Assembly: GCA_041659805.1 (NCBI GenBank)
Contig: JBAZXP010000001.1
Span: 64,589-128,588, forward strand
Origin: Microgenomates group bacterium
Lineage (GTDB): Bacteria > Patescibacteriota > Microgenomatia > Daviesbacterales > UBA10151
Direction: 5' to 3'
DNA: 64,000 bases
Below the pieces are notes generated by a model. The model did no database searches. It was not told the origin of the DNA and saw nothing but the letters and a program-made list of their open reading frames with translations. Below are positions 1 to 64,000 of this stretch, piece after piece. Numbering within the stretch: position 1 is the first letter of the stretch; every line of letters starts with the position of its first letter. The position numbers and the translations under genes were made by a program.

Positions 1-499
1 AATTCTACCGTCAGGGTCAAAGACCGGCTGTTGATTTAACCCTTTCCGTTTCCCGTGTGGGCCAACAAACCAGGACGAAACTAGCTAATCTGGTCGCTAC
101 CAGGGTTAAACAGGTACTTGCCAGGGCTGCCCAACTGGAATCAGTCAGCAGGTTTGCCTTTGAACTACCTTTTGCCACTCAATTAATCCTAAAACAAAAA
201 GACATGTTTACAGAGTTAAAAAACCAGGCTCCTTTAACAAATGTTACCCCTGAGGTTCAATTGATTTTAATGGCTTTGCCTTTTACCAATATGATGCAGG
301 ATAAAGATAAGATTTTTGTCAGACGTTATAAGGACTTGATCGTCAAAGCATTTATTGAGGATTCCGAACTTTCTGTTTTTGCCCAGAGCATTCTTAAATT
401 ACAAACCGATGATGAGCTGATTGATGCTCTTAATAACAACCCAGTTATGAAAAAGCTGGATCAGATTATTGCCGGTAAACCGATTACGCCAAAAGCCAT

Positions 500-503
<4 letters not shown>
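1..503 (+). CDS. atpA: F1 ATP synthase alpha subunit, C-terminal part; the gene starts upstream of the window
   Basis: Frame 3 is open from base 3. Translation FYRQGQRPAVDLTLSVSRVGQQT matches the conserved alpha-subunit 'RPAI(N/D)VGLSVSRVG' motif and C-terminal helical domain. It is followed by the gamma, beta and epsilon genes. Confidence 0.8.
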
Positions 504-2738
<2,235 letters not shown>

Positions 2739-2740
2739 AC

Positions 2741-3067
2741 ATGGCAACACCACCTCCTATCCCTCAATCAGCACTAGCCCCAAAACCAAAACCGCAACAG
2801 GAATTCTTAACCGTTAAGGTTCTTTCTCCGAAAATAGAATATTTTAACGGTCCTGCTGTATCGGTTTCGTCAGTTAATTCTGCAGGTCCTTTTGATATCT
2901 TACCGGAACACGGAAACTTTATTACCTTGGTGAAAAATATCCCCATTATTATCCGGCTGCCAAATAAACAAGAACGGAAGTTTACCTTTCCATTAGCGGT
3001 CTTTTATACAAAGAAAAATTTGGTCACTATTTTTACTGATATCCAGCTGGAAAGTCTTCCTGTTTAA
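2741..3067 (+). CDS. atpC: F1 ATP synthase epsilon subunit
   Basis: 108 aa, immediately after atpD. An N-terminal beta-sandwich-like sequence (LTVKVLSPKIEYFNGPAVSVS...DILPEHGNF) is typical of epsilon. Confidence 0.7.
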   Translation: MATPPPIPQSALAPKPKPQQEFLTVKVLSPKIEYFNGPAVSVSSVNSAGPFDILPEHGNFITLVKNIPIIIRLPNKQERKFTFPLAVFYTKKNLVTIFTDIQLESLPV

Positions 3068-3202
3068 TTTTTCAAACCTTTCCTAGGAATATTTTTTTCC
3101 TGTCCAATCGCCCATTTTACTTAAATCTTCAATTTAATCCATTCTTCTTATGCAATCTTTAACTTTGAGGCTAATTTTGCATAGAAAAAATCTACTTATA
3201 TC

Positions 3203-3232
3203 TTGACAAATCTATGCAAATTCTGACACTAT
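3203..3232 (+). promoter_or_regulatory. weak sigma70-like promoter candidate upstream of the giant gene
   Basis: TTGACA at 3203-3208 followed at an 18-bp spacing by the poor -10 CACTAT. Lies in the 212-bp AT-rich intergenic region after atpC. Confidence 0.2.
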
Positions 3233-3279
3233 GGATATAGACCTACTATATATTATATAGAGTTCAATTCGTTAAATTA

Positions 3280-6200
3280 ATGAAAGACTTGCCCAATAAA
3301 CAAACAAAAAAATTCGTTAAAATCGGTGAAGCTTCAGTTAAACTCGGCGTCTCAATTGATACTCTCCGCAGATGGGAAAAGGCAGGTAAAATAGAGATAA
3401 CCAGAACACCAGGTGGTACCAGACTTTACTCAATTTCCACTATTTCAAAACTAACTGAAATACCTAAAAAATATCAAAGAAAAACTGTCGACTATCCAAG
3501 AGTTCCTGTTATTGAACCGGCAAAAATAAAGGTTACGACTGTTGAGGATCTTTTAAACTTAAGCCGACAGGAAACAGAAAAACATCGCCAGACACCGTCA
3601 ACTGATCAAAAATGGCAGGAGTATGTAGATGAAAGAACAGTTAATCCGGTTGAAGTAACTATTTTATCTGAATCAGAGCTACCACAGGCTGTGGCTGAAA
3701 ATCATTCATCAAAAGCCATCAAAACATCATTCCTAGGAAACAAAATTTACAAGTTAACAGCCACAGCTTTTACAGGAACATTAATCATGATAATTCTAGC
3801 TTTTTTAGTTTTAGCCAGAACTTCAAACTTTAATATCTTTAATACAGCTAAAAACAATCAACTCTCAACTGCAAGCCAATCATCATCTACCCTACCTTCT
3901 AATGTTTTGGCTACCTCTACCAGCGGCTGGTATCTGGATTTTGATTCAGATGTAATCATCGAAGGTGACTTGGCTGTTGGTGGAAGCATTAATAAACTAA
4001 CGCTCGCTCCTAATGCAGATGGCTTTAGCATTTCAGGTGGTGATACTGCCAACCGGAAAATGACTGTTATCGGCGGAGATGTAACCTTAGACCAGGATGT
4101 TTCAACAAACGGCTCTCCCAGTTTCCAGGCCTTAGATCTTCCGGCAACATCTAAGCAAATCACTATGGGTGGAGCAGGAACTTTAACATGGACACCCACA
4201 GGCACTCAAACAATTACTTTTCCAAACGCAACAGGCACAGTCCTGCTTGATTCAGCTACTCAAACTATAACAAACAAGACTATTTCCGGTGGGTCTAATA
4301 CTCTTTCTGCTATCCCCAATTCAGCTTTATCCAACAATAAAATTACAATCTCTGCAGGAACTAACCTTTCAGGCGGTGGTGATATTTCTTTAGGCAGTTC
4401 AGGAACTCTTTCTTTAGAGGATGATATTTCCCTGTCCACAGTAACTGCAACATCCTATCTATCTCTAGGTCAAACTAGTGCACCTTCAACCGCAACCGAT
4501 AAACTTTATAATATAGCAGGCTCACTTTACTGGAATGGAACGGATCTTTCTGCTTCTGGTGGCAGCGTTCCTTCAGTTAATGGCTTAATCGGAGCCTTAA
4601 CAATTGCAGGTGGTGGAATTAATTCTGTTTCAGCCCTCGGAACCACTATTACTATAACTGGTACAGAAGCAGATACTTTGGCCAGCGTGACTGCCAGAGG
4701 GGCTACCACAACTGATGCAGTTACATTCTCCTCCACTATTAACTCCAATACTTTTACTTCCACTGCTTTAACCTTTGCAGGTGCTTCCCCTGCCATCTCT
4801 GCTTCCACCGGCGGAACAAGTATTTTTCTTGACGCCGGAACAAGTGGTAAAGTAGTAATCGCCGGAACATCTACAGGGGACGTTGATATTGCCGGCGGAT
4901 CTGGAACCACTGGTTGTACTATTGTTAATGCCACCGGAGATTTGAGCTGTTCCGGAAACATCAGTGGTGGTTCTACAGGAACTGCTGGTTTCTGGGGTAG
5001 GGCTGGTACTACTTTATCTCCAGCAACGGCGGGAGACAACATTACTACAACTGGAGCAATTTCCACAACCGGCACTGGCACTTTATCAATTGCTGGTGCA
5101 GCAACTTTTTCTTCCACTATCAACAGCAATACTTTTACATCCACTGCCCTAACTTTTGCCGGTACCACTCCTATCGTTTCTGCTTCAACTGCAGCTACTG
5201 ATATTTCCTTAAATCCAGGAGCTGGTGGAAATGTACAACTTGCTGGAGGATCTGCTTCATTTGGATGTACAATAAATGACACCACAGGTGATTTAACTTG
5301 TACAGGAGCGATTGCCAGCGGAGGAACAGGAGTGGTTGGATACTGGCAAACAGATGGCGGGTCTCCGCCGACGCTCTCCCCGGCCACGACCGGAGGACAT
5401 ATTACCACTTCAGGTAATATGTATACCTCTGGCACAGGCACAATCACTTCAGGAGGATTACTTACCGGTCAGACCGGTTTAACCGTTTCTGGAGGTGCTA
5501 TTTCTTTAAATGCTTCTTCAAATTATGACACTAATATTAATACTGGTACTTCTACTGGAGCAATTTCTATTGGTAATTCTGCAGCTGGCGCAATATCAAT
5601 GCAATCAGGCGCAGCTTCAACTTTTGCTGCCCCAGCCAATACTGCCACAGCTTTTAGGTTTACTGATGGCACAAATGCATATCTTAACCTTGATACAAGG
5701 AATACTTTATCTGGAGTTTCAGCTTTAACGCTTTCTGCAGGAACCGCCCCAACAATTACATCTGCTTCTAATGCTGAATTTACCACTTTAACCACCACTC
5801 CCCCAACTATCACCTTAACTGGCACTACTCAAGTAACCTCCCAAATGGATTCCATTTTATTTAATGCCCCAACCATCACTGACTCTTCTGCCTTAACAGT
5901 TGATAAAGCTGCATCTGTATCTATTGCAGGCGCACCTGTCTCAGGAGCAACAGGATTAGTCACTCTCACTGACTCCTATGCGCTCAAGGTAAATACAGCT
6001 TCTGTTGATGGTGGAACAGGCACTGTTACAAATTCCTTTGGTATTTCTGTTGACGCACCAACCGGAGCTACTAATAATTATGCTGCCACTTTTAATGGAG
6101 GAAACGTGGGAATTGGAACTACTGCACCTACTGCCCTTCTTTCTGTAGGGGCAACTTCCCAATTCCAGGTTAATTCATCCGGAGCCATAGCTGCCTCAAC

Positions 6201-9200
6201 TGGAATTTCAAACTCTGGAGGTTACACCCAATCCGGAACAACTGCCAATACCTTCACAGGAACTTCTACTTTTTCCAATGCCACTTATTCAGCTTTCTTT
6301 ACAGGAGGTAATGTGGGAATTGGCACTACAGCTCCTATTGGAAGATTGGATGTAACTGATACTTCTAACACAGCTGCTTCCCTATCCTTAACCAATAATA
6401 CAGCTACCACTATTGGAAACGGTGCTAATACTCTGGGGGTAATCGATCTACAATCAACCTCCTTAACTACTGGTAACTTTTTAAATGTAGAACTCAATGC
6501 CTTATCTTCTGGTAAAGGTTTCAACCTAACTTCAACCTCTACCGCTCTTTCATCCGGCTCGCTTGCCTCTTTAGATTGGAGTCCAACAGGTTCTACCACA
6601 ATTTATGCAACAGGCGATCTTTTTAGTATCAATGCTGGCCAATATGGATCTGTTGGTAACTTTTTTAATATCAAAGATAACGGCACATCTGTTTTCTCTA
6701 TTTCCCAACAGGCTTTAACAACTAGCTTGCCAGCTGCTTTTAATGCTCCTGGTGATGTATCCATTGCCTATGATATTAATTTTACTAACCCCACAGCTTC
6801 CTACCTTAAATCTCAAGCCCCACTTTATATAACACCAGGAGAAATTTTTAATTCTTCTGATTTGGTCTTATCTACCTATAATCAAGGCAGCATCATTTTA
6901 AGCAAAGATTTTACATCAACAGCTGCTGTTACTAATTATTTATCCCAAATCAATGGTTCTGATGTAACAGCCATTGCTAATACCAATTATGGTCTGTATT
7001 CTTCAATCACCCACACAGGCAATGCTGCCAAAACTGGTGTTGGATTATATTCCACCCTTTCCACATCCTCAACCACAGCAGATACTTTAATAGCTTCTGA
7101 TTTAGCCACATCCACCTCTGGAATCATGACTACTGGCACCAGAAATATCTATGGTTTGAGATCTCAGCCTGCTTCAACTGGTGCCTCAACTGGAGGAACT
7201 ACCAATGTTTATGGAGGATATCTTAAATCAGGCGGAACAGTCGGAGTGGGCGGAACTATTAATTCTTACGGAATGTATATTGCTAACGGCACCATGAGTA
7301 CTACAGGACTTTCCACCAACACAGGCCTTTATGTCGAATCGCCTACTGGGGCAGATAACAACTATGCAGCTATTTTTGCTGGTGGAAATGTGGGAATAGG
7401 CACAACTGCTCCTGCTGCCCTCTTTTCTGTAGGTTCAACCTCTCAATTTCAGGTTTCTTCTGCTGGAGCAGTTACTGCTGTAGGATTAAATTCAGGCTCA
7501 GGATTATTACAGGGTACTGGTGGTTTAACCCTAACAGGCACAACGCTTTTGAATACCACTGGTACTGCTGCTACCAGTATTGGTAATTCCACAGGAATAC
7601 TAACTTTAGCCTCAGGTGGAACGTCTGCTTGGACAAATACTTCTGGAAACTTAACTATCTCCACAGCTACATCTGGAATTTTAGCCTTAACTTCTGCAGG
7701 AGCTTTGAACCTAACTTCTGGAGCGGCTTCCACCTGGACTCTACCTGCTACTACAGTTAATGCTTTGAATATTGGATCTAATTTATTAACTTTTGATACA
7801 CAAAACTCCAGAATTGGGATTGGGACCACTGCTCCAGGAGCCAATCTAGATGTAGCTGGCAATATTATGCTTTCAGATGGAAATAATGATGCAATTACAT
7901 TCAATAATAGTTATGTACAAATTTATAGGAATGCCAGTATGATGCAATTTAATGCTTATACAGGCTGGGCTTTTTATGATACCCAAGGCTCAGCTGAGAG
8001 AGTCAGAATAACTAATGCAGGTGATGTGGGTATCGGGATAACAGCACCTATAGAGGTATCTGCTGGCAGAACATATCTTTCAATAAAAGGATCTACTGGA
8101 GCTGGAGCTCTGGAATTGTCTACTGCTCAAGCTGATGCAGATGCTGTAACTAATGGAGTTATTCAATTTACTGATGTTAACTCAACAGCAACAGATAAGC
8201 GTACTGCAATAATCCAGTCTTATTTATCAGGAGCAACTGGAAATAATCGCGGAGGCAGATTAGTTTTCAAGACTAAACCTGATGGCGTAGATAGTTTACC
8301 TGACCGCCTTACGATAGAACAAAATGGGAATGTCGGAATTGGTACAACAGCCCCTGCTAGATCTTTGGAAACAACAGGATCAATCAGAATGGGACCATTG
8401 ATTACAGGTGGAGGCTCAGCTGTGGCTATGTACAGAGATGCCAATGGCGATTTGGCAGATTCAACCTCCAGTATTAAGTTTAAAACAGATCTTACAGCTT
8501 ACCCTTCTGTTTTAGAAAAAGTATTGCAACTTAATGCAGTTAACTTTAAATGGAACGAGCTTACTCCTACCCCAGGAGCAAATGATTTTGGAATGATTGC
8601 AGAACAGGTAAATACTATTATTCCTGATTTGGTAATTTATGATGCTGACGGTGTAACACCCCACGGATTAAAGTATGACAAAATGGGGTTTGTTGCCTTA
8701 AAAGCTATCCAGGAACTAAATACTAAAGTTAACAGTTTTAATCTGACATTTGATGAAAATGGCAATGTCATTCTACCTAAAGTTAAAATCGACCAATTAG
8801 TTCTTTCGTCTGATATTCCTGTAAACGGCCAACAACAAAATTATTTCGATGTGGCTGGTAAAATAGCCGAACAAAATGCGGCACTATCTACTCAATCTAC
8901 TGAACTTGCCAAAACACAGTCACAACTTGATGTATTATCTGCCTCTGTTTCTTCTGCTTCAGCCAATCTATCTTCTGCTTCTGCAGAAATTGCTTCAGCC
9001 AGAGAACAAATTTCCTCCACCTCAAGTAGTCTTGCTTCCTTAAGAGAGGAGATCGAAGGATTAAAGCTAACTCCTCCGGAAGTTTTGCTCTCAACAGTCT
9101 CTGCTCAATTAACTGATCTTAATGTCACATCTGAGGCTACCTTCTCAGGAAAACTAACAGCTTATGAAGCAACCATATCTGATACTTTTAAATCTCTGGG

Positions 9201-9627
9201 CAATTCATTCCTGGGTAACACCACTATAGCAGGTGACTTCTCTATTGACGGAACATTATCTCTAACAGGTAGTTCCTTAAGTACAATTGATACCTTATAT
9301 GTTCAAAATAAACCTCTGGCAGGAGATGTTGATTTCTTTAATGGACAAGTCATAATTGATAAAACGGGTAAATTAACTGCTCAAAAAATAGTCTTACCTT
9401 CTGAAGTATTAGGTGAAGCAACTATTCCTGCTAATACCGTAGAAATACCTATCTTCACTACAGCTGTAACAGGTAAATCAAAGATATTCTTAACACCAAG
9501 CTCCTCTACTGGTGGTCAGGCTGTTATCCTTGGAGAAGTCCTCCCTGGTACAGGATTTGTGGCTAAACTAGATCACAGTATAAGTGCAGACATTAAACTT
9601 AATTGGGTAATATTTGATCAACAATAA
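3280..9627 (+). CDS. giant (2115 aa) membrane-anchored surface fibre protein. Domains in order: N-terminal MerR/excisionase-type HTH, single TM helix, Ser/Thr/Gly-rich tail-fibre-like repeats (GNVGIGTTAP motif repeated about 6 times), C-terminal intramolecular chaperone (Peptidase S74) domain, coiled coil.
   Basis: N-terminus KIGEASVKLGVSIDTLRRWEKAGKI is a HTH_17/MerR-like DNA-binding motif. A hydrophobic helix TGTLIMIILAFLVLA lies about 160 aa in. The GGNVGIGTTAP..L.VG motif recurs. The C-terminus SIKFKTDLTAYPSVLEKVLQLNAVNFKW...GMIAEQV..IIPDLV matches the endosialidase-chaperone/S74 consensus. A Ser/Ala-rich coiled coil (LSSASAEIASAREQISS) follows. Confidence 0.75.
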   Translation: MKDLPNKQTKKFVKIGEASVKLGVSIDTLRRWEKAGKIEITRTPGGTRLYSISTISKLTEIPKKYQRKTVDYPRVPVIEPAKIKVTTVEDLLNLSRQETEKHRQTPSTDQKWQEYVDERTVNPVEVTILSESELPQAVAENHSSKAIKTSFLGNKIYKLTATAFTGTLIMIILAFLVLARTSNFNIFNTAKNNQLSTASQSSSTLPSNVLATSTSGWYLDFDSDVIIEGDLAVGGSINKLTLAPNADGFSISGGDTANRKMTVIGGDVTLDQDVSTNGSPSFQALDLPATSKQITMGGAGTLTWTPTGTQTITFPNATGTVLLDSATQTITNKTISGGSNTLSAIPNSALSNNKITISAGTNLSGGGDISLGSSGTLSLEDDISLSTVTATSYLSLGQTSAPSTATDKLYNIAGSLYWNGTDLSASGGSVPSVNGLIGALTIAGGGINSVSALGTTITITGTEADTLASVTARGATTTDAVTFSSTINSNTFTSTALTFAGASPAISASTGGTSIFLDAGTSGKVVIAGTSTGDVDIAGGSGTTGCTIVNATGDLSCSGNISGGSTGTAGFWGRAGTTLSPATAGDNITTTGAISTTGTGTLSIAGAATFSSTINSNTFTSTALTFAGTTPIVSASTAATDISLNPGAGGNVQLAGGSASFGCTINDTTGDLTCTGAIASGGTGVVGYWQTDGGSPPTLSPATTGGHITTSGNMYTSGTGTITSGGLLTGQTGLTVSGGAISLNASSNYDTNINTGTSTGAISIGNSAAGAISMQSGAASTFAAPANTATAFRFTDGTNAYLNLDTRNTLSGVSALTLSAGTAPTITSASNAEFTTLTTTPPTITLTGTTQVTSQMDSILFNAPTITDSSALTVDKAASVSIAGAPVSGATGLVTLTDSYALKVNTASVDGGTGTVTNSFGISVDAPTGATNNYAATFNGGNVGIGTTAPTALLSVGATSQFQVNSSGAIAASTGISNSGGYTQSGTTANTFTGTSTFSNATYSAFFTGGNVGIGTTAPIGRLDVTDTSNTAASLSLTNNTATTIGNGANTLGVIDLQSTSLTTGNFLNVELNALSSGKGFNLTSTSTALSSGSLASLDWSPTGSTTIYATGDLFSINAGQYGSVGNFFNIKDNGTSVFSISQQALTTSLPAAFNAPGDVSIAYDINFTNPTASYLKSQAPLYITPGEIFNSSDLVLSTYNQGSIILSKDFTSTAAVTNYLSQINGSDVTAIANTNYGLYSSITHTGNAAKTGVGLYSTLSTSSTTADTLIASDLATSTSGIMTTGTRNIYGLRSQPASTGASTGGTTNVYGGYLKSGGTVGVGGTINSYGMYIANGTMSTTGLSTNTGLYVESPTGADNNYAAIFAGGNVGIGTTAPAALFSVGSTSQFQVSSAGAVTAVGLNSGSGLLQGTGGLTLTGTTLLNTTGTAATSIGNSTGILTLASGGTSAWTNTSGNLTISTATSGILALTSAGALNLTSGAASTWTLPATTVNALNIGSNLLTFDTQNSRIGIGTTAPGANLDVAGNIMLSDGNNDAITFNNSYVQIYRNASMMQFNAYTGWAFYDTQGSAERVRITNAGDVGIGITAPIEVSAGRTYLSIKGSTGAGALELSTAQADADAVTNGVIQFTDVNSTATDKRTAIIQSYLSGATGNNRGGRLVFKTKPDGVDSLPDRLTIEQNGNVGIGTTAPARSLETTGSIRMGPLITGGGSAVAMYRDANGDLADSTSSIKFKTDLTAYPSVLEKVLQLNAVNFKWNELTPTPGANDFGMIAEQVNTIIPDLVIYDADGVTPHGLKYDKMGFVALKAIQELNTKVNSFNLTFDENGNVILPKVKIDQLVLSSDIPVNGQQQNYFDVAGKIAEQNAALSTQSTELAKTQSQLDVLSASVSSASANLSSASAEIASAREQISSTSSSLASLREEIEGLKLTPPEVLLSTVSAQLTDLNVTSEATFSGKLTAYEATISDTFKSLGNSFLGNTTIAGDFSIDGTLSLTGSSLSTIDTLYVQNKPLAGDVDFFNGQVIIDKTGKLTAQKIVLPSEVLGEATIPANTVEIPIFTTAVTGKSKIFLTPSSSTGGQAVILGEVLPGTGFVAKLDHSISADIKLNWVIFDQQ

Positions 9628-9666
9628 TTTATTGTGATGAAAATTGATAATTATATTTTTTATCTT

Positions 9667-10016
9667 GCGTCTTTGGTGGCAAAGACGCCCAAAGCCACTT
9701 TGACGGGAAGTCGCGCTAAATTCTGTGGCTCACTAGCCGGGGGAAAGCCTCCCCCTCACAATTTCTTTGTGGCATCCCCCTGGCAGTTTCGCCTTGAATT
9801 CTTAACGCGCTTGTTCCTAGTCAAAGAACGAATAGAAGTTTATATATTTTTATTGCCCGCTTGGAATGAAAAGCGTAAAAATCGAACCAAGCCAATATTA
9901 GGGGGAGGTCCGAACCCTTTCGGAGGGGGCAAACTTTCCCCCGATAAATTGGCGAGGAGAGATTAGCTTTTCTTCCGTGGGCAGAGTTTTACCACGCTTT
10001 TGCGGTCAAAAGCGTG
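9667..10016. other. GC-rich structured intergenic element bracketed by two related perfect hairpins (9667-9688: GCGTCTTTG-GTGG-CAAAGACGC; 9993-10016: CACGCTTTTG-CGGT-CAAAAGCGTG). Several internal GGGGG/CCCCC stem-loops. Candidate ncRNA, or MITE-like element and terminator.
   Basis: Palindromes read directly from the sequence. Local GC is much higher than the flanks. The 110-aa ORF called here (9634..9966) has no protein-like composition. Confidence 0.4.
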
Positions 10017-10041
10017 AACAATAAAAATTGAGCTTTAAAAA

Positions 10042-13000
10042 TTGAAAATTATGAGTAAATTAAACAAAAATTTTAGAATAAAGAAAAAACTCTTTTTTAC
10101 TATTTTAGCCCTTTGTATAGGGATAATTGCCTTCTGGAAATTTAGTAATCCTGCTGTTGCTTCCTGGTGGGATGATAATTGGGCTTTTAGAAAATCCATT
10201 GCTATTACTGCCCATACTGCCTCTGAGAATAATGTATATATTAATTTAACAGGGGCAAACGATTTAGATACCTCTGATACCACCAGATTTCAAACTGATT
10301 GTGGAGATTTAAGATTTACCAAGGAGAATGGAGAATTACTCCCCTATTATGTTGTTTCAGGCTGTGGCACAGCTTCTACTGTAGTCCATGTTAATTTTGA
10401 TACTTTCCCAGCAGGAGCACAAACAATCTATGTTTATTATGGTAACTCCTCTGCTGCTGATGGTTTTAATTTAACTGATTTTTCTACAGAAGCTTCCAAC
10501 TACACTATTGGTTCCCAGGGCTCTGAAGAAAAAACACCTGGGATTATTGCTTATTGGCAATTTGATGAAGGACAAGGTATTTCTGTTAAGGACTCCTCTC
10601 CTAATTCTGCTAATGCCACGCTTGCCGCAGGAGACGGAACTGCACCTACAGGTACGACTAATCCTACTTATAATAGTTCTACAGGCGCTCCTGATACGGG
10701 AGATGGGGCTGACGGAGCTTGTACTGTTTCCTCTGATACCAATATCAACACAGCTTCTTGTGCTGGCAGAGGCACAGCTGATGCTATTAATTTTTCTTCT
10801 ACTGTTGATACCAGTGCAGCTTCTACCTCTATCAAACTCTCTGCAACATCCACAGGTTTAGCTGTCGGCGATGAGATATTAATTATTAACTTAAAAGGAA
10901 CTGCAGCAGTTCCTTCAGATGCAGGAGAATTTGAAACTAAAACTATTACTTCAATTACTACTACCACTAATCCGGATGACACTTTAAACTTTGCCAGTGG
11001 TTTAACAAATGCTTATGCAGGCACCACCCAAAAAATTATGGTTCAGAGGGTTCCAAATTATACAACTGTCACAGTCAATAGTGGCCAAACTATGACTGCA
11101 GCTGCCTTTGATGGGACAAAAAACGGGGTAATCTTTTTTAGGGCAACCGGAGCAGTAACTGTCACAGGTTCTATCAGTATGAGCGGTAAGGGCTTTACTG
11201 GTGGAGCAGCTCAAACTGCACATGTTAGTAAAGGTGGCAATGGCGGTACAACCTATAATGGCACTGGTGGAAACGGTGGAAATGCAGCCGTGAATGGTAC
11301 GAGTGGTCAAGGAGGTGGTGGAGGTGCAGGTGCTTTATGCCAGGCATCCGATAAAAACGGCTGTTACCAATGGGCTACCGGAGGAACTGGTACAACTGGA
11401 GGCGCAGGAGGTGGTGGTGGAGGCCATTATTCTGCTGCAGGGGGTGGAGGTGGATATGGAACAATCGGCACTGGAGGAGGCAGTTATGATGGAAATTATA
11501 ACGGCTCCCCAGGATCAGGCACTACTGGTGGTAATGGTGCCAGCTCTAATAGTAATAATATCGCTGGTGGTGGAGGTGGAGGTGGTACTTATGGAACTGC
11601 TACTTTAAGTACCTTATTTATGGGAAGTGGAGGCGCTAGCGGTGCAACTTATAGTCAAGCTGGCGATAGTGGCGCAGGAGGAGCTGGAGGCGGAATTATC
11701 TCAATTAACGGTGCAACTATAACAATAACAGGGAGTGTTGTCAGTAATGGTGCTGCTGGAGGTAATGGGGTTAATGATAATGCTTCCGGTGGTGGTGGCG
11801 CCGGTGGTTCAGTTGCTATTAATGGTTTGACAATTGCCTTAGGCTCATCTCTAGTGACAGCTACAGGAGGTGGAGGTGGGACTGTCTGGACTACAGGAGG
11901 AGCTGGAGGAGATGGACGAATAGCAGTTGGCTCTGGCGGTAATAGTCCTACCTGGAAATCAGAGGAATGGTGTATTTCGGGCAAGTGTCTATTTTTTGAT
12001 GGTACATCCTCAAATATTAAAGTTGCAAATGCTATAAATGGAATCCAAACAATCTCTATGTGGGTTAAACCCACTTCCCTCACCACTGGCGCCTTAATTG
12101 ATCTTGACGGCGGTACACATAAAATAACCTTTTCCAATGGAACTCTTTCTACCTCTGGCTTTACCGGTACTACAACCTTTTATGTTAATGGTAAAGTCTC
12201 CTCCACTTTAACCATTGATACCTGGCAATATGTTACAGTAACCACAACGAATGGTTTCAACAGCACTTCCTCTCTAACAATTGCTAAATCAAGCTCAACT
12301 TATTTACAGGGTTTTATTGATGATGTCAAAATATATAACTATGCCAAGACTGCAGCTCAAATTGCTACTGACTTACAAAAAGTTCAATCAAATATGGGTT
12401 CTGGCGAAGTTTTGGGTAACAAGCTAATTGATCCTCTATCTACAGGTTTGCTTGGTTATTGGAAAATGGATGAACTATCAGGCACAACCACAGTTTCAGA
12501 TTCTTACAGAAGCCACACAGGAACCTCTACTTCCAGCACCAATGTCACAACAGGCAAATTTGGCAATGCCAGAAGCTTTAATGGCAGCCAATATATTTCT
12601 GTTACTCACAACTCCAGTTTAAGCCCGTCTGCTATCACCATCTCTGCCTGGGTTTATACCACTTCCCAACCAGGAGTCGGCACCTCATATCAGTTTGTGG
12701 AAAAAAGCGCAAATGACAGTTACCGTTACAGGGTTAATGCCGGAGGAACTATTGGTGTATTTGATCAGGGCTGTGGTATTAGCTGTCTATCTTCACCCGG
12801 TAATATTCCATTAAATCAATGGAATCATGTAGTCTATACAGGTGACTCAACGGGCTTAAAAATGTATCTGAACGGTTCTTTGGTTGCCAGTAATTCTACA
12901 GCTTATAGTGGTGGGGCTGCCAACACCAATAATTTATTAATTGGGGGCTCTTATTTTGGCACTGCTGAGTATATGATTGGGAACATTGATGAGGTCAGGC

Positions 13001-15891
13001 TTTATAACAGATCTCTTTCTGCCACAGAAGTAACAGCCCTTTATAACTGGACACCACAGGCAAATGAAGCCCCAGGACCAGTGGGAGCCTGGGATTTTGA
13101 GGAAGCTACCGGAACAACACTTATTGATAACTCAACCAATGGTTATAACGGAACATGGTCAGGCACAGCCAGCCACTACACAACAGGAAAATATGGCAAG
13201 GCAGGTAATTTTAATAGCGCCACGGTCGACTATGTCGATATGGGTGATGTTTTAGATGCAAACACAACAAACAAAATTACTCTTGAGGCTTGGATAAAAA
13301 CGCCCTCTCCAACAGATAATTTTCCAATGATTGTTACAAAATCTGGGGCTTCTGATAACGGATACGAATTCCGTTTTAATTCTACAAACGGAAAACTCCA
13401 GGTTATATATGGAGGAACTACACCAACTAATTTAGTTGGTAATACCGTCTTAGCTGCAAATACTTGGTATCATGTTACAACTACCTATGATGGAGTAACT
13501 GCTAAAATTTATCTTAACGGTGTTTTAGATAATTCAGTGGCTATGACTGGAACTATTACTGCCAATACTGAACATTTACTTATCGGAGCTCGATATGAAA
13601 GCGGTACTCCAGCATATTTTTATACAGGTCAAATTGATGCTGTCAGAATTTATGATTATGCCAGGTCCGCTAGCCAGATTGTTTCTGATATGAATGCAGG
13701 GCATCCTGCTGTTGGCTCCCCTATTGGATCTGCTGTGGGATATTGGAAATTTGATGAAGGGGCAGATAATAGATGCTCTGCTGGAGTAAATGATGCTTGT
13801 AATTCAGGTTCAGGAGGCAATGCTTTAGATGGAGCAGAATCTAACATGGCTGTTCCTGCAACAACTGCATCAGGCTGGACTAATTCAGGTAAATTCAATA
13901 AAGCAATGATTTTTGATGGATCAGATGATCAAATCCAAATTACTGAAACAGCTCCCCTTCGATTTACAACCTCTACTCCTTATTCTTTCTCCTCTTGGGT
14001 CAAACTGGATTCTATCCCTGCTGCAAATGGCTATGAAATTATTGGTAATCGTGCTTGTGCGGTCAGGACTGCCATTTTTGTAAATACTGCCGGTAAAATT
14101 GACTTTAATATCGATGCCACATCCGGAGGAAGTACTGACCCTCTTTCTACAACAGTGCTAACAACAGGTGCCTGGTATCATATTGTCGGTACTTATGACG
14201 GGACAACAGCAAAAGTTTATGTTAATGGAAAACAGGAAGGGTCTCAAGCTATACAGGGCTCAGGAAATATTTATGCAGGTAACCCTTATTTTATTGGCGG
14301 CAGTACTTATACTTGTGGAACGTCCCAAAACTGGCATCTTGATGGCACTATTGATGAGGTTAAAATTTATAATTATGCCTTAACTGCTGATGAGGTTAAG
14401 GCAGATTTTAACAGAGGTCAAAGTCTACAGTTAGGTGGTGGTGGGAATAATTCCACTTATCAACCACAAGCTGCTAATCAGGAATATTGTGTACCTGGGG
14501 ATACCACCTCCTGTGCTGCTCCTGTGGGAGAATGGAAAATGGAAGAAGGCACAGGTCAAACTACTGCTGACACATCTAGTAATGGAAATACCGGAACTTT
14601 TGGAGTTAACTCTGGAGTTAGCACTGATGATCCCATCTGGGCCAAAGGTAAAATTGGCAAAGCTACAAGTTTTGACGGAAGCAATGATTATATTAGTGTC
14701 GCTCATAGTTCTAACCTGACGCCAACAGGAGATTATACATTACAAGCCTGGATCAAAACTTCCTCTACAAACAACCATCAACCAGTTATAGCAAAATTCA
14801 ACGCAACTAATCCTTATCCAGGATATATCTTATCAATTGGTGATTATGCCTCAGCTACTGGCAAAGTGTCACTTTGGGTTGGTGATTGGGCTAGCAGCTA
14901 TTTTAATGGTAATACCTCTGTAAATGATGGCAACTGGCACCATATCGTAGGGGTTTTAAATGGTACAGCAGTCAGAATCTATGTTGATGGAAAACTTGAT
15001 AATAGCGGGACCAGAAGCCCTTCAAGGGCTAATACCCAGGGTTTAACTATTGGCACCAGATATGATAATGGTGGTGTCCTTCCCTGGTTTTTTAACGGTT
15101 CAATAGATCAGGTTCGTGTTTATAATTATGCCAGAACAGCTGCTCAGATAGCCTGGGATTATAATAAAGGCAAGCCTATTGGACATTGGAAACTTGATGA
15201 ATGCCAAGGAAATCAGGCATATGATTCCTCAGGAAATTCTAATACTGGAACCATTACCATTGGAGCTTCTGGAGAAAACACTTTAGGCACCTGCTCTATC
15301 TCTTCCACTGCCTGGGGAGACGGGGCAACAGGCAAAAGAAATGCTTCTTTAAAATTTGACGGAACAGATGATATTTTAAGCGTTGCTTCAATGCCACTGG
15401 CCTGGACTTCTACCACCCCCTTTTCTTATGGAGGCTGGATGAAATTTGCCAATACCACCACAGGTTACATACTCTCATCAAGTGTTTCTCCTGGAGCAGG
15501 AAACCTCTTAACAGACATCAACAAAGATGCATATACTTCAGGTAGGGTAACTTTTGAGGTAGGTAAATCAGGAACAGGTTTTACCCATATAGAGTCTTCA
15601 ATCCCTTATGTCACAGGCTCTTGGGAACACTATTTTGTTACCTATAACGGTGCTAATAATATGAAATTATACCGTAACGGAATTCAAGTTTCCTCTGGCA
15701 CGTATACAAACGGCTCCGCAGCTAGTAACGGTAACGGCTTTTATATGATGTATGCCAATAATTCTACAAACTATGTAAATGGCCAACTGGATGATGTTAA
15801 AGTATTTAATTATGCCCTCACAGCTACCCAGGTCAAGGATATCTACAATGGTGGAGCCATTTTCTACGGCCCAACCACAGGCAGCCCTTAA
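10042..15891 (+). CDS. giant (1949 aa) secreted/anchored protein. Domains in order: signal-anchor, DUF2341-like N-terminal domain (WWDDNWAFRK..I.I), Gly-rich region, six tandem LamG_3 (concanavalin A-like lectin) domains.
   Basis: N-terminal hydrophobic segment. The WW..W.(F/Y)RK..I motif is characteristic of DUF2341. Long GGxGG tracts. Six repeats end in the LamG_3 signature (IDEVRLYNRSLSATEV, IDAVRIYDYARSASQI, IDEVKIYNYALTADEV, IDQVRVYNYARTAAQI, LDDVKVFNYALTATQV, IDDVKIYNYAKTAAQI), each preceded by FDG.DD.I.V and W.H(V/I)..TYDG blocks. A TTG start at 10042 or an ATG at 10051 are both possible. Confidence 0.75.
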   Translation: MKIMSKLNKNFRIKKKLFFTILALCIGIIAFWKFSNPAVASWWDDNWAFRKSIAITAHTASENNVYINLTGANDLDTSDTTRFQTDCGDLRFTKENGELLPYYVVSGCGTASTVVHVNFDTFPAGAQTIYVYYGNSSAADGFNLTDFSTEASNYTIGSQGSEEKTPGIIAYWQFDEGQGISVKDSSPNSANATLAAGDGTAPTGTTNPTYNSSTGAPDTGDGADGACTVSSDTNINTASCAGRGTADAINFSSTVDTSAASTSIKLSATSTGLAVGDEILIINLKGTAAVPSDAGEFETKTITSITTTTNPDDTLNFASGLTNAYAGTTQKIMVQRVPNYTTVTVNSGQTMTAAAFDGTKNGVIFFRATGAVTVTGSISMSGKGFTGGAAQTAHVSKGGNGGTTYNGTGGNGGNAAVNGTSGQGGGGGAGALCQASDKNGCYQWATGGTGTTGGAGGGGGGHYSAAGGGGGYGTIGTGGGSYDGNYNGSPGSGTTGGNGASSNSNNIAGGGGGGGTYGTATLSTLFMGSGGASGATYSQAGDSGAGGAGGGIISINGATITITGSVVSNGAAGGNGVNDNASGGGGAGGSVAINGLTIALGSSLVTATGGGGGTVWTTGGAGGDGRIAVGSGGNSPTWKSEEWCISGKCLFFDGTSSNIKVANAINGIQTISMWVKPTSLTTGALIDLDGGTHKITFSNGTLSTSGFTGTTTFYVNGKVSSTLTIDTWQYVTVTTTNGFNSTSSLTIAKSSSTYLQGFIDDVKIYNYAKTAAQIATDLQKVQSNMGSGEVLGNKLIDPLSTGLLGYWKMDELSGTTTVSDSYRSHTGTSTSSTNVTTGKFGNARSFNGSQYISVTHNSSLSPSAITISAWVYTTSQPGVGTSYQFVEKSANDSYRYRVNAGGTIGVFDQGCGISCLSSPGNIPLNQWNHVVYTGDSTGLKMYLNGSLVASNSTAYSGGAANTNNLLIGGSYFGTAEYMIGNIDEVRLYNRSLSATEVTALYNWTPQANEAPGPVGAWDFEEATGTTLIDNSTNGYNGTWSGTASHYTTGKYGKAGNFNSATVDYVDMGDVLDANTTNKITLEAWIKTPSPTDNFPMIVTKSGASDNGYEFRFNSTNGKLQVIYGGTTPTNLVGNTVLAANTWYHVTTTYDGVTAKIYLNGVLDNSVAMTGTITANTEHLLIGARYESGTPAYFYTGQIDAVRIYDYARSASQIVSDMNAGHPAVGSPIGSAVGYWKFDEGADNRCSAGVNDACNSGSGGNALDGAESNMAVPATTASGWTNSGKFNKAMIFDGSDDQIQITETAPLRFTTSTPYSFSSWVKLDSIPAANGYEIIGNRACAVRTAIFVNTAGKIDFNIDATSGGSTDPLSTTVLTTGAWYHIVGTYDGTTAKVYVNGKQEGSQAIQGSGNIYAGNPYFIGGSTYTCGTSQNWHLDGTIDEVKIYNYALTADEVKADFNRGQSLQLGGGGNNSTYQPQAANQEYCVPGDTTSCAAPVGEWKMEEGTGQTTADTSSNGNTGTFGVNSGVSTDDPIWAKGKIGKATSFDGSNDYISVAHSSNLTPTGDYTLQAWIKTSSTNNHQPVIAKFNATNPYPGYILSIGDYASATGKVSLWVGDWASSYFNGNTSVNDGNWHHIVGVLNGTAVRIYVDGKLDNSGTRSPSRANTQGLTIGTRYDNGGVLPWFFNGSIDQVRVYNYARTAAQIAWDYNKGKPIGHWKLDECQGNQAYDSSGNSNTGTITIGASGENTLGTCSISSTAWGDGATGKRNASLKFDGTDDILSVASMPLAWTSTTPFSYGGWMKFANTTTGYILSSSVSPGAGNLLTDINKDAYTSGRVTFEVGKSGTGFTHIESSIPYVTGSWEHYFVTYNGANNMKLYRNGIQVSSGTYTNGSAASNGNGFYMMYANNSTNYVNGQLDDVKVFNYALTATQVKDIYNGGAIFYGPTTGSP

Positions 15892-15892
15892 T

Positions 15893-16558
15893 ATGAATAA
15901 AGACCAGGAAGAAGTTATTAAAGCAGCTATTGCCCAAACCATGAGGGAACTTACTGCTCCTAAAAAACCCTTACAAGGGTCACGGGTTTGGAAAGACCCT
16001 GAAGGTTATCAATACTTGGCTGTCTGGCAAAATGCTGCCCTCTTAAGGGTTCTTATCCGTAAATTTACCCTTAATCTTACCCTTAACCACCCTTTTGAAA
16101 AACGCTTAAAAGCCCAGCTGGATGATGCAGCCAGATCTCAAAAAAGAAACATCGAAGAAGGCTGGAAAAGACCAACCACCTCTGAATATCTAAATTTCTT
16201 AGGCTTTGCCCAGGGCTCTTTGGAAGAAGTTAAGGGTGATGTTAGGGACGCCAAAACAGATGGGTTTTTAAGGGTAAAAGAAGGGTCGTGTTTAAAAGAT
16301 TTAGGGATAGACTTAACTATCTATAAGGGAGCTGCTAAGGGAATGGCCAAGGGTGAGCCCACAGATCCAGGTCACCCTTACTACCAACCCTTATCTACCC
16401 TTAATCCCAAAACCCTTACCTATGAGATGTTTATGGAGCTAATAAATAAAACAGATTATTTACTAAGATCTCTGGTTCAGTCTTTGGAAAAGAAACTAAG
16501 AGAAGATCAAAAAGGCTACAAAATAGAACAGGAAAGAATCAAAGAAAAATTTAAATAA
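15893..16558 (+). CDS. four-helix-bundle protein of the 23S rRNA intervening-sequence protein family
   Basis: NIEEGWKRPTTSEYLNFLGFAQGSLEEVKGDVRDAKTDGFL matches the conserved NIAEG..R.s..e...FL.iA.GSl.E core of IVS proteins. ATG at 15893 lies just after the upstream stop. The ORF-track start at 15779 overlaps the giant gene and is unlikely. Confidence 0.55.
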   Translation: MNKDQEEVIKAAIAQTMRELTAPKKPLQGSRVWKDPEGYQYLAVWQNAALLRVLIRKFTLNLTLNHPFEKRLKAQLDDAARSQKRNIEEGWKRPTTSEYLNFLGFAQGSLEEVKGDVRDAKTDGFLRVKEGSCLKDLGIDLTIYKGAAKGMAKGEPTDPGHPYYQPLSTLNPKTLTYEMFMELINKTDYLLRSLVQSLEKKLREDQKGYKIEQERIKEKFK

Positions 16559-19175
16559 ATTTTATAGAAGATAAAATTGTATCCAGCTTTTGCATGTTTT
16601 TATCCCCCACAGGAGAAACCTTGAGATGAAGAATGCTTTTTTGTTGTGAGAGTACAAATTCTAAGGTCTGTATGCCCTGAGAATCCACCCAAAAGGCTGC
16701 TGTTGCCTCAAACCCTGGTATCTGAGCCAACCCTTTTTTATCCAGCTTTCCTGGAAATTTAAGCAGACTTGTAGCTACCCAATCATCAGGTTTCCCTGCA
16801 AAAGACCCACCATAAAAACTAATAGTAAATTCGCTGTCTGGAACAGAAAGAGTAGCTACTTTACCTTTTTCTGTTATCTTCCAATCTCCAGGGTACTTAA
16901 AAGAAAATCCTTGTTTCTTTTGTTCAAACGTTTTCCAATCAGAAGCTATATTACTGGATAATTCCTGTCCTGTAATTTTTGCTAACTCATTTTGAGCCTC
17001 TTGCTTTATTTGAGGATTAATATCTCCAGCACCTATCACAAATTGTAACTGTTTTTTCGCCTCTTCTACTTGCCCACCAGCTAAATATGCTTTTGCCAAA
17101 TTTAATCTAACCTCAAAGCTTCCTGGCTCTAAATCTACAGCTTCCTTAAAGTATTTTATGCTAGATATCATATCTCCTTTGTTGGCGGCAAATATGGCCA
17201 TACGATTAGCAACTTCCACAGAAAAAGGAGAAATTGCATAAGCTTTTAAGATATATTCTTCTGCTTTTTTCAAAGCAAGAGATTGATCTTCTTTTGTAGG
17301 TGCACTTTGGGCAACACCAAGCAAATAATCCTCCATGGCAATATAGCTCATCCCATATTCTTGTAATAACAAATGATAAGCAGCATTGTAATTTCTTTCC
17401 AAATAGAATGGTTTATGTTCAAAAAATTTTGGATCCTTAAATTTATATGCAAATGAATCATCAGATGGAGTTAACAAATCATCTGCAGTCAGCATTCTGA
17501 ATGAAAGTCCACTAATTACAGGTTTGAGTAATTTAGGATCAAGCTTAAATTTACCTGCATCAGTTCCAGCCAAAACCGTTTCACGAAACACCATTGGGGT
17601 GACATAAACCGGATGTCCGTGATCAATCAGCCATTTGATATACCAGTTCATCACTTCGTTATACTCTTCCAATCTATCCTTTTTGATCATTCCTTCCAAC
17701 TCTTTGGGCATTAAATCAGGTCTATGGGTACGCAAATTATCACGATACCAGGGCAAAATGTACCACATATTGGCAACAACAGGAAAAACATCAGGCCGAT
17801 TTTTTATAACATCATATTCGTAAAAAGAAAGAGAGTTAAAGAAGTCACCGGAGCCTATAAGAACAGCCCCTTTGGGTAAGTTTGAGTATAAATTGTCTGC
17901 ATACTCTGAGGTGGTAATATGGGCACTTCTGTCTAATTTTGGCAACCACCAAAGGAAAGGAACAAGCACCAAAACAAATAGAATAAAGAATATAGATTTA
18001 GGATTTAAGAATTTTTGTTTTAGAGACAATAATATTTTGATTAAAAGACTAAGACCTATACCGATAAAAATAGTGAATATGACATAACTGGCAATAAACC
18101 AGCTTTCCTGATTCCCGGAAAGATATAATCCCCCAAAGATCAGGTTAGTGATTGGAACTGAGATTAGCATCAAAAATAATCTCCAATTTTTTCGCAGTAA
18201 ATAGTAACCCCCAATTAAAATTAAGGGCACTAAGAGAGGTGTAAATTGTAAAAACAGTAAGTAGAAGTACCTACCAACTGATTTGGCGAAAATTTGTGGC
18301 GAACCTGTAAAGCCATTGATGGAATTTGTTCTGGGATCATTGATATCCAATCCTTCCCCTTTTAAATGTCCCCAAAAAAGTTCCGGTGTTTGGGGATCAC
18401 CCCAATTTATAAATGGATGTTGCAAGGCTCTGATGGGCAAATAAGCATATACCAGCGCAGTTAGTCCAAGCACAATTGCTACAACTAAAATAAATCTCTT
18501 AATCCTTACTTTTTTCCAGAGAAAAATTCCTGCAATGAGTAGTGCAGGGATAGATTGAACAATTGTGGGATTTGTGCCTGTAGCCAGTCCTAAAATAACT
18601 GCCCCTAAAATTAAACGTTTGGTAGATATTTTGCCTGATTCAGGAATCAACATCACCAACCCTAAAAGGGATATCATCATTAAATTAGTTAAAATATAGC
18701 TTTCTGTGTTTAGAGTTTGAGACCAAAATTGATAGGAAAAACCTAAAATTAAGGTTGCAGTAAGGCTGATTGCCTGGATTATCGGGGTGGATAATTTGGG
18801 TATATTTTTAAAATAGCCTGTAAATAAATTTTTATCCTCTCTACCCTCTTTCACAAACCAAAAATTATTGCTGATTAATCTAAATAGTAAAAAATAAACC
18901 CAGGTTAAAACTCCCAATGCTGCAAGAACAGACAAAAGCTGCATTCTAAAAAGCACTGAACCAAACGGTATTTTAGTAAATAAGTGCCCAATCATCACAT
19001 AAAAAGGAAATCCCGGTGGATTTGGGATACCTGGCTCAAATGCTGCAGCAATCATAGTACCTGCATCAATATAAAGAATAGAGGGAGCCAGTGTTTTGAT
19101 ATATATAAATCCACAAAACAACCAAATAACTAACAAAAAAGGTAAATGAGGGAAAATAGGGCGAATATTTTTCAC
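16551..19175 (-). CDS. DUF2723 / TMEM260-like GT-C-fold membrane glycosyltransferase with C-terminal TPR repeats and a C-terminal beta domain
   Basis: 874 aa. N-terminus PSILYIDAGTMIAAAFEPGIPNPPGFPFYVMIGHLF matches the DUF2723 signature (..D.GEF..AA..LGI.HPPGYPL). More than 10 predicted TM helices. TPR-like AYHLLLQEYGMSYIAMEDY and KAYLAGGQVEEAKKQL segments. C-terminal domain shared with the next gene. Confidence 0.6.
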   Translation of the reverse strand: MKNIRPIFPHLPFLLVIWLFCGFIYIKTLAPSILYIDAGTMIAAAFEPGIPNPPGFPFYVMIGHLFTKIPFGSVLFRMQLLSVLAALGVLTWVYFLLFRLISNNFWFVKEGREDKNLFTGYFKNIPKLSTPIIQAISLTATLILGFSYQFWSQTLNTESYILTNLMMISLLGLVMLIPESGKISTKRLILGAVILGLATGTNPTIVQSIPALLIAGIFLWKKVRIKRFILVVAIVLGLTALVYAYLPIRALQHPFINWGDPQTPELFWGHLKGEGLDINDPRTNSINGFTGSPQIFAKSVGRYFYLLFLQFTPLLVPLILIGGYYLLRKNWRLFLMLISVPITNLIFGGLYLSGNQESWFIASYVIFTIFIGIGLSLLIKILLSLKQKFLNPKSIFFILFVLVLVPFLWWLPKLDRSAHITTSEYADNLYSNLPKGAVLIGSGDFFNSLSFYEYDVIKNRPDVFPVVANMWYILPWYRDNLRTHRPDLMPKELEGMIKKDRLEEYNEVMNWYIKWLIDHGHPVYVTPMVFRETVLAGTDAGKFKLDPKLLKPVISGLSFRMLTADDLLTPSDDSFAYKFKDPKFFEHKPFYLERNYNAAYHLLLQEYGMSYIAMEDYLLGVAQSAPTKEDQSLALKKAEEYILKAYAISPFSVEVANRMAIFAANKGDMISSIKYFKEAVDLEPGSFEVRLNLAKAYLAGGQVEEAKKQLQFVIGAGDINPQIKQEAQNELAKITGQELSSNIASDWKTFEQKKQGFSFKYPGDWKITEKGKVATLSVPDSEFTISFYGGSFAGKPDDWVATSLLKFPGKLDKKGLAQIPGFEATAAFWVDSQGIQTLEFVLSQQKSILHLKVSPVGDKNMQKLDTILSSIKFI

Positions 19176-19184
19176 TTATTAATC

Positions 19185-21110
19185 TTAGCTAAATTTGAGT
19201 GATGTGACAATAGAATCAAATTGTTTCATTAATTCAGTATTTACAGGATAAACCAGAATTTTTATAATTTTTTCTCCTTTAAACAGATAAAAAAGCATTT
19301 TCTCAACTTCCCCTTCCTTAAAGACCTTTACATATGCATAATCAAAATCTGGAATCTGTGCTAACCCCTGATTCACCAAATTACCATAACTTTCTGTTTG
19401 TGTTTTTAGATAATCTTCTGGAGATTTTTTATTATTTTTATCAAAAAGTAAAACCATTTCAAAGCTTTTATCTTCATTCATAATTCGCAAATCTAAATTC
19501 TTAAATCTCTCCTCAACACTCCAACTAAAGGGATAAGAAAAAGAAAATCCTAATGGAGAAACATAATTTTGTTTAGTTAAATTATCTAAAATTATTTTCC
19601 CTTCCCAAAAATTTGGATCTGCTTTAACTGCTAATTTATAATTTTCTATAGCTTTTTCTTTATCCCCTATTTGTTGATAAGTTCTGGCTTTTGAGGCAAT
19701 TGCCACAGCAAAATGTGGATTAATATCAAAAGCTTTTTGATAAGAGAAAATTGCTTTATCTATTTCTCCATTCGAAACATATGCTTCCCCTAACTGAAAA
19801 TATGCATAAGCATTATTGGGATTTGTTTGAATATCCTTTTGCCATAAAGTTATTGCATCTTTCCAATCCCCCACTCTTAAAAAAGTCACGACAAAAAACC
19901 CACCACAAACCAAAACCAAAATTGCTTTATAAAAAAATTGATTATTAATTTTTCCTAATAAATATGTTGCCACTAAAATCAAACCAAAAGACGGGGCATA
20001 TAAAAATTTCTCATGCATTAAAGACCACTGGGGAATAATATTTGAAACAGGAATTAAAGTAATGAAAAACCAACAACCACCAAAAGTAATAATTGGGTGT
20101 TTCCTAAAACTTTTCCAAATTATAAATCCCAAAAAGATTAAAGTAAAAAAAGCCAGTGAGAATTCCCAGTCAAAAATACTTTGGGAAGTTATTGGTTGCA
20201 GGGAATGTCCTCTATATAAAATAGCCTCTATTCCCCTTGGAATAATGTGATTATGCGTTAAATTTATTGGCAAAATCGTTAAAGTAAGATACTCAAATAA
20301 AACTTTAACTCCTGCCAAAAATGTTGAAAAAATACTGCCGTTTAAATATTCTCCTCTACCTACTCCATTAGTTACAATTTGCCTGATCAAAAAAAATCCT
20401 CCAGCTAAAATAAAATATGGCAAATATTTTTTCCAGGTTTTTTTAATACTATTTTTTGTAAAACACAAATCATAAAGAATAATTAAAAAAGGTAAAGTCA
20501 AAGTCATTTCATAGGTAAAAAAAGCTAATAGAGCAAACAGATAAGAACCAAATAGCGCGAGGGGTGGCGCGAAAGAGGGTTCCCATCGCCGCGCCCGCAG
20601 CGACAGCGAGGACGGACGATGGGATACTGGCGCGACAGGACCCCGAGTAAATAAGTAAAGATAAAATGATATTAAAAAGAAAACTATCCCAGTAGCTTCC
20701 ATACTTACTACTGTATAAGCTATAGTTTCTGTATGAATTGGATGTAATGCAAATAATAATCCCCCTGCAAAAGCCAAAGATTTTTTCTTTAAAATAATTT
20801 CCAGAATAAAATAAATTAAAGCTGTAGAAATTAAATGAATGAGTAATGCATGTAAGTGATATCCAAAGGGATTTGTTCCCCAAATGGAATAATAAAAAGC
20901 ATACAAAATACTTCTTATTGGTCTGTAGACTCCTTCATGCCCTGATGGCACAGCACCCTGAAAAAACTCCACAATATTAGATAAAGAATGTCCTTTTTCC
21001 CAAGCGATAATAAAAGTTTTATCATCTATCACAAATTGATTTTGAAATATATTAATGTAAGCAAAGATAGTAACTACAATAATAATTATTAGTGGTAAAT
21101 ATTTTTTCAT
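19185..21110 (-). CDS. TMTC/DUF1736-like polytopic membrane protein (putative protein O-mannosyltransferase family) with C-terminal TPR repeats. Contains a GC-rich in-frame insertion.
   Basis: 641 aa. N-terminus FQNQFVIDDKTFIIAWE...GVYRPIRSILYAFYYSIWGTNPFGYHLHALLIHL matches the TMTC N-terminal F..DD...I..N...YRP...S...Y..FG..P.GYH..N. block. TPR repeats (AYAYFQLGEAYVSNGEIDKAIFSYQKAFDINP). Paralog of the next gene. Confidence 0.6.
   Translation of the reverse strand: MKKYLPLIIIIVVTIFAYINIFQNQFVIDDKTFIIAWEKGHSLSNIVEFFQGAVPSGHEGVYRPIRSILYAFYYSIWGTNPFGYHLHALLIHLISTALIYFILEIILKKKSLAFAGGLLFALHPIHTETIAYTVVSMEATGIVFFLISFYLYLFTRGPVAPVSHRPSSLSLRARRWEPSFAPPLALFGSYLFALLAFFTYEMTLTLPFLIILYDLCFTKNSIKKTWKKYLPYFILAGGFFLIRQIVTNGVGRGEYLNGSIFSTFLAGVKVLFEYLTLTILPINLTHNHIIPRGIEAILYRGHSLQPITSQSIFDWEFSLAFFTLIFLGFIIWKSFRKHPIITFGGCWFFITLIPVSNIIPQWSLMHEKFLYAPSFGLILVATYLLGKINNQFFYKAILVLVCGGFFVVTFLRVGDWKDAITLWQKDIQTNPNNAYAYFQLGEAYVSNGEIDKAIFSYQKAFDINPHFAVAIASKARTYQQIGDKEKAIENYKLAVKADPNFWEGKIILDNLTKQNYVSPLGFSFSYPFSWSVEERFKNLDLRIMNEDKSFEMVLLFDKNNKKSPEDYLKTQTESYGNLVNQGLAQIPDFDYAYVKVFKEGEVEKMLFYLFKGEKIIKILVYPVNTELMKQFDSIVTSLKFS
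20554..20646. repeat. 93-bp GC-rich in-frame insertion inside the TMTC-like gene, absent from the tandem paralog
   Basis: Sequence gcgcgaggggtggcgcgaaagagggttcccatcgccgcgcccgcagcgacagcgaggacgg... encodes RGPVAPVSHRPSSLSLRARRWEPSFAPPLALFG. The flanking protein sequence aligns directly to the paralog (...AFFTYEMTLTLPFLIILYDLCF). It contains the palindrome CGCG-AGGGGTGG-CGCG. Confidence 0.6.
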
Positions 21111-22603
21111 TTGATAATTAATTGATCTAATATTTTTTGGGCTGGAGTAAATTCTGGATTAATTAAAACTACCTGATAAAATTGTTCCCCTGCCAAATCC
21201 CCTCTTTGTGTCTTTAAATAAATATTTCCCAAATTATATCTTGCTTCCCAAAATCTTGGATCCAAATCAATTGTTTTTAAAAAATAATATTTAGCTTTTT
21301 CAAAATTCCCCTGATCACCATATGTAACCCCTAAAGTATAAGCAGCTAAGGCAGATTTAGGATGTTGAGACTCAACCTTTGTCCAAAAACTAATAGGATC
21401 TTTCCAAGCTTGGTTTTGAATAAAAGTTAAAAAGAAATAAGTGATAAGCAATAAGATTGTAATGATGGTAATCCATTTATACTTTTTACTTAACCAAATT
21501 ATAAAATATGAAAGTAGAAGAAAAAAGGAAATAGAAGAAATATAAAGATATTTATCAGCTATAGCAATTCCTTGGGGAAAAAAATAATCAACAGGAAGTA
21601 AGCTCAAAAAAAACCAACCAATACAAAAAGTTATTAATGGGAATTTCTTAAAATATTTGATAGCTACAAAAACCAGAGAAATTAAAACTAAAATTGAAAA
21701 TAAAATATCTAAATCGAATGGTGTTTGGACTAAAATTGATTGTATATTTGAATGTGGAGTCATAAAAGATTCAAAACCTGGGGCTAAATCATGAATATAA
21801 GAAACAGTATTGGGGAAAATTAACAACCCTATATACATCATCATTACCTTGCTCATAGTTAACATGGTGTGATAAAAACTAAAACCCAAATAATCTCCCC
21901 TGCTAAAAGGAATCTGTAAAATAAAGACCCTGAGGATTAAGAAAGAAGCAGTAGCAATAAAATATGGTGAATATACTAGAATCTGTTTTGATAAATTTTT
22001 GAAGTTTAATTTTTTAAAACACAAATCATAAAGAATAATTAAAAAAGGTAAAGTCAAAGTCATTTCATAAGTAAAGAAAGCAAGGATAGCAAAAACTACA
22101 GATAATATATTTTTAGATTTTAAATACAACAAAAATGACGCTAAAAAGAAAACTACTCCTGACATCTCCATACTGGCAGAAATATAAGTTATAGATTCTG
22201 TATGAACTGGATGTAACCCAAACATTAAACTTGTTAAAAATGCCACATATTTTTTCTTGATTAGCTCCATTACCAAAAAGTAGACCAAAATTGTAGCTAA
22301 TAGATGAACTATTATGGAATGAATATGATACCCCACAGGATTTTCCCCAAAAATTTGCTGGTATACCAAATACAAGGTGCTCCTGATTGGTCTGTAAACT
22401 CCTTTGTGAATCTCTGGCACTTCCCCTTTGAGCAAATCAGGTAGGTTTTCTACATTTTTAACCTGAGGCCAATCCACAATAAAAGTTTTATCATCAATCA
22501 TAAAACCATTTTGGAAAATATTAACGTAAGCCAAAAATGTTAGAATCACTATTATCAGAAGCTGATTTTTTTTCTGACTAAGTAATGTAATTATAATTTT
22601 CAT
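21107..22603 (-). CDS. TMTC/DUF1736-like polytopic membrane protein with C-terminal TPR repeats (paralog of 19185..21110)
   Basis: 498 aa. FQNGFMIDDKTFIVDWP...GVYRPIRSTLYLVYQQIFGENPVGYHIHSIIVHLLA. TPR (ALAAYTLGVTYGDQGNFEKAKYYFLKTIDLDP). Shares a ~50-bp identical DNA block with the paralog (22019..22068 vs 20461..20510). Confidence 0.6.
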   Translation of the reverse strand: MKIIITLLSQKKNQLLIIVILTFLAYVNIFQNGFMIDDKTFIVDWPQVKNVENLPDLLKGEVPEIHKGVYRPIRSTLYLVYQQIFGENPVGYHIHSIIVHLLATILVYFLVMELIKKKYVAFLTSLMFGLHPVHTESITYISASMEMSGVVFFLASFLLYLKSKNILSVVFAILAFFTYEMTLTLPFLIILYDLCFKKLNFKNLSKQILVYSPYFIATASFLILRVFILQIPFSRGDYLGFSFYHTMLTMSKVMMMYIGLLIFPNTVSYIHDLAPGFESFMTPHSNIQSILVQTPFDLDILFSILVLISLVFVAIKYFKKFPLITFCIGWFFLSLLPVDYFFPQGIAIADKYLYISSISFFLLLSYFIIWLSKKYKWITIITILLLITYFFLTFIQNQAWKDPISFWTKVESQHPKSALAAYTLGVTYGDQGNFEKAKYYFLKTIDLDPRFWEARYNLGNIYLKTQRGDLAGEQFYQVVLINPEFTPAQKILDQLIIK

Positions 22604-22659
22604 CTCTTAAATCTTATTTCTTAAATCTTAAATCTGCTTTATTATTATATACTTAACAA

Positions 22660-24459
22660 ATGGGAAGAAAAACAAAGCTCAAATTATTAAAAAAAGAAGT
22701 CCGCACACAAGAACTTCAACAAATTAAAACTCAAAGATTTGATTCCAAAAGAAAATTACTAAATAAAATTTTAACTATATTTACCCTACTGTCTGTTTTA
22801 CTGGCTATTTTATCCTTGGCTTTTGCTGTTTTTAATCCAGGCTTACCTTCAGGACACGATCTGATTGCCCATGCTTTCCGCTCCAAAATCTTTATTGAAG
22901 CCTTAAGAGAGGAACAATTCCCTGTTAGATGGATTGACTGGGCTAATAATAATTTTAGCGGACCTTTTTTTAATTTTTATCAGGTTGGATATTATTATTT
23001 AGCTTTTTTTATCAGTTTAATCTCTTTTTCCATTTATGATTCTATAAAAATCTTAATCATTGGTTCCTGGTGGTTGGGTGCATTGTTTATGTTTCTTTAT
23101 GCCAGACGTTTTGGAATACTTCCGGCGTCTCTGGCTGCCTTAATCTATGCTTTTACCCCTTATACTATTTCTGATTTTTTTGTCAGGGCTTCTTATCCAG
23201 AATGTTTAGCAATTTCACTTAGCATAGGAATTCTTTGGGCTCTTGATAGAATTCTTGTGACAGCCAAAACTATATATGGTATCCCACTCACACTCTGTGT
23301 GGCCGGTCTGGCTCTGACTCATTTGCCTACTGTGATAATACTGGCGCCAATTTTAATTGGATATTTTTTTCTGTTACTTTTTAATAAAGAAATAAAATTA
23401 AAGGGCTTAATACCCTTTGCTATTGCGGGATTACTTGGACTTGGTTTGTCTGCTTTTTATCTTATTCCATCCCTTTTTGAATTGGATTTGGTAAAAAGTT
23501 CACTTTTAACAGCTTCTTATTATGATTTCAGGCCTCATTTTGTGTATCCTGAACAATTATTTTCTACTTTTTGGGATTATGGAATATCGAAAGCCGGAAA
23601 TACTGATGGTATGTCTTTTCAAGTAGGTCACATCAACTGGATTATTATTTTATTGGCTTTAGTGCTAACAACTTTTTACCTGTTTAAGAAAAATCACAAA
23701 AATACCCTTCATTTAGTGTTCTGGTTATTAACCATACTTTATAGCTTTTTCTTTATTCATGAAATTTCTATATCTTTTTGGGAAAATATTCAAACAATAG
23801 CTTTTATTCAATACCCCTGGAGATATTTAATGGTTATTCCAATTGCCACTGCTGTTTTAGCTAGTCTACTGCTACAAACAATCCCTAAAATATGGCAACA
23901 ATCTTTGATAATTCTTATAACAATTTTAGGAATTTTTATTTTTTACAAAGATTATCTGAAGCCCGCAACATTTCTTTCAACTGATTATTTTAAATTTGAT
24001 ACCAATGATTGGCAAAAAAGTGAGGCTGCTAAATATGCAGTTTTAGAAGAAGGATATGAACCCAAAACAGCTGAACTTACACCTCAAGGAAACTTAAATA
24101 AGTGGGCTCTTATTCAAGGTAAAGGAAAGGTGGAAGAAAAAGCTATCAAACAAGAAAACAAACAATTTACAACAACCAGTACAGAAACCTTGGCATTTTT
24201 ATTAACTACCCATTATTTCCCAGGCTGGAAAGCTTATATAGATAATGCAGAAACAAAAATAGAAACTACACAGGGTTATGGTTTCATGCAAATTGAAGTG
24301 CCTCAAGGAGTGCATAAAGTAGAATTTAAATTTACTAATACCCCAATTAGATCAGCTGCTAATTTAATTTCTATATTTTCTTTAATTACTTTTGTAATAT
24401 GGCAAATACTTGCTTGGAAAAAATATTTATTTGTAGATAAGACCAACAGTAGAAGTTAG
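22660..24459 (+). CDS. YfhO-like GT-C-fold membrane protein (putative glycosyltransferase)
   Basis: 599 aa with multiple TM helices. The C-terminal soluble domain YFPGWKAYIDNAETKIETTQGYGFMQIEVPQGVHKVEFKFTNTP matches the YfhO-family C-terminal block (YFPGWKA.VDG....V..G.H.VEF.Y). Confidence 0.5.
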   Translation: MGRKTKLKLLKKEVRTQELQQIKTQRFDSKRKLLNKILTIFTLLSVLLAILSLAFAVFNPGLPSGHDLIAHAFRSKIFIEALREEQFPVRWIDWANNNFSGPFFNFYQVGYYYLAFFISLISFSIYDSIKILIIGSWWLGALFMFLYARRFGILPASLAALIYAFTPYTISDFFVRASYPECLAISLSIGILWALDRILVTAKTIYGIPLTLCVAGLALTHLPTVIILAPILIGYFFLLLFNKEIKLKGLIPFAIAGLLGLGLSAFYLIPSLFELDLVKSSLLTASYYDFRPHFVYPEQLFSTFWDYGISKAGNTDGMSFQVGHINWIIILLALVLTTFYLFKKNHKNTLHLVFWLLTILYSFFFIHEISISFWENIQTIAFIQYPWRYLMVIPIATAVLASLLLQTIPKIWQQSLIILITILGIFIFYKDYLKPATFLSTDYFKFDTNDWQKSEAAKYAVLEEGYEPKTAELTPQGNLNKWALIQGKGKVEEKAIKQENKQFTTTSTETLAFLLTTHYFPGWKAYIDNAETKIETTQGYGFMQIEVPQGVHKVEFKFTNTPIRSAANLISIFSLITFVIWQILAWKKYLFVDKTNSRS

Positions 24460-25602
24460 GAATGGAGCTAAATTAATTCTTCTATTTTTTTGATCTATTG
24501 AATCAACCAAAAAGTTTGTTTTTTGTCCCATTTGATATGCTTGGCCTTCCATTTTTTCTATGGGCAGAAAGCCCATCACCTCGGGGGTGAGCTTTGGCTC
24601 CCCCGAGGTGGATTGCAATTTCACATCTACCCCATTTTGAGAAATATTTGAAACAGTTCCTGTTATTACATCATCAACCTGATATTTTTCAATCTCTTCA
24701 GCAAAAGGATCTTTGCTCATTTGTCTAATAGATAAATTCAGCCTGCCTAAGTTATCATCAATCCCTGTAATTTTAGCTGTTACTTCTACTCCTGGTTTAA
24801 AATCTTTAGTTAAATCAATTTCTACTCCTTCAACTGACTGTTCCCAAGTTGTTTCCTGAGGATAAATAATTCCTTCTGTACCTTTTATATCCAAGAACAA
24901 TCCAAAAGGTGTTACAGCTAAAATCTTACCAGTTACCTCATCCCCCACTTTAAAAGAAGCTAATTCCTTTTTTTCTTCATCTTTTAAAACAGGTCTGGAT
25001 GAAAAAACTAGTTTATTATTATTGGGATCAACTTCTATAACTGATAGCCTTAATTCTTTACCAACCAAATCACTCAAATTTGTTTGATTATTTAAGCTTT
25101 TTAAGCTGACTTGTGAACTTGGAATAAAACCTCTGATTCCATCAATTGAAACAATCAAACCACCTCTGTTAATTTCAGAAATTTCACCTGAATAGGTTGC
25201 TCCTGTTTCCCTGCCCTGAATAAACTTTTGCCATTTAGACATATCTATCTTTCGGGCTCCTCTGCCACCTCTGGATGAGATTATTTCCTGTTTGAACATG
25301 CTGACAATAATTTGACCTGATTCTGTTTCTGGAGAAACAACAAAGACATCAAGTTTATCACCAACTTTAAGAGCTTGTAATTTTTCAGAAGACAAATCTT
25401 TTTTGCTTAAAACACCCTCTGCTTTAGCTTTAAGATCAAGAATAATTTCAGAATCAGTAATATTTATAACCTCACCTGTGACTTGCTCACCACGATTAAA
25501 GCTTAATCTCCTGTTGTCATAGGATGACATTAGCTTGTCCATTATGGAGTTACCTGCTGATTTTTCTGAACTTTGATGATTAAATTTAGACTTTTTTGAC
25601 AA
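24427..25602 (-). CDS. rpsA: 30S ribosomal protein S1 (short form with 5-6 S1 domains)
   Basis: Repeated S1-domain cores (GEQVTGEVINITDSEIILDL, GDKLDVFVVS, YSGEISEINRGGLIVSIDGIRGFIP, GDEVTGKILAVTPFGLFLDI, GVEVTAKITGID, DDVITGTVSNISQNGVDVKL). 391 aa. Confidence 0.75.
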   Translation of the reverse strand: MSKKSKFNHQSSEKSAGNSIMDKLMSSYDNRRLSFNRGEQVTGEVINITDSEIILDLKAKAEGVLSKKDLSSEKLQALKVGDKLDVFVVSPETESGQIIVSMFKQEIISSRGGRGARKIDMSKWQKFIQGRETGATYSGEISEINRGGLIVSIDGIRGFIPSSQVSLKSLNNQTNLSDLVGKELRLSVIEVDPNNNKLVFSSRPVLKDEEKKELASFKVGDEVTGKILAVTPFGLFLDIKGTEGIIYPQETTWEQSVEGVEIDLTKDFKPGVEVTAKITGIDDNLGRLNLSIRQMSKDPFAEEIEKYQVDDVITGTVSNISQNGVDVKLQSTSGEPKLTPEVMGFLPIEKMEGQAYQMGQKTNFLVDSIDQKNRRINLAPFLTSTVGLIYK

Positions 25603-25668
25603 ACATTTATACCTGGCTTTCTTTAAAGGTGGAAAGATTGTAGCAGCTTTTAATTAATTTCTCAATAC

Positions 25669-26847
25669 TCAAGGCACACAACCATTGCCATTATTATATA
25701 AAGCAGCTATTTCAGAAGGAGAAAGAGCTCTATTATAAACCCTCACATCTTCAATAGGACCATTAAAATATGTAGTTCCACCTATTTTAAAAGTACCTGT
25801 TGAATGGGTCCCAATACCAGTAGTCCAATTACCATATCCTGGCGTGGTAGCATCCACTCCATTTTTATAAATTTTCATTTGATTTGAGCCATTATAAGTT
25901 GCCACTAAATGAACCCACTCATTTATGTTTAGAGTACCATTACCCCTTGCTTCACCAACACCATTATTATAAATATGAAAAGAGTAGCCTCCAGTAACTG
26001 TTGCAGTACTCCAAATATGAATAGCGTAGCCTCCCCGATCGGTTCCACTAACATATCTTTCTTTGTGCAAAGACCGTGTATAACCATTAACTGGCGGGAG
26101 ACCGAGAGGTTTCATCCAAATAGAAATACTAATAGGGTTTAACCCTTCGATATTTAAACTGGGAACAGTCGTTGTTGATTGTACAACCTTACTGATTCCA
26201 TCAAAATCACCCATTCTTCCAAAACCAGCTTTTTCACTGACTAGGGTGTTTGCAGCACCATATGCTCTTAAATTATTACCCTGACCAGAAGAATCAATAA
26301 CATCATTGCTAGTCCCATTCCAAGAAGCCTCATCTAATTTCCAATATCCCACCAACCCTGAAGTTAATATTCCATAAGGATCACAGGAAGGATTAGATCC
26401 ACCATATCCACCACCACTACCTCCTCCACCTCCCTCAGATAAAGAAGAGCCTTGGGTAGAAGAAGAACAAAAACAAGTGCTGGAGTTTGAGTAACAAGGA
26501 GCACTCTGGTTATCCCCCAGGGAAGCACAGTAAGCTACTCTGTCTGTTGCTTGAGTAATACAACTTGTTTCTGGTCCTACCAAACAAGGGTAATTATTTC
26601 CTTCTGGGGTTTTGGGGATTTTCCCTGCAGCAAAATCTGTAGTAGCTAAAGCTGAATAAGATCCAGCAGAAGAATATTTAACTTCATAAGCTTTAGAGAT
26701 AGCATTTAAGTCTGCTTTTCTTTGAGCATCTCTGGCAGAAGTAGTTACATTTCTAAAAACAGTCACCCCTACCACTGCTAAAATAGCAATAATAGCCACA
26801 ACAACTAGAAATTCTACCAGAGTGAAGCCTTTAATTTTTCCCTTCAT
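25669..26847 (-). CDS. type IV pilin-like protein (prepilin N-terminal methylation motif) with Cys-rich middle region and C-terminal LamG_3 lectin domain
   Basis: N-terminus MKGKIKGFTLVEFLVVVAIIAILA is a class III signal / prepilin cleavage motif (G|FTLVE). C-terminus GYWKLDE...FDG...W.HLVATYNGSNQMKIYKNGVD...IEDVRVYNRALSPSEIAALYN matches the LamG_3 signature. Confidence 0.7.
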   Translation of the reverse strand: MKGKIKGFTLVEFLVVVAIIAILAVVGVTVFRNVTTSARDAQRKADLNAISKAYEVKYSSAGSYSALATTDFAAGKIPKTPEGNNYPCLVGPETSCITQATDRVAYCASLGDNQSAPCYSNSSTCFCSSSTQGSSLSEGGGGGSGGGYGGSNPSCDPYGILTSGLVGYWKLDEASWNGTSNDVIDSSGQGNNLRAYGAANTLVSEKAGFGRMGDFDGISKVVQSTTTVPSLNIEGLNPISISIWMKPLGLPPVNGYTRSLHKERYVSGTDRGGYAIHIWSTATVTGGYSFHIYNNGVGEARGNGTLNINEWVHLVATYNGSNQMKIYKNGVDATTPGYGNWTTGIGTHSTGTFKIGGTTYFNGPIEDVRVYNRALSPSEIAALYNNGNGCVP

Positions 26848-26905
26848 AAATTTAGATTACTACACCATAAAAAAGTGGTCAAACCAATCCACTAACCCAT
26901 AGCAA

Positions 26906-26934
26906 TTGACCTCAACTTTAAAGGATGATAGAAT
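26906..26934 (+). promoter_or_regulatory. sigma70-like promoter (TTGACC, 17-bp spacer, TAGAAT) predicting a leaderless mRNA starting at the ATG at 26941
   Basis: TTGACC at 26906-26911 and TAGAAT at 26929-26934 with an exact 17-bp spacer. The ATG is at 26941, about 7 nt after the -10 element. Confidence 0.45.
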
Positions 26935-26940
26935 TGCCGA

Positions 26941-27579
26941 ATGAGTTTTTCGGAAAAAGAAATAGACACATATTTAAAAATTACAGAACAAGTTACTCCT
27001 GAAGATAAAAAAGCAGTTACAGCAGCGTTTATCAACGAAGAAACCAGAATCAAAACCTTAAAATCTTTAGGCCTGTTAGGAGATCCAACTAAATTATCGT
27101 TTTATTCTATAGATAATGTCAGTAGGATGGCTGAAGAAGAGCTTGTCAAGCTTAAATATAGCAGTGAAAACGCTCTATTACTGGAAAATTTGAACAGATG
27201 GGTCCAGAGAGTTAATCCTGAACCTTGGACAATTGACGCCCAAACTATCGGTATTGCCCTAATACTCCGCATGTTTAGATACCAATACGGAGATATATTT
27301 CCTGTCAAACTTGAAAAACTTAATCCCGGAAAAGCAATGAGAGCATTTGAAAAAACGCCATTCCAATTTAATTCAGCTCCGTCAACTATTATATCGAGAC
27401 TAATGAGCTCTCCGGAGCATGAAGCCATCCCTATTTATCAACCGAATATACAAGATAGCTTAAGCAGAATTACCTGCAAATTACCGGGGCTGACACATTT
27501 TATTGAAAGAGGTGCCGGTGGAATGTACCGGATAATTGAAGATTCCTGGCAAGATTTATCCCCTCTTACTCAAAAATAA
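26941..27579 (+). CDS. hypothetical protein
   Basis: 212-aa ORF directly downstream of a good promoter and followed by a terminator hairpin. No recognisable motif. Confidence 0.45.
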   Translation: MSFSEKEIDTYLKITEQVTPEDKKAVTAAFINEETRIKTLKSLGLLGDPTKLSFYSIDNVSRMAEEELVKLKYSSENALLLENLNRWVQRVNPEPWTIDAQTIGIALILRMFRYQYGDIFPVKLEKLNPGKAMRAFEKTPFQFNSAPSTIISRLMSSPEHEAIPIYQPNIQDSLSRITCKLPGLTHFIERGAGGMYRIIEDSWQDLSPLTQK

Positions 27580-27600
27580 TAAATCAAAAAATCCCAACAA

Positions 27601-27624
27601 AAAACCTCCTTTAGGGAGGTTTTT
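27601..27624. terminator. bidirectional rho-independent terminator hairpin (AAAACCTCC-TTTAG-GGAGGTTTTT)
   Basis: Perfect stem flanked by A-run and T-run. Lies between the stop of 26941..27579 (+) and the 3' end of the 5S rRNA (-). Confidence 0.6.
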
Positions 27625-27631
27625 ATGATAT

Positions 27632-27748
27632 TCCGGCAATGACATATTGTCCCGGGGCCTTTCGACCCTAGTATCGTCGGCGCTGCAATCTTTGACTGCT
27701 GAGTTCGGGATGGGATCAGGTCGTTCGGTTGCGCTCAAATCACCGGAC
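27632..27748 (-). rRNA. rrf: 5S ribosomal RNA
   Basis: Reverse complement reads TCCGGTGATTTGAGCGCAACCGAACGACCTGATCCCATCCCGAACTCAGCAGTCAAAG...AGCGCCGACGATACTAGGGTCGAAAGGCCCCGGGACAATATGTCATTGCCGGA. Conserved CCCATCCCGAACTCAG and AGCGCCGA.G.TACT blocks with helix I pairing. Confidence 0.8.
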
Positions 27749-27824
27749 ATCTATAATACCAAATTTTGCTCTAAGAATCAAGGATCTAGACATGCCAAAT
27801 CAAATTATATAAAATATCCTCCTA

Positions 27825-28142
27825 ATGCCGAATAAGGAAGTTTACAGCCCGCTACTTGATGCCGTTCTAAAACAAGTAGGAGCAATAGAAAATGACGTGA
27901 CATACTATGACTTCTATGATAATAGTATCCATGGGCGTGGGGAAAAAAAATTACTCAGTCTTGATCTTCCGTCAGGAGACATGCTTTTAGTATACTATCC
28001 ACCAGCATATTACGGTGCCAGTCTGGTTGGGAAAGACCCCATACTTTATTATCCCACTAAACTTGCTGACCAAATTCATGCAACAATAGCCAGTGTTGAT
28101 AAAGAACACGAGTTTTCCGCCCGAAGATACGACTTCTATTAA
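27825..28142 (+). CDS. hypothetical protein
   Basis: 105-aa ORF with a Tyr-rich composition and no motif. Confidence 0.3.
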   Translation: MPNKEVYSPLLDAVLKQVGAIENDVTYYDFYDNSIHGRGEKKLLSLDLPSGDMLLVYYPPAYYGASLVGKDPILYYPTKLADQIHATIASVDKEHEFSARRYDFY

Positions 28143-28147
28143 TTAGA

Positions 28148-29245
28148 TTAAGTTTCTGAAGGCTTAAAGAGCCCCTGACCTAAAACATACCAAAACATGA
28201 CTAAAACAGCTACGCTCAAAGGATTAAAACACAAAGCATATATTAACCCAATTAACAAAGCTAACATAAACCTATTATCTGAAGCTAAAAAGTGATAAAC
28301 AGAGATAATCAGGATCCAGAGAAAAAGAAGAACACCTAAAATCCCCCCTTGAACCCAAAAATCTAAGAATATATTATGACTGCTATCAACTATCTGATAT
28401 TGCACATTATTATTTAGCTGCTTGGCACTTTTAGCCAAAGAGCTTTGAACATTACCAAATCCATTACCATAAATCGGAGAAGACCAACCTGCATGGTATG
28501 CTGTCTGCCAAATCTCTGCCCTGTTTTCAAACCACCCTCCGCCCTCAATAAATGGGAACGATAAGCTGGCTACAATAAGCAGAAAGCCTATAATTGAGGT
28601 TTTTTTAACCTCTAGTAAAAGGTTTTGACTCAGTATTATATATATAATCGTTACAAAAAATGCAAAAAGTCCAGACCTGCTTCCGGATAATAGTATTAAC
28701 TCTAAACAAACAATTAATGAAACTATCCAGTATTTCCACCGGTTTCTGAAAAAGACGCAGGTAAAGAAAAAAATGGCAACAGCAGCTAAAGAATTCGGTT
28801 CTCCCAAAGTTCCCACTGCCCTACCGTTTAAGGTAGCCCCAAAAATAAATCCAATTAAGGCCAAAGTTAAAAGCATTGAAAGAAATAAAAAATAGAAGAA
28901 GCCGTTTAGCTTCATTACATTAATTTGGGAAGAAAGAATGGCAAAAACAATCAAATGCCAGACTAAAAAAACACCCTGGAGTCTGAAAATGTTACCGAAA
29001 AACAACTTAAAATCAGGATTAATAATCAGAGTGCTGAATGTGAGTAAAAAAAGCAAAATAAAAGGTAAAACAACCCAGCTTTTAAGCTTCTTTAAGTGAT
29101 TAGAAAAAAGGCTCACAAGGAGTAAAGCTTCCACCCCAACCTCTACCCCAATCACTTTGGGAATCTCGAAAAATGAAGTTCCGAACGGAAACACAAAAAA
29201 AGGAAGAAAGAAAACCAAGGCTAAAATAATTTGACGGGCATTCAC
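28148..29245 (-). CDS. polytopic membrane protein, possibly O-antigen ligase (Wzy_C)-like
   Basis: 365 aa with about 10 TM helices. The pattern GSRSGLFAF..TIIY resembles the O-antigen ligase core. Assignment is tentative. Confidence 0.35.
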   Translation of the reverse strand: MNARQIILALVFFLPFFVFPFGTSFFEIPKVIGVEVGVEALLLVSLFSNHLKKLKSWVVLPFILLFLLTFSTLIINPDFKLFFGNIFRLQGVFLVWHLIVFAILSSQINVMKLNGFFYFLFLSMLLTLALIGFIFGATLNGRAVGTLGEPNSLAAVAIFFFTCVFFRNRWKYWIVSLIVCLELILLSGSRSGLFAFFVTIIYIILSQNLLLEVKKTSIIGFLLIVASLSFPFIEGGGWFENRAEIWQTAYHAGWSSPIYGNGFGNVQSSLAKSAKQLNNNVQYQIVDSSHNIFLDFWVQGGILGVLLFLWILIISVYHFLASDNRFMLALLIGLIYALCFNPLSVAVLVMFWYVLGQGLFKPSET

Positions 29246-29278
29246 TAATATTATATTAGCAAAAAGTACAGGTTTAGG

Positions 29279-30037
29279 TTAGTGAGGAAGTAAACCTTTG
29301 AAGAAGTTTACAAATCTGACTTTAACATTATTAAATGATTCAAAAATACGCTCAGCAGGGCTAACTTTTGGTGTATTTGATAAAACTCTTTGAGTGAGTG
29401 TTGGTGTACTGTCATTTTTATAAGATTTAGTTGAAGCAAGCACGAAACTTTCAAAATTTCCAGCAGACCCTGTTAATTTAGAACCATTAATCGTGACTGA
29501 AACTTCATTTGAGAACTCGCCTGGCATACAATTATTTCCGGCTCTGACTCTAAAGTAATAAGTAGTTCCGCCTGATAAATGTGAAACAGTGTAGCTGGTG
29601 GTATTCACTCCTCCAACATTTGGATTACCGAACATCTTGGAGTTCTTATTTAATCCATATGTAATCATGTAATAAGTCAAAGGTCCCTGAGCTTTTTCCC
29701 AAGTTAAGGTTGCCTGATTTGAACCTGTTTGTTTGACAGAAATCAATTTTGGAGCACTTTTTGGCTTTATGTCAGTACATACTTGTGGAGCAGATGAGCC
29801 TCCATTTGATCCACTTGGAGTATCTCTGTGAATAATTGTTTTTAAAGCTGTACTGATCGGAGCAGTATCAATTGGAGTACTAATAGGTGTGCTTATTGGA
29901 GCCCCATCCAAGGTATCAGCATAAGCCCAGGAAACCTGGAAAAAAAGTATTGTTGCAAATAAAATAACAAAGAAAGCACTAAAAGCTTTTCTTAAATTCA
30001 TAAAACGTATTATAGGATACTTTGGGATAAAAGTCAA
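29279..30037 (-). CDS. secreted protein with fibronectin type III domain
   Basis: N-terminal signal/anchor. FN3-like block PKLISVKQTGSNQATLTWEKAQGPLTYYMITYG...TSYTVSHLSGGTTYYFRVRAGN. Confidence 0.5.
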   Translation of the reverse strand: MTFIPKYPIIRFMNLRKAFSAFFVILFATILFFQVSWAYADTLDGAPISTPISTPIDTAPISTALKTIIHRDTPSGSNGGSSAPQVCTDIKPKSAPKLISVKQTGSNQATLTWEKAQGPLTYYMITYGLNKNSKMFGNPNVGGVNTTSYTVSHLSGGTTYYFRVRAGNNCMPGEFSNEVSVTINGSKLTGSAGNFESFVLASTKSYKNDSTPTLTQRVLSNTPKVSPAERIFESFNNVKVRFVNFFKGLLPH

Positions 30038-30050
30038 ATATTATAGGGTA

Positions 30051-30512
30051 TTATCTTTGGCGGCGAGGATATCGTTGACTGGCGAGTAGCCAAACGCAAT
30101 AACCAGCCATAGCAGTCATAAATCCGAAAATACCAAAATACCCGAAAGCTTGCGCCTTCAATGCCCAGGGCTTTAAATATGTTTCGTTATATAAAACATT
30201 ATAAGCTTTCCTTTGATCTAATATTTGATATGACTTACTCAATTCATCCCCTCTTGCCCTTGCTGCCTCCCTCATCTGTTGTTCGTAATTATCTACCAAA
30301 ACAGAAGCCCTCTGAACTATTTCATCAGAAATAGGTGGAATTTGTGCCTCAATTGCTTGCCTTGCCTGACTATCATCTCCTCTGGATAATTTATAGAGTT
30401 CCGACATTCCCCATCCCCCGCCAAACAAGCCAGTTACCATTATCCCTGCTCCAATAGTCCTGGCAACTTTTTGTTTTAAAGTAAAATCAGGTAAAGTTCT
30501 TTCTGCACCCAT
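30051..30512 (-). CDS. hypothetical membrane protein
   Basis: 153-aa ORF with N- and C-terminal hydrophobic segments. Confidence 0.35.
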   Translation of the reverse strand: MGAERTLPDFTLKQKVARTIGAGIMVTGLFGGGWGMSELYKLSRGDDSQARQAIEAQIPPISDEIVQRASVLVDNYEQQMREAARARGDELSKSYQILDQRKAYNVLYNETYLKPWALKAQAFGYFGIFGFMTAMAGYCVWLLASQRYPRRQR

Positions 30513-31011
30513 AATCTGTGAATTATAGGACTTTGATGATATTTTGTCAACCTATAGTGAATTTAGGAGAAATATTTTATTTGTACTTCAAAATGTGAAT
30601 ACGACTTGGGTTAAAGGCTTTTAGCCAAAAAATCTCAACGATGACCATTAGTACTCTTAAGCTAAACACCTTACGATGCTTACACTGAGAGCCTATCAAC
30701 CCGGTAGTCTTCCGGGGGTCTTAAAGATTCCTAATCTCAGGATCTGCTTCGTGCTTAGATGCTTTCAGCACTTATCAGGAAAGAACGTAGCTACCCGGCG
30801 CTGCCATTTTGTGACAACCGGCACACTAGAGGTTCCCTCGTCTCGGTCCTCTCGTACTAGAGACAACTTCCCTCAAGAATCAAAACGCCCATACTGGATA
30901 GAGTCCAACCTGTCTCGCGACGGTTTGAACCCAGCTCGCGTACCACTTTAACTGGCGAACAGCCAGACCCTTGGGACCTTCTACAGCCCCAGGATGTGAT
31001 GAGCCGACATC

Positions 31012-31455
31012 GCTGTCTATTTGTCTATAATTACTTATAGGATCAGACTATACCTTCATCCAAATCGGTATATCAGAAAATCAGAGAATCAGCAGATCAG
31101 AAATATCTGAATCGCCGACTCGCCGAAACACTGACAAACTGAACTGGAGCTAGCCTTTTATTCAAGTTTCCTTCCGGATTATCCGGGACCTTGAATCCCT
31201 CCGATGTTACATCGGAGAAGTCGTTACGGGGCCAAATCCAGAAAATCAGAAGAATCAGAAAATCAGAAGAATCAGAAATTTCACTTTCCGATGTTCCGAT
31301 ATTCAGATTTTCAGATATTCCAAACCTAGTTTCCCTCGGTATTATCCTCACATTACTGTCAGGACTTCACCGATTTTAGCTAGTATTTTTTGTTCAAAAA
31401 GATTTCTAATTGTTATAACAGTGCTACAGAATTACTCCTGCCGCACCCCAATGTT
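31012..31455 (-). mobile_element. ORF-less ~440-bp insertion (putative group I intron or intervening sequence) in 23S rRNA at a position equivalent to E. coli ~2499/2500
   Basis: The conserved GGCACCTC|GATGTCGGCTCATCAC is interrupted here: the exons read GGCACCTC ... [insert] ... GATGTCGGCTC. The insert contains AATCAGAA(G/A) microsatellite repeats and no long ORF. Confidence 0.6.
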
Positions 31456-31496
31456 GAGGTGCCGAACGATACCGTCCTTGTGGACTGTTGGGTATC

Positions 31497-31530
<34 letters not shown>

Positions 31531-31842
31531 ATAAGCCTACTCCCTCCCACGAGGTAAGTAGGGATCACTAAAGCCTGCTTTCGCACCTGCTCGACTTGTA
31601 AGTCTTGCAGTCAAGCACACTGTATACTTTTGCGCTTAAATCTCCGTTGCCATTGGAGATAAGTGTACCTTTGCACTCCTCCGTTACTTTTTTGGAGGAA
31701 ACCGCCCCAGTTAAACTGCCCGCCAGACCTTGTTACGGTGCCAGATAATGGCTACCGCTAGAGATTTAAAAATCTAAAAAAGAGGTGTTTCATTGTCGCC
31801 TAAGCTCCCTCCTACTCTACATAAATAAATTTTCAAACCAGG

Positions 31843-31880
<38 letters not shown>

Positions 31881-31981
31881 AAGTATGGGAAGGCCGCATC
31901 TTCACAGCCACTGCAATTTCGCCGAGTCTATCCTCAAGACAGTTCCTAAGTCGTTCTACCTTTCGTGCGGGTCTGAACTCC

Positions 31982-32383
31982 ATTTTAAAACTGTCATTCT
32001 AAAATGAATATACGCACAACTTTACAGTCGTGGTATCTTCTTCTTCAAGCCTTCGGCTTGTAGAATAAATTTTAGAAGTCTTACATTTGTTTTTATGATT
32101 TAATGATTTTTAAATCCTCTACATCGCTATAGAGATCGGACTATATCTTGCCCCGATTGCTCGGGACTCCAACGTGTAGTCTCTGAGGGTTCCCTTACGG
32201 GCCTTCCCTGCTGATTGACTCCACTGATAGATTGTCACTCTTACGAGTACTATCAGATACTGAGTTATTCCAGCATATAGTTGGATTTTCACTACTTAAG
32301 GTTTTTTGCATACTAATCTAGCAATTTTCAACGAATTCCCGAGTGTTGTACATTGCTGTACATTCTAGCAAGTTTGTTTCCGC
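31982..32383 (-). mobile_element. ORF-less ~400-bp AT-rich insertion (putative group I intron or IVS) in 23S rRNA at a position equivalent to E. coli ~1917
   Basis: Exon sequence CCTTGTCTGGTAGGT...[insert]...GGAGTTCAGACCCGCACGAAAGG corresponds to E. coli CCTTGTCGGGTAAGT|TCCGACCTGCACGAATGG. The intervening ~400 nt has no rRNA homology. Confidence 0.55.
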
Positions 32384-33290
32384 ACCTACCAGACAAGGAA
32401 TTTCGCTACCATAGAACAGTTATAGTTACTGCTGCCGTTCACCAGATCTTAGACCCCTTCCTCGTCCCAAAATTACTTCTGGGAGTCAAGAGAGATTTTA
32501 AATTACTGGCACTGGGCAGGTGTCAGCCCCTATACATCAGCTTTCGCTTTAGCAGGGACCTGTGTTTTTGCTAAACAGTCGCTCAGGATCATTAACTGCG
32601 TCCCACATTGCTGCGGGAAGGACATCTTGCAAACTTACGTCCAGCTTTTGTTGCCGAGTTCCTTAAGGATAGTTCTCTCGATCGCCTGTGTATACTCAAC
32701 TCGCCCACCTGTGTCGGTTTGTGGTACGGCTTGATACTGTCCCCTTTACGAAACTTTTCCTGAAAACAGAATATCATTCACTTACGTATTCGTAACTCGA
32801 ATATGCATTCTGACAAGTCTTGCGACTAATCAGAACGTCCTGACTTGCGTCAGGCTGAGAACGGATTTTGCCTATTCTCACTTCCTTGTCACTTAAACCC
32901 CCATATAGAGGGCTAAATTAATCCCATTTTGTCCTTCCGTAAAGTATGCACGAACAGCACATATACCCGAATTTTGACGGGTATTCCATCGACTACGCCA
33001 TTTGGCCTCGTCTAAGGTACCGATTAACCCTGATCTGATTAACATTGATCAGGAAACCTTGGGCATTCGGCGTTAATGTTTTTCACATTAATTTCGCTAC
33101 TCATACCGGCATTCTCACTTCTATGCGCTCCACCCTGCCTCACGACAAAACTTCACTGCACATAAAACGCTCCCCTACCACGCAACTGATAAATCTCAGT
33201 TGCATCCGTAGCTTCGGTAGAACTTTTAGCCCCGGTTCGTTGTCGGCGCGAAATCCCGTAGTAGACCAGCGAGCTGTTACGCTTTCTTTA

Positions 33291-33327
<37 letters not shown>

Positions 33328-33893
33328 AAGGAATTTCACATCCTTTAACACTTAAAGTTCATTTAGGGACCTTAGCTGTCGGTCTGGGTTGTTTCCCTCA
33401 GGACCGCTCCGCTTAGCCGGATCGGACTGACTCCTGTTACACACGTTAGTATTCGGAGTTTGATTGGATTGACAGTCTTACGACCATCAGATCCATCCAG
33501 TGCTCTACCCCTAACGTGATTGCGCAGGGCTATACCTCAATATATTTCGGGGAGAACCAGCTATCTCCGAGTTCGATAGGCATATCACCTCTAACCACAC
33601 CTCATCCTAGACTATTGATACAGTCACAAGTTCGGGCCTTCCCCGCCTTTTACAGCAGGTTCACCCTGGACATGGTTAGCTCACTCGGTTTCGGGTCTGC
33701 CATATTCTCCTAAATCGCCCGGTTAGGGCTCGCTTTCACTACGCCTACAAACATTACTGTTCTTAGACTTGGAGAATAAGACAACTCACCGGTTCATTCT
33801 TCAAAAGGCACACGGTTCCCTGAATTAAATTCAGGGTTCCGCAGCTTGACAACATACGGTTTCAGGTACTATTTCACTGAGCGTTCCGCTCTT

Positions 33894-33933
<40 letters not shown>

Positions 33934-34735
33934 CGAAAGTATATTTAGCCTTAACAAGTGGTCTTGCTAGCTTCACCCAGGATTACACGTGTCCTAGGTT
34001 ACTCAGGAGTCCGACCACGGCAGTCCAGATTTCGCTTACAGGGCTATCACCCTCTTTGGCATTCCTTTCCAGGAATTTCAGCTATCCGTTCTACTCGCTA
34101 CTGTCGGTCCTACAACCCCACGGGTTTCAAGTATTGCTACCTGAAGTGATCTGTGGTTTGGGCTTTTCCCTTTTCGCTCGCCACTACTAGGGGAATAAAC
34201 TATTGTTCTCTTTTCCTGCGCTTACTTAGATGTTTCAGTTCAGCGCGTACCCCTCCCGACGTTATGAATTGGCGTCGGGATAATTATCGATTAAGATAAT
34301 TGGATTATTCCATTCGGAAACCTCTGGATCATAGCTTCTTAGCAGCTTCCCAGAGACTATCGCGGCTTAGTGCGTCCTTCTTCGGTACTTTCGACCAAGG
34401 CATCCACCGTATGCATTATTGTTGAGTATCTTTTGGCTTGTATTTCAGTTAGTCAGAGTTTCAGAGGATCAGCAAATCAGAAAATTCTGACTCGCCGATT
34501 CGCCGATCTTGCCGACCTGCTGAATAATTTGGCCTTCTTCCCAAAATAGGTTACAGGTTTTAGGTTACAGGTTACAGAATTCTTGCGTTTCCTGTTCACT
34601 GTAAACTGTCCCCTGTTCACTATTTTATAAATCGTATTCACATTTCAAAGTGCAAAAATCCAGATTATCTGGAACTCAGAATACCGGAAGTTAATTCCGA
34701 TGCTCTGAGTTAACAGATCATCCAAACTGTCCCCT

Positions 34736-34811
34736 TGGTGGACCCAAGGAGGATCGAACTCCTGACCTCCTCATTGCAAATGAGGCGCTCTACCAACTGA
34801 GCCATGGGCCC
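34736..34811 (-). tRNA. tRNA-Ala (anticodon TGC), CCA encoded
   Basis: Reverse complement GGGCCCATGGCTCAGTTGGTAGAGCGCCTCATTTGCAATGAGGAGGTCAGGAGTTCGATCCTCCTTGGGTCCACCA forms a cloverleaf with anticodon loop TTTGCAA. It lies upstream of the 23S in the same orientation. Confidence 0.85.
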
Positions 34812-35060
34812 TGGCTACTACTCTCTGGTCCCATGTCTCGCGCTTACGCACTGATCCATGGGCCCGACTCATTTATATTCAAATTTAAAATGTATAATGT
34901 AAAATTGATAATTAAAAAATTCTACATTCTAAATTATCAATTACAAAGAGGGATACAACGCTAAATGTGTCTTGCTTCCTCGCACCAAGGAAGTCTTGAA
35001 GCGAGTGTTAAATTAATGGTGCGTTGGTTCTCATGTATTAACTTTTGAATTTTATCAAAG

Positions 35061-36335
35061 TTAGCTAGCCTTGTCAACCTCAGGTTGAAGCTGATTTTCT
35101 TCTTGATCCAAAGACTGAATATATCTGGCAGCATACATTCTTTCAGCCATCTTTTTCCAATCCCTTAATGGTTCTGACATCAATAAAAACATGGTTCTAT
35201 CAAAAGTAAAACCTGCATCCCGTAAATAACAAATAGCCTCCATTGAATCAACTAATAATTGATCATATTCAGTGACAAATACTTTTTCAATCACTCTTTT
35301 AACCATATTCTCCCTTTTTACTCCTGTATGTTTTTTGAACGATTCAACACAATCTTTAGCCACCTTTTGTCTCCATTCGCCAGGAAAGCAATTATATCTT
35401 TTATTTTTTTTGAAAAGTCTAAAAATATCCGAACTGTCATCAATATTTATACTTCCAATCCTTAAATATGCTAAAATCTCCTCTCTGGAATCATTTTCTC
35501 CCTCCTGTCTTTCTTTTCTTAACATTCTTGTGAGTAAAAGTTCTTGTGTTGGCAAGTCCTTTTTACATTTAACTAATGAATCAGGAAGGTCATCAATAGG
35601 AATTGCGTTTGCAAGTTTATGTAGATACAAAGGAACGATTAAAGATCCGTCTTCCAGACTCTGATATCCGTTTTCCAGATAATTGGCATATGAACTCTGA
35701 AAAAAATAATTCAAAGCATGCTGCTCCTCATGCGTCCGGTACGAAATCATCTCCGCTTCACTTTCCAAATCTACATTTTCCACAATTATTGAACCCTCCA
35801 AATTTGGATCATTAAACAACTCATATCCGAGAAACATTCCACCGGTTCCAGAAGCTTCCCTTAATAAAGAACGATTCATGGAAAAATTGTTGCTTTGCAT
35901 TTCCCTGTTCGTCAACAAAGCATAATCATGGAGATCATGACACACAAAATTAAAAGTAATAGGCCTTAAATCAATAATCACTTTTCCCTGAGGCTCGATA
36001 CCACAAACAGCTTTAAAAAGCTGATTATCACAAGGATATGCTTCTCGAACCTCTTTCATCCGTTGGCGCCGACTAATATATCTTCCGATCGTATAATTAG
36101 TCAAACCAATCTGTTCATCATCCATTCCGATTAGTTCTATATATTCATCGGCTAAGCTAAAAAGTTTTTCTGGGTCCAAGTCAGGATCTTCATAAACCAC
36201 CCCTACCAAATGCTCCATCATTGAAGCTACTCCTTCTTTTCTTTCGGCATAGCCCATTAGATTTTGTCTGAATAGTGAAGTATTTTCTGCGTTCATGACT
36301 ATGGGATTATAGGAATATTTTAAAAATTTTGTCAA
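35061..36335 (-). CDS. hypothetical protein containing an HExxH motif (HEEQH)
   Basis: 424-aa ORF with no recognisable family. A possible zincin-like HEEQH motif sits at about aa 200. Separated from the upstream ORF by 8 nt, suggesting an operon. Confidence 0.4.
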   Translation of the reverse strand: MTKFLKYSYNPIVMNAENTSLFRQNLMGYAERKEGVASMMEHLVGVVYEDPDLDPEKLFSLADEYIELIGMDDEQIGLTNYTIGRYISRRQRMKEVREAYPCDNQLFKAVCGIEPQGKVIIDLRPITFNFVCHDLHDYALLTNREMQSNNFSMNRSLLREASGTGGMFLGYELFNDPNLEGSIIVENVDLESEAEMISYRTHEEQHALNYFFQSSYANYLENGYQSLEDGSLIVPLYLHKLANAIPIDDLPDSLVKCKKDLPTQELLLTRMLRKERQEGENDSREEILAYLRIGSINIDDSSDIFRLFKKNKRYNCFPGEWRQKVAKDCVESFKKHTGVKRENMVKRVIEKVFVTEYDQLLVDSMEAICYLRDAGFTFDRTMFLLMSEPLRDWKKMAERMYAARYIQSLDQEENQLQPEVDKAS

Positions 36336-36342
36336 TGCGCAA

Positions 36343-36699
36343 TCAAACTGGAGGCATCTGTCTCGTATTTAATAGTCTGTAAGCTTCCTCACCGAAATTT
36401 AAATTAATCCCTTTTAATGCAGCCAACATTGAGGTAGCCCCACAAACCTTATTACGCACGAAAATCCCGTTTTCAGAATCGTTTTCTATCTGAACGTAAG
36501 CTGAAAAAGGCGGCGCGCCGACTTCTGTATTTTTCCTGACTATTACCCTGTGCAAATTTCCGCCATATGGAAAAATTAAATCAGGATTTTGAGTCAGAGC
36601 ATCCAGAATTTCCGGTGTCATAGAGTATCCCGGTAAATAGCTGCTGTCTTCTGTTTGTCTTATTTGTTGCTCACACATAGGGGTAATATGCCACATCAA
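36343..36699 (-). CDS. hypothetical protein
   Basis: 118-aa ORF immediately upstream of 35061..36335 on the same strand. Confidence 0.35.
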   Translation of the reverse strand: MMWHITPMCEQQIRQTEDSSYLPGYSMTPEILDALTQNPDLIFPYGGNLHRVIVRKNTEVGAPPFSAYVQIENDSENGIFVRNKVCGATSMLAALKGINLNFGEEAYRLLNTRQMPPV

Positions 36700-36762
36700 G
36701 CCTCAGAGGTCAATTTTTTAAACATTTTTGATAAATTTTATACATTATGTTAAATTTCTAAC

Positions 36763-37413
36763 ATGATTACAGTTCCTGAAATAGTAGAAGAAATGATAAA
36801 GCAGACTCCTTTTTTAGAGGAAGGCCTTTCATTAGGAATTATTGACCTTTCTTCTCTTGCCAGAAAGTTTCAACCCGAAATTCAAAAAAAGCTTTATAAA
36901 GATATTCAAATAGGCGCAATTGTTATGGCTTTAAAAAGATTAAGTTCTACTCTTAAAATTAAACAACAGAAATCTAATCCTCTTTTTGCTGGATTAGATA
37001 ATATGACTGTACGTTCTAATTTAATTGAATATAGTTTTGAAAACTCCCCTACTTTGTCTGAAAAGGAAATAGAACTACTCTCGTGCGTTGATAAAGAAAA
37101 AGATGGGTTTTTAACTTTTACTCATGGAGTATTTGAAACCACTCTTATTATTAGCTCTATATTCACTAAAGAAGTTGAAAGAATTTACAAAGGTGAAACC
37201 CTTCGCTTAAAACTAAATAATCTTTCTGCTATAACCTTAATTTTACCAAAAGAGGCACTTAACCAACCTGGTGTTTATTACACAGTATTAAAAACCTTAG
37301 CTTGGGAGGGAATCAACGTGATTGAAGGTATTTCAAGTTTTACAGAGTTAACTCTAACTTTTGAAAACAGTCAAGTGGATAAAGCTTTTTCAGCTCTCAA
37401 AAAACTCTCTTAA
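36763..37413 (+). CDS. hypothetical protein, possibly ACT-domain-like
   Basis: 216-aa ORF. The C-terminal LSAITLILPKEALNQPGVYYTVLKTLAWEGINVIEGISS resembles an ACT regulatory fold. Tentative. Confidence 0.35.
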   Translation: MITVPEIVEEMIKQTPFLEEGLSLGIIDLSSLARKFQPEIQKKLYKDIQIGAIVMALKRLSSTLKIKQQKSNPLFAGLDNMTVRSNLIEYSFENSPTLSEKEIELLSCVDKEKDGFLTFTHGVFETTLIISSIFTKEVERIYKGETLRLKLNNLSAITLILPKEALNQPGVYYTVLKTLAWEGINVIEGISSFTELTLTFENSQVDKAFSALKKLS

Positions 37414-38433
37414 TTATTTAGCAGAAATATTAAGAATCTGTTCAACTAATCTATTAGAATACCCAAATTCATTGTCATACCAGGCAAAGACTTTAACTAA
37501 ATCCCCATCAACCACTTGAGTTAAAGATAAATCAATTATGGCTGATTCACTCCTACCAATAATATCAGATGAAACAAGTGGTTCTTCACTCCAGGTAGCA
37601 ATATTTTTCCATCTTGGTGTTTCACAGGCGTCTTTTATGGCTTGATTTAGCTCTTCTACAGTTGTTTTAGTTTTCAAAAGAAAGGTAAAATCAACAATTG
37701 AACCTAAAATAACAGGCACACGAATGGCTACCCCATCAAATAAACCTTTGAGTTCTGGAATAACTTCTGTGGTAGAAATTGCTGCACCAGTGGTGGTAGG
37801 AATAATATTAGAGTAGGCAGCGCGAGCCCGGCGCAAATCATTACTTTTCCCTCCCGGAGGAGGTCCGTCAACCAAATTTTGTTCTGCAGTTACTGCATGA
37901 GTGGTGGTCATCAAAGCTTTTAGGATTCCAAATTTATCATGCAGAATAGCTGCCACAGGAGCCACACAATTAGTGGTACATGAGGCATTATTTATCATTT
38001 GCTCACCCTGATATTTATCTTGATTTACCCCCATTAAAAATGTTCCGACATTACCACCTTTACCTGGGGCTGATAAAATTACCTTTTTTGCCCCTGCTAA
38101 AATGTGTTGCTGCAGGTCTTCCTCTTTTGTAAATCTGCCAGTACATTCTAAAACCACATCAACCCCTAAAGTACCCCATGGGAGGTTTGCAGGGATCTTT
38201 TCTGCCAAGATTGGGTATTTTTTGTTATCAATAATGATATTTTGGGCTTCTGCAAAGACCTCTTTACCCCATCTACCATAGGCAGAATCATGTTGGAGAA
38301 GGTGAGCTAAAACAGGGGCTTCTGTTAAATCATTAATAGCAATCACATCAATTTGATCACTATATTTTTCCACAATAATTTTAAATGCAGCTCTTCCAAT
38401 TCTTCCAAATCCATTCACAGCAACTTTTATCAT
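37414..38433 (-). CDS. gap: glyceraldehyde-3-phosphate dehydrogenase
   Basis: MIKVAVNGFGRIGR Rossmann N-terminus. Catalytic ASCTTNCVAP(V) motif. 339 aa. Confidence 0.9.
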   Translation of the reverse strand: MIKVAVNGFGRIGRAAFKIIVEKYSDQIDVIAINDLTEAPVLAHLLQHDSAYGRWGKEVFAEAQNIIIDNKKYPILAEKIPANLPWGTLGVDVVLECTGRFTKEEDLQQHILAGAKKVILSAPGKGGNVGTFLMGVNQDKYQGEQMINNASCTTNCVAPVAAILHDKFGILKALMTTTHAVTAEQNLVDGPPPGGKSNDLRRARAAYSNIIPTTTGAAISTTEVIPELKGLFDGVAIRVPVILGSIVDFTFLLKTKTTVEELNQAIKDACETPRWKNIATWSEEPLVSSDIIGRSESAIIDLSLTQVVDGDLVKVFAWYDNEFGYSNRLVEQILNISAK

Positions 38434-38505
38434 AATTTTAGTATAACGAAAATTACAGGATCTCGCTACCAGCGAGTAGCCCTATATAGGTTTAGATTAG
38501 CATAA

Positions 38506-39474
38506 TCACTTTAAGGCTTCAATCGTTGGGAGTGTTCCTGTTTCCAAAAACTTCAGCATTGCCCCACCCCCTGTTGAAACGAAAGAAATTTTTGATAAAT
38601 CTTTTAATTTATTCAGGTAAGCAATTGTATCCCCTCCTCCAATAATACTTTTAGCATCTGAGGCAATAACTGCTTCTGCTATCATCCCGGTCTGGTTATT
38701 TTTAGAATCTTCTATTTTACCCAAAGGCCCATTCCATAAAATCATTTTGGCAGAAGATATAATAGGAACCCATTTGCTAACTGTTTCAGCTGTAATATCT
38801 TCCTGATCAACTGTTAAATCAGCCAAAATCAGATTCTCAGGCAAATCAGTTCTTTTTTTAAGCTCTGCAATAATTTTCCCACCTACTAAAACCTGATCAG
38901 CCACTTTAGATAAAGCCAGAGCAGCAGGTAATTTATCATCTACCTTTAACCCTCCAATAATTACCACTAGTGGTTTTTCAGGATTTTCCCTTACTTCTGT
39001 TAAAGTTTCTATTTCTTTGGCAAATTGTAACCCAGCAGCATGAGGTAAAAGCATGGGTAAAATCGTGGTTGATGCTGCCTTGTGATGGGAAGCAAAAGCA
39101 TCATTGACATAAAAATTGCCTAAAGCAGCCAACTCTTTGGCATAATAAACACTCGCTTCTTCTTCCCCTTTTTCAAACCTTAAATTCTCCAGTAATTGTA
39201 ATTTACCACTATCTAATTCATCACCAAATCCATGTTCCACCAACCAATTAAAAATAGGAGCAACTGATAGTTCTTCTACTTTCTTACCATTTGGCCTACC
39301 AATGTGCCCCATAACAATAACTTTTGCAGCCGACTCCAAACAAAGTTCAAGAGTGGGCATTCCGGCAACCAACCTAAAATCATCAACTACCCTACCATCT
39401 TCTATTGGGACGTCGATATCTAAACGGAGTAAAACTTTTTTACCTTTTATTAAGGGGGCAGAAACAACTTGCAT
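38506..39474 (-). CDS. pgk: phosphoglycerate kinase (short form)
   Basis: N-terminal RLDIDVP...D..R.....PT......GA.V....H.GRP.G pattern (LRLDIDVPIEDGRVVDDFRLVAGMPTLELCLESAAKVIVMGHIGRPNGK). Glycine-rich C-terminal domain GGGDT / STGGGA. Confidence 0.75.
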   Translation of the reverse strand: MQVVSAPLIKGKKVLLRLDIDVPIEDGRVVDDFRLVAGMPTLELCLESAAKVIVMGHIGRPNGKKVEELSVAPIFNWLVEHGFGDELDSGKLQLLENLRFEKGEEEASVYYAKELAALGNFYVNDAFASHHKAASTTILPMLLPHAAGLQFAKEIETLTEVRENPEKPLVVIIGGLKVDDKLPAALALSKVADQVLVGGKIIAELKKRTDLPENLILADLTVDQEDITAETVSKWVPIISSAKMILWNGPLGKIEDSKNNQTGMIAEAVIASDAKSIIGGGDTIAYLNKLKDLSKISFVSTGGGAMLKFLETGTLPTIEALK

Positions 39475-39638
39475 ATATAAATCCTAACATAATTGTCGAT
39501 GTTAGTGAAAAATGTTATACTTACCCTCAGTTTTGGGCACGTAGTTCACTGGGAAGGCAGAAACTTTGTTTTCTGCCTTGCGATCCCGATTTATCGGGAT
39601 CTAATGAACGCTTTATTGATTTTGAAAGCATTGTAAAA

Positions 39639-39710
39639 GGGCCGGTAGTTCACTGGTAGAACGCTTCACTGATAATGAAGAAGTAGATGGTTCGATTCCA
39701 TCCCGGCCCA
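39639..39710 (+). tRNA. tRNA-Ile (anticodon GAT)
   Basis: GGGCCGGTAGTTCACTGGTAGAACGCTTCACTGATAATGAAGAAGTAGATGGTTCGATTCCATCCCGGCCCA folds as a cloverleaf: acceptor GGGCCGG/CCGGCCC, anticodon stem CTTCA/TGAAG, loop CTGATAA. Confidence 0.8.
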
Positions 39711-39756
39711 CAGATGCTTTCAAAATATCAAAAATTTAGTAAAAAATTTTTGAATA

Positions 39757-39797
39757 TAATGAAGAAGTAGATGGTTCGATTCCATCCGTGCCCACTT
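39757..39797 (+). repeat. partial direct repeat of the 3' half of tRNA-Ile (att-like scar)
   Basis: ATAATGAAGAAGTAGATGGTTCGATTCCATCC is identical to the tRNA 3' half over 32 nt, then diverges (gtgcccac vs cggcccac). Located 46 bp downstream of the intact tRNA. Confidence 0.7.
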
Positions 39798-39868
39798 AAT
39801 CCCTTTTTTCCTTTTGGCGAGATGGCGAATCAGCATAACGCGGTCGTCTGCAAAACGACTATTGGCGG

Positions 39869-40663
39869 GTGCAACTCCCGCTCTCGCCTCACAATAGATA
39901 TCTTGATTTTCGTCTTTTGTTTGGGTACTCTTATTTTATGCACCCTACTGCCCTTAAAGATTCTCGAGGAGGACATAACCACGCTCAGATAAACCAAGAT
40001 TTCTTTAAAACATGGTCCCCTGCCATGTCTTATATCTTAGGTTTTATTTTTGCAGATGGTGCCATCGAAGATGTACAAAAATCTTCCAGAACATACTACA
40101 TATCAATAACTAGCAAAGATCTATCCATTTTAAATAGTATTAAAAAGTTTATGAGTTCCACACATAAATTATATACAAAGCCTCTTCAAAAAATACTTTA
40201 TCCTGGGGGCAAATATTATATTTCTAGCGAACGATTCGTTCTAAGAATTGGAAGTAAAAATATGTATAACGATTTATTGAAACTTGGAGTCACCCCAAGA
40301 AAATCACTTAGTATTAAATTTCCAATTGTTCCAACCGAATATTTATCTTTTTTTATAAGAGGTTATTTCGATGGAGACGGGTGTCTACACCTTCTCAAAG
40401 GAATATATCCAAGATTGATATTTACGTCTGGAAGTAATCAATTTTTTGAAGGGTTATCGGCAACTCTATCTCAAACTTTACAAATACCTATTAAATCAGC
40501 TTATCAGCAACTACAGCAAAGCAATAATTTTTGTTACCGCCTACATTACAATACGAAAATTAGTCATCTAATTTTAGAGTATATGTATAGAGATTTAGAA
40601 AAAGCCCCATTTTTAGATAGAAAGTATGTTATTTATCAGAAATATTTACAAACAAAAGAATAA
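39869..40663 (+). CDS. free-standing double-motif LAGLIDADG homing endonuclease
   Basis: Two LAGLIDADG-type motifs: ILGFIFADGAIED and FFIRGYFDGDGCLHL. About 240-264 aa; the true start may be at an internal Met. Confidence 0.65.
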   Translation: MQLPLSPHNRYLDFRLLFGYSYFMHPTALKDSRGGHNHAQINQDFFKTWSPAMSYILGFIFADGAIEDVQKSSRTYYISITSKDLSILNSIKKFMSSTHKLYTKPLQKILYPGGKYYISSERFVLRIGSKNMYNDLLKLGVTPRKSLSIKFPIVPTEYLSFFIRGYFDGDGCLHLLKGIYPRLIFTSGSNQFFEGLSATLSQTLQIPIKSAYQQLQQSNNFCYRLHYNTKISHLILEYMYRDLEKAPFLDRKYVIYQKYLQTKE

Positions 40664-40702
40664 TCTATATTTCGCCCGCACCTCTGAATTTTTCTTCAAA
40701 AT

Positions 40703-41029
40703 TTATTCTACTTTGGAATTAGGATCGTTTGGGTTGGGCACTTTATAAAGAGGATGTTCTTTTTCAGTTACATCAGGCCGTTTCCCAAACAACATCATTC
40801 CTAATTTACCTAATAACGACATTGTTTTTGTAGACTCTGGTGTAACAACTTCCGTATTTTCTTTTTTATGAGGGTCTATTCCTAATATACCTCTTTCAGT
40901 GTAAGGTGATCCTTTTTCGGGATAATCACCTTGTTTAAACCATTTCCCTAATATCCCTTCATCTTCGAGTATTTGCCCCTTCGGTTTTTCAACATTTTTT
41001 ATCTCCCCTATCTCAGTGTTGCTTTCCAT
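40703..41029 (-). CDS. hypothetical small protein
   Basis: 108-aa ORF in the region between the 16S 3' end and the LAGLIDADG gene. No motif. Confidence 0.3.
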   Translation of the reverse strand: MESNTEIGEIKNVEKPKGQILEDEGILGKWFKQGDYPEKGSPYTERGILGIDPHKKENTEVVTPESTKTMSLLGKLGMMLFGKRPDVTEKEHPLYKVPNPNDPNSKVE

Positions 41030-41419
41030 GTTTTCATCTTACACTATTTTAAAAAATCCATCAAAAAAACTCCCCGGAGGGAGCTTAAGAAAGACTATAG
41101 TCTTGAGCGAGTCAAGACGAGTCGAAAGATTTAATTCCAAAAAAGTGGTGGGGAGGGTTTTTAAAGAAGCCCTCAACTTCTATCACCATTTACCCTGAAT
41201 TTTGTTCAGAATAGCGTGAAGGTGATCTTGGATCAAACCATGGCTATCATCTCTTGCGAGTTTAATGAAATCCTCCAGCTTGACCTAATCTCCAGAAAGG
41301 AGGTGATCCATCCCCAGCTTCGGCTAGGGATACCTTGTTACGACTTAAGCTTCATCGCTGGTTTCACCTTCCTCCGTAATCACGGAGTTCGGGTGCCCCC
41401 AACTTTGCTGCCTTGACGG

Positions 41420-42292
41420 ATTGGAATAACTTAAGGTTGTTTTCCGTTCCCACCCGGCGAGCCGATTTCCGGCACCGGGCGAGCCCTAATGATGCATTAA
41501 TGCTTTTAAATTTCGAATCTTAGTTTCTCCCTCTAAAGTAAAGTGTTCTTTTTTAATGATCATTTTTGAAACTTGAGAAAAAATCTCAAAATCTCTTTTC
41601 TTCTTGGGACTAAGGAGTTGATGCTTATCAAAAAAATCAATCAATTTTAACTTATCTTCGTTCGAGTTTACCTCAAAACGATAACAAGATTGGTGATTTT
41701 TTCTCTTCTCTTTTTGATAATAAATAAAACCAAATCCTAAGTACTTTTTAATAGTTTCTAAAACTAATAAATCATCTTCACGAAGTTTTATATAAAAATG
41801 AGACTTCGCCATAATGTGTGCTTTTGGGTTTTTTGTTTTATCCCTCTCTGTTAAAAGAATATAAAAACATCCTTCTCCATCACTAAGACCAACTATATAG
41901 CTTGCATCTATCATTAGGTAGTTCCCTTCATCACCGCAGCGTAGTATTTTCAGTATAAACTGAACCTAAAACACTGTCAATAACTACTATGAAACTGCTG
42001 ACTTCCTACCAAGCAATTACCTTCTTCTTAGTAGGATCTCCATGGGTTATATATATCACTGTTCCAAACATTCCATTAAAGTTCTTAGACTAATTTGTTA
42101 AGTTTCTCTCAAACCGCCCGATGAGATCACTTATTAAAAGAACTCTTTTTAAAAATGGACTGTTTTTTGTCTCAGGCCCTCCAGCTAAATCAATTACTCA
42201 ATCTAGCCTGCCAATTTTTTTTGACTATCCACCATTGGTGGAGTAGGATTTTAACCTACTAGTTATATATACTGCCACGCGCGCATAAATTT
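41420..42292 (-). mobile_element. insertion (putative group I intron) in 16S rRNA at ~E. coli 1402/1403, carrying a LAGLIDADG homing endonuclease gene
   Basis: Exon junction reconstructs ...CTTGTACACACCGC|CCGTCAAGG... The interrupting ~870 nt contains ORF 41486..41914 in the same orientation as the rRNA. Confidence 0.65.
41486..41914 (-). CDS. single-motif LAGLIDADG homing endonuclease encoded inside the 16S insertion
   Basis: MIDASYIVGLSDGEGCFYIL is the LAGLIDADG motif (GFxDGEGCF type). 142 aa, typical of the I-CreI-like family. Confidence 0.75.
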   Translation of the reverse strand: MIDASYIVGLSDGEGCFYILLTERDKTKNPKAHIMAKSHFYIKLREDDLLVLETIKKYLGFGFIYYQKEKRKNHQSCYRFEVNSNEDKLKLIDFFDKHQLLSPKKKRDFEIFSQVSKMIIKKEHFTLEGETKIRNLKALMHH

Positions 42293-43576
42293 GCGGTGTG
42301 TACAAGAGGCGAGAACGTATTCACCGCGACCTGCTGATTCGCGATTACTAGCAATTCCGACTTCATGAGGTCGAATTTCAGACCTCAATCTGAACTGGGG
42401 CGAAATTTGAGAGATTAGCTTGCCGTTACCGACTTGCAACTCGTTGTTTTTCGCCATTGTAGGGTGTGTGTAGCCCAGGGTGTAAGAGCCGTGCTGACTT
42501 GACGTCATCCGCGCCTTCCTCCCCTCAAAGAGGGGCAGTTCCGCATGAATTATTTAACATACGGTGCGGGTTGCGCTCGTTATCCGACTTAACGGTACAG
42601 CTCACGCCACGAGCTGACGACAGCCATGCAGCATCTGTGCTAGTCTCCTTGCGGATTTTCCCAGTTTCTTGGGAATAGAACTCTAGCATGTCAAACCCTG
42701 GTGAGGTTTTTCGCTTTGTCTCGAATTAAACCACACGCTCCACTGCTTGTGCGCCTCCCCGTCAATTCCTTTGAGTTTTAAACTTGCGTTCGTACTCCCC
42801 AGGCGCTCTGCTTAACGCGTTAGCTTCGACACTGATCCGAAAGGACCAATATCTAGCAGAGATCGTTTACGGCTTGGACTACGCAGGTCTCTAATCTGCT
42901 TCGCTCCCCAAGCTTTCGTGCCTAAGCGTCAAGAATACACCAGATGTCTGACTACTCCTTCGGCGTTCCCGATCATATCAACACATTTCACTGCTCCATG
43001 ATCAGTTCCAACATCCTATTGTATCTTCCAGGCCGATCATATTTTGCCCGAAACCGTGGTTGAGCCACGGGCTTTCAAGCAAAATGCATCGGTCCGCCTA
43101 CGCAACACTTTACGCCCAATAAATCCGGATAACGCTTGCACCCTACGTATTACCGAGGCTTCTGGCACGTAGTTAGCAGGTGCTTATTCTTGTGGTACCG
43201 TCATAATCTTCCCACATAAAAGGAGTTTACAACCCGAGGGCCTTCAATCCTCCACGCGGCGTCGCTCGATCAGGCTTTCGCCCATTGTCGAATATTCCCA
43301 GTTGCTGCCACCCGTAGGTGTATGGGCCGTTCTCAGTCCCATTGTGGCTGACCATCCTCTCAGACCAGCTATCCGTCGTCGCCTTGGTAGGCCATTACCC
43401 CACCAACAAGCTGATAGAACGCGGGCTAATCTCAAAGCGCATTGCTGCTTTACTCTTACGAGCACATGGGAGATTACCCAACCTTTCGGCTGGCTATATC
43501 CCACTTCGAGGTATATTCCCACGCATTACTCACCCGTCCGCCGGTTATCTTGCGATCCCCTTGACTTGCATGCTTA

Positions 43577-43619
<43 letters not shown>

Positions 43620-43802
43620 AATAAAAGTGAATTTGTATCCAGCTCCACTAATAAATCAATGAAGCTTTCAACAAGCTTCACTCAAAGAATTGACAAAAGA
43701 TTATCTCAATAAATTGAGATTGCACTCTTGTTTATCGATTTACCTAGACTTGGTAAATCATTTTCCCACCACTTTTCCGGAATTAAACGCCTAAAAAGGC
43801 AT

Positions 43803-43835
43803 GAAAAAACCGAAAAAGGGTAAAAACTTTTTCGG
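43803..43835 (-). terminator. rho-independent terminator for the acidic-protein gene (hairpin CCGAAAAAG-GGTAAAAA-CTTTTTCGG followed by a U-run on the minus strand)
   Basis: 9-bp perfect stem at 43810..43835. On the minus strand it is followed by TTTTTTCATGC. About 165 bp downstream of the stop at 43999. Confidence 0.45.
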
Positions 43836-43998
43836 TTGTTAATGTGCCGTGAAGTTAAGCGACTAGCGCATACTTTACGGCTATGAAGCAAAATATTTAA
43901 TATTTGTTGTAAACTTCATAGCAAAACTGAAAATAGTATCCCAATCACTCAGGACTAGTTTCCAAGTAGAAAGATTTTAATCTAAATTGAAGCTATTG

Positions 43999-45282
43999 TC
44001 AAACAGCTGACCTGCCGGAGAAATTTCTTAAATTTAAAACTGCGTTGGGCTTCGGATTTAGAACTCTTTTAACATCCTCTTCCCCTGCTTCTTGTCCTGA
44101 TTCTGAAATAGTAACAGGAATAAACCTTCTATTTAATTCCCAGCCTTTTTGTAAAATTTCCCATTTGGTTTTTAAACCCAGCTTACCAATTGCTGCAACG
44201 AACAAACGGTAAGCTCCGTCACCCTGATAAAATGGGCTCAAAAAGTCAAGCATATTTTTGGTTAAGATTCCGCTTTTTACTGCCCTGTTTTCTATTTCTG
44301 TTGGCATGCCGGCTGCTACTATCTCAGCATCGATCATCTCTTCCGGAATCCCTTCTACTGCTTTTTTCAAAGCCTCGTCCCTTTTTGCCAAAGCTTCAGC
44401 ATCAAGCACAAATTTATATTGAGGTTTCTTTATTTGCTTTTTTTCCTCCTCTGCTACTTCCTCCTCAATAACTTCTGTTTTTTCAATCTCAGTTACCTTT
44501 TGTTCTGATTTTATTATTGTCTGCTTCATGATTTGAGCAACTGCTTCAGGTTCAGTTCCTGATTGAATTAAAGCTGTTTGTACCAATTCAGTAGCAGAAG
44601 CTTCCTCTATCCCTGCAGTGATTAAACTTTCATAAGTAATACTCGCCTGAATTGCCTCAGGAATTGATATTGGATCTGAAAGAATCTCAGGTAAAATTGA
44701 AGTTACTTCAGATAAAGATGCTAAATTTTCTGCTACTTCCACGATTACATCTTCAGACACCATTTGCTCAATGTTTTGAATAACTAATTCAGGAACAATT
44801 TCCTGAATAATATTTTCTTCAGTCAAAGCTTCCTCAATTTCCCTGTCTAATATTTGCGATAAAGGGGCTTCTAAAATTTCATCAGAAATTTCTACTATTT
44901 CAGGTTCTGAAAAAAAACTGGGTTCGATAATAGATTCTAAATACGAAGACGGAATTAGGATTTCTTCTACAGAATCTTCTGTGAAAGCATCACGGAAAGC
45001 TTGAGGTACCTCATATGTAGGTACGTCAGGATCTAAATTTATATCCGCAAAACTTTCATTAAAGATTGACGGAATTGGAGTTATATCTATTGAAGGGCTA
45101 TTAAAAATATCTATGCTTGGATTAAGTGATCCCCCGCTTAAACCCGACGTTTCGAATGAAGAAAAACTACTAAAAGAGGAGAACTCTGATCCCATCCCGA
45201 TTCCAGGACTGGAAGGCGCAGATATACCCACACCGGCAGAAGAAAAGCCATCGCCTGAGATTGATACTCCTTCGATACTCAT
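43999..45282 (-). CDS. highly acidic, low-complexity hypothetical protein
   Basis: 427 aa. Extremely Glu/Asp/Ile/Ser-rich N-terminal two-thirds with a more ordered C-terminal ~150 aa. No motif. Confidence 0.45.
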   Translation of the reverse strand: MSIEGVSISGDGFSSAGVGISAPSSPGIGMGSEFSSFSSFSSFETSGLSGGSLNPSIDIFNSPSIDITPIPSIFNESFADINLDPDVPTYEVPQAFRDAFTEDSVEEILIPSSYLESIIEPSFFSEPEIVEISDEILEAPLSQILDREIEEALTEENIIQEIVPELVIQNIEQMVSEDVIVEVAENLASLSEVTSILPEILSDPISIPEAIQASITYESLITAGIEEASATELVQTALIQSGTEPEAVAQIMKQTIIKSEQKVTEIEKTEVIEEEVAEEEKKQIKKPQYKFVLDAEALAKRDEALKKAVEGIPEEMIDAEIVAAGMPTEIENRAVKSGILTKNMLDFLSPFYQGDGAYRLFVAAIGKLGLKTKWEILQKGWELNRRFIPVTISESGQEAGEEDVKRVLNPKPNAVLNLRNFSGRSAV

Positions 45283-45340
45283 CTTAAGCCTCCTTTCTAA
45301 CTTACAAGTGAATTATACCAAATATTATACGAAAGTTCAA

Positions 45341-45883
45341 CTAATCTAAGCCTGCATCACTAATTATGCGGTATAAAACAATTCCCAAAGAAACCATTAC
45401 ATTTAAGGAAACATTTACTCCAAGCATAGGTAATTCAACTATCCCATCACATAAATCCAACACTTCTTTGGATACCCCATTACTTTCATGCCCTACTACC
45501 AAAGCAATTGGTAATTTGTAGTCAAATTTATCATATGGAACAGATTTATCAGATTGCTCCACTGCTACAATCTGCAAATTTTCAATTTTCAATTTTAAAT
45601 TTTCAATTGCCAAAACTGCTGTTTCACAATATTCCCAGTCCACTATTTCCATAGTATTAATAGAAGCTTTTTTTATTCTGTGATTGGGGGGTGTTTCAGA
45701 ACCTTTACAAAGATAAATCTTTTTAACATTTACAGCATCAGCTAATCTAAAGATACTTCCTATATTATATGTGTCCAAAACATCATCCAAAATAATATAA
45801 ATCTCATTTTTCTTTCTTGGCAAAAGTCTTGAAACAGTTCTTTGCAGACGTGATTTTCTAAGTTTGGTAGCATTTAATTTCAT
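45341..45883 (-). CDS. SpoU/TrmH-family RNA 2'-O-methyltransferase
   Basis: IYIILDDVLDTYNIGSIFRLADAV...LVVGHESNGVSKEVLDLCDGIVELPMLGVNVSLNVMVSLGIVLYRI matches the SpoU methylase motifs, including the trefoil knot region. Confidence 0.7.
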   Translation of the reverse strand: MKLNATKLRKSRLQRTVSRLLPRKKNEIYIILDDVLDTYNIGSIFRLADAVNVKKIYLCKGSETPPNHRIKKASINTMEIVDWEYCETAVLAIENLKLKIENLQIVAVEQSDKSVPYDKFDYKLPIALVVGHESNGVSKEVLDLCDGIVELPMLGVNVSLNVMVSLGIVLYRIISDAGLD

Positions 45884-45986
45884 TATTCAACAATTTTAAC
45901 ATATATTGTATAATCTTATATTATAGGTTTATAATAGACAGGTCTAGCATCTTGGTAATTAGTACTTATAATTAATTAAAGAACTT

Positions 45987-47093
45987 ATGTCAAAAGATAT
46001 TGATTATGATCCGATAAGGAGAAGAATAGTTTTTGGAATACCATTATTAATGGTAGCAGCCGCAGTTGGTGGACTTTCTTGTGATTTTCCAGAATCCAAA
46101 GATAGCAATGTTGAAAAAACCACTGGAATATTACTAGGGCTTAACCAAAATATTGATGAAATTCAGGCAATAAGAGGAAGTGAAAAATGGTCCAAAGTTG
46201 GGACTCGTTATTTTGTAGAGAGAGAAAATGAAACTATTGAGGGTATAGCAGACAGAAATCAAACTACACCTGACAAAATTAGACAACTGAATAAACCAAA
46301 TGGACTTTTTGGGAAAGATATTTTTTCCAGAGGTGAAATATTTTTGGTGCCTGTTAGCCCTACTCCAACCCGTTTTTTTGGTGAACTTTTTGATCAAACT
46401 AGGGAAACTTTAACAAACCTTGAGGGTATTAAGAAAAGTAAAGGTGCTACTTCAACTGAAGCAAAAACATCGGCAGCTCACATTGAAGCAAAATGGTATA
46501 CTGCTCCGGCAAAGTCTGAACCAGTTAAAGCACCTGAAATTGTTGTTGACTTTGAAGTTAATAATATTGACGCCTCCCGCATAACTTCTGAGATTGCTGA
46601 ACTCATTGATCCCCTACCTAAACTAGGACGTTTTGTTAAAAAGATTTCTGTTGTTGATTGGAAAAAATCTCCTAATGGGCTTTTGTTTAACTTTGATCTA
46701 AATGATCCCAGAGCACAAATTACTATACCAACCAGGTTAGGACATGATAAAGAAGACTGGACAAAAGAAATCCGCAGCAGACACTTGGCTGGTTCAATTG
46801 GCAGCTTAATCAGCATTTACCGGGATGATTCTCTTGTCTCTCAGTTTATGCCAAAAACAGAATTAATAAAATTCTTACTTGAATACACCAAAATTGCTGA
46901 TAAAAGAATTGAACTATTTAGTCCAAATGGAACAGCTGCCTTACTGGAAGATGGAGAATTTGCCTGGTCTATTGCCAGCAATTTAACAAAAATAGATAGT
47001 TCTTCTTCAAGCCCCAAAGAAGATAAAATCAGGGATGAAATTTCTGCATTAAACGAAAAATGGCTTTCAACACTGCTTGGCAAAAAACAATAA
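45987..47093 (+). CDS. LysM-like domain protein (paralog A of 52657..53982)
   Basis: 368 aa. LysM-like block ETIEGIADRNQTTPDKIRQLNKP...GEIFLVP. Shares a near-identical ~110-bp DNA segment (46440..46550 vs 53300..53410; STEAKT..A.IEAKW.TAPAKSEPVK.PEI.VD) with the paralog. Confidence 0.55.
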   Translation: MSKDIDYDPIRRRIVFGIPLLMVAAAVGGLSCDFPESKDSNVEKTTGILLGLNQNIDEIQAIRGSEKWSKVGTRYFVERENETIEGIADRNQTTPDKIRQLNKPNGLFGKDIFSRGEIFLVPVSPTPTRFFGELFDQTRETLTNLEGIKKSKGATSTEAKTSAAHIEAKWYTAPAKSEPVKAPEIVVDFEVNNIDASRITSEIAELIDPLPKLGRFVKKISVVDWKKSPNGLLFNFDLNDPRAQITIPTRLGHDKEDWTKEIRSRHLAGSIGSLISIYRDDSLVSQFMPKTELIKFLLEYTKIADKRIELFSPNGTAALLEDGEFAWSIASNLTKIDSSSSSPKEDKIRDEISALNEKWLSTLLGKKQ

Positions 47094-47159
47094 GCACCCA
47101 CAGCTTCAATCAATAGTTGTATTTTCCCTCAAATTATATATATAGTTAAATATATATTT

Positions 47160-48092
47160 ATGGATATACAATCAGATGCTCCAAAAATAACATCTTCAAA
47201 AGTTAATAAACCAATTATTTTTATTCCCTTGATTATATTAATTTTAATTGGGGTATTTTTATATTTTAATAAACAAACTTCTCTTTTTATTGATCCTAAT
47301 ACTATTGATTTAACTAAAGGTAGGGTTATAGATTTAAAGGACAATTTTGGATTTTATATAGAACAAGCACCAGAAGTTTGTGATCAATCTAATTTAAGTA
47401 AATATTTTAAATCTTTTGTGATTCCTGGAAAGAATGGTGAAGCTACTACAAGTGGAGCAATGTCTGTTTATGGAGAAACTACCTGGAATTATATCTTGCA
47501 GGGAGAAATATCTAAAATTGAAACTAACAGCAGTGGTATTAAATATACTTTAGTTAGTGGTGAAAATAAATTAATTACACAAAGCACAAATAACACCACT
47601 ACCTTTTTAAAGAATCCTACAGCCTCACCTAGTAGTAGCTTAGTCCCAACCAAAATTAATGCTTCAACCTTTGCAATAAAAGATAAAGTATATCTGTACT
47701 ATCTAGTTAAATGTGGGGGCAATAAATCACCTCTACTCTTTTTAGAATATATTCAAAAGATTACAGCAAAACAAACCAACACCACAGCAACCAGTTCTGG
47801 ATATTTAAAAATCATGTCTGATGGTTTAGGCAATTTTTACGGACAAGTTAAAGAAAAGGGAGAAAATTATCTGATTTTAGGCAGAGGCACCCAAACTATT
47901 AAGATAATAATTCCTAATAATGTTCCAATTAATATAGTTCCTAAATCTATACTAACTTCAGACGCTGATTTAGCTAAACCACCAACCGAGAGCATATCAT
48001 TATCTTCAGTTAAAATAGGTGATTTTGTCAGTGTTACAGGTAAATATGATGGAAAATTACTAACAGCTGCTTTTATAGCTGTTACTAAATAA
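47160..48092 (+). CDS. N-terminally membrane-anchored extracytoplasmic protein (paralog A of 49775..50764)
   Basis: 310 aa with one N-terminal TM helix. Long conserved blocks are shared with the paralog (YIEQAPEVC.Q.NLS.YFKSF, SVYGETTWNY.LQGEIS.IE.N.SGIKYTLVSGENKLITQS, AIKDKV.LYYLVKCGGNK.PLLFLEYIQK). Confidence 0.55.
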   Translation: MDIQSDAPKITSSKVNKPIIFIPLIILILIGVFLYFNKQTSLFIDPNTIDLTKGRVIDLKDNFGFYIEQAPEVCDQSNLSKYFKSFVIPGKNGEATTSGAMSVYGETTWNYILQGEISKIETNSSGIKYTLVSGENKLITQSTNNTTTFLKNPTASPSSSLVPTKINASTFAIKDKVYLYYLVKCGGNKSPLLFLEYIQKITAKQTNTTATSSGYLKIMSDGLGNFYGQVKEKGENYLILGRGTQTIKIIIPNNVPINIVPKSILTSDADLAKPPTESISLSSVKIGDFVSVTGKYDGKLLTAAFIAVTK

Positions 48093-48096
48093 TTAT

Positions 48097-49713
48097 ATGA
48101 ATTTAAAAATAAAAGCTTTATTAATATTTTCGTTTTTTTCCTTGATGTTATTTGTTTACCCAAAACAAGCTCAAGCATGTGTTTATGGTCCAGACGACAT
48201 GGGATGTGGAGATCCGGAAGGAGTTTGCTGGACAGTTGATGCTGGTGGCAATTGGCATGGAGACCGTACGAGTTGTGGTCAACCTCCTCCACCACCTGAT
48301 TCCCCTGTGGTTACAGGGCATTTAAGAGATTTTTTTTATCAACCCATAGTTGGAAAAGAAGTTAGATGGACAGACAAACTCGGAAATGTCCGTAAATACT
48401 GGACAGACGCAAATGGATACTTTTCTTTTTCCAGCTGGTTAAATATATCAGGAGCTCAGCGTACAGCAGAATATGGCTCTTTCCCAAATGCTCCATGGAC
48501 ATCTAATACCTATCAGTATGAGGCTTTTAGTGCAGCCCAAAATGCTCACACATTTACAGGTATTAAACCTGGCAATTGGTATGGAGCCATGGTTGTCCGT
48601 TCAGGAATTCTTTTAGCTGCCACCCCTGATCCAACTATCATAGATTTGTGGTATAAAAATACTCCTACTGCTTCCATTAATGGTCCTACTTCTGGTTATG
48701 TTGGGACAGCATATAATTTTGCAGCTACGGGTACTGGACCAGGGATAGGAAGAGTACAAGTTTATTGGGCCAGACAGGGTGATACTTTAAGTAGCCCCAC
48801 TGCATGGACTATGGTAAATCAAGTCACTCAGTGTGCTGAAGGCCAATGGCAAAATTGTTGTGATGGAAGCAGTACCTGTACTCTTTATACAGCTTCTTTT
48901 ACCCCTCCTTCAGTAGGATCATATTATATTACTGTTAATTCTTATGCTGATTTCCATACTCCCAGCACAGTCTGTTCAGGTAACCCCTGGATTGATACTG
49001 GCCAGATCACAGGTGTGGCTAGTTGTAATTGGGGCAGTGCTACTGATTGGATATTATTTACTGCTACCAACGCTCCTGTTGATGGAGGCTGGGGTGTAAA
49101 TGGAGGATGGAGTGCTTGTTCTGCTTCTTGTGGTGGTGGGACACAAACCAGAACTTGTAATAGTCCTCCTCCTTCTAATGGTGGGCTGCAGTGTTTAAAA
49201 AATGATGGTTCCAGAGGCCTAACAGATACTCAGAGTTGTAATACACAATGTTGTGCTGTTAATGGTGGTTGGACAGCTTTTGGAGCCTGGAGTAGCTGTT
49301 CTCTAACTTGTGGTGGTGGGACACAAAGTAGAAGCAGATCTTGTACTAATCCTGCTCCTTCTTGTGGTGGGGCTGCCTGTAGTGGGTCTGCCACAGAAAC
49401 CCAAGCCTGTAATACCCAAGCCTGTCCTGTTACTGGAGGCTGGGATCATCCAGAAGATCCTGATGGAAATCCTGCCACACCTGACTGGGGTCTGTGGGGA
49501 GCTTGTTCGTCTAGCTGTGGAGGTGGTACTCAAACCAAAACAAGATATTGTAACAATCCTACACCACAAAATGGTGGTCCAGAATGCAGGAGAGGTAATG
49601 GTACATATACCACCCCTGGAGACAGAACAGAAACTGCAAGTCAAGGATGCAATAATATCCCTTGTTCAGCTTACCTCAAAACCACAGGTGGTGATGTTCA
49701 TGCTAATCAGTAA
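48097..49713 (+). CDS. secreted Cys-rich protein with three C-terminal thrombospondin type-1 (TSP1) repeats (paralog A)
   Basis: 538 aa with a signal peptide. Three repeats match the TSR consensus W..W..CS.(S/T)CGGGTQ.R.R.C..P.P.NGG..C.....C....C: GGWSACSASCGGGTQTRTCNSPPPSNGGLQC..., WTAFGAWSSCSLTCGGGTQSRSRSCTNPAPSCGGAAC...ACP, WGLWGACSSSCGGGTQTKTRYCNNPTPQNGGPEC... Confidence 0.7.
   Translation: MNLKIKALLIFSFFSLMLFVYPKQAQACVYGPDDMGCGDPEGVCWTVDAGGNWHGDRTSCGQPPPPPDSPVVTGHLRDFFYQPIVGKEVRWTDKLGNVRKYWTDANGYFSFSSWLNISGAQRTAEYGSFPNAPWTSNTYQYEAFSAAQNAHTFTGIKPGNWYGAMVVRSGILLAATPDPTIIDLWYKNTPTASINGPTSGYVGTAYNFAATGTGPGIGRVQVYWARQGDTLSSPTAWTMVNQVTQCAEGQWQNCCDGSSTCTLYTASFTPPSVGSYYITVNSYADFHTPSTVCSGNPWIDTGQITGVASCNWGSATDWILFTATNAPVDGGWGVNGGWSACSASCGGGTQTRTCNSPPPSNGGLQCLKNDGSRGLTDTQSCNTQCCAVNGGWTAFGAWSSCSLTCGGGTQSRSRSCTNPAPSCGGAACSGSATETQACNTQACPVTGGWDHPEDPDGNPATPDWGLWGACSSSCGGGTQTKTRYCNNPTPQNGGPECRRGNGTYTTPGDRTETASQGCNNIPCSAYLKTTGGDVHANQ
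48964..49634. repeat. 671-bp block identical to 51663..52333 (TSP1-repeat coding region), copy A
   Basis: Base-for-base identity was read across both copies. Identity begins at agcacagtctgttcagg and ends at acagaacagaaac, then resumes for the last ~50 bp before the stop. Confidence 0.8.
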
Positions 49714-49774
49714 AATTTAGCCAGCAGTTGCATTTTTCCTTAAGATATATATATAGTTAAAGTATACAAGATGT

Positions 49775-50764
49775 ATGCATATTCACAAAAAAGTCAAAGC
49801 TCATATCAAACATCATTTAGAAAAAAGACATAAACATCATATGGATACTTCTTCAAAAATTAAAAAACCAATTGTTTTTGTTCCCCTATTAGTTTTAATC
49901 ATCATAATTTTAGTAGCTGCATTTTTGTATTTTAAAAAAACACCATTTCAGCTAATTTCTTCCAATACCATTGATTTAACTACAGGAAAAGTTACTGATT
50001 TAAAAGATAATCTAGGTCCTTATATTGAACAAGCTCCTGAGGTGTGTAATCAGGATAATTTAAGTGCCTATTTCAAATCGTTTACAGTTTCTATTGAAGC
50101 AGGAAAACCTACTAAAAGTGGAGCGCCATCTGTCTATGGAGAAACAACTTGGAATTATCTACTGCAGGGAGAAATTTCTAACATTGAAGCTAACAACAGT
50201 GGTATTAAATATACTTTAGTTAGTGGTGAAAATAAATTAATTACCCAATCCTTAAATAATACTGTTTCTTTTATTAAAGATATTGCTTCTTCTAGTGGTG
50301 AGTTAACCCCTAAAGTTGTTAATGCTTCTACTTTTGCTATAAAAGATAAAGTTTTTTTATACTACTTAGTTAAATGTGGGGGTAATAAACCTCCTCTGCT
50401 CTTTTTAGAATATATTCAAAAAGCAGCTATTGCATCCCAGCAACCTTCAACAGTTGCTACCAGTTCAGGTGGATTGAGAACCAGAAGTAATAATTGGCAA
50501 GGCTTTAGAGGTACAGTAAAAGAAAAAGGAATAAACTTCTTAGTTTTAATAGGAGGAGGACAAACAATGAAAGTTGAGATTGGTAATAATATCCACTTAC
50601 GGGTAATCGATGAGGCTGAATCTTTGAAAAACCCAGATCTTTACTCTAAACAACCACCACAGGAAACATCAATTTCTGCAGTAAAAATTGGTGAAACAGT
50701 TGATGCAACAGGAGTGATTGATGGAGTAATATTTAAAGCTATGTCTGTTCTTATTATTAGATAA
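49775..50764 (+). CDS. N-terminally membrane-anchored extracytoplasmic protein (paralog B)
   Basis: 329 aa. Same architecture and conserved blocks as 47160..48092. Confidence 0.55.
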   Translation: MHIHKKVKAHIKHHLEKRHKHHMDTSSKIKKPIVFVPLLVLIIIILVAAFLYFKKTPFQLISSNTIDLTTGKVTDLKDNLGPYIEQAPEVCNQDNLSAYFKSFTVSIEAGKPTKSGAPSVYGETTWNYLLQGEISNIEANNSGIKYTLVSGENKLITQSLNNTVSFIKDIASSSGELTPKVVNASTFAIKDKVFLYYLVKCGGNKPPLLFLEYIQKAAIASQQPSTVATSSGGLRTRSNNWQGFRGTVKEKGINFLVLIGGGQTMKVEIGNNIHLRVIDEAESLKNPDLYSKQPPQETSISAVKIGETVDATGVIDGVIFKAMSVLIIR

Positions 50765-50768
50765 AACT

Positions 50769-52412
50769 ATGAATTTAAAAATCAAAACTATAATAATATT
50801 GTTAGCTTTTTTGATTTTTCAGCTAACTTCTCCTAAATTGACTTTTGCTCAATTAAATGAATGTCCTGCTGCTGGATGTGGTTCTTGCGCTCCGTCTGGA
50901 TATGCAGGTGATGCCTGTGGCTCTGGAACTGCTTCTTGTTCAGATGGTAATTGTAATTCTTGGTCTGAATCTTGCTGCTCTACAGGAGGAGCTGCCCCAC
51001 CCTCCTCGCCTGTAGTAGCTGGTTATTTAAAGGATTATTTTTATAACGTTTTACCTGGAAGAGAAGTAAGATGGACTGATAGTCTGGGAAACGTTCGTAA
51101 ACGATGGACCAATGCTAGCGGAGGATATTATTATTCTAGCTGGGCAAATATATCAGGAACAGATCGTTCCAATGAATTAACTGATGGAAGATCCAGCACT
51201 CAGGCCTATGAAGCATACACTGCAACCCAAAACCCCCATACACTTACCGGTATTTTACCATCAGGATGGTTAGGGGTAATGATTCCCTATTCAGGAACTA
51301 CAGCAATTCAATTAGCTGCTACACCTGACCCTACTTTAGTAGATTTATGGTATAAAAATACTCCTACTGCTTCCATTAATGGTCCTACTTCTGGTTATGT
51401 TGGGACAGCATATAATTTTGCAGCTACGGGTACTGGACCAGGGATAGGAAGGGTACAAATTTATTATGCTAATACAAGCGCTACTCTAAGCAATCCGGCT
51501 GCATGGACTTTGGTAAATCAAGTCAACAAGTGTGCTGCCGGCCAATGGCAAAATTGTTGTGACGGAAGCAGTACCTGTACTCTTTACAATGCTTCTTTTA
51601 CTCCTCCCGCAACAGGACAATATTATATTGCAGTAAATTCCTATGCTGATTATGTTAACCCAAGCACAGTCTGTTCAGGTAACCCCTGGATTGATACTGG
51701 CCAGATCACAGGTGTGGCTAGTTGTAATTGGGGCAGTGCTACTGATTGGATATTATTTACTGCTACCAACGCTCCTGTTGATGGAGGCTGGGGTGTAAAT
51801 GGAGGATGGAGTGCTTGTTCTGCTTCTTGTGGTGGTGGGACACAAACCAGAACTTGTAATAGTCCTCCTCCTTCTAATGGTGGGCTGCAGTGTTTAAAAA
51901 ATGATGGTTCCAGAGGCCTAACAGATACTCAGAGTTGTAATACACAATGTTGTGCTGTTAATGGTGGTTGGACAGCTTTTGGAGCCTGGAGTAGCTGTTC
52001 TCTAACTTGTGGTGGTGGGACACAAAGTAGAAGCAGATCTTGTACTAATCCTGCTCCTTCTTGTGGTGGGGCTGCCTGTAGTGGGTCTGCCACAGAAACC
52101 CAAGCCTGTAATACCCAAGCCTGTCCTGTTACTGGAGGCTGGGATCATCCAGAAGATCCTGATGGAAATCCTGCCACACCTGACTGGGGTCTGTGGGGAG
52201 CTTGTTCGTCTAGCTGTGGAGGTGGTACTCAAACCAAAACAAGATATTGTAACAATCCTACACCACAAAATGGTGGTCCAGAATGCAGGAGAGGTAATGG
52301 TACATATACCACCCCTGGAGACAGAACAGAAACAGCCTCTCAATCCTGTAATACTCAGGCTTGTTCAGCTTACCTCAAAACCACAGGTGGTGATGTTCAT
52401 GCTAATCAGTAA
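50769..52412 (+). CDS. secreted Cys-rich protein with three TSP1 repeats (paralog B)
   Basis: 547 aa with a signal peptide. The C-terminal ~270 aa are identical to paralog A (DNA identical over 671 bp). The N-terminal region is diverged but homologous (SPVVAGYLKDYFYN..EVRWTD.LGNVRK.WT). Confidence 0.7.
   Translation: MNLKIKTIIILLAFLIFQLTSPKLTFAQLNECPAAGCGSCAPSGYAGDACGSGTASCSDGNCNSWSESCCSTGGAAPPSSPVVAGYLKDYFYNVLPGREVRWTDSLGNVRKRWTNASGGYYYSSWANISGTDRSNELTDGRSSTQAYEAYTATQNPHTLTGILPSGWLGVMIPYSGTTAIQLAATPDPTLVDLWYKNTPTASINGPTSGYVGTAYNFAATGTGPGIGRVQIYYANTSATLSNPAAWTLVNQVNKCAAGQWQNCCDGSSTCTLYNASFTPPATGQYYIAVNSYADYVNPSTVCSGNPWIDTGQITGVASCNWGSATDWILFTATNAPVDGGWGVNGGWSACSASCGGGTQTRTCNSPPPSNGGLQCLKNDGSRGLTDTQSCNTQCCAVNGGWTAFGAWSSCSLTCGGGTQSRSRSCTNPAPSCGGAACSGSATETQACNTQACPVTGGWDHPEDPDGNPATPDWGLWGACSSSCGGGTQTKTRYCNNPTPQNGGPECRRGNGTYTTPGDRTETASQSCNTQACSAYLKTTGGDVHANQ
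51663..52333. repeat. 671-bp block identical to 48964..49634, copy B
   Basis: See copy A. Offset between copies is 2699 bp. Confidence 0.8.
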
Positions 52413-52656
52413 AATTTAGACACTATTTTCCCTCAAAATTTAACTTCCACAAAAACACATATAACTTAGAAAAAGTATGATATAATAGGAATAATCACTT
52501 ATTATAGGATAAACCTATGATGAGTTAATCTATGAATTTAGATAAAAGTTTGGACGGATCCGTACCAACTAAAACTAGTAACAGTACCCTACCACAGATA
52601 CTGGCGCTTAATAACATTACAGGAAAAACTCTTCTTGGTCAAGGGGGGAAACACTA

Positions 52657-53982
52657 ATGGCCCTAGAAGAACTGTCCCACCTGTTTCCAAAATTACCCTC
52701 AAAGAAGCAAAAAATTATAGGCCCAACCGAGCAGGAAATTGAGGAAGCTAATTCCGGTCAATATAAAGATGGAATAATTACCAGATTTATTAAAAAACAC
52801 CCCTATCTTTCAGCCATAGGCGCAACCAGTGCTGTTGCTGCTGTAGCTTATGAACTAGTACCAGCAATCCATCAGGAAGTGGACTCTCATGTTCAAGATT
52901 TATTTCAAGTTATCAATCTTGAAACTCCTGCTATTGCCGCTAATTCCCCTCGTGCTGAAAAATTACCAGCACCAGAAATGCTTAGCCCTGTAGAAAAAAC
53001 ATATGCAATGCTAACTGATATAAATCAAAAAATTGACTCAATTTATGAAATGAGAGAAAGCTGGAAAATAGGCACTCCTTATCACGTTCAAAAAGGAGAT
53101 ACCCTCACAAATATTGCCGAACAAAACAATACCACTGTAGATAAGATTATGAAATTAAATAAATTCAGTTCAACTAATCTTTTTGAAGGTCAAGTCTTCT
53201 CTATTCCCATTAACCCTGATCCCGCTCCTCATATTGTTACAGTTTTTAACCAGGCAAAGGCAGACTTGACTGAACTTGAAAAAATAAAAAAGGAAAAAGG
53301 AGAAAATTCAACTGAAGCAAAAACATTGGCAGCTAACATTGAAGCAAAATGGCATACTGCTCCGGCAAAATCTGAACCAGTTAAAACTCCCGAAATTATC
53401 GTTGACCCAAGTGTAAAAAATAGCGAGTTTATAGTTCCCCGTATCGAAAAGTTCAATAGCTATTTACTAAAAATTGGGCTCACAGTTGATAGAATTCTTG
53501 TTTTGCCTTGTGACCCATCTTTTCCCTACCCTATGGGTGCAAGAACATTTCCAGATAAAGGGGCTGAAGTCTTGGTTTATGAATATCCTGATTCAAAAAA
53601 CAAACAAGATCTGTGGACAGAAAGACGTTTTTATACAACTCTTTTTCATGAATATAACCATACCATGGATCCATATGAACCATACGCCGCCCGTAATTTT
53701 ACCCCTGAACAACTGGTTAATACTGTCTTTGAAGACACTCAAATTTCTAATGATAGCTACAAGGTTTACCCTGAAACTTCACGAGTAATGCTACATAGTG
53801 AAGCATCAGCCTGGGAGGGAGTAATTTTACTTACCACAAATCCTAAAGCTATATCTACCTCACCAGACAGAGAAATAGAAAAAAGAGAGCTTGATTATGC
53901 CAATAAACGACTTTCAATAATCCTGGAACCTGAAATAGCCTTCTCAAAAATAGGTGAAGAGCTTGGGGTACAACCTAATTAA
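52657..53982 (+). CDS. LysM domain protein (paralog B)
   Basis: 441 aa. LysM block YHVQKGDTLTNIAEQNNTTVDKIMKLNKFSSTNLFEGQVFSIP. Shares the STEAKT...IEAKWHTAPAKSEPVK segment with 45987..47093. Confidence 0.55.
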   Translation: MALEELSHLFPKLPSKKQKIIGPTEQEIEEANSGQYKDGIITRFIKKHPYLSAIGATSAVAAVAYELVPAIHQEVDSHVQDLFQVINLETPAIAANSPRAEKLPAPEMLSPVEKTYAMLTDINQKIDSIYEMRESWKIGTPYHVQKGDTLTNIAEQNNTTVDKIMKLNKFSSTNLFEGQVFSIPINPDPAPHIVTVFNQAKADLTELEKIKKEKGENSTEAKTLAANIEAKWHTAPAKSEPVKTPEIIVDPSVKNSEFIVPRIEKFNSYLLKIGLTVDRILVLPCDPSFPYPMGARTFPDKGAEVLVYEYPDSKNKQDLWTERRFYTTLFHEYNHTMDPYEPYAARNFTPEQLVNTVFEDTQISNDSYKVYPETSRVMLHSEASAWEGVILLTTNPKAISTSPDREIEKRELDYANKRLSIILEPEIAFSKIGEELGVQPN

Positions 53983-54029
53983 TTTTATGCTTTTAATCTT
54001 TTTTTAGAGGTTCCCACCGAATTCTATTT

Positions 54030-55163
54030 CTAAACTAATGTATTTGAAAAATCAAATTCTTTCTTAAACACTTTTTCAACGCTTTTAATTACATACTCAA
54101 CTTCTTGGTTTGTCATAGTTGACCAAACAGGCAAGCACAGGTGTGTTGTACAAAAATGATCAGCTTTGGGAAATTTTTTATTCTTAAACATTGTTTTAAA
54201 AATTGGTTGTCGGTGAATCGGTATATCATATACTCCACCACCTAAATACACCTGATGTTCTTGTTCCAGGGTCTTTTTTATCTGCTGACAAATTTTTGCA
54301 GTAGGAAATTGAACAATAAATTTATATCCACTTGGAATCATATGCTCTGAAGCTGTATAAATCCTGATCTGGTTATATTTCCCTAGTACAGAAGCATATT
54401 TTTTCATAATTTCATTTCTGCGTTTAACGAATTTTGCCAAATGTTTAAGCTGATGAAAACCTAAAACAGCCTGTAATTCACTCATCCTCCAGCTATTTCC
54501 CCAAGCTACGTTCTGCTTTGTTACAGGATCTTTTCCCTGATCTCTTAAAATTAATATTTTTTGATAATCATTTTTATTATCTGTAACTATCATTCCTCCT
54601 TCTCCGGAAGTTATAACTTTAGTCGGAAAAAATGAGAAAGCCGCAGCATGACCAAAATTCCCTGCTGGTTGTCCTTTTAAAGTTGCTCCATGAGCATGGG
54701 CAGCATCTTCAATTAAAAACAACCCTTTGCTTTCACAATAACTTTTCAAATCATCCAGTTCATTTGATAAATAACCTCCAATATGAACAAAGATTATTCC
54801 TACAGTGGAGATATCCACGGCATTTTTTATGTCATCCAAAGATGGATAAATTCCACCATCAACTAATTTAAGCTTACCTCCGGCAAAAAGCACAGCTGCA
54901 GCTGTTGCATAATTTGTATTCGTCTGAACTATTACTGTTTTTCCTTTAACATCCTTTACTCTTAACAATATCTCCAGCGCTGTAGTCCCTGAATTAACTG
55001 CTACAGCATACTTTCTTTTTGTTAATAAAGAGAACTGATCTTCAAATCTTTTAGTCATGTTTCCTAAACTCAATTGACCACTACGTAAAACATGCTTTAT
55101 GTCTGAAGCTATACTGTTGATGTCGGTTTCGGAAAAATGAATTTTTAGTGGAGGAACGTGCAT
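54030..55163 (-). CDS. DegT/DnrJ/EryC1/StrS-family PLP-dependent sugar aminotransferase
   Basis: 377 aa. AVNSGTTALEILL...IIFVHIGGY..ELDDLKSYCESKGLFLIEDAAHAHGA...SFFPTKVITSGEGGMIVT includes the typical Lys-containing SFFPTK motif. Confidence 0.8.
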   Translation of the reverse strand: MHVPPLKIHFSETDINSIASDIKHVLRSGQLSLGNMTKRFEDQFSLLTKRKYAVAVNSGTTALEILLRVKDVKGKTVIVQTNTNYATAAAVLFAGGKLKLVDGGIYPSLDDIKNAVDISTVGIIFVHIGGYLSNELDDLKSYCESKGLFLIEDAAHAHGATLKGQPAGNFGHAAAFSFFPTKVITSGEGGMIVTDNKNDYQKILILRDQGKDPVTKQNVAWGNSWRMSELQAVLGFHQLKHLAKFVKRRNEIMKKYASVLGKYNQIRIYTASEHMIPSGYKFIVQFPTAKICQQIKKTLEQEHQVYLGGGVYDIPIHRQPIFKTMFKNKKFPKADHFCTTHLCLPVWSTMTNQEVEYVIKSVEKVFKKEFDFSNTLV

Positions 55164-55176
55164 TTAAAAAAATATT

Positions 55177-56235
55177 CTATTTATTGTCTTTTTTCCAGTC
55201 CCCCTCAGCTATTTGTAATTTCTTTTTTAGAGGTTCCCACCATGCTCTGTTATCTTTATACCACTGAATTGTCTGTCTCATTCCTTCCTCAAATTCAACT
55301 TCAGGAGTCCAACCTAATTCGGTTCTTATTTTGGAAGAATCCAATATGTACCTTCTGTCGTGACCTGGTCGATCTTGCACATACTTTTTCATTGAAGCAG
55401 GTTGACCAAGTTCATTAAGTATAATATCAGTAATTTCTTCTACACTTTTTTCAATTCCGCTACCCACATTATACGTCTCGCCTATTTTTCCTTTTTGAAT
55501 TACTAAATCAACAGCCCGACAATGATCCATTACAAAAAGCCATTCTCTTCTATTTTGACTGCTGGTGTAAATTGGCACTTGTTGACCATCCATTAAGTTT
55601 GTCACAAAAAGAGGAATTAATTTTTCCGGAAATTGATATGGCCCATAATTGTTAGAACAATTTGTGGTCGTAACTGGTAATTTATACGTTTCCCAATATG
55701 CTCTAACTGCCAAATCCGAGCCTGCTTTAGATGCATTATAAGGAGTGCGCGGGCGGAGAGGTGAGTTTTCAGAAAAACTTTCATCAGAATCCAATGGTAA
55801 ATCACCATACACCTCACAAGTAGAAATATGATGGAATCTGGCTACTTTATTCTGACGGCAGACTTCAAGCAAAGTTTGGGTTCCAATAACATTAGTCTTG
55901 AAAAATACACTTGGGTTTATTACTGCCCAACTGTTATGACTTTCAGCTGCAAAATTGACAATTACATCCGGTTTGAATTCTTTGATTGTTTCGTCTACTA
56001 CCTTAAAATCTGCGATATCACCTTGAACAAAGCTATAATGAGGATTACTTTTTATGTCTGTTAAACTATCCAAATTGCCTGCATAAGTCAAAGCATCAAA
56101 ATTCAGCACGTCATCCTTAGGATATTTTTCCAACCAATATCTAATAAAGTTAGATCCTATAAAACCAGCTCCACCTGTAACTATTATTTTCATTCTTTCA
56201 GTCTCTAAATTCATATTTAATTCTTTTTCGCTCAC
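55177..56235 (-). CDS. rfbB: dTDP-glucose 4,6-dehydratase
   Basis: MKIIVTGGAGFIGSNFIRYWL...FDALTYAGNLDSL...FHHISTCEVYGDL...YNASKAGSDLAVRAY. Short-chain dehydratase with YxxxK and characteristic RmlB blocks. Confidence 0.85.
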   Translation of the reverse strand: MSEKELNMNLETERMKIIVTGGAGFIGSNFIRYWLEKYPKDDVLNFDALTYAGNLDSLTDIKSNPHYSFVQGDIADFKVVDETIKEFKPDVIVNFAAESHNSWAVINPSVFFKTNVIGTQTLLEVCRQNKVARFHHISTCEVYGDLPLDSDESFSENSPLRPRTPYNASKAGSDLAVRAYWETYKLPVTTTNCSNNYGPYQFPEKLIPLFVTNLMDGQQVPIYTSSQNRREWLFVMDHCRAVDLVIQKGKIGETYNVGSGIEKSVEEITDIILNELGQPASMKKYVQDRPGHDRRYILDSSKIRTELGWTPEVEFEEGMRQTIQWYKDNRAWWEPLKKKLQIAEGDWKKDNK

Positions 56236-56272
56236 TTTGTCAAGCTGTACTATATTTAGAAAAAAACCAAAT

Positions 56273-57487
56273 TTAGATAAAATACCGGTCAGAAATCTCC
56301 ATACCAGATGATTCTTTCAAATCCTCTAATACGTCTAGATCCATCTTTCTAGCTTGCAATGCTAGATTAGTAATAACATTTATATTATGGCGAAGACAAT
56401 ATAGTGAACAATCTTTCTCACAATTCAAATTTTTTATTACCAGTCTTCGTTTGTTACTTTCCCAAATTTCTTTTAAAGAGCTCTTCAAAATATCACCAAC
56501 CCTCAATTTTTTCGCTCCCCTCCAATTAGGACAAACATAAACACCGTGAGGAGTAATAAGTGGTACAAACTGTTGTGCTGCACAATATGAATATTTTTTA
56601 TTTTGGTTTAACATTTTTTTGTTTAGAGCTGCTGTTAATGATCCAGTAACTAAAACACTAAATTTATCTGTTTCTTCTTTTTGCGCCATAGATAACTCTC
56701 TCCTTATTTTTGGTAATAGTGCATCATTGTAAAATTGAATAATTCGTCGATTTGATTTTAAAGGAGTATATTCCGGTTTAAATTGAATAAAATTGCATCC
56801 GATTTTTTTTGCAATTTTAGTCGCTATACTGATATCTGAAATGTTTTCCTTCATAACAACAAAAGAAACACCAACAGTGCCAGATGCTGCTTTAGCTAGA
56901 CTCTTGGTGTTGGCAATAATTTGGTCAAAAAAATCCTTTCCATGCATCTTTTGATAAGTTATAGCAGTACCTGCATCCCAAGAAACTCTAGTCCAGGAGC
57001 ATGTCTTACCAATAATTGGCACAACTTTGTCTAATGCTATCCCATTGGTATTAATTGCATAATCTATCCCTAATTTAACTGTTTTTTCTATAATCTCGTT
57101 TATTCCGGGATGAATCAGAGGTTCTCCGCCCCCAAAATATACGATACTTAAAATACCCATACTTTTAAATTCATCCAAAAGATCCAACATTCTTTTTGTT
57201 GGAATCTCTTTCCCGAAACGGGCATATTTATCAATACACCAAGGACAATCTAGATTACATCTATTGGTTAAGTCAACTAATACTGCAAACGGAGGAGAGG
57301 AATAATCATCAGAGGCAAGTTTATCTATTGTTTCTTTAAGTCTTGGTCTTAGCTCATCTTGAAGTAACTTAGTAAGCAAGCTTTCTGTTGTTTTTCCTGA
57401 TTTAATTGAAATCTTAGGCTTATACATTATTACGGTCAAATGTGAGCACATGCTACTAAAAGCACGAACAAAAATCAACAATGACAA
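56273..57487 (-). CDS. radical SAM enzyme, probably with a SPASM-like C-terminal Cys cluster
   Basis: 404 aa. CNLDCPWC (CxxxCxxC) near the N-terminus. C-terminal Cys-rich region CPNWRG...CEKDCSLYCLRHN. Confidence 0.7.
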   Translation of the reverse strand: MSLLIFVRAFSSMCSHLTVIMYKPKISIKSGKTTESLLTKLLQDELRPRLKETIDKLASDDYSSPPFAVLVDLTNRCNLDCPWCIDKYARFGKEIPTKRMLDLLDEFKSMGILSIVYFGGGEPLIHPGINEIIEKTVKLGIDYAINTNGIALDKVVPIIGKTCSWTRVSWDAGTAITYQKMHGKDFFDQIIANTKSLAKAASGTVGVSFVVMKENISDISIATKIAKKIGCNFIQFKPEYTPLKSNRRIIQFYNDALLPKIRRELSMAQKEETDKFSVLVTGSLTAALNKKMLNQNKKYSYCAAQQFVPLITPHGVYVCPNWRGAKKLRVGDILKSSLKEIWESNKRRLVIKNLNCEKDCSLYCLRHNINVITNLALQARKMDLDVLEDLKESSGMEISDRYFI

Positions 57488-57536
57488 TTGTAAGATCGAG
57501 TTGAATTGGTTTATCTTACTGTGCTACATTTAAATT

Positions 57537-57923
57537 ATGCGAAAGCATGTTTTTTTTGCCTTTAGAATTCTGGTGTTCCTGCTAATACTACCTTTACTTG
57601 GAGTTGCTTTTGCCCCACCTGTTAAAATAAATGCTGCATGCGATACTGCTACCGGCTCACAAATTCAGGTAAGTGGTGGATTAATCTCTGCAATTAGTGT
57701 CAGTAATTTCAGTGCTTCTTCATCTGCTGATGTCAGCTGTGTGACAGGTGCTCCTGCAGCTATCCCCCAGTTTTCTATCCCAACTTACGATGATCCGAAT
57801 GATCCAAATAATATGATAAAAAATTATTTTAATCAGGCAAAAAGTACATATAATAAAAAAACTCTCCAAGGAGATCAAACCCAAAATTCAGCCAGCGATC
57901 CCATTAATTTAATTTCTTACTAA
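57537..57923 (+). CDS. small secreted protein (signal peptide)
   Basis: 128 aa. N-terminus MRKHVFFAFRILVFLLILPLLGVAFA followed by a Ser/Ala-rich sequence. Confidence 0.4.
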   Translation: MRKHVFFAFRILVFLLILPLLGVAFAPPVKINAACDTATGSQIQVSGGLISAISVSNFSASSSADVSCVTGAPAAIPQFSIPTYDDPNDPNNMIKNYFNQAKSTYNKKTLQGDQTQNSASDPINLISY

Positions 57924-57965
57924 AAAATGTTTGACTTTTAAGCTTGATTATGTCTACATTAAATT

Positions 57966-59483
57966 ATGCAAAAATTTCTGTCTAAATTAACACATAAAAC
58001 AATAATCCTAATGTTAGCCTTGATTATTGTAGGACTTGCTACTCCTGTAATTAACAAACAATTTAATATTGGTCCCAAATTAAGCAGGATGGGTGGTGAA
58101 GTTGCTGGAGTATTGATAGAAAATACCACTGAAAAGTTTTTGGGTACTGCCAACATAGTTGGAGCTGTAGGTACAGCCCCCTATCAAACAATAGGAGGTG
58201 AAGTTTCTATTGCAGGTGCGATACGTATGGATACCGGTGGATATATAATCGGAGAACCAACTTATGGAGTCAGACTTAATAACTCTTTAAACACATTAAA
58301 TTTAATCGTTGCTAAAAATGACGGAACTGTTTATATGCCCAGCGGTAAGGTTGGTATAGGGATAACTAGTCCAGGGTATCAACTTGATGTCAAAGGGGCT
58401 AATGATACAGAACTCATCTCTTGGAAAAATGCTGGTGGATACCTATTGGGCACTCTAGGCAGGGCAACAAATGGAGCATACAATTCAGGAGGATTACAAA
58501 TAAAATCAGATGGCACAACAACACAGGTTTATTTAACCGGTAGCGGGAACTCTTATATAAATCAAGGTAAATTTGGTATTGGAACAGCAACACCTACAGA
58601 CAAACTGAATATTAATCAGAATTGGTTTGATAACAGCACAACTGATTGGGGAGGTGGTATTAAAATGGAAGGAAACAATCCTACTATTGGTTTTTGGGAA
58701 ACAGATAATGGTGCCCATCGATGGATGTGGCATCTTTCTAGTGACATTATGAACCTTTATAGAAGACCTGTCGGAGGCGGATGGGAAAGGAAATTATATG
58801 TAGAGAATAATGGGAATGTTACTGCTACAAGTTTTACTGGTAATTTAAATGGTAATGCCACTTATGCTACCACAGCTGGTAGTGCTCCTGCTTCTGACGT
58901 ACCCTCACAATCAAAAAATTTGAATCAATGGGTAAACACTGATTCTGCGCCTACTTTTGCTTATCTAAATGGAACTTCAATTCTTACGGAACCATATTGG
59001 TTCCATCATCAAGGCGATGCAAATTTAGTTATAAGAAATAGGTATGATGGTTTTGTCATGTGGGCTGCGTCTTACACCGGCACTGCCTGGAAATCAGATA
59101 TCAGACTAAAGGAAAATATCAAACCGCTTGGTGACTCTCTGGATAAATTAAATCAACTCCAATCTGTTAGTTTTGACTGGAAAGAACATAAACCTGCTCC
59201 CTATCATGATAATGCTCCTTTAGGTTTTATTGCTCAGGAGTTAGAAAAAATATATCCGGAATTAGTTTATGAAGATAGTCTAACAGGTATGAAAATGATT
59301 GATTATGGTGGCTTAACCGCACCAATAATCAAATCTATCCAGGAACTGGATAATAAAATTTCGTATCTTTGGAATATGATAACCTCTGCTTCTGAAAGAA
59401 TAGATGCTCTGACCAAACAAGTCAACAGCCAACAAAACGAAATTAATGCCCTGAAAGCTGAAATAGAAAATTTAAAGAAATAA
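57966..59483 (+). CDS. tail-fibre-like protein with C-terminal intramolecular chaperone (Peptidase S74) domain and coiled coil
   Basis: 505 aa. N-terminal anchor. G.(V/F)GIGT..P..(L/K)(D/N)(V/I) motifs. C-terminus SDIRLKENIKPLGDSLDKLNQLQSVSFDWKEH...GFIAQELEKIYPELVYED...MIDYGGLTAPIIKSIQELDNKI matches the S74 consensus. Coiled-coil tail. Confidence 0.7.
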   Translation: MQKFLSKLTHKTIILMLALIIVGLATPVINKQFNIGPKLSRMGGEVAGVLIENTTEKFLGTANIVGAVGTAPYQTIGGEVSIAGAIRMDTGGYIIGEPTYGVRLNNSLNTLNLIVAKNDGTVYMPSGKVGIGITSPGYQLDVKGANDTELISWKNAGGYLLGTLGRATNGAYNSGGLQIKSDGTTTQVYLTGSGNSYINQGKFGIGTATPTDKLNINQNWFDNSTTDWGGGIKMEGNNPTIGFWETDNGAHRWMWHLSSDIMNLYRRPVGGGWERKLYVENNGNVTATSFTGNLNGNATYATTAGSAPASDVPSQSKNLNQWVNTDSAPTFAYLNGTSILTEPYWFHHQGDANLVIRNRYDGFVMWAASYTGTAWKSDIRLKENIKPLGDSLDKLNQLQSVSFDWKEHKPAPYHDNAPLGFIAQELEKIYPELVYEDSLTGMKMIDYGGLTAPIIKSIQELDNKISYLWNMITSASERIDALTKQVNSQQNEINALKAEIENLKK

Positions 59484-59487
59484 GGTT

Positions 59488-60384
59488 ATGGGCAAAATTT
59501 TAACTGTATTTATTACTGTCATCGTTTGTACTGTGGTGGTTGTTGGCGCTTACTTTTTTATCTACAAGAAAACCGGCGCTCCTTTACTCCAAAGCACTTC
59601 TCCTAATGTTCTATATCTTACTAACCCTGTTTTATCTTTTTCAGGAAAAATAGAATCAATCAAGGAAAATACTTTTACAGTCAGTCAGGAGATGATTTTA
59701 AATCAAGCCGTATCCTTACAAACAAATCCCAACCAAACAACTAAAGCACAAACAAAAAAAATAACATACCAAGTACTGGTAACTGAAAAAACAATGATTA
59801 TTCAATCCACAAATAATGTTCCTTACTTGCTGAAACAAACTACCTCACTCGCCTCTCCTTCCGCAACCTCAAATAAATTAACCAACAAAGATCTGAAAAC
59901 AGGACAATATATTACAGTAACCTCCAATACAGATCTTCGAACCCTTTTAGGAAACCAATTTGAGGCAAATTATATTAGTATTACCCCTAATATATTCTCA
60001 ATCATTGGTAAAATTAACAAAATTAATGGTAATGAGATTAGTGTCTTAGGAACTGCCAATCCAGCTGCTTTTCCCACTTCAACTAATCTTCAAGCTTCTA
60101 AAGAAAAGGAATATACAATTATCATTGATCAAAATACAGAAATATCAGGAAGTATAGCAACAAACAACCCTACTATACCTTCAAAACCTGAAAAATATTC
60201 ATTATCAGACCTTAAAAAAGACCTTCAGGTAATGATCTACGCTGAAGGTGATGTTAATTCAAACCAGAAAACAACAGCTTTAAGAGTCAGCCCCCTCTTT
60301 ATAACCAACCTCCCTCTTACTCAATTACTCCAATCATCATCACCAGCTCAATCTACAAAATCCGGTACACAAAAACCAAAATGA
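59488..60384 (+). CDS. membrane-anchored Ser/Thr-rich protein
   Basis: 298 aa. N-terminal TM helix FITVIVCTVVVVGAYFFIY. Low-complexity T/S/N-rich ectodomain. Confidence 0.4.
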   Translation: MGKILTVFITVIVCTVVVVGAYFFIYKKTGAPLLQSTSPNVLYLTNPVLSFSGKIESIKENTFTVSQEMILNQAVSLQTNPNQTTKAQTKKITYQVLVTEKTMIIQSTNNVPYLLKQTTSLASPSATSNKLTNKDLKTGQYITVTSNTDLRTLLGNQFEANYISITPNIFSIIGKINKINGNEISVLGTANPAAFPTSTNLQASKEKEYTIIIDQNTEISGSIATNNPTIPSKPEKYSLSDLKKDLQVMIYAEGDVNSNQKTTALRVSPLFITNLPLTQLLQSSSPAQSTKSGTQKPK

Positions 60385-61301
60385 GCCTAAATAAAAGTTT
60401 ACTTGGATTAATTCTGGCGCTGTTTATTTTTCCAACAATAGCACATGCAGAGATTGCTACAGTAAAAGACTGGATTGGATTATTTCCTATAAACGTAACT
60501 GGGTATAGCAAAGCTGATACTTATGCCGGTTGTCCGAGTTTAGACCCAATCAATAAATATTGTTGGTTCTATACCAGTAGTCCAACTTGTAACCAAGTAG
60601 CTGGTACAGTGCCAAAACTGGCTGATAATCCTGCTACTTGCTCTTTTACTTTTAATCCTCTTCCCCCTGTTGGTTATTATGTGTTCCGCTTAATGGCTAA
60701 TGACGAACAAACTATCGACGCTTTAATTGCCACATCAAGACAAATGTATACTAATGCCACTGCTTCTGCAACGCTCACGCCAACCCCAACCCCTGTTGCA
60801 GCCAATGGTAAACTTTACCGTATTACAGGAGACTTAACCTTAAATAGTGATATTACAGTCTATGAAACAGGAGTTATTTTTGTTGATGGTAATCTTACTA
60901 TAAATACTAATATTCTTAACAACAATGCAACAAAGGGGCTTGTTTTTGTAGTCAAGGGTGAAATCTTTATTCAACGTGATGTAACAAAGGTTAATGCTTT
61001 TTTGATTGCCCACGGAAAAAACTCCAGCGGAGATGACATAACTCCGTTTTGTACGGCATACGATCCAGTTGATGGTTGTAATGATTACGCAGTTAATGCA
61101 ACCCGTAAATACTTGGAGATTAACGGATCGATTATTTCTTTAAACCAAAATACTGCCTACCCTGCGAATTTTGCCAGAAAAAAATATGATGCAATATTGG
61201 CTGACAAGCCAGCTGAAACTATTAATTATGAAGCAAAATATTTAGTAATCATGAAGGATATTTTTTCCAGAGACTTAAGAATCTGGAGAGAAGTTCAATA
61301 G
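60381..61301 (+). CDS. secreted protein, possibly beta-helical
   Basis: 306 aa with a signal peptide. Repetitive LTLNSDITVYETGVIFVDGNLTINTNIL...VFVVKGEIFIQ segment. Confidence 0.4.
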   Translation: MSLNKSLLGLILALFIFPTIAHAEIATVKDWIGLFPINVTGYSKADTYAGCPSLDPINKYCWFYTSSPTCNQVAGTVPKLADNPATCSFTFNPLPPVGYYVFRLMANDEQTIDALIATSRQMYTNATASATLTPTPTPVAANGKLYRITGDLTLNSDITVYETGVIFVDGNLTINTNILNNNATKGLVFVVKGEIFIQRDVTKVNAFLIAHGKNSSGDDITPFCTAYDPVDGCNDYAVNATRKYLEINGSIISLNQNTAYPANFARKKYDAILADKPAETINYEAKYLVIMKDIFSRDLRIWREVQ

Positions 61302-61363
61302 GATAAAGTCTAAATGACTTTCGAGTCCCATCTTATTTTTCCGAAAGGAAAAGCAAGCTTTGC

Positions 61364-62128
61364 TTATTTCCCAAAATTTCTTTTTTGATCCTGGTACCAT
61401 TTTATGGCTTTTTTTAATTCTTCTGGGGTAAAATCAGGCCAAAGCACTTTCGTAAAATATAATTCAGAATATGCAGTTTGCCAAAGTAAAAAATTTGAAA
61501 GTCTCACATAACCCCCTGTTCTGATAACCAAATCAGGATCAGATTGTCCGCTGGTATATAAATGTCTTGAGATTATCTCATCATTGATTTTATTCACATC
61601 CACACCTTCTTTAATTAATTCTTTAATGGCTTCAACAATCTCTTTTTTACCCCCATAATTTAAAGCAACATTTACTTTTATCGCTTCATTCTTTATATAA
61701 ACTTTTTTCAAATCTTCAATCACTTTTCTGACTGAGCCAGGAAGACCTTCAAGCTCCCCCAAGACATTGACCCTTACCCCTTTTTCAGCTAACTTTTTAA
61801 CCTTATTTTTAAATCCAAACTTAAGCAAATGAAACAATCCAGAAACCTCCCTTTTAGCCCTTTCCTTAATATTTTCTGTGGAGAGCGCATAAACTGTTAA
61901 AGTTTTAACTCCCATTTTGGCTGCTGGTTCTATTAAATTCTCCAATGCATCTGCTCCTGCTTCATGACCTTTACCTTCAGGCAGTCCTTTTAATCTCGCC
62001 CATCTGCGATTTCCATCCATAATTATGGCAATATGTTGAGGAACATTTTCCGTACTCATACCCGCAAGATTAACAAATATTTCCGTAATCTTCAATCCGC
62101 TGTTACAATACATGAATGAAAATTGCAA
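61364..62128 (-). CDS. uppS: undecaprenyl-diphosphate synthase (isoprenyl transferase). The true start is probably the internal Met (MSTENV...), which gives an end near 62059.
   Basis: HIAIIMDGNRRWA...GHEAGADALENLIE...VKTLTVYALSTENIKER...DLVIRTGGYVRLSNFLLWQTAYSELYFTKVLWPDF are the canonical cis-prenyltransferase motifs. Confidence 0.85.
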   Translation of the reverse strand: MQFSFMYCNSGLKITEIFVNLAGMSTENVPQHIAIIMDGNRRWARLKGLPEGKGHEAGADALENLIEPAAKMGVKTLTVYALSTENIKERAKREVSGLFHLLKFGFKNKVKKLAEKGVRVNVLGELEGLPGSVRKVIEDLKKVYIKNEAIKVNVALNYGGKKEIVEAIKELIKEGVDVNKINDEIISRHLYTSGQSDPDLVIRTGGYVRLSNFLLWQTAYSELYFTKVLWPDFTPEELKKAIKWYQDQKRNFGK

Positions 62129-63345
62129 TCATGGGCGCAGGGTTCACCGGGCTGACTGCTGCTTTAAGGTTAGCTAAGTTAGGACATCAGATCACTGTTT
62201 TTGAAAAGGAATCTACTGTGGGAGGCCTTGCTGCGGGTTTTAAAGAAAAAGGTTGGGATTGGTTCGTGGATAAAACATATCATCACCTTTTTACCAATGA
62301 TATATATGCCATACATTTAGCCCGCGAGGTAAACCAAAAACTGATTACCAAACAGCCGGAAACTGCAGTCTTGGTAGATAATAAAATGTCTGCTTTTGAT
62401 TCTCCGATTACTCTATTAAAATTTTCCCATCTGACGGTTTTCAACCGTTTCAGAGTTGGGATTTGTACTTTTTATTTAAAATACTTAAGTTCAGCGGAAA
62501 CTTTTGAAAGCCGTTTCGCCCTTGATTGGTTAAATAAATTTATGGGTGAAAGTGCCACAAAAACGATCTGGGATCCTCTGTTTGAAGGTAAATTCGGATC
62601 ACAAAAATATACTATCTCCCTCACCTGGTTTTGGGCCAGAATTAAAAAAAGGACTCAATCATTGGTATACCCTGAAGGAGGATTCCAACATTTTGCAGAG
62701 AAAATCTCACAAGAAATTACTGACCTGGGCGGTAAAATTATCTTGGACACTGAAATCAAAACCCTTAAAAAAGGTTTTGATAAAACAATCATTACCTTAC
62801 CGACACCAACTTTTACCAAAATTACAAAATTGCCAAAACCATATCAAAAAAGGCTTGATTCTATTCCCCATTTATCTGCATTAAATTTAATCATAAAACT
62901 TAAAAAACCTTTTTTTACAAACGGCACTTACTGGTTAAATATTACCGATAAATCCTTCCCCTTTTTAGTAATGGCGGAACATACAAATTTTATGAATAAA
63001 AAATATTATAACAATCAGCACATCTTATATATTGGCTGTTATTTACCGGCAGACCACCCTTACCTAAAAATGTCTGGCGAAAAGCTATTTAAAGTATTTG
63101 ATCCTTACCTCAAAAAAATCAATCCAAATTATGCCCTATGCCCCAAACCTTTAAACCTGTTCACTTTTTCCAATGCTCAACCGATAGTTACACCGAATCA
63201 CAAAACAAAAATACCTGCGTTCAAAACCCCACTTAAGAATGTTTTTTTGGCTAATTTAGATATGGTTTACCCTTGGGACAGGGGTGTAAATTACGCTATA
63301 AATTTAGGGGAAGAAGTTGCTAAAATGGTTAATGGGGAAAAATAA
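62116..63345 (+). CDS. FAD/NAD(P)-binding oxidoreductase (amine oxidase / phytoene desaturase-like family)
   Basis: MKIAIMGAGFTGLTAALRLAKLGHQITVFEKESTVGGLAAGF is a Rossmann dinucleotide-binding motif with the GG signature. 409 aa. Confidence 0.6.
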   Translation: MKIAIMGAGFTGLTAALRLAKLGHQITVFEKESTVGGLAAGFKEKGWDWFVDKTYHHLFTNDIYAIHLAREVNQKLITKQPETAVLVDNKMSAFDSPITLLKFSHLTVFNRFRVGICTFYLKYLSSAETFESRFALDWLNKFMGESATKTIWDPLFEGKFGSQKYTISLTWFWARIKKRTQSLVYPEGGFQHFAEKISQEITDLGGKIILDTEIKTLKKGFDKTIITLPTPTFTKITKLPKPYQKRLDSIPHLSALNLIIKLKKPFFTNGTYWLNITDKSFPFLVMAEHTNFMNKKYYNNQHILYIGCYLPADHPYLKMSGEKLFKVFDPYLKKINPNYALCPKPLNLFTFSNAQPIVTPNHKTKIPAFKTPLKNVFLANLDMVYPWDRGVNYAINLGEEVAKMVNGEK

Positions 63346-63352
63346 AAAGCAT

Positions 63353-64000
63353 GCTTTTAAATGACTTACTATCGGAAATAAATTGGTGGTTAATATTGTT
63401 AGGTTTAGGACTCACCTTTTTACCACTCACCTCATTACTTTTTAAATCTTTTTTTGATAAGGGCTATGCATTTACCAAAATATTGGGGATGCTTTTTTTA
63501 GGATATTTAGTTTGGCTGACCGCAAGCCTAAAAATTCTTCCTTTTAATTTTTTCCAGATAGTTAGTATTCTATTCATATGCTTAATTATTAACCTCAGTT
63601 TACTTTTTAAATATAACCTTATCACTGTTTTTAAAAAACATTTCTGGATTTTTCTCTTGGAAGAATTGATTTTTCTAACTTGCTTTTTATTTTGGGGATA
63701 CGTCAAAGCCCATGCACCTGAAATACACGGATTAGAAAAATTTATGGATTTTGGGTTTATTAATTCTATTCTGAGATCAGATTTCTTCCCTCCTAAGGAC
63801 ATGTGGTTAACCCCATTTAGTATTAATTATTATTATTTCGGGCACTTTGTATCGGCATTACTTATTAAATTATCAAACATTCCCCCTGAAATTGGTTATA
63901 ATTTGATGCTAACTTCTATATTCGGATTGTGTTTTACAGCTTCTTTTTCCATCAGCGCTAATCTTTACCACTCTTTGTTATCACATAAACCTTTCGTGCC
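63353..64000 (+). CDS. DUF2298-like (YYY-motif) polytopic membrane protein, N-terminal part; continues past the window end
   Basis: Open frame from the ATG at 63353 to the window end. Multiple TM helices. DMWLTPFSINYYYFGHF contains the YYY motif of the Chlor_Arch_YYY/DUF2298 family. Confidence 0.45.

Follow-up and report, generated by a model that had tools for sequence, protein, structure and literature searches.

RodZ carries an N-terminal cytoplasmic helix-turn-helix (HTH), one transmembrane (TM) helix and an extracytoplasmic domain; its HTH is of the Xre type and binds MreB, not DNA, and HTH_25 is the RodZ-type domain. A survey of 50,302 TM regulators counts 386 proteins with MerR, 350 with MerR_1 and 151 with HTH_17, while the terms 'Peptidase_S74' and 'Patescibacteria' are absent from the accessible parts of its text and supplements (PMC10269533). 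BldC has no MerR coiled coil and forms head-to-tail multimers on direct repeats one helical turn apart (PMC5859096), and the eukaryotic membrane-bound transcription factor MYRF contains a phage-tailspike ICA/S74 domain (PMC3742443, PMC8326128). Here, we analyse a gene that combines features of these systems, located in a 64,000-nt stretch of the genome of an ultra-small CPR bacterium of Microgenomates/Daviesbacteria type (hereafter, the window).

Results

The open reading frame runs uninterrupted for 2115 codons (ORF analysis) and encodes, from N to C terminus, a MerR-type winged HTH, a disordered linker, a TM helix, a fibre, a Peptidase_S74 domain, a coiled coil and a small β-domain (Table 1). 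The earlier note had allowed that a small HTH gene might have been joined in silico to a fibre gene, through a frameshift, a missing stop or a chimeric assembly. GC content does climb from 0.37 to 0.45 along the gene, as such a join might produce; however, this shift tracks amino-acid composition. The same protein sequence has been deposited twice at NCBI (MFA5932492.1 and MFA6454170.1) and occurs in JGI, ENA and Logan assemblies, and HTH, TM helix and giant ectodomain were seen together again in dozens of independent contigs. A search of related genomes for the fusion, as the note had suggested, recovered ~45 genome loci with this architecture; more than 40 species-level Daviesbacteria loci share it, and 112 representative clusters matched at E ≤ 1e-30, the longest of 6844 aa. 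An N-terminal MerR domain is present in ~25 full-length relatives of 2000–3300 aa, and 19 N-terminal homologues can be aligned across HTH, linker, TM helix and fibre start without a break. Together, these results establish one continuous gene and leave an artefact with next to no credibility. The public entries name the protein 'MerR family DNA-binding transcriptional regulator'. Directly upstream lies the ATP synthase operon atpFHAGDC, in the window as in 31–35 of 42 loci. Ectodomain type varies widely among relatives (S74, Kelch, BNR, VCBS), whereas the HTH is nearly invariant.

Table 1 Features of the gene and its upstream region, in window coordinates
Feature	Position	Strand	Residues (aa)	Basis
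Operator-like half-site TCTTATGCAA (variant TTATGCA; same core as ATCTATGCA word)	3146..3155	+		sequence
Inverted half-site TTTGCATAGA, candidate operator, at −25 from −35 box	3176..3185	-		inverted-repeat search
−35-like hexamer TTGACA	3203..3208	+		part of conserved 18-mer TTGACAAATCTATGYAAA
Candidate operator O1 (AATCTATGCAAAT), conserved, adjoining −35 box 3', within promoter spacer	3209..3221	+		conservation
Putative −10 hexamer CACTAT, 18-nt spacer	3227..3232	+		inferred only, read from sequence
Gene for HTH-TM-fibre protein (stop included)	3280..9627	+	2115 in all	ORF call, database identity
Minimal MerR/BldC/Xis-type winged HTH, cytoplasmic	3310..3459	+	11-60	Pfam, model, structural match, alignment
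Cytoplasmic linker, mostly disordered	3460..3738	+	61-153	model, alignment
Predicted single TM helix / signal anchor, N-in	3754..3822	+	159-181	hydropathy, model, charge bias
Extracytoplasmic Thr/Gly/Ser/Ala-rich fibre, ~1550 aa	3823..8466	+	182-1729	composition, alignment, module matches
GNVGIGTTAP modules (four)	6097-6129, 6304-6336, 7381-7413, ~8326-8355	+		sequence
Peptidase_S74 intramolecular chaperone/autoprotease domain, motif S1730-S-I-K-F-K1735	8467..8634	+	1730-1785	Pfam, motif
Family-conserved C-terminal module: coiled coil, beta-rich region, terminal beta-sandwich	8740..9624	+	1821-2115	conservation, models
Coiled coil, long helix	8851-9060	+	~1858-1927	model
Terminal beta-sandwich	9403-9624	+	~2042-2115	model, pLDDT 84-95

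The N-terminal domain matches Pfam MerR (PF00376) at aa 14–50 with 43.5 bits against a cut-off of 28.2, as well as MerR_1 at aa 14–61. AlphaFold2 models it as a β-α-α-β-β-α fold (pLDDT 89–95) without a coiled-coil dimerisation helix, and the closest structures are DNA complexes of BldC, RacA (5i44), CarH and Xis, with BldC the best match (6ama; TM-score 0.80, r.m.s.d. 1.2–2.0 Å, 31–33% identity). The family alignment has 18–19 invariant HTH columns, and members carry one to two HTHs in tandem. NCBIfam HTH_BldC scored 25.9 (cut-off 77); the best partial match in NCBIfam and PHROG was an IS607-type HTH (NCBIfam score 28.3, cut-off 110), and the N-termini of IS607-family serine recombinases, at 49–53% identity over ~63 aa, are the nearest sequence relatives outside CPR. 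Judged by its model and structural matches, the domain has a true DNA-binding fold. In the linker, aa 106–151 are modelled with pLDDT <50, and a short helix at aa 88–101 holds TVEDLL, corresponding to a family-conserved (S)TEELL-like motif (consensus STEELL).

Kyte-Doolittle analysis gives one hydrophobic peak, at aa ~159–181, with no second segment above 1.6 in the whole protein, and AlphaFold2 places the TM helix at 154–195. Averaged over 58 family members, 2.8 K/R residues flank the TM helix before and 1.8 after it, with an excess before it in 33 members and after it in 9. This positive-inside bias points to a bitopic protein, predicted to be N-in/C-out. Beyond the helix, a conserved fibre start (VLAT..YLDFDSDVIIEGDLAV) leads into a region composed of 17% T, 14% G, 13% S and 11% A (aa 183–1700), whose GNVGIGTTAP modules, at aa 941, 1010, 1369 and ~1683, match Bdellovibrio MAT fibres with E-values of 2.5e-7 (Bd2133/8ond) to 3.2e-6. 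The Peptidase_S74 match (PF13884) reaches 33.4 bits against a cut-off of 22; its motif is SSIKFK where SDxxxK is canonical, retaining Ser1730 and Lys1735 with Asp substituted. Since SS replaces SD and 330 aa come after the domain, cleavage is uncertain. C-terminal to the coiled coil, a conserved ~190-aa region finishes in the β-sandwich, and more than 20 family members keep the C-terminal module, some of them without S74. Thus, the domains that the earlier note had read from the sequence, a DNA-binding HTH in the first ~60 aa, a single TM helix ~160 aa in with the N-terminus inside, a Ser/Thr/Gly-rich GNVGIGTTAP fibre, and an endosialidase-chaperone domain with a coiled coil, were all recovered. 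The note had overlooked the conserved region that follows the coiled coil and the departure of the S74 motif from the canonical form.

Upstream of the gene lies a conserved element, TTGACA-AATCTATG(C/T)AAAT, whose 18-mer TTGACAAATCTATGYAAA occurs once in the 64-kb window. Positions 3176..3185 and 3211-3220 form a perfect 10-nt inverted repeat, 100% complementary, with 25 nt between the arms. The candidate −10 hexamer CACTAT was not picked up by a promoter consensus scan; with an identical 18-nt spacing, TACGAT occupies this place in most homologous promoters. Scanning 1.17 Mb with up to two mismatches, we found 42 occurrences of TTGACAAATCTATG[CT]AAA, all 35–150 nt 5' of a same-strand HTH gene, although 31–35 of the 42 loci are positional orthologues and the occurrences are not 42 independent events. 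Element k-mers are present in 26–30 of 42 upstream regions and in 0–1 of 154 controls; clusters of at least three half-sites number 42 (1–3 in shuffles), every one at or within an HTH gene. In a motif-first metagenome scan, this HTH follows at least 43 of 119 exact matches, and all matches with the full array precede an HTH gene. Roughly a thousand other genes were sampled, and none has the element in front of it. The conserved cis-element is thus linked exclusively to these HTH genes.

Relative to the −35 box of 44 anchored promoters, ATCTATGCA copies lie at +7 (40/44), +17 (26/44), +39/40 (20/44) and, inverted, +58–61 (18/44), giving spacings of 10, 22 and 22 bp. Of these sites, the window promoter has only the one at +7, together with one inverted copy at −25 and a variant one further upstream; it lacks the +17/+39/+61 array seen in most orthologues. 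Only the window subtype (WIN, L001, L002, L031) has the variant copy at this position. Recognition helix and site co-vary in two promoters: those of paralogues with an altered helix (TLRNW) have no ATCTATGCA at +7.

The array could have nothing to do with the HTH, being a lineage-specific promoter or leader element kept through locus orthology, whether bound by another regulator or a sigma factor or acting as RNA, with the HTH target, DNA or protein, elsewhere. The large share of positional orthologues would fit this, as would the lack of the element at 7/13 small HTH-TM genes, a conserved leader word (GCAGACGGA) that is unaccounted for, and a mostly intact 11-bp hairpin that the +39/+61 pair could make. 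However, as an RNA helix the inverted pair shows six pair-breaking and no compensatory changes, no Rfam family matched at this position, and the same word recurs, helically phased, at the unpaired +7 and +17 positions. The element also accompanies the HTH into other contexts and another protein architecture (L065, L067, L073, L075), being found ahead of ~5–6/13 small Woesebacteria HTH-TM genes in a different genomic context, and its absence before the other sampled genes argues the same way. We consider an unrelated array quite improbable.

A purely structural role, with the HTH linking the base of the fibre to the nucleoid or some cytoplasmic protein, would turn the array into a transertion-like tether between locus and membrane, or into a site for another factor. 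HTH_25 is the second commonest DNA-binding domain among TM regulators in the accessible part of the survey's table (PMC10269533), so an HTH with a TM helix need not mean regulation. The RacA-DNA complex (5i44) is among the best structural matches, 'RNW' paralogues adjoin mreB in at least two genomes, HTH invariance across paralogues and species fits a common structural partner, and the conserved TEELL motif could bind a protein. Against this, the sites occupy the −35/−10 spacer, the −10 and the early leader, a position typical of transcriptional control rather than of generic tethering, the window gene adjoins the atp operon and not mreB, and the RodZ HTH is of another type (Xre). Anchoring without regulation therefore also seems a poor prospect.

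The earlier note had proposed a ToxR/CadC-type regulator with the fibre as its sensor. In such a model, the extracellular fibre, on being engaged, pulled, trimerised or lost, would alter HTH activity, either through clustering or through regulated intramembrane proteolysis that frees the HTH, and host or prey contact would lead to transcription of its own gene and possibly others. Domain order, predicted N-in topology with one TM helix and an ectodomain, DNA-binding fold and an operator array that favours DNA binding all agree with such a regulator; in the family sense, however, it is not ToxR/CadC-type, as its HTH is minimal and MerR/BldC-like, not OmpR-type. With one to two tandem HTHs below a probably trimeric ectodomain, DNA binding would depend on the oligomeric state; MAT fibres serve to recognise prey (PMC10769870), and single-pass TM regulators are common (56% of 50,302 in the accessible part of PMC10269533). 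Yet 200-aa Woesebacteria HTH-linker-TM relatives, with only ~8–10 extracellular residues, retain HTH, TM helix and partly the operator, implying that the module works without an ectodomain, and the HTH stays invariant despite very different ectodomains. The gene itself was the only candidate target seen, both across the 1.17 Mb and in the metagenome scan that started from the motif, no conserved protease partner adjoins the gene, and Pfam recognised no ligand-binding sensor domain. Because of the relatives without an ectodomain and the single target, the contact-sensor idea is only partly supported and is in our view unlikely; a sensor function of the fibre is not supported, and 'episymbiotic' contact sensing is speculation.

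Discussion

Our analysis favours, at somewhat better than even confidence, a membrane-tethered DNA-binding module that is autoregulatory, binds phased ATCTATGCA repeats at its own promoter and forms one chain with an adhesive fibre like the MAT fibres of Bdellovibrio. A flexible linker of ~90 aa and the single TM helix would keep the cytoplasmic HTH at the membrane, and this HTH most likely binds the repeats over the −35/−10 region and leader, an assignment drawn from co-occurrence of HTH and element; through this binding, the membrane-anchored protein would feed back on transcription of its own gene. The conserved repeat array overlapping that promoter lends real support to a transcriptional role. 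The sign of regulation is probably repression, a guess from sites that cover the promoter spacer, the −10 and the early transcribed region, and repression would limit fibre number. The ectodomain would be a phage-tail-fibre-like adhesive fibre, probably trimeric and akin to prey-recognising MAT fibres, that folds starting from the C-terminal S74/coiled-coil chaperone module; trimerisation, S74 cleavage and adhesion are inferred here.

Some observations count against this autoregulatory reading. A trimeric fibre would offer three HTHs to the 1–4 sites of an array, the element precedes only part of the small Woesebacteria genes, and the window promoter has a reduced set of sites.

The earlier note was aware of no description of this combination, and we found none in the literature searched, although the protein is in databases and MerR-type TM regulators have been catalogued generically. 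The conserved upstream element is a new finding of this analysis, and the combination suggests a new kind of transmembrane regulator.

Among known systems, IS607-family proteins differ from the window protein in lacking a TM helix and in running on from the HTH into the catalytic domain of a serine recombinase. RacA of B. subtilis uses a MerR-like winged HTH to tether DNA to a membrane-associated site at the cell pole, but is soluble with a coiled coil, and both RacA and RodZ lack a fibre ectodomain and a conserved array of sites in their own promoters. The ToxR, CadC and TcpP class likewise has its DNA-binding domain in the cytoplasm, one TM helix and a C-terminal part beyond the membrane, and must also reach DNA from the membrane; in the window protein, however, the DNA-binding domain is a minimal MerR/BldC-type winged HTH instead of an OmpR-type one, a structural fibre of 1900 aa that includes an S74 chaperone takes the place of a compact ligand sensor, and the sole predicted target is its own promoter. 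Streptomyces BldC resembles the HTH in fold and in lacking a coiled-coil dimerisation helix, and the direct repeats one helical turn apart predicted as sites fit its cooperative mode (PMC5859096), but BldC is a soluble protein of 68 aa, whereas the window HTH forms the N-terminal end of a membrane protein of 2115 aa, and the repeat words differ (AATTnnnnC in BldC, ATCTATGCA here).

MYRF is the only well-studied single chain with a DNA-binding domain, a triple-β-helix/S74 trimerising autoprotease and a TM helix, a precedent for S74-driven trimerisation controlling a transcription factor. Its DNA-binding domain is Ndt80-like, not MerR-like, and its order is DBD-S74-TM, with DBD and S74 both cytosolic and cleavage freeing the DBD; in the window protein the order is HTH-TM-fibre-S74, and since S74 would lie across the membrane from the HTH, its cleavage could not release it. 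Like the window protein, the MAT fibres of Bdellovibrio bacteriovorus (such as Bd2133 and Bd3182) are long, are built from GNVGIGT-containing β-helix modules and have an S74 chaperone/protease near the C-terminus (PMC10769870); the family likewise conserves the end that anchors the fibre and varies in the body. They differ in the S74 motif (SDxxxK versus SSxxxK), in their variable C-terminal module, which the window family conserves, and in host, a diderm predator as against a monoderm-type CPR bacterium. At the N-terminus, MAT fibres carry a signal peptide and a conserved β-rich domain of ~130 aa thought to bind a surface element (PMC10769870), where the window protein has a cytoplasmic HTH and a TM anchor.

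Architecture and topology of the window protein

The HTH-giant gene, which encodes the HTH-TM-fibre protein, is a single open frame without interruption, and its product is ordered as HTH, TM helix and S74. Both the MerR-type HTH and Peptidase_S74, which the earlier note had read from the sequence, score above their Pfam thresholds, as does MerR_1 at the N-terminus (29.8 bits against 21.6). The ectodomain contains four GNVGIGTTAP modules.

That note had also placed the HTH inside the cell with a single TM helix, and this topology is favoured by the distribution of charge. Four Lys/Arg residues lie in the 20 residues before the window TM segment and one after it; among 58 family members, the 15 residues flanking the hydrophobic segment hold 2.8 before and 1.8 after, with more Lys/Arg before than after in 33 members, equal numbers in 16 and fewer in nine. 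Together with a Lys or Arg that almost always abuts the N-terminal side of the segment, this bias supports an N-in/C-out orientation. A signal-peptidase cut after the TM helix, splitting HTH-TM from the fibre, was rejected: the family has no conserved AxA-type motif there, and its hydrophobic stretches are long (median 29 uncharged residues).

An identical protein is public as NCBI MFA5932492.1 and MFA6454170.1, and likewise in JGI, ENA and Logan assemblies; its NCBI title, on a contig of 1.13 Mb, is 'MAG: MerR family DNA-binding transcriptional regulator [Microgenomates group bacterium]'. Depending on the source, family members are named 'MerR family transcriptional regulator', 'tail fiber domain-containing protein' or 'trimeric autotransporter adhesin', annotation that the present architecture corrects.

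Features of the window protein (residues, aa) and of the window (nucleotides)
Feature	Position	Strand	Remarks
MerR-type HTH	aa 14–50		Pfam MerR 43.5 bits, cut-off 28.2
TM helix	aa ~159–181		sole TM-grade segment in 19-residue hydropathy scan
Ectodomain	aa 183–1700		T 17%, G 14%, S 13%, A 11%; charge nearly absent
Peptidase_S74 (PF13884)	aa 1730–1785		Pfam 33.4 bits, cut-off 22
atpG, atpD, atpC			upstream of HTH-giant gene
HTH-giant gene	3280–9627	+	2115 codons
GC-rich non-coding stretch, ~400 nt	9640–10035	+	between both giant genes
Second giant gene, 1949 aa	10042–15891	+	downstream; seven Laminin_G_3 and DUF2341, no HTH
23S_rRNA_IVP / bAvd-like four-helix-bundle ORF	15779–16558	+	adjoins giant surface-protein genes
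Candidate glycosylation cluster	16551–24459		directly after two Ser/Thr-rich giant genes
Type IV pilin-like protein (N-terminal methylation motif) fused to Laminin_G_3	25669–26847	−	
5S rRNA	27631–27747		
23S rRNA	30629–34429		spans 3.8 kb; group I intron 32117–32376
16S rRNA	42234–43625		match only ~1390 nt
Tandem duplication of two-gene unit	47160–52412		

The fusion is a conserved chromosomal gene

Searching with the first 291 residues gave 19 proteins, which belong to Microgenomates, Daviesbacteria and other Patescibacteria and are mostly truncated by contig ends. Their alignment has 18 invariant columns in the HTH, followed by a linker that varies, a hydrophobic segment and an ectodomain whose start is conserved. 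Full-length searching found ~25 full-length relatives of 2000–3300 aa with an N-terminal MerR domain, and a paralogue in the window genome itself. In nearly all relatives, a regular-expression and hydropathy survey located one TM segment 80–140 residues C-terminal to the HTH. Species-representative genomes hold ~45 loci with the HTH-TM-giant architecture, complete genes spanning 1482–3440 aa and many open-ended ones exceeding 3700 aa, and an exhaustive profile search of 1.84 billion representatives gave 112 clusters at E ≤ 1e-30 (largest 6844 aa). This recurrence contradicts the earlier suggestion that a separate HTH gene had been joined to the fibre by frameshift or assembly error; with the protein also present in several assemblies, an artefact behind the fusion is essentially excluded.

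The gene lies directly after the F-ATPase operon, on the same strand, in 31–35 of 42 loci, a pattern that includes the window. This conserved position therefore marks a chromosomal gene rather than a prophage or mobile gene, and the atpFHAGDC synteny, together with PHROGs matches to the HTH alone, rules out a phage tail fibre. Recurring neighbours are the atp genes and a tRNA-synthetase-like ORF; no recurrent neighbouring protease or partner gene was found.

Part of the fibre relatives start with an ordinary signal-like segment instead of the HTH. Other giant fibre relatives of 2400–3300 aa (P0046, P0048, P0052 and also P0043) start with a different excisionase-like HTH, which follows the pattern ..EAAxLTGYxxxYIxxLxRxGKLxAxKxGRxW.. 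and precedes a 100–250-aa linker and a TM helix. The theme of a cytoplasmic Xis/MerR-type HTH, a TM helix and a giant fibre hence seems to recur with unlike HTHs. At locus L045 (5934–7085), a 384-aa 'mini' member has a pair of HTHs, a TM helix and an ectodomain of ~200 aa, whose last ~70 aa share homology with the window protein's terminal beta-sandwich; both conserved ends can therefore occur without the fibre.

A small tail-anchored family of Woesebacteria type (150–342 aa; loci L052, L053, L062, L063, L065, L067, L071, L073, L075, L076 and L078) carries the same invariant HTH as the giants, a conserved 'FGRKYER', a long low-complexity linker and one TM helix. Only ~8–10 residues are extracellular, with '(I/L)SP(I/V)P' conserved at the extreme C-terminus. 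The L063 gene comes from a MAG labelled Aenigmatarchaeota.

The cytoplasmic HTH resembles BldC

AlphaFold2 with a 16-sequence alignment models residues 11–60 as a b-a-a-b-b-a fold at pLDDT 89–95, in agreement with the HTH read from the sequence. The model shows a short helix (52–58), then a 14-residue helix (88–101) at the site of a family-conserved TEELL-like motif, disorder (106–151) and the TM helix (154–195); a MerR-type long coiled-coil dimerisation helix after the HTH is absent from it. The best Foldseek matches of the HTH are the BldC-DNA complexes 6ama and 6amk (TM(target) 0.78–0.84, rmsd 1.2–2.0 Å, 31–33% identity), followed by RacA-DNA, CarH, mycobacteriophage Xis and TnrA/GlnR, a ranking with which sequence searches are in line. 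Pfam and NCBIfam reveal no effector-binding domain in the window protein. No curated NCBIfam model covers it, the IS607, BldC and HspR models matching the HTH only and far below their cut-offs.

Ectodomain and C-terminal module

The GNVGIGTTAP modules match structures of Bdellovibrio MAT fibres (Bd2133 8ond, E 2.5e-7; also 8oml, 8on4 and 8ojn; E up to 2e-4), with the PDB matches covering the module region only. MAT fibres are trimeric, surface-exposed and prey-recognising, and often end in a self-cleaving S74 (PMC10769870). In the window S74 the motif reads SSIKFK, keeping Ser1730 and Lys1735 with Asp replaced by Ser, where homologues have SD(I/V/E)(R/N)(L/T)K, in keeping with the catalytic SDxxxK, whose Ser is the nucleophile.

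S74 domains typically stand at the C-terminus and, once trimerised, are freed by self-cleavage; in the window protein another 330 residues come after S74, comprising a coiled coil and beta domains. Of these, the last ~295 (coiled coil at residues ~1858–1927 plus beta region) are common to the C-termini of more than 20 family members and are kept also in members without S74. With a conserved HTH-TM end and a conserved C-terminal module, the family therefore has fixed ends and a variable middle, and we infer that the C-terminal module serves as the folding and trimerisation nucleus. An AlphaFold monomer covering the last 416 aa had poor confidence overall (mean pLDDT 55), the exception being the final ~75 aa, modelled confidently as a beta-sandwich. 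Its weak Foldseek matches to pyocin/phage tip and lectin domains (E ~3e-3) are a hint only. Pfam and NCBIfam gave no match to a YadA-type beta-barrel anchor in the window protein.

In ten S74-less members (P0022, P0023, P0025, P0026, P0029–P0031, P0033, P0036 and P0044), another conserved block stands just before the coiled coil ('..VSxENGPIxxGDYLTSSSxPGVAMKATxPGxVxGKALE..FxNxxxADP'), which may be an alternative autoprocessing module. Hint/intein-type Pfam matches occur in relatives P0037 and P0049.

Phased repeats at the predicted promoter of the gene

The −35-like TTGACA at 3203 of the window is flanked by the arms of a perfect 10-nt inverted repeat, TTTGCATAGA at 3176–3185 and TCTATGCAAA at 3211–3220. 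Words from CTTGACAAATCTATGCAAA occur in 26–30 of 42 upstream regions versus 0–1 of 154 control segments. When 44 promoters are anchored on TTGACA, copies of ATCTATG(C/T)A fall at +7 in 40, at +17 in 26 and at +39/40 in 20, with an inverted copy at +58–61 in 18. The spacings between successive sites, 10, 22 and 22 bp, place the array on one face of the helix. The first site lies inside the promoter spacer and the second overlaps the likely −10, TACGAT (CACTAT in the window), 18 nt after TTGACA. A consensus promoter scan made no call at the window promoter because the −10 is weak and the spacer 18 nt, so that this predicted promoter rests on conservation. The array of the window's own promoter is reduced relative to other loci.

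Both strands of 80 loci and the window (1.17 Mb) were scanned for the conserved TTGACA-containing 18-mer. With up to two mismatches, all 42 occurrences lie 35–150 nt upstream of an HTH gene on the same strand, the 64-kb window containing one. All 42 clusters of at least three half-sites (core word ATCTATGCA) are at or inside HTH genes, and shuffles give 1–3 clusters. A motif-first scan of metagenome contigs showed at least 43 of 119 exact 18-mer matches to be followed by this HTH, and every match with extra array sites precedes an HTH gene or reaches a contig end. The leftover matches are about as numerous as chance would give for an 18-mer in a collection of this size; those not at an HTH gene appear chance-like, ~20 being copies of one unrelated recurrent sequence. 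No non-HTH gene with the full array, and so no wider regulon, was found in the window, the 1.17 Mb of loci or the 119 motif-selected metagenome loci.

Most of these promoter observations come from orthologues. The element is also kept upstream of ~5–6 of 13 small Woesebacteria HTH-TM genes, which are not atp-linked and have another architecture; positional orthology alone therefore does not explain the link between HTH and element. In 'TLRNW'-type paralogues, two promoters are without ATCTATGCA at +7, which would be weakly consistent with HTH and operator co-varying (n = 2). We regard a promoter element that works independently of the HTH and a purely structural, RacA- or RodZ-like tether as about equally unlikely. 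The operator-like array in the gene's own promoter supports the predicted DNA binding of the HTH. An RNA element in place of DNA sites is disfavoured: in the candidate +39/+61 hairpin, six changes hit one side only and break a pair, with none that compensates, and Rfam has no family at the array position.

The 'SIDTLRNW(D/E)' recognition-helix subfamily comprises L200 (a paralogue of P0034 of the window genome), L201 (P0027) and the P0023 locus; P0034 was represented by P0001, its counterpart in another assembly. L200 has two tandem HTHs and an ORF start at 2800, upstream of the annotated start, and subfamily genes adjoin mreB, GT4 glycosyltransferase and WecG genes in at least two genomes. 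A second conserved leader word, GCAGACGGA, lies 10–30 nt before the start codon (for example at L007, L011, L025 and L036) in ~23 of 42 leaders against 0–1 of 154 controls, and is missing from the window's own leader; at L201 it falls within the annotated ORF, suggesting a mis-called start. Three tandem operator-like words, AAAATCTATGCA, with a 12-nt period occur inside the HTH-giant coding region at L013 (10343–10367), L017 (10634–10658) and L030 (10291–10325), where they encode (K/Q)IYA repeats directly before the TM helix. They may form an intragenic operator or reflect mere coincidence at the coding level.

Genomic surroundings in the window

The stretch between the two giant genes folds with an MFE of −145.9 kcal/mol (z = −6.07), a value that none of 100 shuffles reached, and matched no Rfam family. 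It partially matches L060 at 8895–9066 (72% over 177 nt), ~700 nt upstream of the HTH-giant gene there. This stretch may be an undescribed structured RNA, and the 110-aa ORF listed at its position is probably spurious. The second giant gene has sub-threshold NCBIfam matches to the TafC fimbrial protein and the AgmC gliding protein.

A bAvd-like ORF is also found upstream of the P0023 gene. DGR targeting of the giant genes, considered on account of the window ORF at 15779–16558, is unsupported, as the window contains no reverse transcriptase and no template/variable repeats. The candidate glycosylation cluster, which might act on the two Ser/Thr-rich giant proteins, encodes an 874-aa TMEM260-like protein O-mannosyltransferase that has TPR repeats, two paralogous TPR membrane proteins (repeats D3, D5 and D6) and a YfhO-like protein. 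The larger gene in each duplicated unit (538 and 547 aa) has thrombospondin type-1 (TSP_1) repeats, which are known chiefly in eukaryotic proteins. The 5S, 23S and 16S rRNA genes are unlinked within the window; unlinked rRNA genes and a 23S group I intron are typical of CPR genomes.

Interpretation and comparison with known regulators

The genomes of CPR/Patescibacteria are tiny, and few regulators can be recognised in them. Surface appendages presumably attach these bacteria to other cells; to our knowledge, almost nothing is known of how the appendages are controlled. The most economical reading of the HTH-giant protein, to which we give slightly better than even credence, is a membrane-tethered, autoregulated putative DNA-binding module fused to an adhesive fibre. 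The contact sensor proposed in the earlier note, a possible extension of this tethered autoregulator, is distinctly unlikely: homologues without an ectodomain exist, the HTH is invariant across unrelated ectodomains, and the DNA sampled contains no further targets.

The tethered autoregulator might also be a surface organelle joined through the membrane to a transcription factor of its own, whereby the cell counts intact fibres, an idea we consider speculative and rather unlikely. Each envelope fibre would give 1–2 BldC-like HTHs (3–6 per trimer), which would bind the phased ATCTATGCA array in their own promoter. Shedding, loss or pulling-out of the fibre on host contact would remove the HTH or free it proteolytically, re-setting transcription. 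Binding would further hold the atp-fibre locus at the membrane, and co-translational export of the product of a 6–20-kb gene could benefit; the ectodomain-less Woesebacteria proteins would represent the ancestral module. If true, fibre counting would be an undescribed regulatory principle, specific to Microgenomates-type CPR bacteria.

In dozens of Daviesbacteria species, the HTH-giant gene is a conserved core gene beside the ATP synthase operon, and its family comprises more than 100 diverged clusters. The gene unites a giant adhesin-like fibre and a DNA-binding domain in one chain, and a precise, conserved candidate operator accompanies it. A vague 'giant hypothetical protein' thereby becomes a testable circuit of a 50-residue domain and a 9-bp word.

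Like transmembrane transcription regulators in general, the window protein combines a predicted DNA-binding domain with at least one TM region; a survey (PMC10269533) counts 50,302 such regulators, 56% of them single-pass, with MerR (386), MerR_1 (350) and HTH_17 (151) among their DNA-binding domains. Members of the class also control transcription from the membrane upon an extracytoplasmic signal; for the window protein, the array speaks for DNA binding, no sign of such a signal emerged, and homologues lacking an ectodomain exist. ToxR and CadC in the strict sense have an OmpR/PhoB-type Trans_reg_C domain, whereas Pfam finds no Trans_reg_C match in the window protein and a MerR-type domain instead, so the earlier ToxR/CadC assignment does not hold in that family sense. 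The literature searched, including PMC10269533, gives no account of a MerR/BldC-type HTH with a TM helix and a giant S74 fibre, or of the ATCTATGCA array. The combination thus appears undescribed there, as the earlier note had supposed, the protein itself being public under a MerR name. If it is confirmed, the class of transmembrane transcription regulators would come to include a MerR/BldC-type domain on a structural organelle.

[quoted passage not shown] BldC is closer in structure, a minimal winged HTH without coiled coil; however, BldC proteins are small and soluble, unlike a 2115-aa protein with a TM helix, which scores 25.9 bits against the cut-off of 77 of the family model NF033787 HTH_BldC. 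On DNA, BldC assembles cooperatively into head-to-tail multimers over direct repeats spaced by one helical turn (PMC5859096), an arrangement matched by the predicted ATCTATGCA copies at +7 and +17, 10 bp apart and followed by +39, as an in-silico correlate only.

[quoted passage not shown] Trimeric autotransporter adhesins, the JGI name for the homologue P0023, end in a YadA-type barrel, whereas the window C-terminus is a coiled coil and a soluble beta-sandwich. The eukaryotic MYRF likewise has a DNA-binding domain, S74 and a TM helix, in the order DBD-S74-TM, so that autocleavage frees its DNA-binding domain (PMC3742443, PMC8326128). In MYRF, the DNA-binding domain and S74/ICA are on the same membrane side, whereas S74 of the window protein lies beyond the membrane from the HTH. 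If confirmed, the window protein would be a bacterial counterpart, of opposite topology, to the pairing of a DNA-binding domain with a phage S74 in MYRF.

Follow-up and report, generated by a model that had tools for sequence, protein, structure and literature searches.

CPR bacteria (Patescibacteria) presumably live attached to other microbes, and to our knowledge little has been established about how they recognize and hold their hosts beyond type IV pili. The stretch of DNA analysed here (64 kb, referred to as the window) comes from a Microgenomates group bacterium and encodes two proteins that resemble phage tail fibres: p1, a giant of 2115 aa (3280..9627), and p2, of 505 aa (57966..59483), with these genes and all their features lying on the plus strand. 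An earlier note on this DNA had proposed that both carry the auto-processing S74 chaperone of phage tail fibres, appropriated by a cell. We put a probability of roughly 0.7 on the reading that p1 and p2, encoded in the chromosome of a CPR bacterium of the Microgenomates/Daviesbacteria type, are homotrimeric fibres that Sec exports to the cell surface, with the kinds of part that also make up phage tail fibres and the mosaic adhesive trimers (MATs) of Bdellovibrio.

Both proteins exceeded the PF13884 gathering threshold of 22 bits, bearing out the proposed S74 identity. For p1 the match was modest in score (33.4 bits, E 5.7e-08; aa 1730-1785, nt 8467-8634) and lay in a chaperone/auto-processing domain that spans aa 1730-1820 (8467..8739); for p2 it was stronger (65.8 bits, E 4.4e-18) and corresponded to an S74 core at aa 377-435 (59094..59270). 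When all six frames of the window were searched with an S74 HMM made for this analysis, exactly two sites emerged, in p1 and p2 (E 1e-24 and 3e-37). PHROGs searched with full-length p1 reported HTH families only and no S74; as Pfam, the purpose-built HMM and the fold search all agree, we did not count this miss against the domain.

The check on the conserved Ser-Lys dyad that the earlier note had recommended gave a clear answer. p1 contains SSIKFK, with S1730 (codon 8467-8469) and K1735 (codon 8482-8484), and p2 contains SDIRLK, with S377 (codon 59094-59096) and K382 (codon 59109-59111). The Ser and Lys columns of this Ser-x4-Lys dyad were invariant in three alignments, of 10 sequences (A1), 25 sequences of the p1 family (A3) and 32 of the p2 family (A4), the last of which also preserved D378 between S377 and K382 without exception. 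Ten giant relatives of p1 that possess S74 likewise retain the dyad invariantly, with the serine placed 300-450 aa from the C-terminus. The same spacing is found in endoNF (S911/K916) and MyRF (S587/K592), neither of which can cleave itself if either residue is lost (PMC8326128).

AlphaFold2 (AF2) monomer models of both proteins showed the ICD fold, in which a long helix comes after a small beta core, with pLDDT >90 over most of the ICD; in p1 the values were ~90 or higher at aa ~1731-1810 and ~86 by aa 1820. Foldseek matched the p1 ICD model to the MyRF ICA (7dc3; E 7e-4, probability 1.00), GA-1 gp12 (3gud) and endoNF (3gw6), and the p2 model to 7dc3 (E 2e-4, probability 1.00, TM 0.65 normalised to the target). 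In BFVD the p1 ICD gave 239 matches at E <= 0.001, the top-ranked being mostly ICA/S74-domain and tail-fibre proteins. The modules of p1 and p2 are therefore genuine S74/ICA domains with an intact catalytic dyad. By analogy with other members of the family, both proteins would be expected to trimerise and to process themselves, with predicted cleavage immediately N-terminal of S1730 in p1 and N-terminal of S377 in p2.

Each S74 domain is followed by a coiled coil, as the earlier note had stated, and the peptides it quoted are found in p1 and p2 where it placed them; the span 8455-9100 to which it drew attention covers the S74 core and coiled coil of p1 (aa 1726-1941). The p1 coiled coil is rich in Ser, Ala and Gln (aa 1858-1914, 8851..9021; AF2 helix H178-234 of the modelled segment), with pLDDT ~87-93 at aa ~1861-1910 and lower values toward both ends. 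Direct reading of its sequence gives an unbroken heptad pattern (a/d: L,L,V,A,L,A,I,A,I,T,L,L,I,L). The C-terminal coiled coil of the p2 ICD (aa 447-504, 59304..59477) was modelled as a helix with pLDDT ~95, and its heptads are similarly unbroken (a/d: I,L,I,A,I,L,V,Q,I,L,I,L). The p2 module is terminal and takes up the last 129 aa, beginning at S377, in the canonical arrangement of ~130 aa; terminal S74 domains typically measure ~130-155 aa from the Ser onwards. The remainder of p2 consists of an N-terminal hydrophobic segment (aa 8-30, 57987..58055, by Kyte-Doolittle; AF2 helix at aa 2-23), predicted to act as either a signal peptide or a signal-anchor, and of a fibre body for which the AF2 monomer gave pLDDT <50 over most of aa 22-372, including a low-confidence stretch at aa 30-160.

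With respect to origin, p2 has conspicuous phage relatives. Residues ~170-505 matched many PHROG tail-fibre families (best E 1.4e-26), tblastn retrieved 440 phage records, and phmmer against the PDB found the phage fibres 8jov and 6f45. Relatives carry the NCBI label 'tail fiber domain-containing protein', and two papers place S74 domains in eCIS fibres too (PMC8213781, PMC12923769). These observations could be taken to mean that p1 and p2 are tail-fibre genes of a phage, tailocin or eCIS, left behind or carried as cargo by a mobile element, and are not host surface proteins. The phage-protein identity is only 22-31%, however, and the setting of the genes is cellular. The window carries ATP synthase, rRNAs, glycolysis and envelope genes; ATP synthase, at 57-3067, lies upstream of p1 as described in the earlier note, and the neighbours of p1 and p2 further include LamG giants, sugar-modification genes and UppS. 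When ORFs from across the 64 kb were scanned with Pfam and PHROGs, no phage structural, eCIS or tailocin gene turned up, and none of the ~50 ORFs scanned matched a family for capsid, portal, terminase, tail tube, sheath, baseplate or integrase, so that the absence of phage structural genes claimed for the surroundings of p1 extends to the entire window. Neither p1 nor p2 thus occupies the kind of cluster in which the tail-fibre gene of a prophage, tailocin or eCIS is typically located, and a prophage or eCIS origin was rejected on these scans.

Comparison with other genomes points the same way. In Daviesbacteria an S74 fibre gene is likewise followed by a DUF2341/LamG giant and a bAvd-like gene; a related genome conserves the gene order beside ATP synthase and the LamG giants; and one Daviesbacteria family member is flanked by genes for MreB, sortase and ArgRS. 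Genomes of Daviesbacteria, Roizmanbacteria, Moranbacteria, Staskawiczbacteria and WWE3 contain orthologues and relatives, and the relatives in other CPR genomes have cellular surroundings. The p1-family profile, scanned against IMG/VR through two exact peptide patterns, so that a miss counts for little, matched the S74 core only (37% identity); no match included the C-terminal module. Virion fibres have no need of N-terminal export or anchor segments, so the hydrophobic segments near the N-termini of both p1 and p2 favour a cellular over a prophage assignment, and the HTH-transmembrane architecture of p1 described below is foreign to virions. The window is a cellular Microgenomates/Daviesbacteria chromosome, in line with the earlier note's view that this is not a prophage, and whatever in that note's interpretation lends itself to computational checking was supported; we regard derivation of the two fibres from a mobile element as highly improbable.

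The N-terminal part of p1 is of a different nature from that of p2. The protein is identical in sequence and start to the public entry MFA5932492.1, deposited as 'MerR family DNA-binding transcriptional regulator [Microgenomates group bacterium]'. The name describes a MerR/excisionase-type helix-turn-helix (HTH) at aa 14-61 (3319..3462), predicted to be cytoplasmic, which scored 43.5 bits with PF00376 (cut-off 28.2) and 29.8 bits with PF13411, both above threshold; NCBIfam added IS607/BldC/HspR-type HTH matches, every one below cut-off. Across 19 sequences the motif KIGxAxxxLGVSIDTLRRWExxGKIxxxRTPGGTRLY is largely invariant, and its remaining positions are strongly conserved. A single predicted transmembrane (TM) helix, LTATAFTGTLIMIILAFLVLART, follows at aa 159-181 (3754..3822); it has a Lys-rich flank on its N side and is the sole segment above 1.8 on the Kyte-Doolittle scale in 2115 aa. 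Homologues have a hydrophobic segment at the aligned position.

Beyond this helix lie ~1930 residues predicted to be extracellular. Most of them belong to the fibre body (aa 182-1729, 3823..8466), which is composed of 15% T, 12% S, 11% G and 10% A. In it the motif 'G(N/D)VGIG(T/I)TAP' recurs five times, starting at aa 941, 1010, 1369, 1581 and 1683. Protein self-BLAST of p1 detected no internal repeats, and a repeat search of its DNA returned only a short motif encoding GNVGIGTTAP, in three copies; the fibre body is hence not a simple tandem array.

The HTH and TM start of p1 is shared by a large family of CPR proteins. At least 119 cluster representatives (E <= 1e-30) begin with a p1-type HTH, and 51 of them are giants of 1000-6844 aa; some relatives have two HTHs in tandem. 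S74 is present in 10 of the 51 giants and missing from most family members, whereas the p1-type C-terminal domain occurs in 36 of the 51, with or without S74. These full-length architectures were obtained by an exhaustive search of representatives, as a word-indexed protein search missed p1 itself and gave matches of at most ~880 aa. Most of the homologues found are truncated at contig ends. p1 and two Daviesbacteria members (the three names checked) are deposited as 'MerR family transcriptional regulator', and C-terminal fragments of p1-like proteins appear under the tail-fibre name. Because p1-type genes break assemblies in this way, correcting the annotation matters. Our search of the literature for S74 or tail-fibre proteins in CPR/Patescibacteria, or for HTH-anchored giant proteins, found no description. 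For the segment 'GRVPLKVS..NGPI..GDYLTSSSTPG.AMKA' of the S74-less relatives we had presumed a Peptidase_G2-type chaperone; it received no Pfam support and the assignment was dropped.

The fusion of HTH, TM helix and fibre raises the question of whether the cell surface is coupled to the cytoplasm. Membrane-tethered regulators such as ToxR/CadC and RodZ offer a model in which p1 would mainly be a regulator of this type, its giant fibre sensing extracellular contact or load and its oligomeric state or processing controlling the binding of DNA or a partner by the HTH. The HTH is above its Pfam threshold, and its broad distribution together with a largely invariant core argues for strong purifying selection on the cytoplasmic domain of a surface protein; the tandem HTHs in some relatives also fit a regulatory role. 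A DNA-binding domain, a TM helix and an ICA/S74 domain are, moreover, the types of part that make up MYRF (PMC3742440, PMC8326128). Against regulation, Pfam and NCBIfam detected neither a MerR dimerisation helix nor an effector-binding domain after the HTH, the NCBIfam regulator hits being far below cut-offs and confined to the HTH, and a target operator or regulated gene is not evident. The S74 domain is predicted to lie across the membrane from the HTH, which could not then be released by cleavage. As most family members do without S74, any signalling role would be independent of it. We therefore consider it unlikely that p1 is primarily a regulator. With equally little confidence, the family might be viewed as an undescribed class of one-polypeptide CPR contact sensors, composed of MerR-HTH, TM helix, giant fibre, optional S74 and a conserved tip domain. 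Host binding, mechanical load, or S74-driven trimerisation or cleavage would then be relayed through the single TM helix to switch DNA or partner binding by the HTH. Such proteins, if real, would couple attachment to gene expression and constitute a bacterial counterpart of the eukaryotic MYRF design with its parts re-ordered.

Returning to p1 and p2 as surface fibres, we propose the following route of assembly. The N-terminal hydrophobic segment would hold each chain at the membrane or take it through; in p1 it would be a true TM helix that leaves the MerR-type HTH in the cytoplasm. Once the C-terminal part is outside, the S74 domains and coiled coils of three chains may come together, and the resulting trimer would fix the register and start the folding of the preceding beta-helical stalk with its repeated GNVGIGTTxP loops. 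Once the trimer is correct, the Ser-Lys dyad would cut just before S377 in p2 and S1730 in p1. In p2 this would remove a 129-aa chaperone and expose the mature fibre tip. In p1 the cut would separate a 386-aa module, comprising S74, coiled coil and a tailspike-like beta-sandwich, from a membrane-anchored stalk of 1729 aa. Displayed on the surface of an epibiotic bacterium, the fibres would likely serve in adhesion to, or recognition of, the host cell.

The last step is less straightforward for p1 than for p2. The earlier note had placed S74 at the C-termini of both fibres, which is correct for p2; in p1 the domain is internal, and the 386 aa from S1730 to the end include a 180-aa domain past the coiled coil. 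This beta-rich segment and beta-sandwich (aa 1936-2115, 9085..9624), ending in '...NWVIFDQQ', was modelled with pLDDT ~95 at aa ~2041-2115. Weak Foldseek matches (E 0.01-0.07) linked this domain to 6ct8/6cl6, 7eea, 7w1c and the Helix pomatia agglutinin, and PF24146 (K1-lyase_C) gave a sub-threshold match (19.1 bits vs a cut-off of 27); single-sequence phmmer with the p1 C-terminus against the PDB yielded nothing useful. Judged from the model, the domain resembles those that end the chains of phage tailspikes and pyocin fibres. Since the C-terminal module is also present in relatives that have no S74, the notion of a disposable C-terminal maturation module suits p2 better than p1.

If the 180-aa domain, better conserved in the family than S74, is the functional tip of p1, its removal would be paradoxical, and the p1 S74 domain might be uncleaved or its product non-covalently attached. 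We thus weighed the possibility that S74 in p1 is a permanent trimerisation clamp of a structural kind, uncleaved or cleaved and still bound, with the coiled coil and beta-sandwich staying in place as a distal adhesive tip. The occurrence of the beta domain in 36 of the 51 giants, most of them S74-less, marks it as a conserved 'business end', and its likeness to receptor-binding or C-terminal domains in a pyocin fibre (6ct8) and in tailspikes (7eea, 7w1c), as well as to a trimeric lectin, along with the sub-threshold K1-lyase_C match, agrees with an adhesive tip. After MyRF has cut itself, the ICA remains part of the membrane-bound product and is not discarded (PMC8326128). Nevertheless, invariance of both dyad residues in all p1-type sequences, including the 10 giants with an internal S74, indicates selection for catalysis beyond folding alone, and every characterised S74 domain cleaves itself (PMC8326128, PMC10769870). 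A permanent clamp in p1 accordingly seems a rather doubtful alternative to the self-processing fibre, although a better one than a regulatory role.

Among known systems, the phage fibres with a C-terminal chaperone, represented by the K1F endosialidase endoNF (3GW6), the T5 L-shaped fibre pb1 (4UW8), GA-1 gp12 (3GUD) and S16 gp37 (6F45), share with p1 and p2 the Pfam family, the Ser-x4-Lys dyad, the modelled fold and the trailing coiled-coil helix. They differ in that p1 and p2 lie outside any virion gene cluster, have N-terminal export or anchor segments and are only 22-31% identical to phage proteins; the module is terminal in the phage fibres but internal in p1. MerR regulators have in common with p1 an N-terminal HTH of ~40-50 aa. 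In contrast to these soluble proteins of ~120-300 aa with a dimerisation helix and effector region, p1 devotes its other ~2050 aa to a TM helix and a fibre, so that the name 'MerR regulator' covers about 2% of the protein.

MYRF, whose ICA (MyRF, 7dc3) is the best structural match of both modelled ICDs, resembles p1 in combining a DNA-binding domain, a single TM helix and S74/ICA in one polypeptide. Its order is DNA-binding domain, ICA, TM helix, and cleavage frees a DNA-binding trimer from the membrane (PMC3742440, PMC8326128). The order in p1 is HTH, TM helix, fibre, S74, which puts the S74 domain, as predicted, outside the cell on the opposite side from the HTH and is incompatible with release of the MYRF kind. 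The DNA-binding domains themselves are unrelated, being of the Ndt80 type in MYRF and the MerR type in p1.

The closest precedent for p1 and p2 is the family of MAT surface fibres of Bdellovibrio bacteriovorus, 13 of whose 21 members end in an SDxxxK S74 module (PMC10769870). Self-cleavage at S782 has been shown experimentally for one of them, Bd3182 (Caulton et al. 2024, Nat Microbiol, PMC10769870). MAT chains were the best PDB matches of both family profiles, Bd2133 (8ond) and Bd3182 (8ojn), then Bd1334 (8oml), 8ol4 and 8on4. The p2-family profile (A4) scored 6e-23 for 8ond, 8e-11 for 8ojn and 1.5e-10 for 8oml, and the p1-family profile (A3) 5e-25 for 8ond, 6e-14 for 8oml and 1e-10 for 8ojn. 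Residues 1581-1704 of p1 alone matched Bd2133 8ond (E 4e-5) and Bd1334 8oml (E 3e-4), and p2 as a single sequence gave no direct match to MAT fibres in the PDB. For the p1 C-terminus the family profile, unlike single-sequence phmmer, reached MAT, MyRF and phage structures.

The resemblance extends to biology and design. MATs are exported, chromosomal, non-phage fibres made by a bacterium living on other bacteria, and p1 and p2 are chromosomal, non-phage and predicted to be exported. According to the family profiles they share a beta-helical stalk with recurring V-G-x-G-x-x-P-x-x-x-L-type loops, and an S(D/S)xxxK S74 module lies near the C-terminus. The MAT family divides into members with S74 and members without it, their tips being swapped, a parallel to the p1 family with S74 in 10 and the C-terminal domain in 36 of its 51 giants. 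The MerR-type HTH and TM start of p1, its conserved 386-aa C-terminal module and the Bdellovibrio precedent itself are features beyond those in the earlier note. Given the experimental precedent in MAT fibres, its idea of cellular appropriation is less novel than it implied (PMC10769870).

The two systems are nonetheless distinct. MATs are proteins of ~1000 aa from a Gram-negative predator with S74 at the end, whereas p1 is a CPR protein of 2115 aa with 386 aa from the catalytic serine onwards. A MAT begins with a signal peptide and an invariant beta-rich domain of ~130 aa (PMC10769870), where p1 has its predicted cytoplasmic HTH and TM helix. What is new here relative to Bdellovibrio is the occurrence in an ultra-small CPR lineage and the fusion of one fibre to an intracellular predicted DNA-binding domain. 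p1 and p2 are concrete candidates for CPR adhesins, chromosomal, tail-fibre-like and probably self-processing trimers, and extend the MAT concept, the reuse of phage fibre parts by cell-attacking bacteria, to a second, unrelated host-dependent lineage.

Both proteins contain a Peptidase_S74 (PF13884) module, the intramolecular chaperone of phage tail fibres. Pfam-A placed it at aa 1730-1785 (nt 8467-8634, +; E 5.7e-08, 33.4 bits) of the giant fibre protein p1 (3280-9627, +; 2115 aa) and at aa 377-435 (nt 59094-59270, +; E 4.4e-18, 65.8 bits) of the tail-fibre-like protein p2 (57966-59483, +; 505 aa), against a gathering score of 22 bits. Both ORFs named in the earlier note were found in the window with all of its quoted peptides, and its interval nt 8455-9100 corresponds to p1 aa 1726-1941, a stretch that takes in both S74 core and coiled coil. 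An S74 HMM built from sequences gathered during the analysis and run over all six frames detected only these two sites in the window (E 1e-24 and 3e-37). The two S74 modules are genuine, far beyond what chance would give. The expected catalytic Ser-x4-Lys dyad is S1730-S-I-K-F-K1735 in p1 and S377-D-I-R-L-K382 in p2, with spacing identical to that of endoNF (S911/K916) and the eukaryotic membrane-bound transcription factor MyRF (S587/K592). MyRF is cut directly N-terminal to the Ser, and mutation of either dyad residue abolishes cleavage (PMC8326128). The Ser and Lys columns were invariant in alignments of 10 sequences, of 25 p1 relatives (24-76% identity) and of 32 p2 relatives (25-33% identity).

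An AF2 model of p1 aa 1681-2115 reached a pLDDT of ~90 or higher across most of the chaperone domain (ICD), which matched the MyRF ICA (7dc3; Foldseek, E 7e-4, probability 1.00), GA-1 gp12 (3gud) and endoNF (3gw6). Compared with predicted viral structures, the p1 model gave 239 matches at E <= 0.001, the top-ranked being mostly ICA/S74-domain and tail-fibre proteins. The p2 model was confident only over aa ~375-505, and this region matched 7dc3 (E 2e-4, target-normalised TM 0.65) and 3gud. As the earlier note had proposed, a coiled coil follows each S74 module: AF2 predicts helices at p1 aa 1858-1914 (pLDDT ~90 along most of the length) and p2 aa 447-504 (pLDDT ~95), and direct reading gave unbroken heptads with a/d residues L,L,V,A,L,A,I,A,I,T,L,L,I,L and I,L,I,A,I,L,V,Q,I,L,I,L, respectively.

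The window comes from a CPR chromosome. An ORF scan placed atpA(part)-atpG-atpD-atpC at 57-3067, confirming ATP synthase upstream of p1, and the window also codes for GAPDH, PGK, ribosomal protein S1, UppS and many envelope, glycosylation and LamG proteins, together with three tRNAs and unlinked 23S (with a group I intron), 16S and 5S rRNA genes. The AtpD encoded here falls into the same >=90%-identity cluster as that of Candidatus Daviesbacteria STC_54. The ~50 ORFs scanned across the 64-kb window included no member of a capsid, portal, terminase, tail, sheath, baseplate or integrase family, and the unknown neighbours of p2 had no PHROGs match. The sole hydrophobic segment of each protein is N-terminal (p1 aa 159-181, p2 aa 8-30); we know of no use for such a segment in virion fibres. 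In an IMG/VR scan that relied on two exact peptide patterns, the p1-family profile matched S74 cores only, and p2 shares at best 22-31% identity with phage proteins. Derivation of p1 and p2 from a phage, tailocin or eCIS is contradicted by genomic context and topology and is very improbable. The chromosomal context, N-terminal segments, core-only viral matches and low phage identity instead support cellular appropriation of the module, not a prophage.

The N-terminus of p1 is a MerR/excisionase-type HTH (aa 14-61, +; PF00376 43.5 bits, PF13411 29.8 bits), for which NCBIfam gave only sub-threshold IS607/BldC/HspR-type HTH matches, followed by a ~95-aa linker and one TM helix. The HTH is folded and has no signal peptide, and is therefore predicted to be cytoplasmic, with the remaining ~1930 aa outside. 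Eighteen homologues from Daviesbacteria and other Microgenomates, nearly all 'partial' at contig ends, align from the HTH through the TM helix to ~150 residues beyond the membrane, with little variation in the HTH motif. An exhaustive HMMER profile search of 1.84 billion representatives found the HTH-TM head in at least 119 proteins at E <= 1e-30; it is N-terminal in the great majority of the best 150 matches, 51 of which are 1000-6844 aa long. In this large CPR family, which comprises p1 (head at 3280-3822, aa 1-181) and relatives P0196-P0352, some members carry a tandem pair of HTHs. A protein identical to p1 is deposited (MFA5932492.1/MFA6454170.1) under the name 'MerR family DNA-binding transcriptional regulator [Microgenomates group bacterium]', and two Daviesbacteria members are named 'MerR family transcriptional regulator'. 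The strong conservation of the HTH would fit a membrane-tethered regulator or sensor; this we consider improbable for p1, as its S74 is across the membrane from the HTH and could not free it as in MYRF, and the protein lacks a MerR effector or dimerisation region. The public names of p1 and these two members are misleading. Fusion of a cytoplasmic DNA-binding fold to giant surface fibres is widespread.

The claim that S74 is C-terminal held for p2, which ends in a 129-aa chaperone, but not for p1, where the module is internal and S1730 begins a 386-aa piece. From S1730 the p1 model runs through the ICD (to ~1820), a short beta segment, the coiled coil, a beta-rich segment (aa ~1942-1990, pLDDT ~70) and a beta-sandwich (aa ~2041-2115, pLDDT ~95) ending in NWVIFDQQ. 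Within E 0.01-0.07 the sandwich weakly matched (Foldseek) the R2 pyocin fibre (6ct8/6cl6), the Pam1 tailspike (7eea), the Klebsiella K1 lyase (7w1c) and a trimeric Helix pomatia lectin, compared by their C-terminal or receptor-binding domains; PF24146 K1-lyase_C was sub-threshold (19.1 bits, cut-off 27). Among 51 giant HTH-TM relatives, 36 have the p1-type C-terminal domain and only 10 have S74, which is therefore an optional module; all 10 keep S-x4-K, with the Ser 300-450 aa before the end. It sits where a stalk that varies meets a conserved tail of coiled coil and beta domain. In its place, three S74-less relatives (P0241, P0267, P0278; C-terminal ~460 aa) have a conserved '...GRVPLKVS.ENGPI..GDYLTSSSTPG.AMKA...' segment without Pfam match, just upstream of the common 'D..GNL.IPKL.V..L' strand and coiled coil; this segment may be a folding or processing module of another kind. 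S74-less relatives conserve the downstream domain, which argues for a role of its own, and invariance of the dyad argues that catalysis in p1 is in use. That the p1 S74 instead stays uncleaved or attached is unlikely.

The C-terminal 475 aa of p1 have a 75%-identical orthologue in Candidatus Daviesbacteria STC_54 and remoter relatives in Roizmanbacteria, Moranbacteria, Staskawiczbacteria, WWE3 and other Patescibacteria. Directly downstream of p1 lie a giant protein with DUF2341 and six Laminin_G_3 domains (10042-15891, +) and an ORF with a 23S_rRNA_IVP domain (15779-16558, +), whose Daviesbacteria counterpart also matches the bAvd (DGR accessory) family. In the window and in STC_54 (L001 1668-6777) alike, the S74 fibre is followed by the DUF2341/LamG giant and then by the bAvd-like ORF; the window yielded no reverse transcriptase. 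Another Daviesbacteria family member lies among MreB, glycosyltransferase, sortase and ArgRS genes. Most relatives found are truncated by contig ends, and the 1.10-Mb Daviesbacteria contig JAQTZF010000001.1 begins within the p1 orthologue (position 1-1671; L003/L001). Long repetitive fibre genes seem to break assemblies and would therefore be under-represented and mis-named in databases. The p2 gene lies in a co-directional run with genes for three exported proteins of 128, 298 and 306 aa (57537-57923, 59488-60384 and 60381-61301, +), each of which begins with a signal or TM segment and matches nothing in Pfam, PHROG or NCBIfam; the four-gene run recurs in a second public assembly, Logan SRR18595301.

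Elsewhere in the window, paralogous 538- and 547-aa proteins (48097-49713 and 50769-52412, +) carry thrombospondin type-1 repeats (PF00090, 73.6 and 69.9 bits), which are typical of animals and apicomplexans and unusual in a CPR bacterium. A pilin-like protein (25669-26847, -) with an N-terminal methylation motif (PF07963) and Laminin_G_3 is a further candidate surface adhesin. The rRNA, intron and endonuclease features lie at 30629-34429 (-), 32117-32376 (-), 39869-40663 (+), 41486-41914 (-), 42234-43625 (-) and 27631-27747 (-). The 23S gene spans 3.8 kb with the group I intron inside (Rfam 58 bits), two LAGLIDADG endonuclease ORFs separate the tRNAs from 16S, and the 16S match covers only 1392 nt against a 1533-position model.

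Sequence and models show what the domains are, the dyad, the heptads, the predicted fold and the topology signals, as well as the cellular setting and how the family is distributed. Drawing also on characterised members of the family, we infer, with a probability of roughly 0.7, that p1 and p2 are exported, self-processing trimeric surface fibres. The chains would be exported with the N-terminus retained at the membrane; the S74 module and coiled coil, the last C-terminal part out, would trimerise and nucleate the upstream beta-helix; and the assembled trimer would switch on the dyad to cut before S377 or S1730, leaving a mature fibre able to bind a surface structure of another cell. In p2 this would be the canonical scheme, with the 129-aa chaperone removed. 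Cleavage of p1 specifically has slightly better than even odds; it would detach the S74/coiled-coil/beta-sandwich piece from an anchored 1729-aa stalk, and the piece might be discarded, stay bound as a tip or act alone. Neither the S74 domain with its dyad nor reuse of the domain by a cell-attacking bacterium is new, and many proteins of Patescibacteria already carry the NCBI name 'tail fiber domain-containing protein'; in our literature search, neither S74 fibres of CPR bacteria nor the HTH-TM-giant-fibre family had a published description. Unsurprising in principle, p1 and p2 are concrete, testable candidates for CPR-host attachment.

The closest system is the mosaic adhesive trimer (MAT) set of 21 surface fibres of the bacterial predator Bdellovibrio bacteriovorus (Caulton et al. 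2024, PMC10769870). Bdellovibrio proteins were at or near the top of PDB profile searches with the p2 and p1 families: Bd2133 (8ond) at E 6e-23 and 5e-25, Bd3182 (8ojn) at E ~1e-10, and also Bd1334 (8oml), 8ol4 and 8on4, with the MyRF ICA, phage fibres 8jov and 6f45 and GA-1 gp12 ranking among or below them. The p1 stalk has five G(N/D)VGIG(T/I)TAP motifs and p2 two related ones; around them, p1 aa 1581-1704 directly matches the Bd2133 (8ond, E 4e-5) and Bd1334 (8oml, E 3e-4) crystal chains. A conserved capping-loop motif recurs in the MAT beta-helix, and 13 of the 21 fibres terminate in S74 with SDxxxK, the other 8 in different tips (PMC10769870). Bd3182 self-cleaves at S782 on SDS-PAGE, and S782A abolishes cleavage (PMC10769870). 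The MAT fibres are therefore a published experimental precedent for a cell borrowing a tail-fibre maturation module. In contrast to the MATs, p1 and p2 belong to a CPR lineage and would be anchored by an N-terminal TM or signal segment; p1 has a cytoplasmic HTH where MATs have a signal peptide and an invariant 130-aa N-domain, and its S74 is internal. Judged by these matches, the stalk and S74 of p1 and p2 are homologous to those of the MATs, a claim that covers these two parts and stops short of formal MAT membership.

Follow-up and report, generated by a model that had tools for sequence, protein, structure and literature searches.

CPR bacteria are believed to spend their lives attached to other microbes and, to our knowledge, almost nothing is known about their means of binding outside a few cultured Saccharibacteria. 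[quoted passage not shown] For PilC of Streptococcus sanguinis, and for PilC only, experiments have shown both that it binds glycans and that it sits at the tip (PMC9934059). PilX1 of Saccharibacteria carries a jelly-roll, lectin-like domain (PMC11623550). Modular pilins of the PilC type have already been catalogued as widespread, CPR included (PMC9934059, PMC8179133). In haloarchaea, the Tat-fimbriae tip adhesin TafC ends in a LamG-like domain that is displayed at the filament tip (PMC11821415). Finally, large DUF2341 proteins occur in archaeal type IV pilus loci, where a role at the tip has been proposed for them (Makarova et al., PMC4858521).

In this study, we have analysed a window (the whole stretch of DNA under study, 64 kb long) that contains two conspicuous genes, one coding for a giant protein with DUF2341 and LamG domains and the other for a modular type IV pilin. 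The initial annotation had read the two products as a paired adhesion system. Our results correct this pairing, place the giant protein in a widespread and stereotyped family, and identify the real recurrent neighbour of that family, which is a giant fibre gene. The explanation that we favour, and regard as reasonably probable, is that the giant protein is a CPR-family, Sec-exported surface binder with a module nested in its first LamG domain (LamG1), and that the pilin is independent of it. The initial annotation was correct in its domain calls, and it is reasonable to class the products of both genes as surface ligand-binding proteins; they are already named in NCBI by the same domain names. 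Members of the giant family and the pilin would be good choices for binding studies. Proteins of identical sequence have been deposited from a Microgenomates group bacterium, on a 1.13-Mb contig, consistent with a CPR origin of the window. The 16S, 23S and 5S genes of the window are unlinked, and the 23S gene contains a group I intron.

The giant protein and its family in CPR genomes

The mechanical open reading frame at 10042..15891(+) is uninterrupted, as first described, and its 1949 codons start with TTG; in the public record, the gene starts instead at the ATG at 10051 (10051..15891, + strand), giving a protein of 1946 aa that is deposited exactly as MFA5932493.1, [quoted passage not shown]. 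The N-terminus reads as a Sec-type signal peptide (10051..10161, +), with a basic n-region, a 16-aa hydrophobic core and a putative cleavage site between AVA and S. In the homologues of the giant protein, an AxA is kept right in front of the conserved W[WF][DN]xxWx[YF]R, and we infer that the signal peptide is cleaved at this site. That the protein is anchored, as had been suggested, is doubtful, since this N-terminus looks like a cleavable Sec signal and no C-terminal anchor is recognisable. The N-terminal DUF2341-containing domain (WWDDNWAFRK ... YVYYGN ...) occupies 10165..10536 (+), and aa 86-141 match Pfam PF10102 with 37.7 bits (gathering score 23.4). It shares 55-74% identity with most of the aligned CPR homologues and 25-32% with the two most divergent ones, 11 residues are invariant in the alignment, and the subfamily to which it belongs is also present in DPANN archaea. 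Searches by sequence or profile returned no relatives of the N-terminal domain in the PDB, and the DUF2341 region had no match in PHROGs.

The LamG array is detected with a high score, Pfam Laminin_G_3 (PF13385) giving 489.2 bits against a gathering score of 27.6 over seven stretches; the protein has six LamG domains. The six C-terminal signatures first noticed in the translation, of the type I/L-D-x-V-K/R-I/V/L-Y/F-N/D, are indeed there (aa 759, 982, 1198, 1437, 1688 and 1916), together with six N-terminal motifs of the form [YWAEH]W.[FML][DE]E at aa 171, 806, 1016, 1234, 1497 and 1715. All on the + strand, LamG1 lies in two pieces (10537..10638 and 11950..12375, both recognised by a LamG HMM), followed by LamG2 (12439..13047, from Pfam and the start and end motifs), LamG3 (13069..13695, best Pfam stretch aa 1062-1213), LamG4 (13723..14412), LamG5 (14512..15165) and LamG6 (15166..15861), these last three from Pfam. 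The model of LamG1, the sole domain examined for fold, has the jelly-roll beta-sandwich (C-terminal piece at pLDDT 60-97), and Foldseek matches it to carbohydrate-binding domain 4 of AbnA and to the clostridial neurotoxin lectin-like (HCN) domains; these matches of about 190 columns were assigned by us to the C-terminal piece, as the output gives no query coordinates. Among solved structures, those most closely related to the LamG domains of the giant protein include the carbohydrate-binding domain of AbnA, an arabinanase. Not every LamG_3 domain is a lectin, and glycan rather than protein binding by the giant protein is an assumption.

Judged from sequence comparison, the giant protein is a typical member of a stereotyped CPR surface-protein family, whose members have a signal peptide, DUF2341 and 6-7 LamG domains in about 1550 aa. 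It has the signal peptide followed by W[WF][DN]xxWx[YF]R, the DUF2341 domain and a number of LamG domains within this range, and is collinear by BLAST with two family proteins, A and B, encoded in tandem in Candidatus Daviesbacteria GCA_028687915.1, in which the number and order of LamG domains are the same. Its residues 3-192 align with aa 5-190 of protein A at 71% identity, and residues 634-1946 with aa 193-1562 at 40%. Open reading frames with DUF2341 and LamG were found in 51 loci, often in tandem, and the complete ones are mostly of about 1500-1650 aa with 6-7 LamG domains. The array itself appears to be old, every LamG position having its own orthologue in another genus: LamG3 scores 135 bits with its positional orthologue in protein A and 52-69 bits with the other positions, and the corresponding positional scores are 188 bits for LamG4, 129 bits for LamG5 and 124 bits for LamG6. 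The six LamG positions of the family appear to be individually conserved, with positional scores given here for LamG3-LamG6.

Outside CPR, the LamG repeats match the LamG part of haloarchaeal TafC (NF052521, positions 145-362 of 373, E 1.4e-61; PMC11821415). This score, 208.6 bits, is under the cut-off of 410 and comes from the LamG portion alone; unlike TafC, the giant protein has neither a Tat signal nor a pilin-like donor-strand domain. In our reading, the 5.8-kb gene codes for a Sec-exported extracellular protein made of a signal peptide, a DUF2341 domain and six diverged LamG/concanavalin-A-like jelly-rolls. Most likely, this protein would serve at the cell surface as a multivalent binder whose six predicted binding modules differ from one another; its targets may be glycans or proteins, either of a host or partner cell or of the organism's own envelope.

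A glycine-rich module within the first LamG domain

The giant protein had been described as a DUF2341 domain, a poly-Gly region and six tandem LamG domains. The six LamG domains are present; the Gly-rich stretch lies inside LamG1 rather than before the array. The Gly-rich region lies between the start motif (aa 171) and the end motif (aa 759) of LamG1, so that this domain is split by a module of about 430 aa at approximately aa 200-636 (10639..11949, +). With a LamG HMM trained without this domain, the N-terminal piece (its first strands, YWQFDEGQG...DSSPNSANATL) fits positions 7-51 with 30.1 bits, the C-terminal piece fits positions 55-220 with 48.4 bits, and the chimera of the two fits positions 8-220 with 75.7 bits, the pieces scoring additively when joined. 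The isolated N-terminal piece of 56 aa has no match in Pfam and was resolved by this local HMM instead. The otherwise collinear orthologues in other CPR genomes, those of Daviesbacteria among them, are without the Gly-rich module; in these, LamG1 is contiguous and the alignments run across the junction. The giant protein differs from them by this module of about 430 aa and does not have the contiguous LamG1 directly after DUF2341 that is usual in the family. For the junction, we relied on BLAST segments and dropped a three-sequence global MAFFT alignment (giant protein, Daviesbacteria A and B), which smeared LamG1 across the insert. The first strands of LamG1 are modelled with low confidence (pLDDT 44-53), so the nested topology rests on the sequence evidence. 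Only two other database proteins, P0121 and P0122, have the module inside LamG1, and the insertion appears to be a lineage-specific variant common to these three proteins. We suggest that the module was spliced into the first loop of LamG1 in the lineage of the giant protein, resulting in a domain within a domain.

Far from being a linker or a low-complexity spacer, the "poly-Gly region" is, according to its model and profile match, a folded and conserved domain of about 430 aa. A first AlphaFold2 prediction from the single sequence (aa 40-800) had a pLDDT of 33.7 and was replaced by a model from an alignment of 75 sequences, in which the pLDDT of the insert is mostly 85-98. The insert matches NCBIfam NF047640 (gliding_AgmC_N; E 2e-14), and with 53.4 bits, far under the cut-off of 275, it should be seen as a distant homologue of the AgmC N-terminal domain and not as AgmC or an equivalog. 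The alignment covers nearly the whole profile (positions 28-399 of 412), as in the Myxococcus AgmC N-terminal domain, from which the module of the giant protein differs in being nested within a LamG domain. With 2280 cluster representatives matched at E<=1e-3, the family of the module is a large one; it is found in giant proteins and has neither a Pfam model nor a solved structure; sequence and profile searches of the PDB gave no solved relatives of the insert, PHROGs gave no match, and our literature search on AgmC found no function for its N-terminal domain. AgmC_N-like modules of this kind circulate in CPR, Planctomycetes, Myxococcales and some viruses as parts of giant surface proteins. 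The insertion of one domain within another and this large family of Gly-rich modules (about 2300 cluster representatives) are the only new structural points of the present analysis.

By Foldseek, the insert bears a weak likeness to phage tailspike beta-helices and depolymerases and to a capsule lyase (E about 6e-4 to 3e-3, TM about 0.12). These matches, along with the glucanases included in the name of the ConA-like superfamily, could be taken to mean that the giant protein acts enzymatically on polysaccharide of the host or the envelope, with either the insert as a depolymerase or the ConA-like domains as glucanases. We find this quite improbable: the matches are marginal and reflect the generic shape of beta-solenoids, no glycoside hydrolase or lyase family was matched in Pfam or NCBIfam, and the PF13385 domains of solved relatives are binding modules, not catalytic ones.

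Neighbouring genes and possible partners of the giant protein

Upstream of the giant gene, on the same strand, lies a gene for a fibre-like protein of 2115 aa (3280..9627, +) with a MerR-type HTH (Pfam, aa 14-50), a TM helix, a long Gly/Ser/Thr-rich region and a Peptidase_S74 chaperone-like domain (aa 1730-1785). Fibre homologues were detected by BLAST in 24 loci, the BLAST cluster of long open reading frames beside DUF2341 genes comprising 25 loci; of the 46 CPR loci evaluable by phmmer, 13 have a homologue directly upstream and in the same orientation. Most loci are without a fibre gene upstream of the DUF2341-LamG gene, and still this gene is, from these sequence searches, the most often conserved neighbour of the family. 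A MITE-like element of about 420 nt separates the two genes here, which makes their co-transcription uncertain in this genome. An open reading frame of 110 aa (9634..9966) was rejected as a gene since it matches no family and is contained in a mobile-element-like repeat. An RNase P-like identity for an intergenic RNA was rejected on helix topology.

On the other side, a gene for a four-helix-bundle protein (15893..16558, +; PF05635, 23S_rRNA_IVP/Avd-like, Pfam E 6.9e-13) starts 1 nt past the stop codon of the giant gene and is deposited as "four helix bundle protein". A homologous gene is also found 3' of the Daviesbacteria orthologue, and 6-7 of the 75 loci contain a gene of this kind. The presence of an Avd-like gene directly 3' raises the idea that a diversity-generating retroelement has the giant protein as its variable target, the more so as the Daviesbacteria gene at the same position also has a precomputed match to PF22296 (bAvd) and the association is conserved there. 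We judge this exceedingly improbable: the Pfam-scanned open reading frames, which take in almost every candidate gene of 100 aa or more in the window, contain no reverse-transcriptase domain, and no template/variable-repeat pair was found, the only DNA repeats in the giant gene being 60-83% matches at conserved LamG motifs.

The neighbours in Daviesbacteria GCA_028687915.1 are as here, with an S74 fibre gene upstream and the four-helix-bundle gene downstream, and the trio, whose genes lie on the same strand in the window, recurs as a whole or in part in other CPR genomes. The giant protein may work together with the upstream fibre. A more ambitious reading of this recurring cassette, which also draws on the DUF2341 subfamily being common to CPR bacteria and DPANN archaea, would make the giant, membrane-anchored fibre, the DUF2341-LamG array and the four-helix-bundle protein a pilus-independent host-attachment apparatus specific to ultra-small episymbionts. 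In such an apparatus, DUF2341 would dock the lectin array onto the fibre, the cytoplasmic MerR-type HTH of the fibre would, in this genome, couple contact at the surface to transcription, and the nested module would add binding surface. We offer this as a speculation that is unlikely to hold as it stands.

The archaeal precedent points in another direction, namely that the giant protein serves a type IV pilus as an accessory or tip adhesin that is not itself a pilin, comparable to PilY1, as proposed for the archaeal DUF2341 proteins encoded in type IV pilus loci (PMC4858521); the occurrence of its own DUF2341 subfamily in DPANN archaea fits with this. The genomic context speaks against it. Within 10 kb on either side of 75 loci of the subfamily, PilB/PilC were found at one locus and an open reading frame with a prepilin motif at one, and Pfam scans of the 64-kb window detected no PilB, PilC, PilD or other pilus machinery. 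In addition, the signal peptide of the giant protein is of the Sec type and not class III, and neither Pfam nor NCBIfam matches the C-terminal beta-propeller domain of PilY1/PilC in it. A place at the tip of a pilus is rather unlikely for the giant protein, and we retain for it the role of a Sec-exported surface binder.

The modular pilin and its relation to the giant protein

The pilin gene (25669..26847, - strand) codes for 392 aa that comprise a class III signal peptide and a small Cys-rich pilin head (aa 1-138), a Gly linker, GGGGGSGGGYGG (aa 139-150), and a LamG_3 module (aa 161-392, nt 25672-26367). The signal, MKGKIKG followed by FTLVEFLVVVAIIAILAVVG, has a short and basic leader with Gly as its last residue, after which come F/M (+1), Glu (+5) and the hydrophobic alpha1N helix, and it scores above the curated cut-offs of PF07963 (28.3 bits against 21.2) and TIGR02532 (26.6 bits against 16.3). 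Residues 4-130 match solved PilA pilins, and PF13385 identifies a single Laminin_G_3 domain at aa 226-381 (80.5 bits, E 1.8e-22). The fusion of pilin and LamG is an old and conserved family, with full-length orthologues that have the same architecture at 41-49% identity.

In its order of pilin module, linker and ConA-like lectin module, this protein follows the modular lectin pilins of the S. sanguinis PilC type. With S. sanguinis PilC and Nanosynbacter lyticus PilX1, it shares a design in which a class III signal with Glu5 and a short head are joined through a flexible linker to a ConA-like jelly-roll at the C-terminus. There are clear differences: it has no detectable sequence similarity to the solved PilC chains, only its N-terminus fitting solved pilins, and it is without an Ig-like middle module. 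Its gene is also an orphan, with no pilus machinery within 64 kb, and paralogues of the family are found directly upstream of PilB, PilC and minor pilins in the CPR contig L005. By analogy with S. sanguinis PilC, the LamG module would be displayed on a pilus, probably at the tip. The class has already been characterised by experiment elsewhere, and no part of the present analysis reveals a new mechanism.

That a type IV prepilin bearing a LamG_3 domain at its C-terminus is encoded near the giant gene is correct, as initially reported; that its lectin module is the same as that of the giant protein is not borne out. The proposal had been that the two proteins form one adhesion system showing the same lectin module in two ways, as a result of recent domain shuffling. 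It has in its favour that both have PF13385 domains bearing the same C-terminal signature, that their genes are about 10 kb apart, and that both gene types are found on one Daviesbacteria contig. In pairwise alignments, the pilin LamG is only 26.6-29.8% identical to the six LamG domains of the giant protein, and in a BLAST search with the pilin LamG against 141 LamG-bearing proteins of other organisms, the domains of the giant protein rank 69, 86, 116, 132, 136 and 139, no closer than random members of the family. No DNA repeat, direct or inverted, joins the two genes. The architectures are each old and conserved separately, and a pilin+LamG gene was found at 0 of the 75 DUF2341 loci within 10 kb, a flank shorter than the 15 kb that separate the giant and pilin genes here. 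From these comparisons, the two proteins share a domain superfamily and not a module, with no sign of a dedicated pair, and a single adhesion system created by recent shuffling is very improbable. They are plausible surface-binding proteins that are independent of each other.

The end of the pilin gene lies 9.8 kb from the stop codon of the giant gene and on the opposite strand, with glycosyltransferase and ribosomal protein S1 genes between them. The same loose proximity on the Daviesbacteria contig accompanies a gene order that is common to the relatives.

Domain architecture of the giant protein

The giant DUF2341 protein is encoded by an ORF at 10042..15891(+) that reads through 1949 codons from TTG without interruption; an ATG start at 10051 gives 1946 aa, and an identical protein has already been deposited, on a 1,130,263-bp contig. 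As the initial annotation had proposed, both domain types are present above their Pfam cut-offs: DUF2341 at aa 86-141 (37.7 bits vs 23.4) and Laminin_G_3 (LamG) in seven stretches (489 bits). Six LamG start motifs (aa 171, 806, 1016, 1234, 1497 and 1715) and six end signatures (aa 759, 982, 1198, 1437, 1688 and 1916) delimit the array. The proposed order, a poly-Gly region and then six tandem LamG domains, has to be revised, as the first domain starts before the Gly-rich region and ends after it.

Judged from three independent sequence tests that agree, LamG1 is interrupted by an inserted module. Using a LamG HMM trained without LamG1, its N-terminal piece (aa 160-215) matched profile positions 7-51 (30.1 bits), its C-terminal piece (aa 631-790) positions 55-220 (48.4 bits), and the two joined positions 8-220 (75.7 bits). 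Homologues in which LamG immediately follows DUF2341 can be aligned over the junction by opening one gap of ~430 aa. Finally, two insert-less orthologues of Candidatus Daviesbacteria (GCA_028687915.1; 1562 and 1597 aa) are both collinear with the giant: aa 5-190 of the former align to giant aa 3-192 (71% identity) and aa 193-1562 to giant aa 634-1946 (40%), and the latter shows the same two segments (63% and 38%). An AlphaFold2 model of aa 150-790, built from a 75-sequence alignment (pLDDT 84.6, pTM 0.73 overall), was most confident within the insert (pLDDT mostly 85-98); confidence was low for the N-terminal strands of LamG1 (44-53), so it is the sequence evidence that carries the nested topology.

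The Gly-rich module, first read as a poly-Gly region, is not a low-complexity linker: besides this confident model, it matched nearly the full NCBIfam profile of the AgmC N-terminal domain (E 2e-14). Because its score (53 bits) is far under the family cut-off of 275, we regard it as a distant homologue of this domain of AgmC, a Myxococcus gliding protein. Pfam and PHROGs have no model matching the insert, and a PDB search by sequence gave no related solved structure. In Foldseek, the insert model weakly resembled phage tailspike beta-helices, and folds predicted to be similar were found in prasinovirus, phage and giant-virus proteins. Among 1.84 billion cluster representatives, 2280 matched the module at E<=1e-3, of which 966 at E<=1e-10; many are giant proteins, the longest of 7116 aa, and some have as many as 9 matched stretches. 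Across the first homologue set, the module sits behind ordinary signal peptides, prepilin signals or MerR-HTH/TM N-termini, or, in some proteins, at the extreme N-terminus. Its placement within LamG1 was shared only by two database homologues, P0121 (66-70% identical, by region compared) and P0122 (56-60%).

The N-terminus of the giant, a basic stretch and then a hydrophobic core of 16 residues and AVA|S, is likely a cleavable Sec signal; the AxA immediately ahead of the W[WF][DN]xxWx[YF]R motif is kept among homologues. We infer that the protein is exported, and no C-terminal anchor was found in it. With its six different LamG modules it probably acts as a multivalent binding protein, which may cooperate with the fibre-like protein encoded upstream. 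Its nearest solved relatives by sequence include the carbohydrate-binding domain of AbnA (an arabinanase) and an S-layer-domain protein; an enzymatic role of the giant, suggested by marginal fold matches, is very unlikely. To TafC (NCBIfam; PMC11821415) it matches in the LamG part only, with a score under the cut-off. Patescibacteria were already known to encode giant DUF2341 proteins (PMC11809585), and this one is a member of an already named, functionally uncharacterised CPR family, from which it departs by a lineage-specific domain insertion.

Relationship between the giant protein and the pilin

The pilin-like protein was correctly recognised: the ORF at 25669..26847(-) encodes 392 aa with the prepilin signal MKGKIKG|FTLVE, PF07963 and TIGR02532 both over cut-off, and a C-terminal Laminin_G_3 domain. 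The suggestion that the two proteins carry the same LamG module did not hold. The pilin LamG is 26.6-29.8% identical to the six domains of the giant, which are 23-39% identical to one another. When it was ranked by BLAST against 141 LamG-bearing proteins from other organisms together with the giant's domains, the latter came 69th, 86th, 116th, 132nd, 136th and 139th; in the reverse queries, the pilin ranked 28th to 112th. The two genes share no DNA repeat, direct or inverted, of >=60 nt. The LamGs of the pilin and the giant are hence no closer than random family members. Within the giant gene, DNA repeats are limited to 60-83% matches at conserved motifs, so the array did not arise by recent amplification; LamG3-LamG6 each have their own Daviesbacteria orthologue (124-188 bits on the diagonal, 44-90 off). 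Full-length pilin orthologues of the same architecture are 41-49% identical overall, falling to 32-41% in the LamG part. From these comparisons, both architectures are old and separately evolved.

We also assembled, from 185,579 species genomes, 75 loci carrying the giant's DUF2341 subfamily, in CPR bacteria and, at 34-41% identity, DPANN archaea. DUF2341 + LamG ORFs occur in 51 of them, most complete ones having 6-7 LamG domains in 1500-1650 aa, often as tandem genes. Within +-10 kb, a flank reaching ~5 kb past a 1550-aa gene and thus shorter than the 15 kb between the DUF2341 domain and the pilin here, PilB/PilC were found at one locus, a prepilin-motif ORF at one, and a pilin+LamG gene at none. 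With neither a special LamG relationship nor such a co-occurrence, the dedicated giant-pilin adhesion pair that had been proposed is unsupported. Their proximity goes with a gene order shared by related genomes: a Daviesbacteria genome likewise has S74 fibre, DUF2341-LamG, four-helix bundle, DUF2341-LamG and DUF2341 + Gly-rich module, with glycosyltransferase, S1 and the pilin orthologue >20 kb from this run. Archaeal DUF2341 proteins have been proposed to act as pilus accessories (PMC4858521), a role also reflected in a COG name (PMC11809585); the gene neighbourhood here lends it no support, with no pilus machinery among the Pfam-scanned ORFs of >=100 aa (nearly all candidate genes of the 64-kb window), and we consider it unlikely.

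The pilin family is genuinely pilus-linked elsewhere: at locus L005, a two-component system, PilB, PilC and minor pilins are immediately preceded by two pilin-LamG paralogues. In S. sanguinis PilC, which is part of a tip complex, a ConA-like module binds glycans (PMC9934059); by analogy, the LamG module of the pilin would most likely be displayed on a pilus. Modular pilins of this kind are widespread, CPR included (PMC8179133), and the pilin falls in a class already described. In Saccharibacteria, PilX1 has a lectin-like domain of jelly-roll type (PMC11623550), and host association is driven by type IV pili (PMC9894109). Our results establish the domain architecture, the nested insertion, the conserved array and neighbours, and the absence of a special tie to the pilin; the giant and the pilin remain reasonable but unproven adhesin candidates, the original observation being sound and the pairing unsupported.

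The archaeal members of this DUF2341 subfamily (loci L056-L081; Aenigmatarchaeota, Nanoclepta, Woesearchaeota, Pacearchaeota and Undinarchaeota among DPANN) show a W..W.YR start, invariant C46/D48/F51 and an IY.YYG motif, usually without LamG domains. DUF2341 is therefore common to the two major ultra-small episymbiont groups.

Neighbouring genes and a MITE-like spacer

The giant gene is flanked, on its own strand, by the genes of a fibre-like protein of 2115 aa upstream (3280-9627, +) and of a four-helix-bundle protein downstream (15893-16558, +). The fibre has a MerR/excisionase-type HTH (aa 14-50), placed on the cytoplasmic side, and a single TM helix (about aa 160-185); these are followed by a very long extracellular stretch rich in Gly, Ser and Thr, Peptidase_S74 (an endosialidase chaperone domain, at aa 1730-1785) and, as a tail, a coiled coil. 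The arrangement is suggestive of a transcription factor that is tethered to the membrane and fused to a surface fibre; P0181 and P0201, both with the Gly-rich module, share this HTH-TM-fibre design. A fibre homologue stands directly upstream on the same strand in 13/46 evaluable loci (phmmer); with BLAST, 24 loci had fibre homologues, and long ORFs next to DUF2341 genes formed a cluster spanning 25. ORFs of ~330 aa occur at 15 loci, their representative matching the peptidoglycan-binding WxLIP_PGBD weakly (26.4 bits, just under the cut-off of 27.3).

The four-helix-bundle gene (PF05635, 23S rRNA IVP/Avd-like) begins 1 nt past the giant stop; such genes occur at 6-7 loci of the DUF2341 set, in the same position in Daviesbacteria and several others. 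An Avd-like neighbour could mark the giant as the target of a diversity-generating retroelement. This is extremely improbable, since the window's Pfam-scanned ORFs include no reverse transcriptase, the repeats of the giant gene include no template repeat, and no retroelement parts lie beside the four-helix-bundle gene.

The ~420-nt spacer between fibre and giant (9628-10050, core 9664-9976) resembles a MITE-like mobile element. It forms an imperfect inverted repeat, in which 9860-9976 matches, on the opposite strand, the model of 9664-9834, and its predicted fold is much more stable than that of shuffled sequence (MFE -152 vs -112 kcal/mol, z = -6.8). At 98% identity, its first 53 nt recur 160 nt downstream of the Daviesbacteria 23S rRNA. 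Four metagenome contigs carry copies, with three copies inside a single 13-kb stretch. Orthologous gene junctions of relatives are without the spacer, so it is probably an insertion. No Rfam family matched it. A 110-aa ORF inside it (9634..9966) is probably not a gene.

Other features of the window

The giant-pilin interval, on mixed strands, holds GT-C-type glycosyltransferases with TPR repeats, a YfhO-like protein and ribosomal protein S1. The membrane glycosyltransferase-like cluster (16551-24459) includes the YfhO-like gene and a TMEM260-like O-mannosyltransferase with TPR repeats, and could glycosylate nearby Ser/Thr-rich surface proteins. Its tandem TPR paralogues (19185-21110 and 21107-22603) have in common an 84-nt segment (92% identical), and its order next to S1 and the pilin is kept in Daviesbacteria.

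CPR hallmarks are also evident, the 16S (42234-43625, -), 23S (30629-34429, -) and 5S (27631-27747, -) genes being unlinked. Against a model of 2925 nt, the 3.8-kb 23S gene measures 3801 nt, with at least one group I intron in it (32117-32376). The end of tRNA-Cys is overlapped by a free-standing LAGLIDADG endonuclease-like ORF (39869-40663, +).

A two-gene cassette is duplicated in tandem at 47160-49713 and 49775-52412(+), with 72-87% DNA identity. Each copy encodes a ~310-330-aa protein without Pfam match and a ~540-aa protein with three thrombospondin type 1 repeats, a domain rare in bacteria, and LysM proteins flank the pair. A second Peptidase_S74 protein (57966-59483, +; 505 aa, E 4.4e-18) ends in a coiled coil, so this genome encodes several tail-fibre-like surface proteins.
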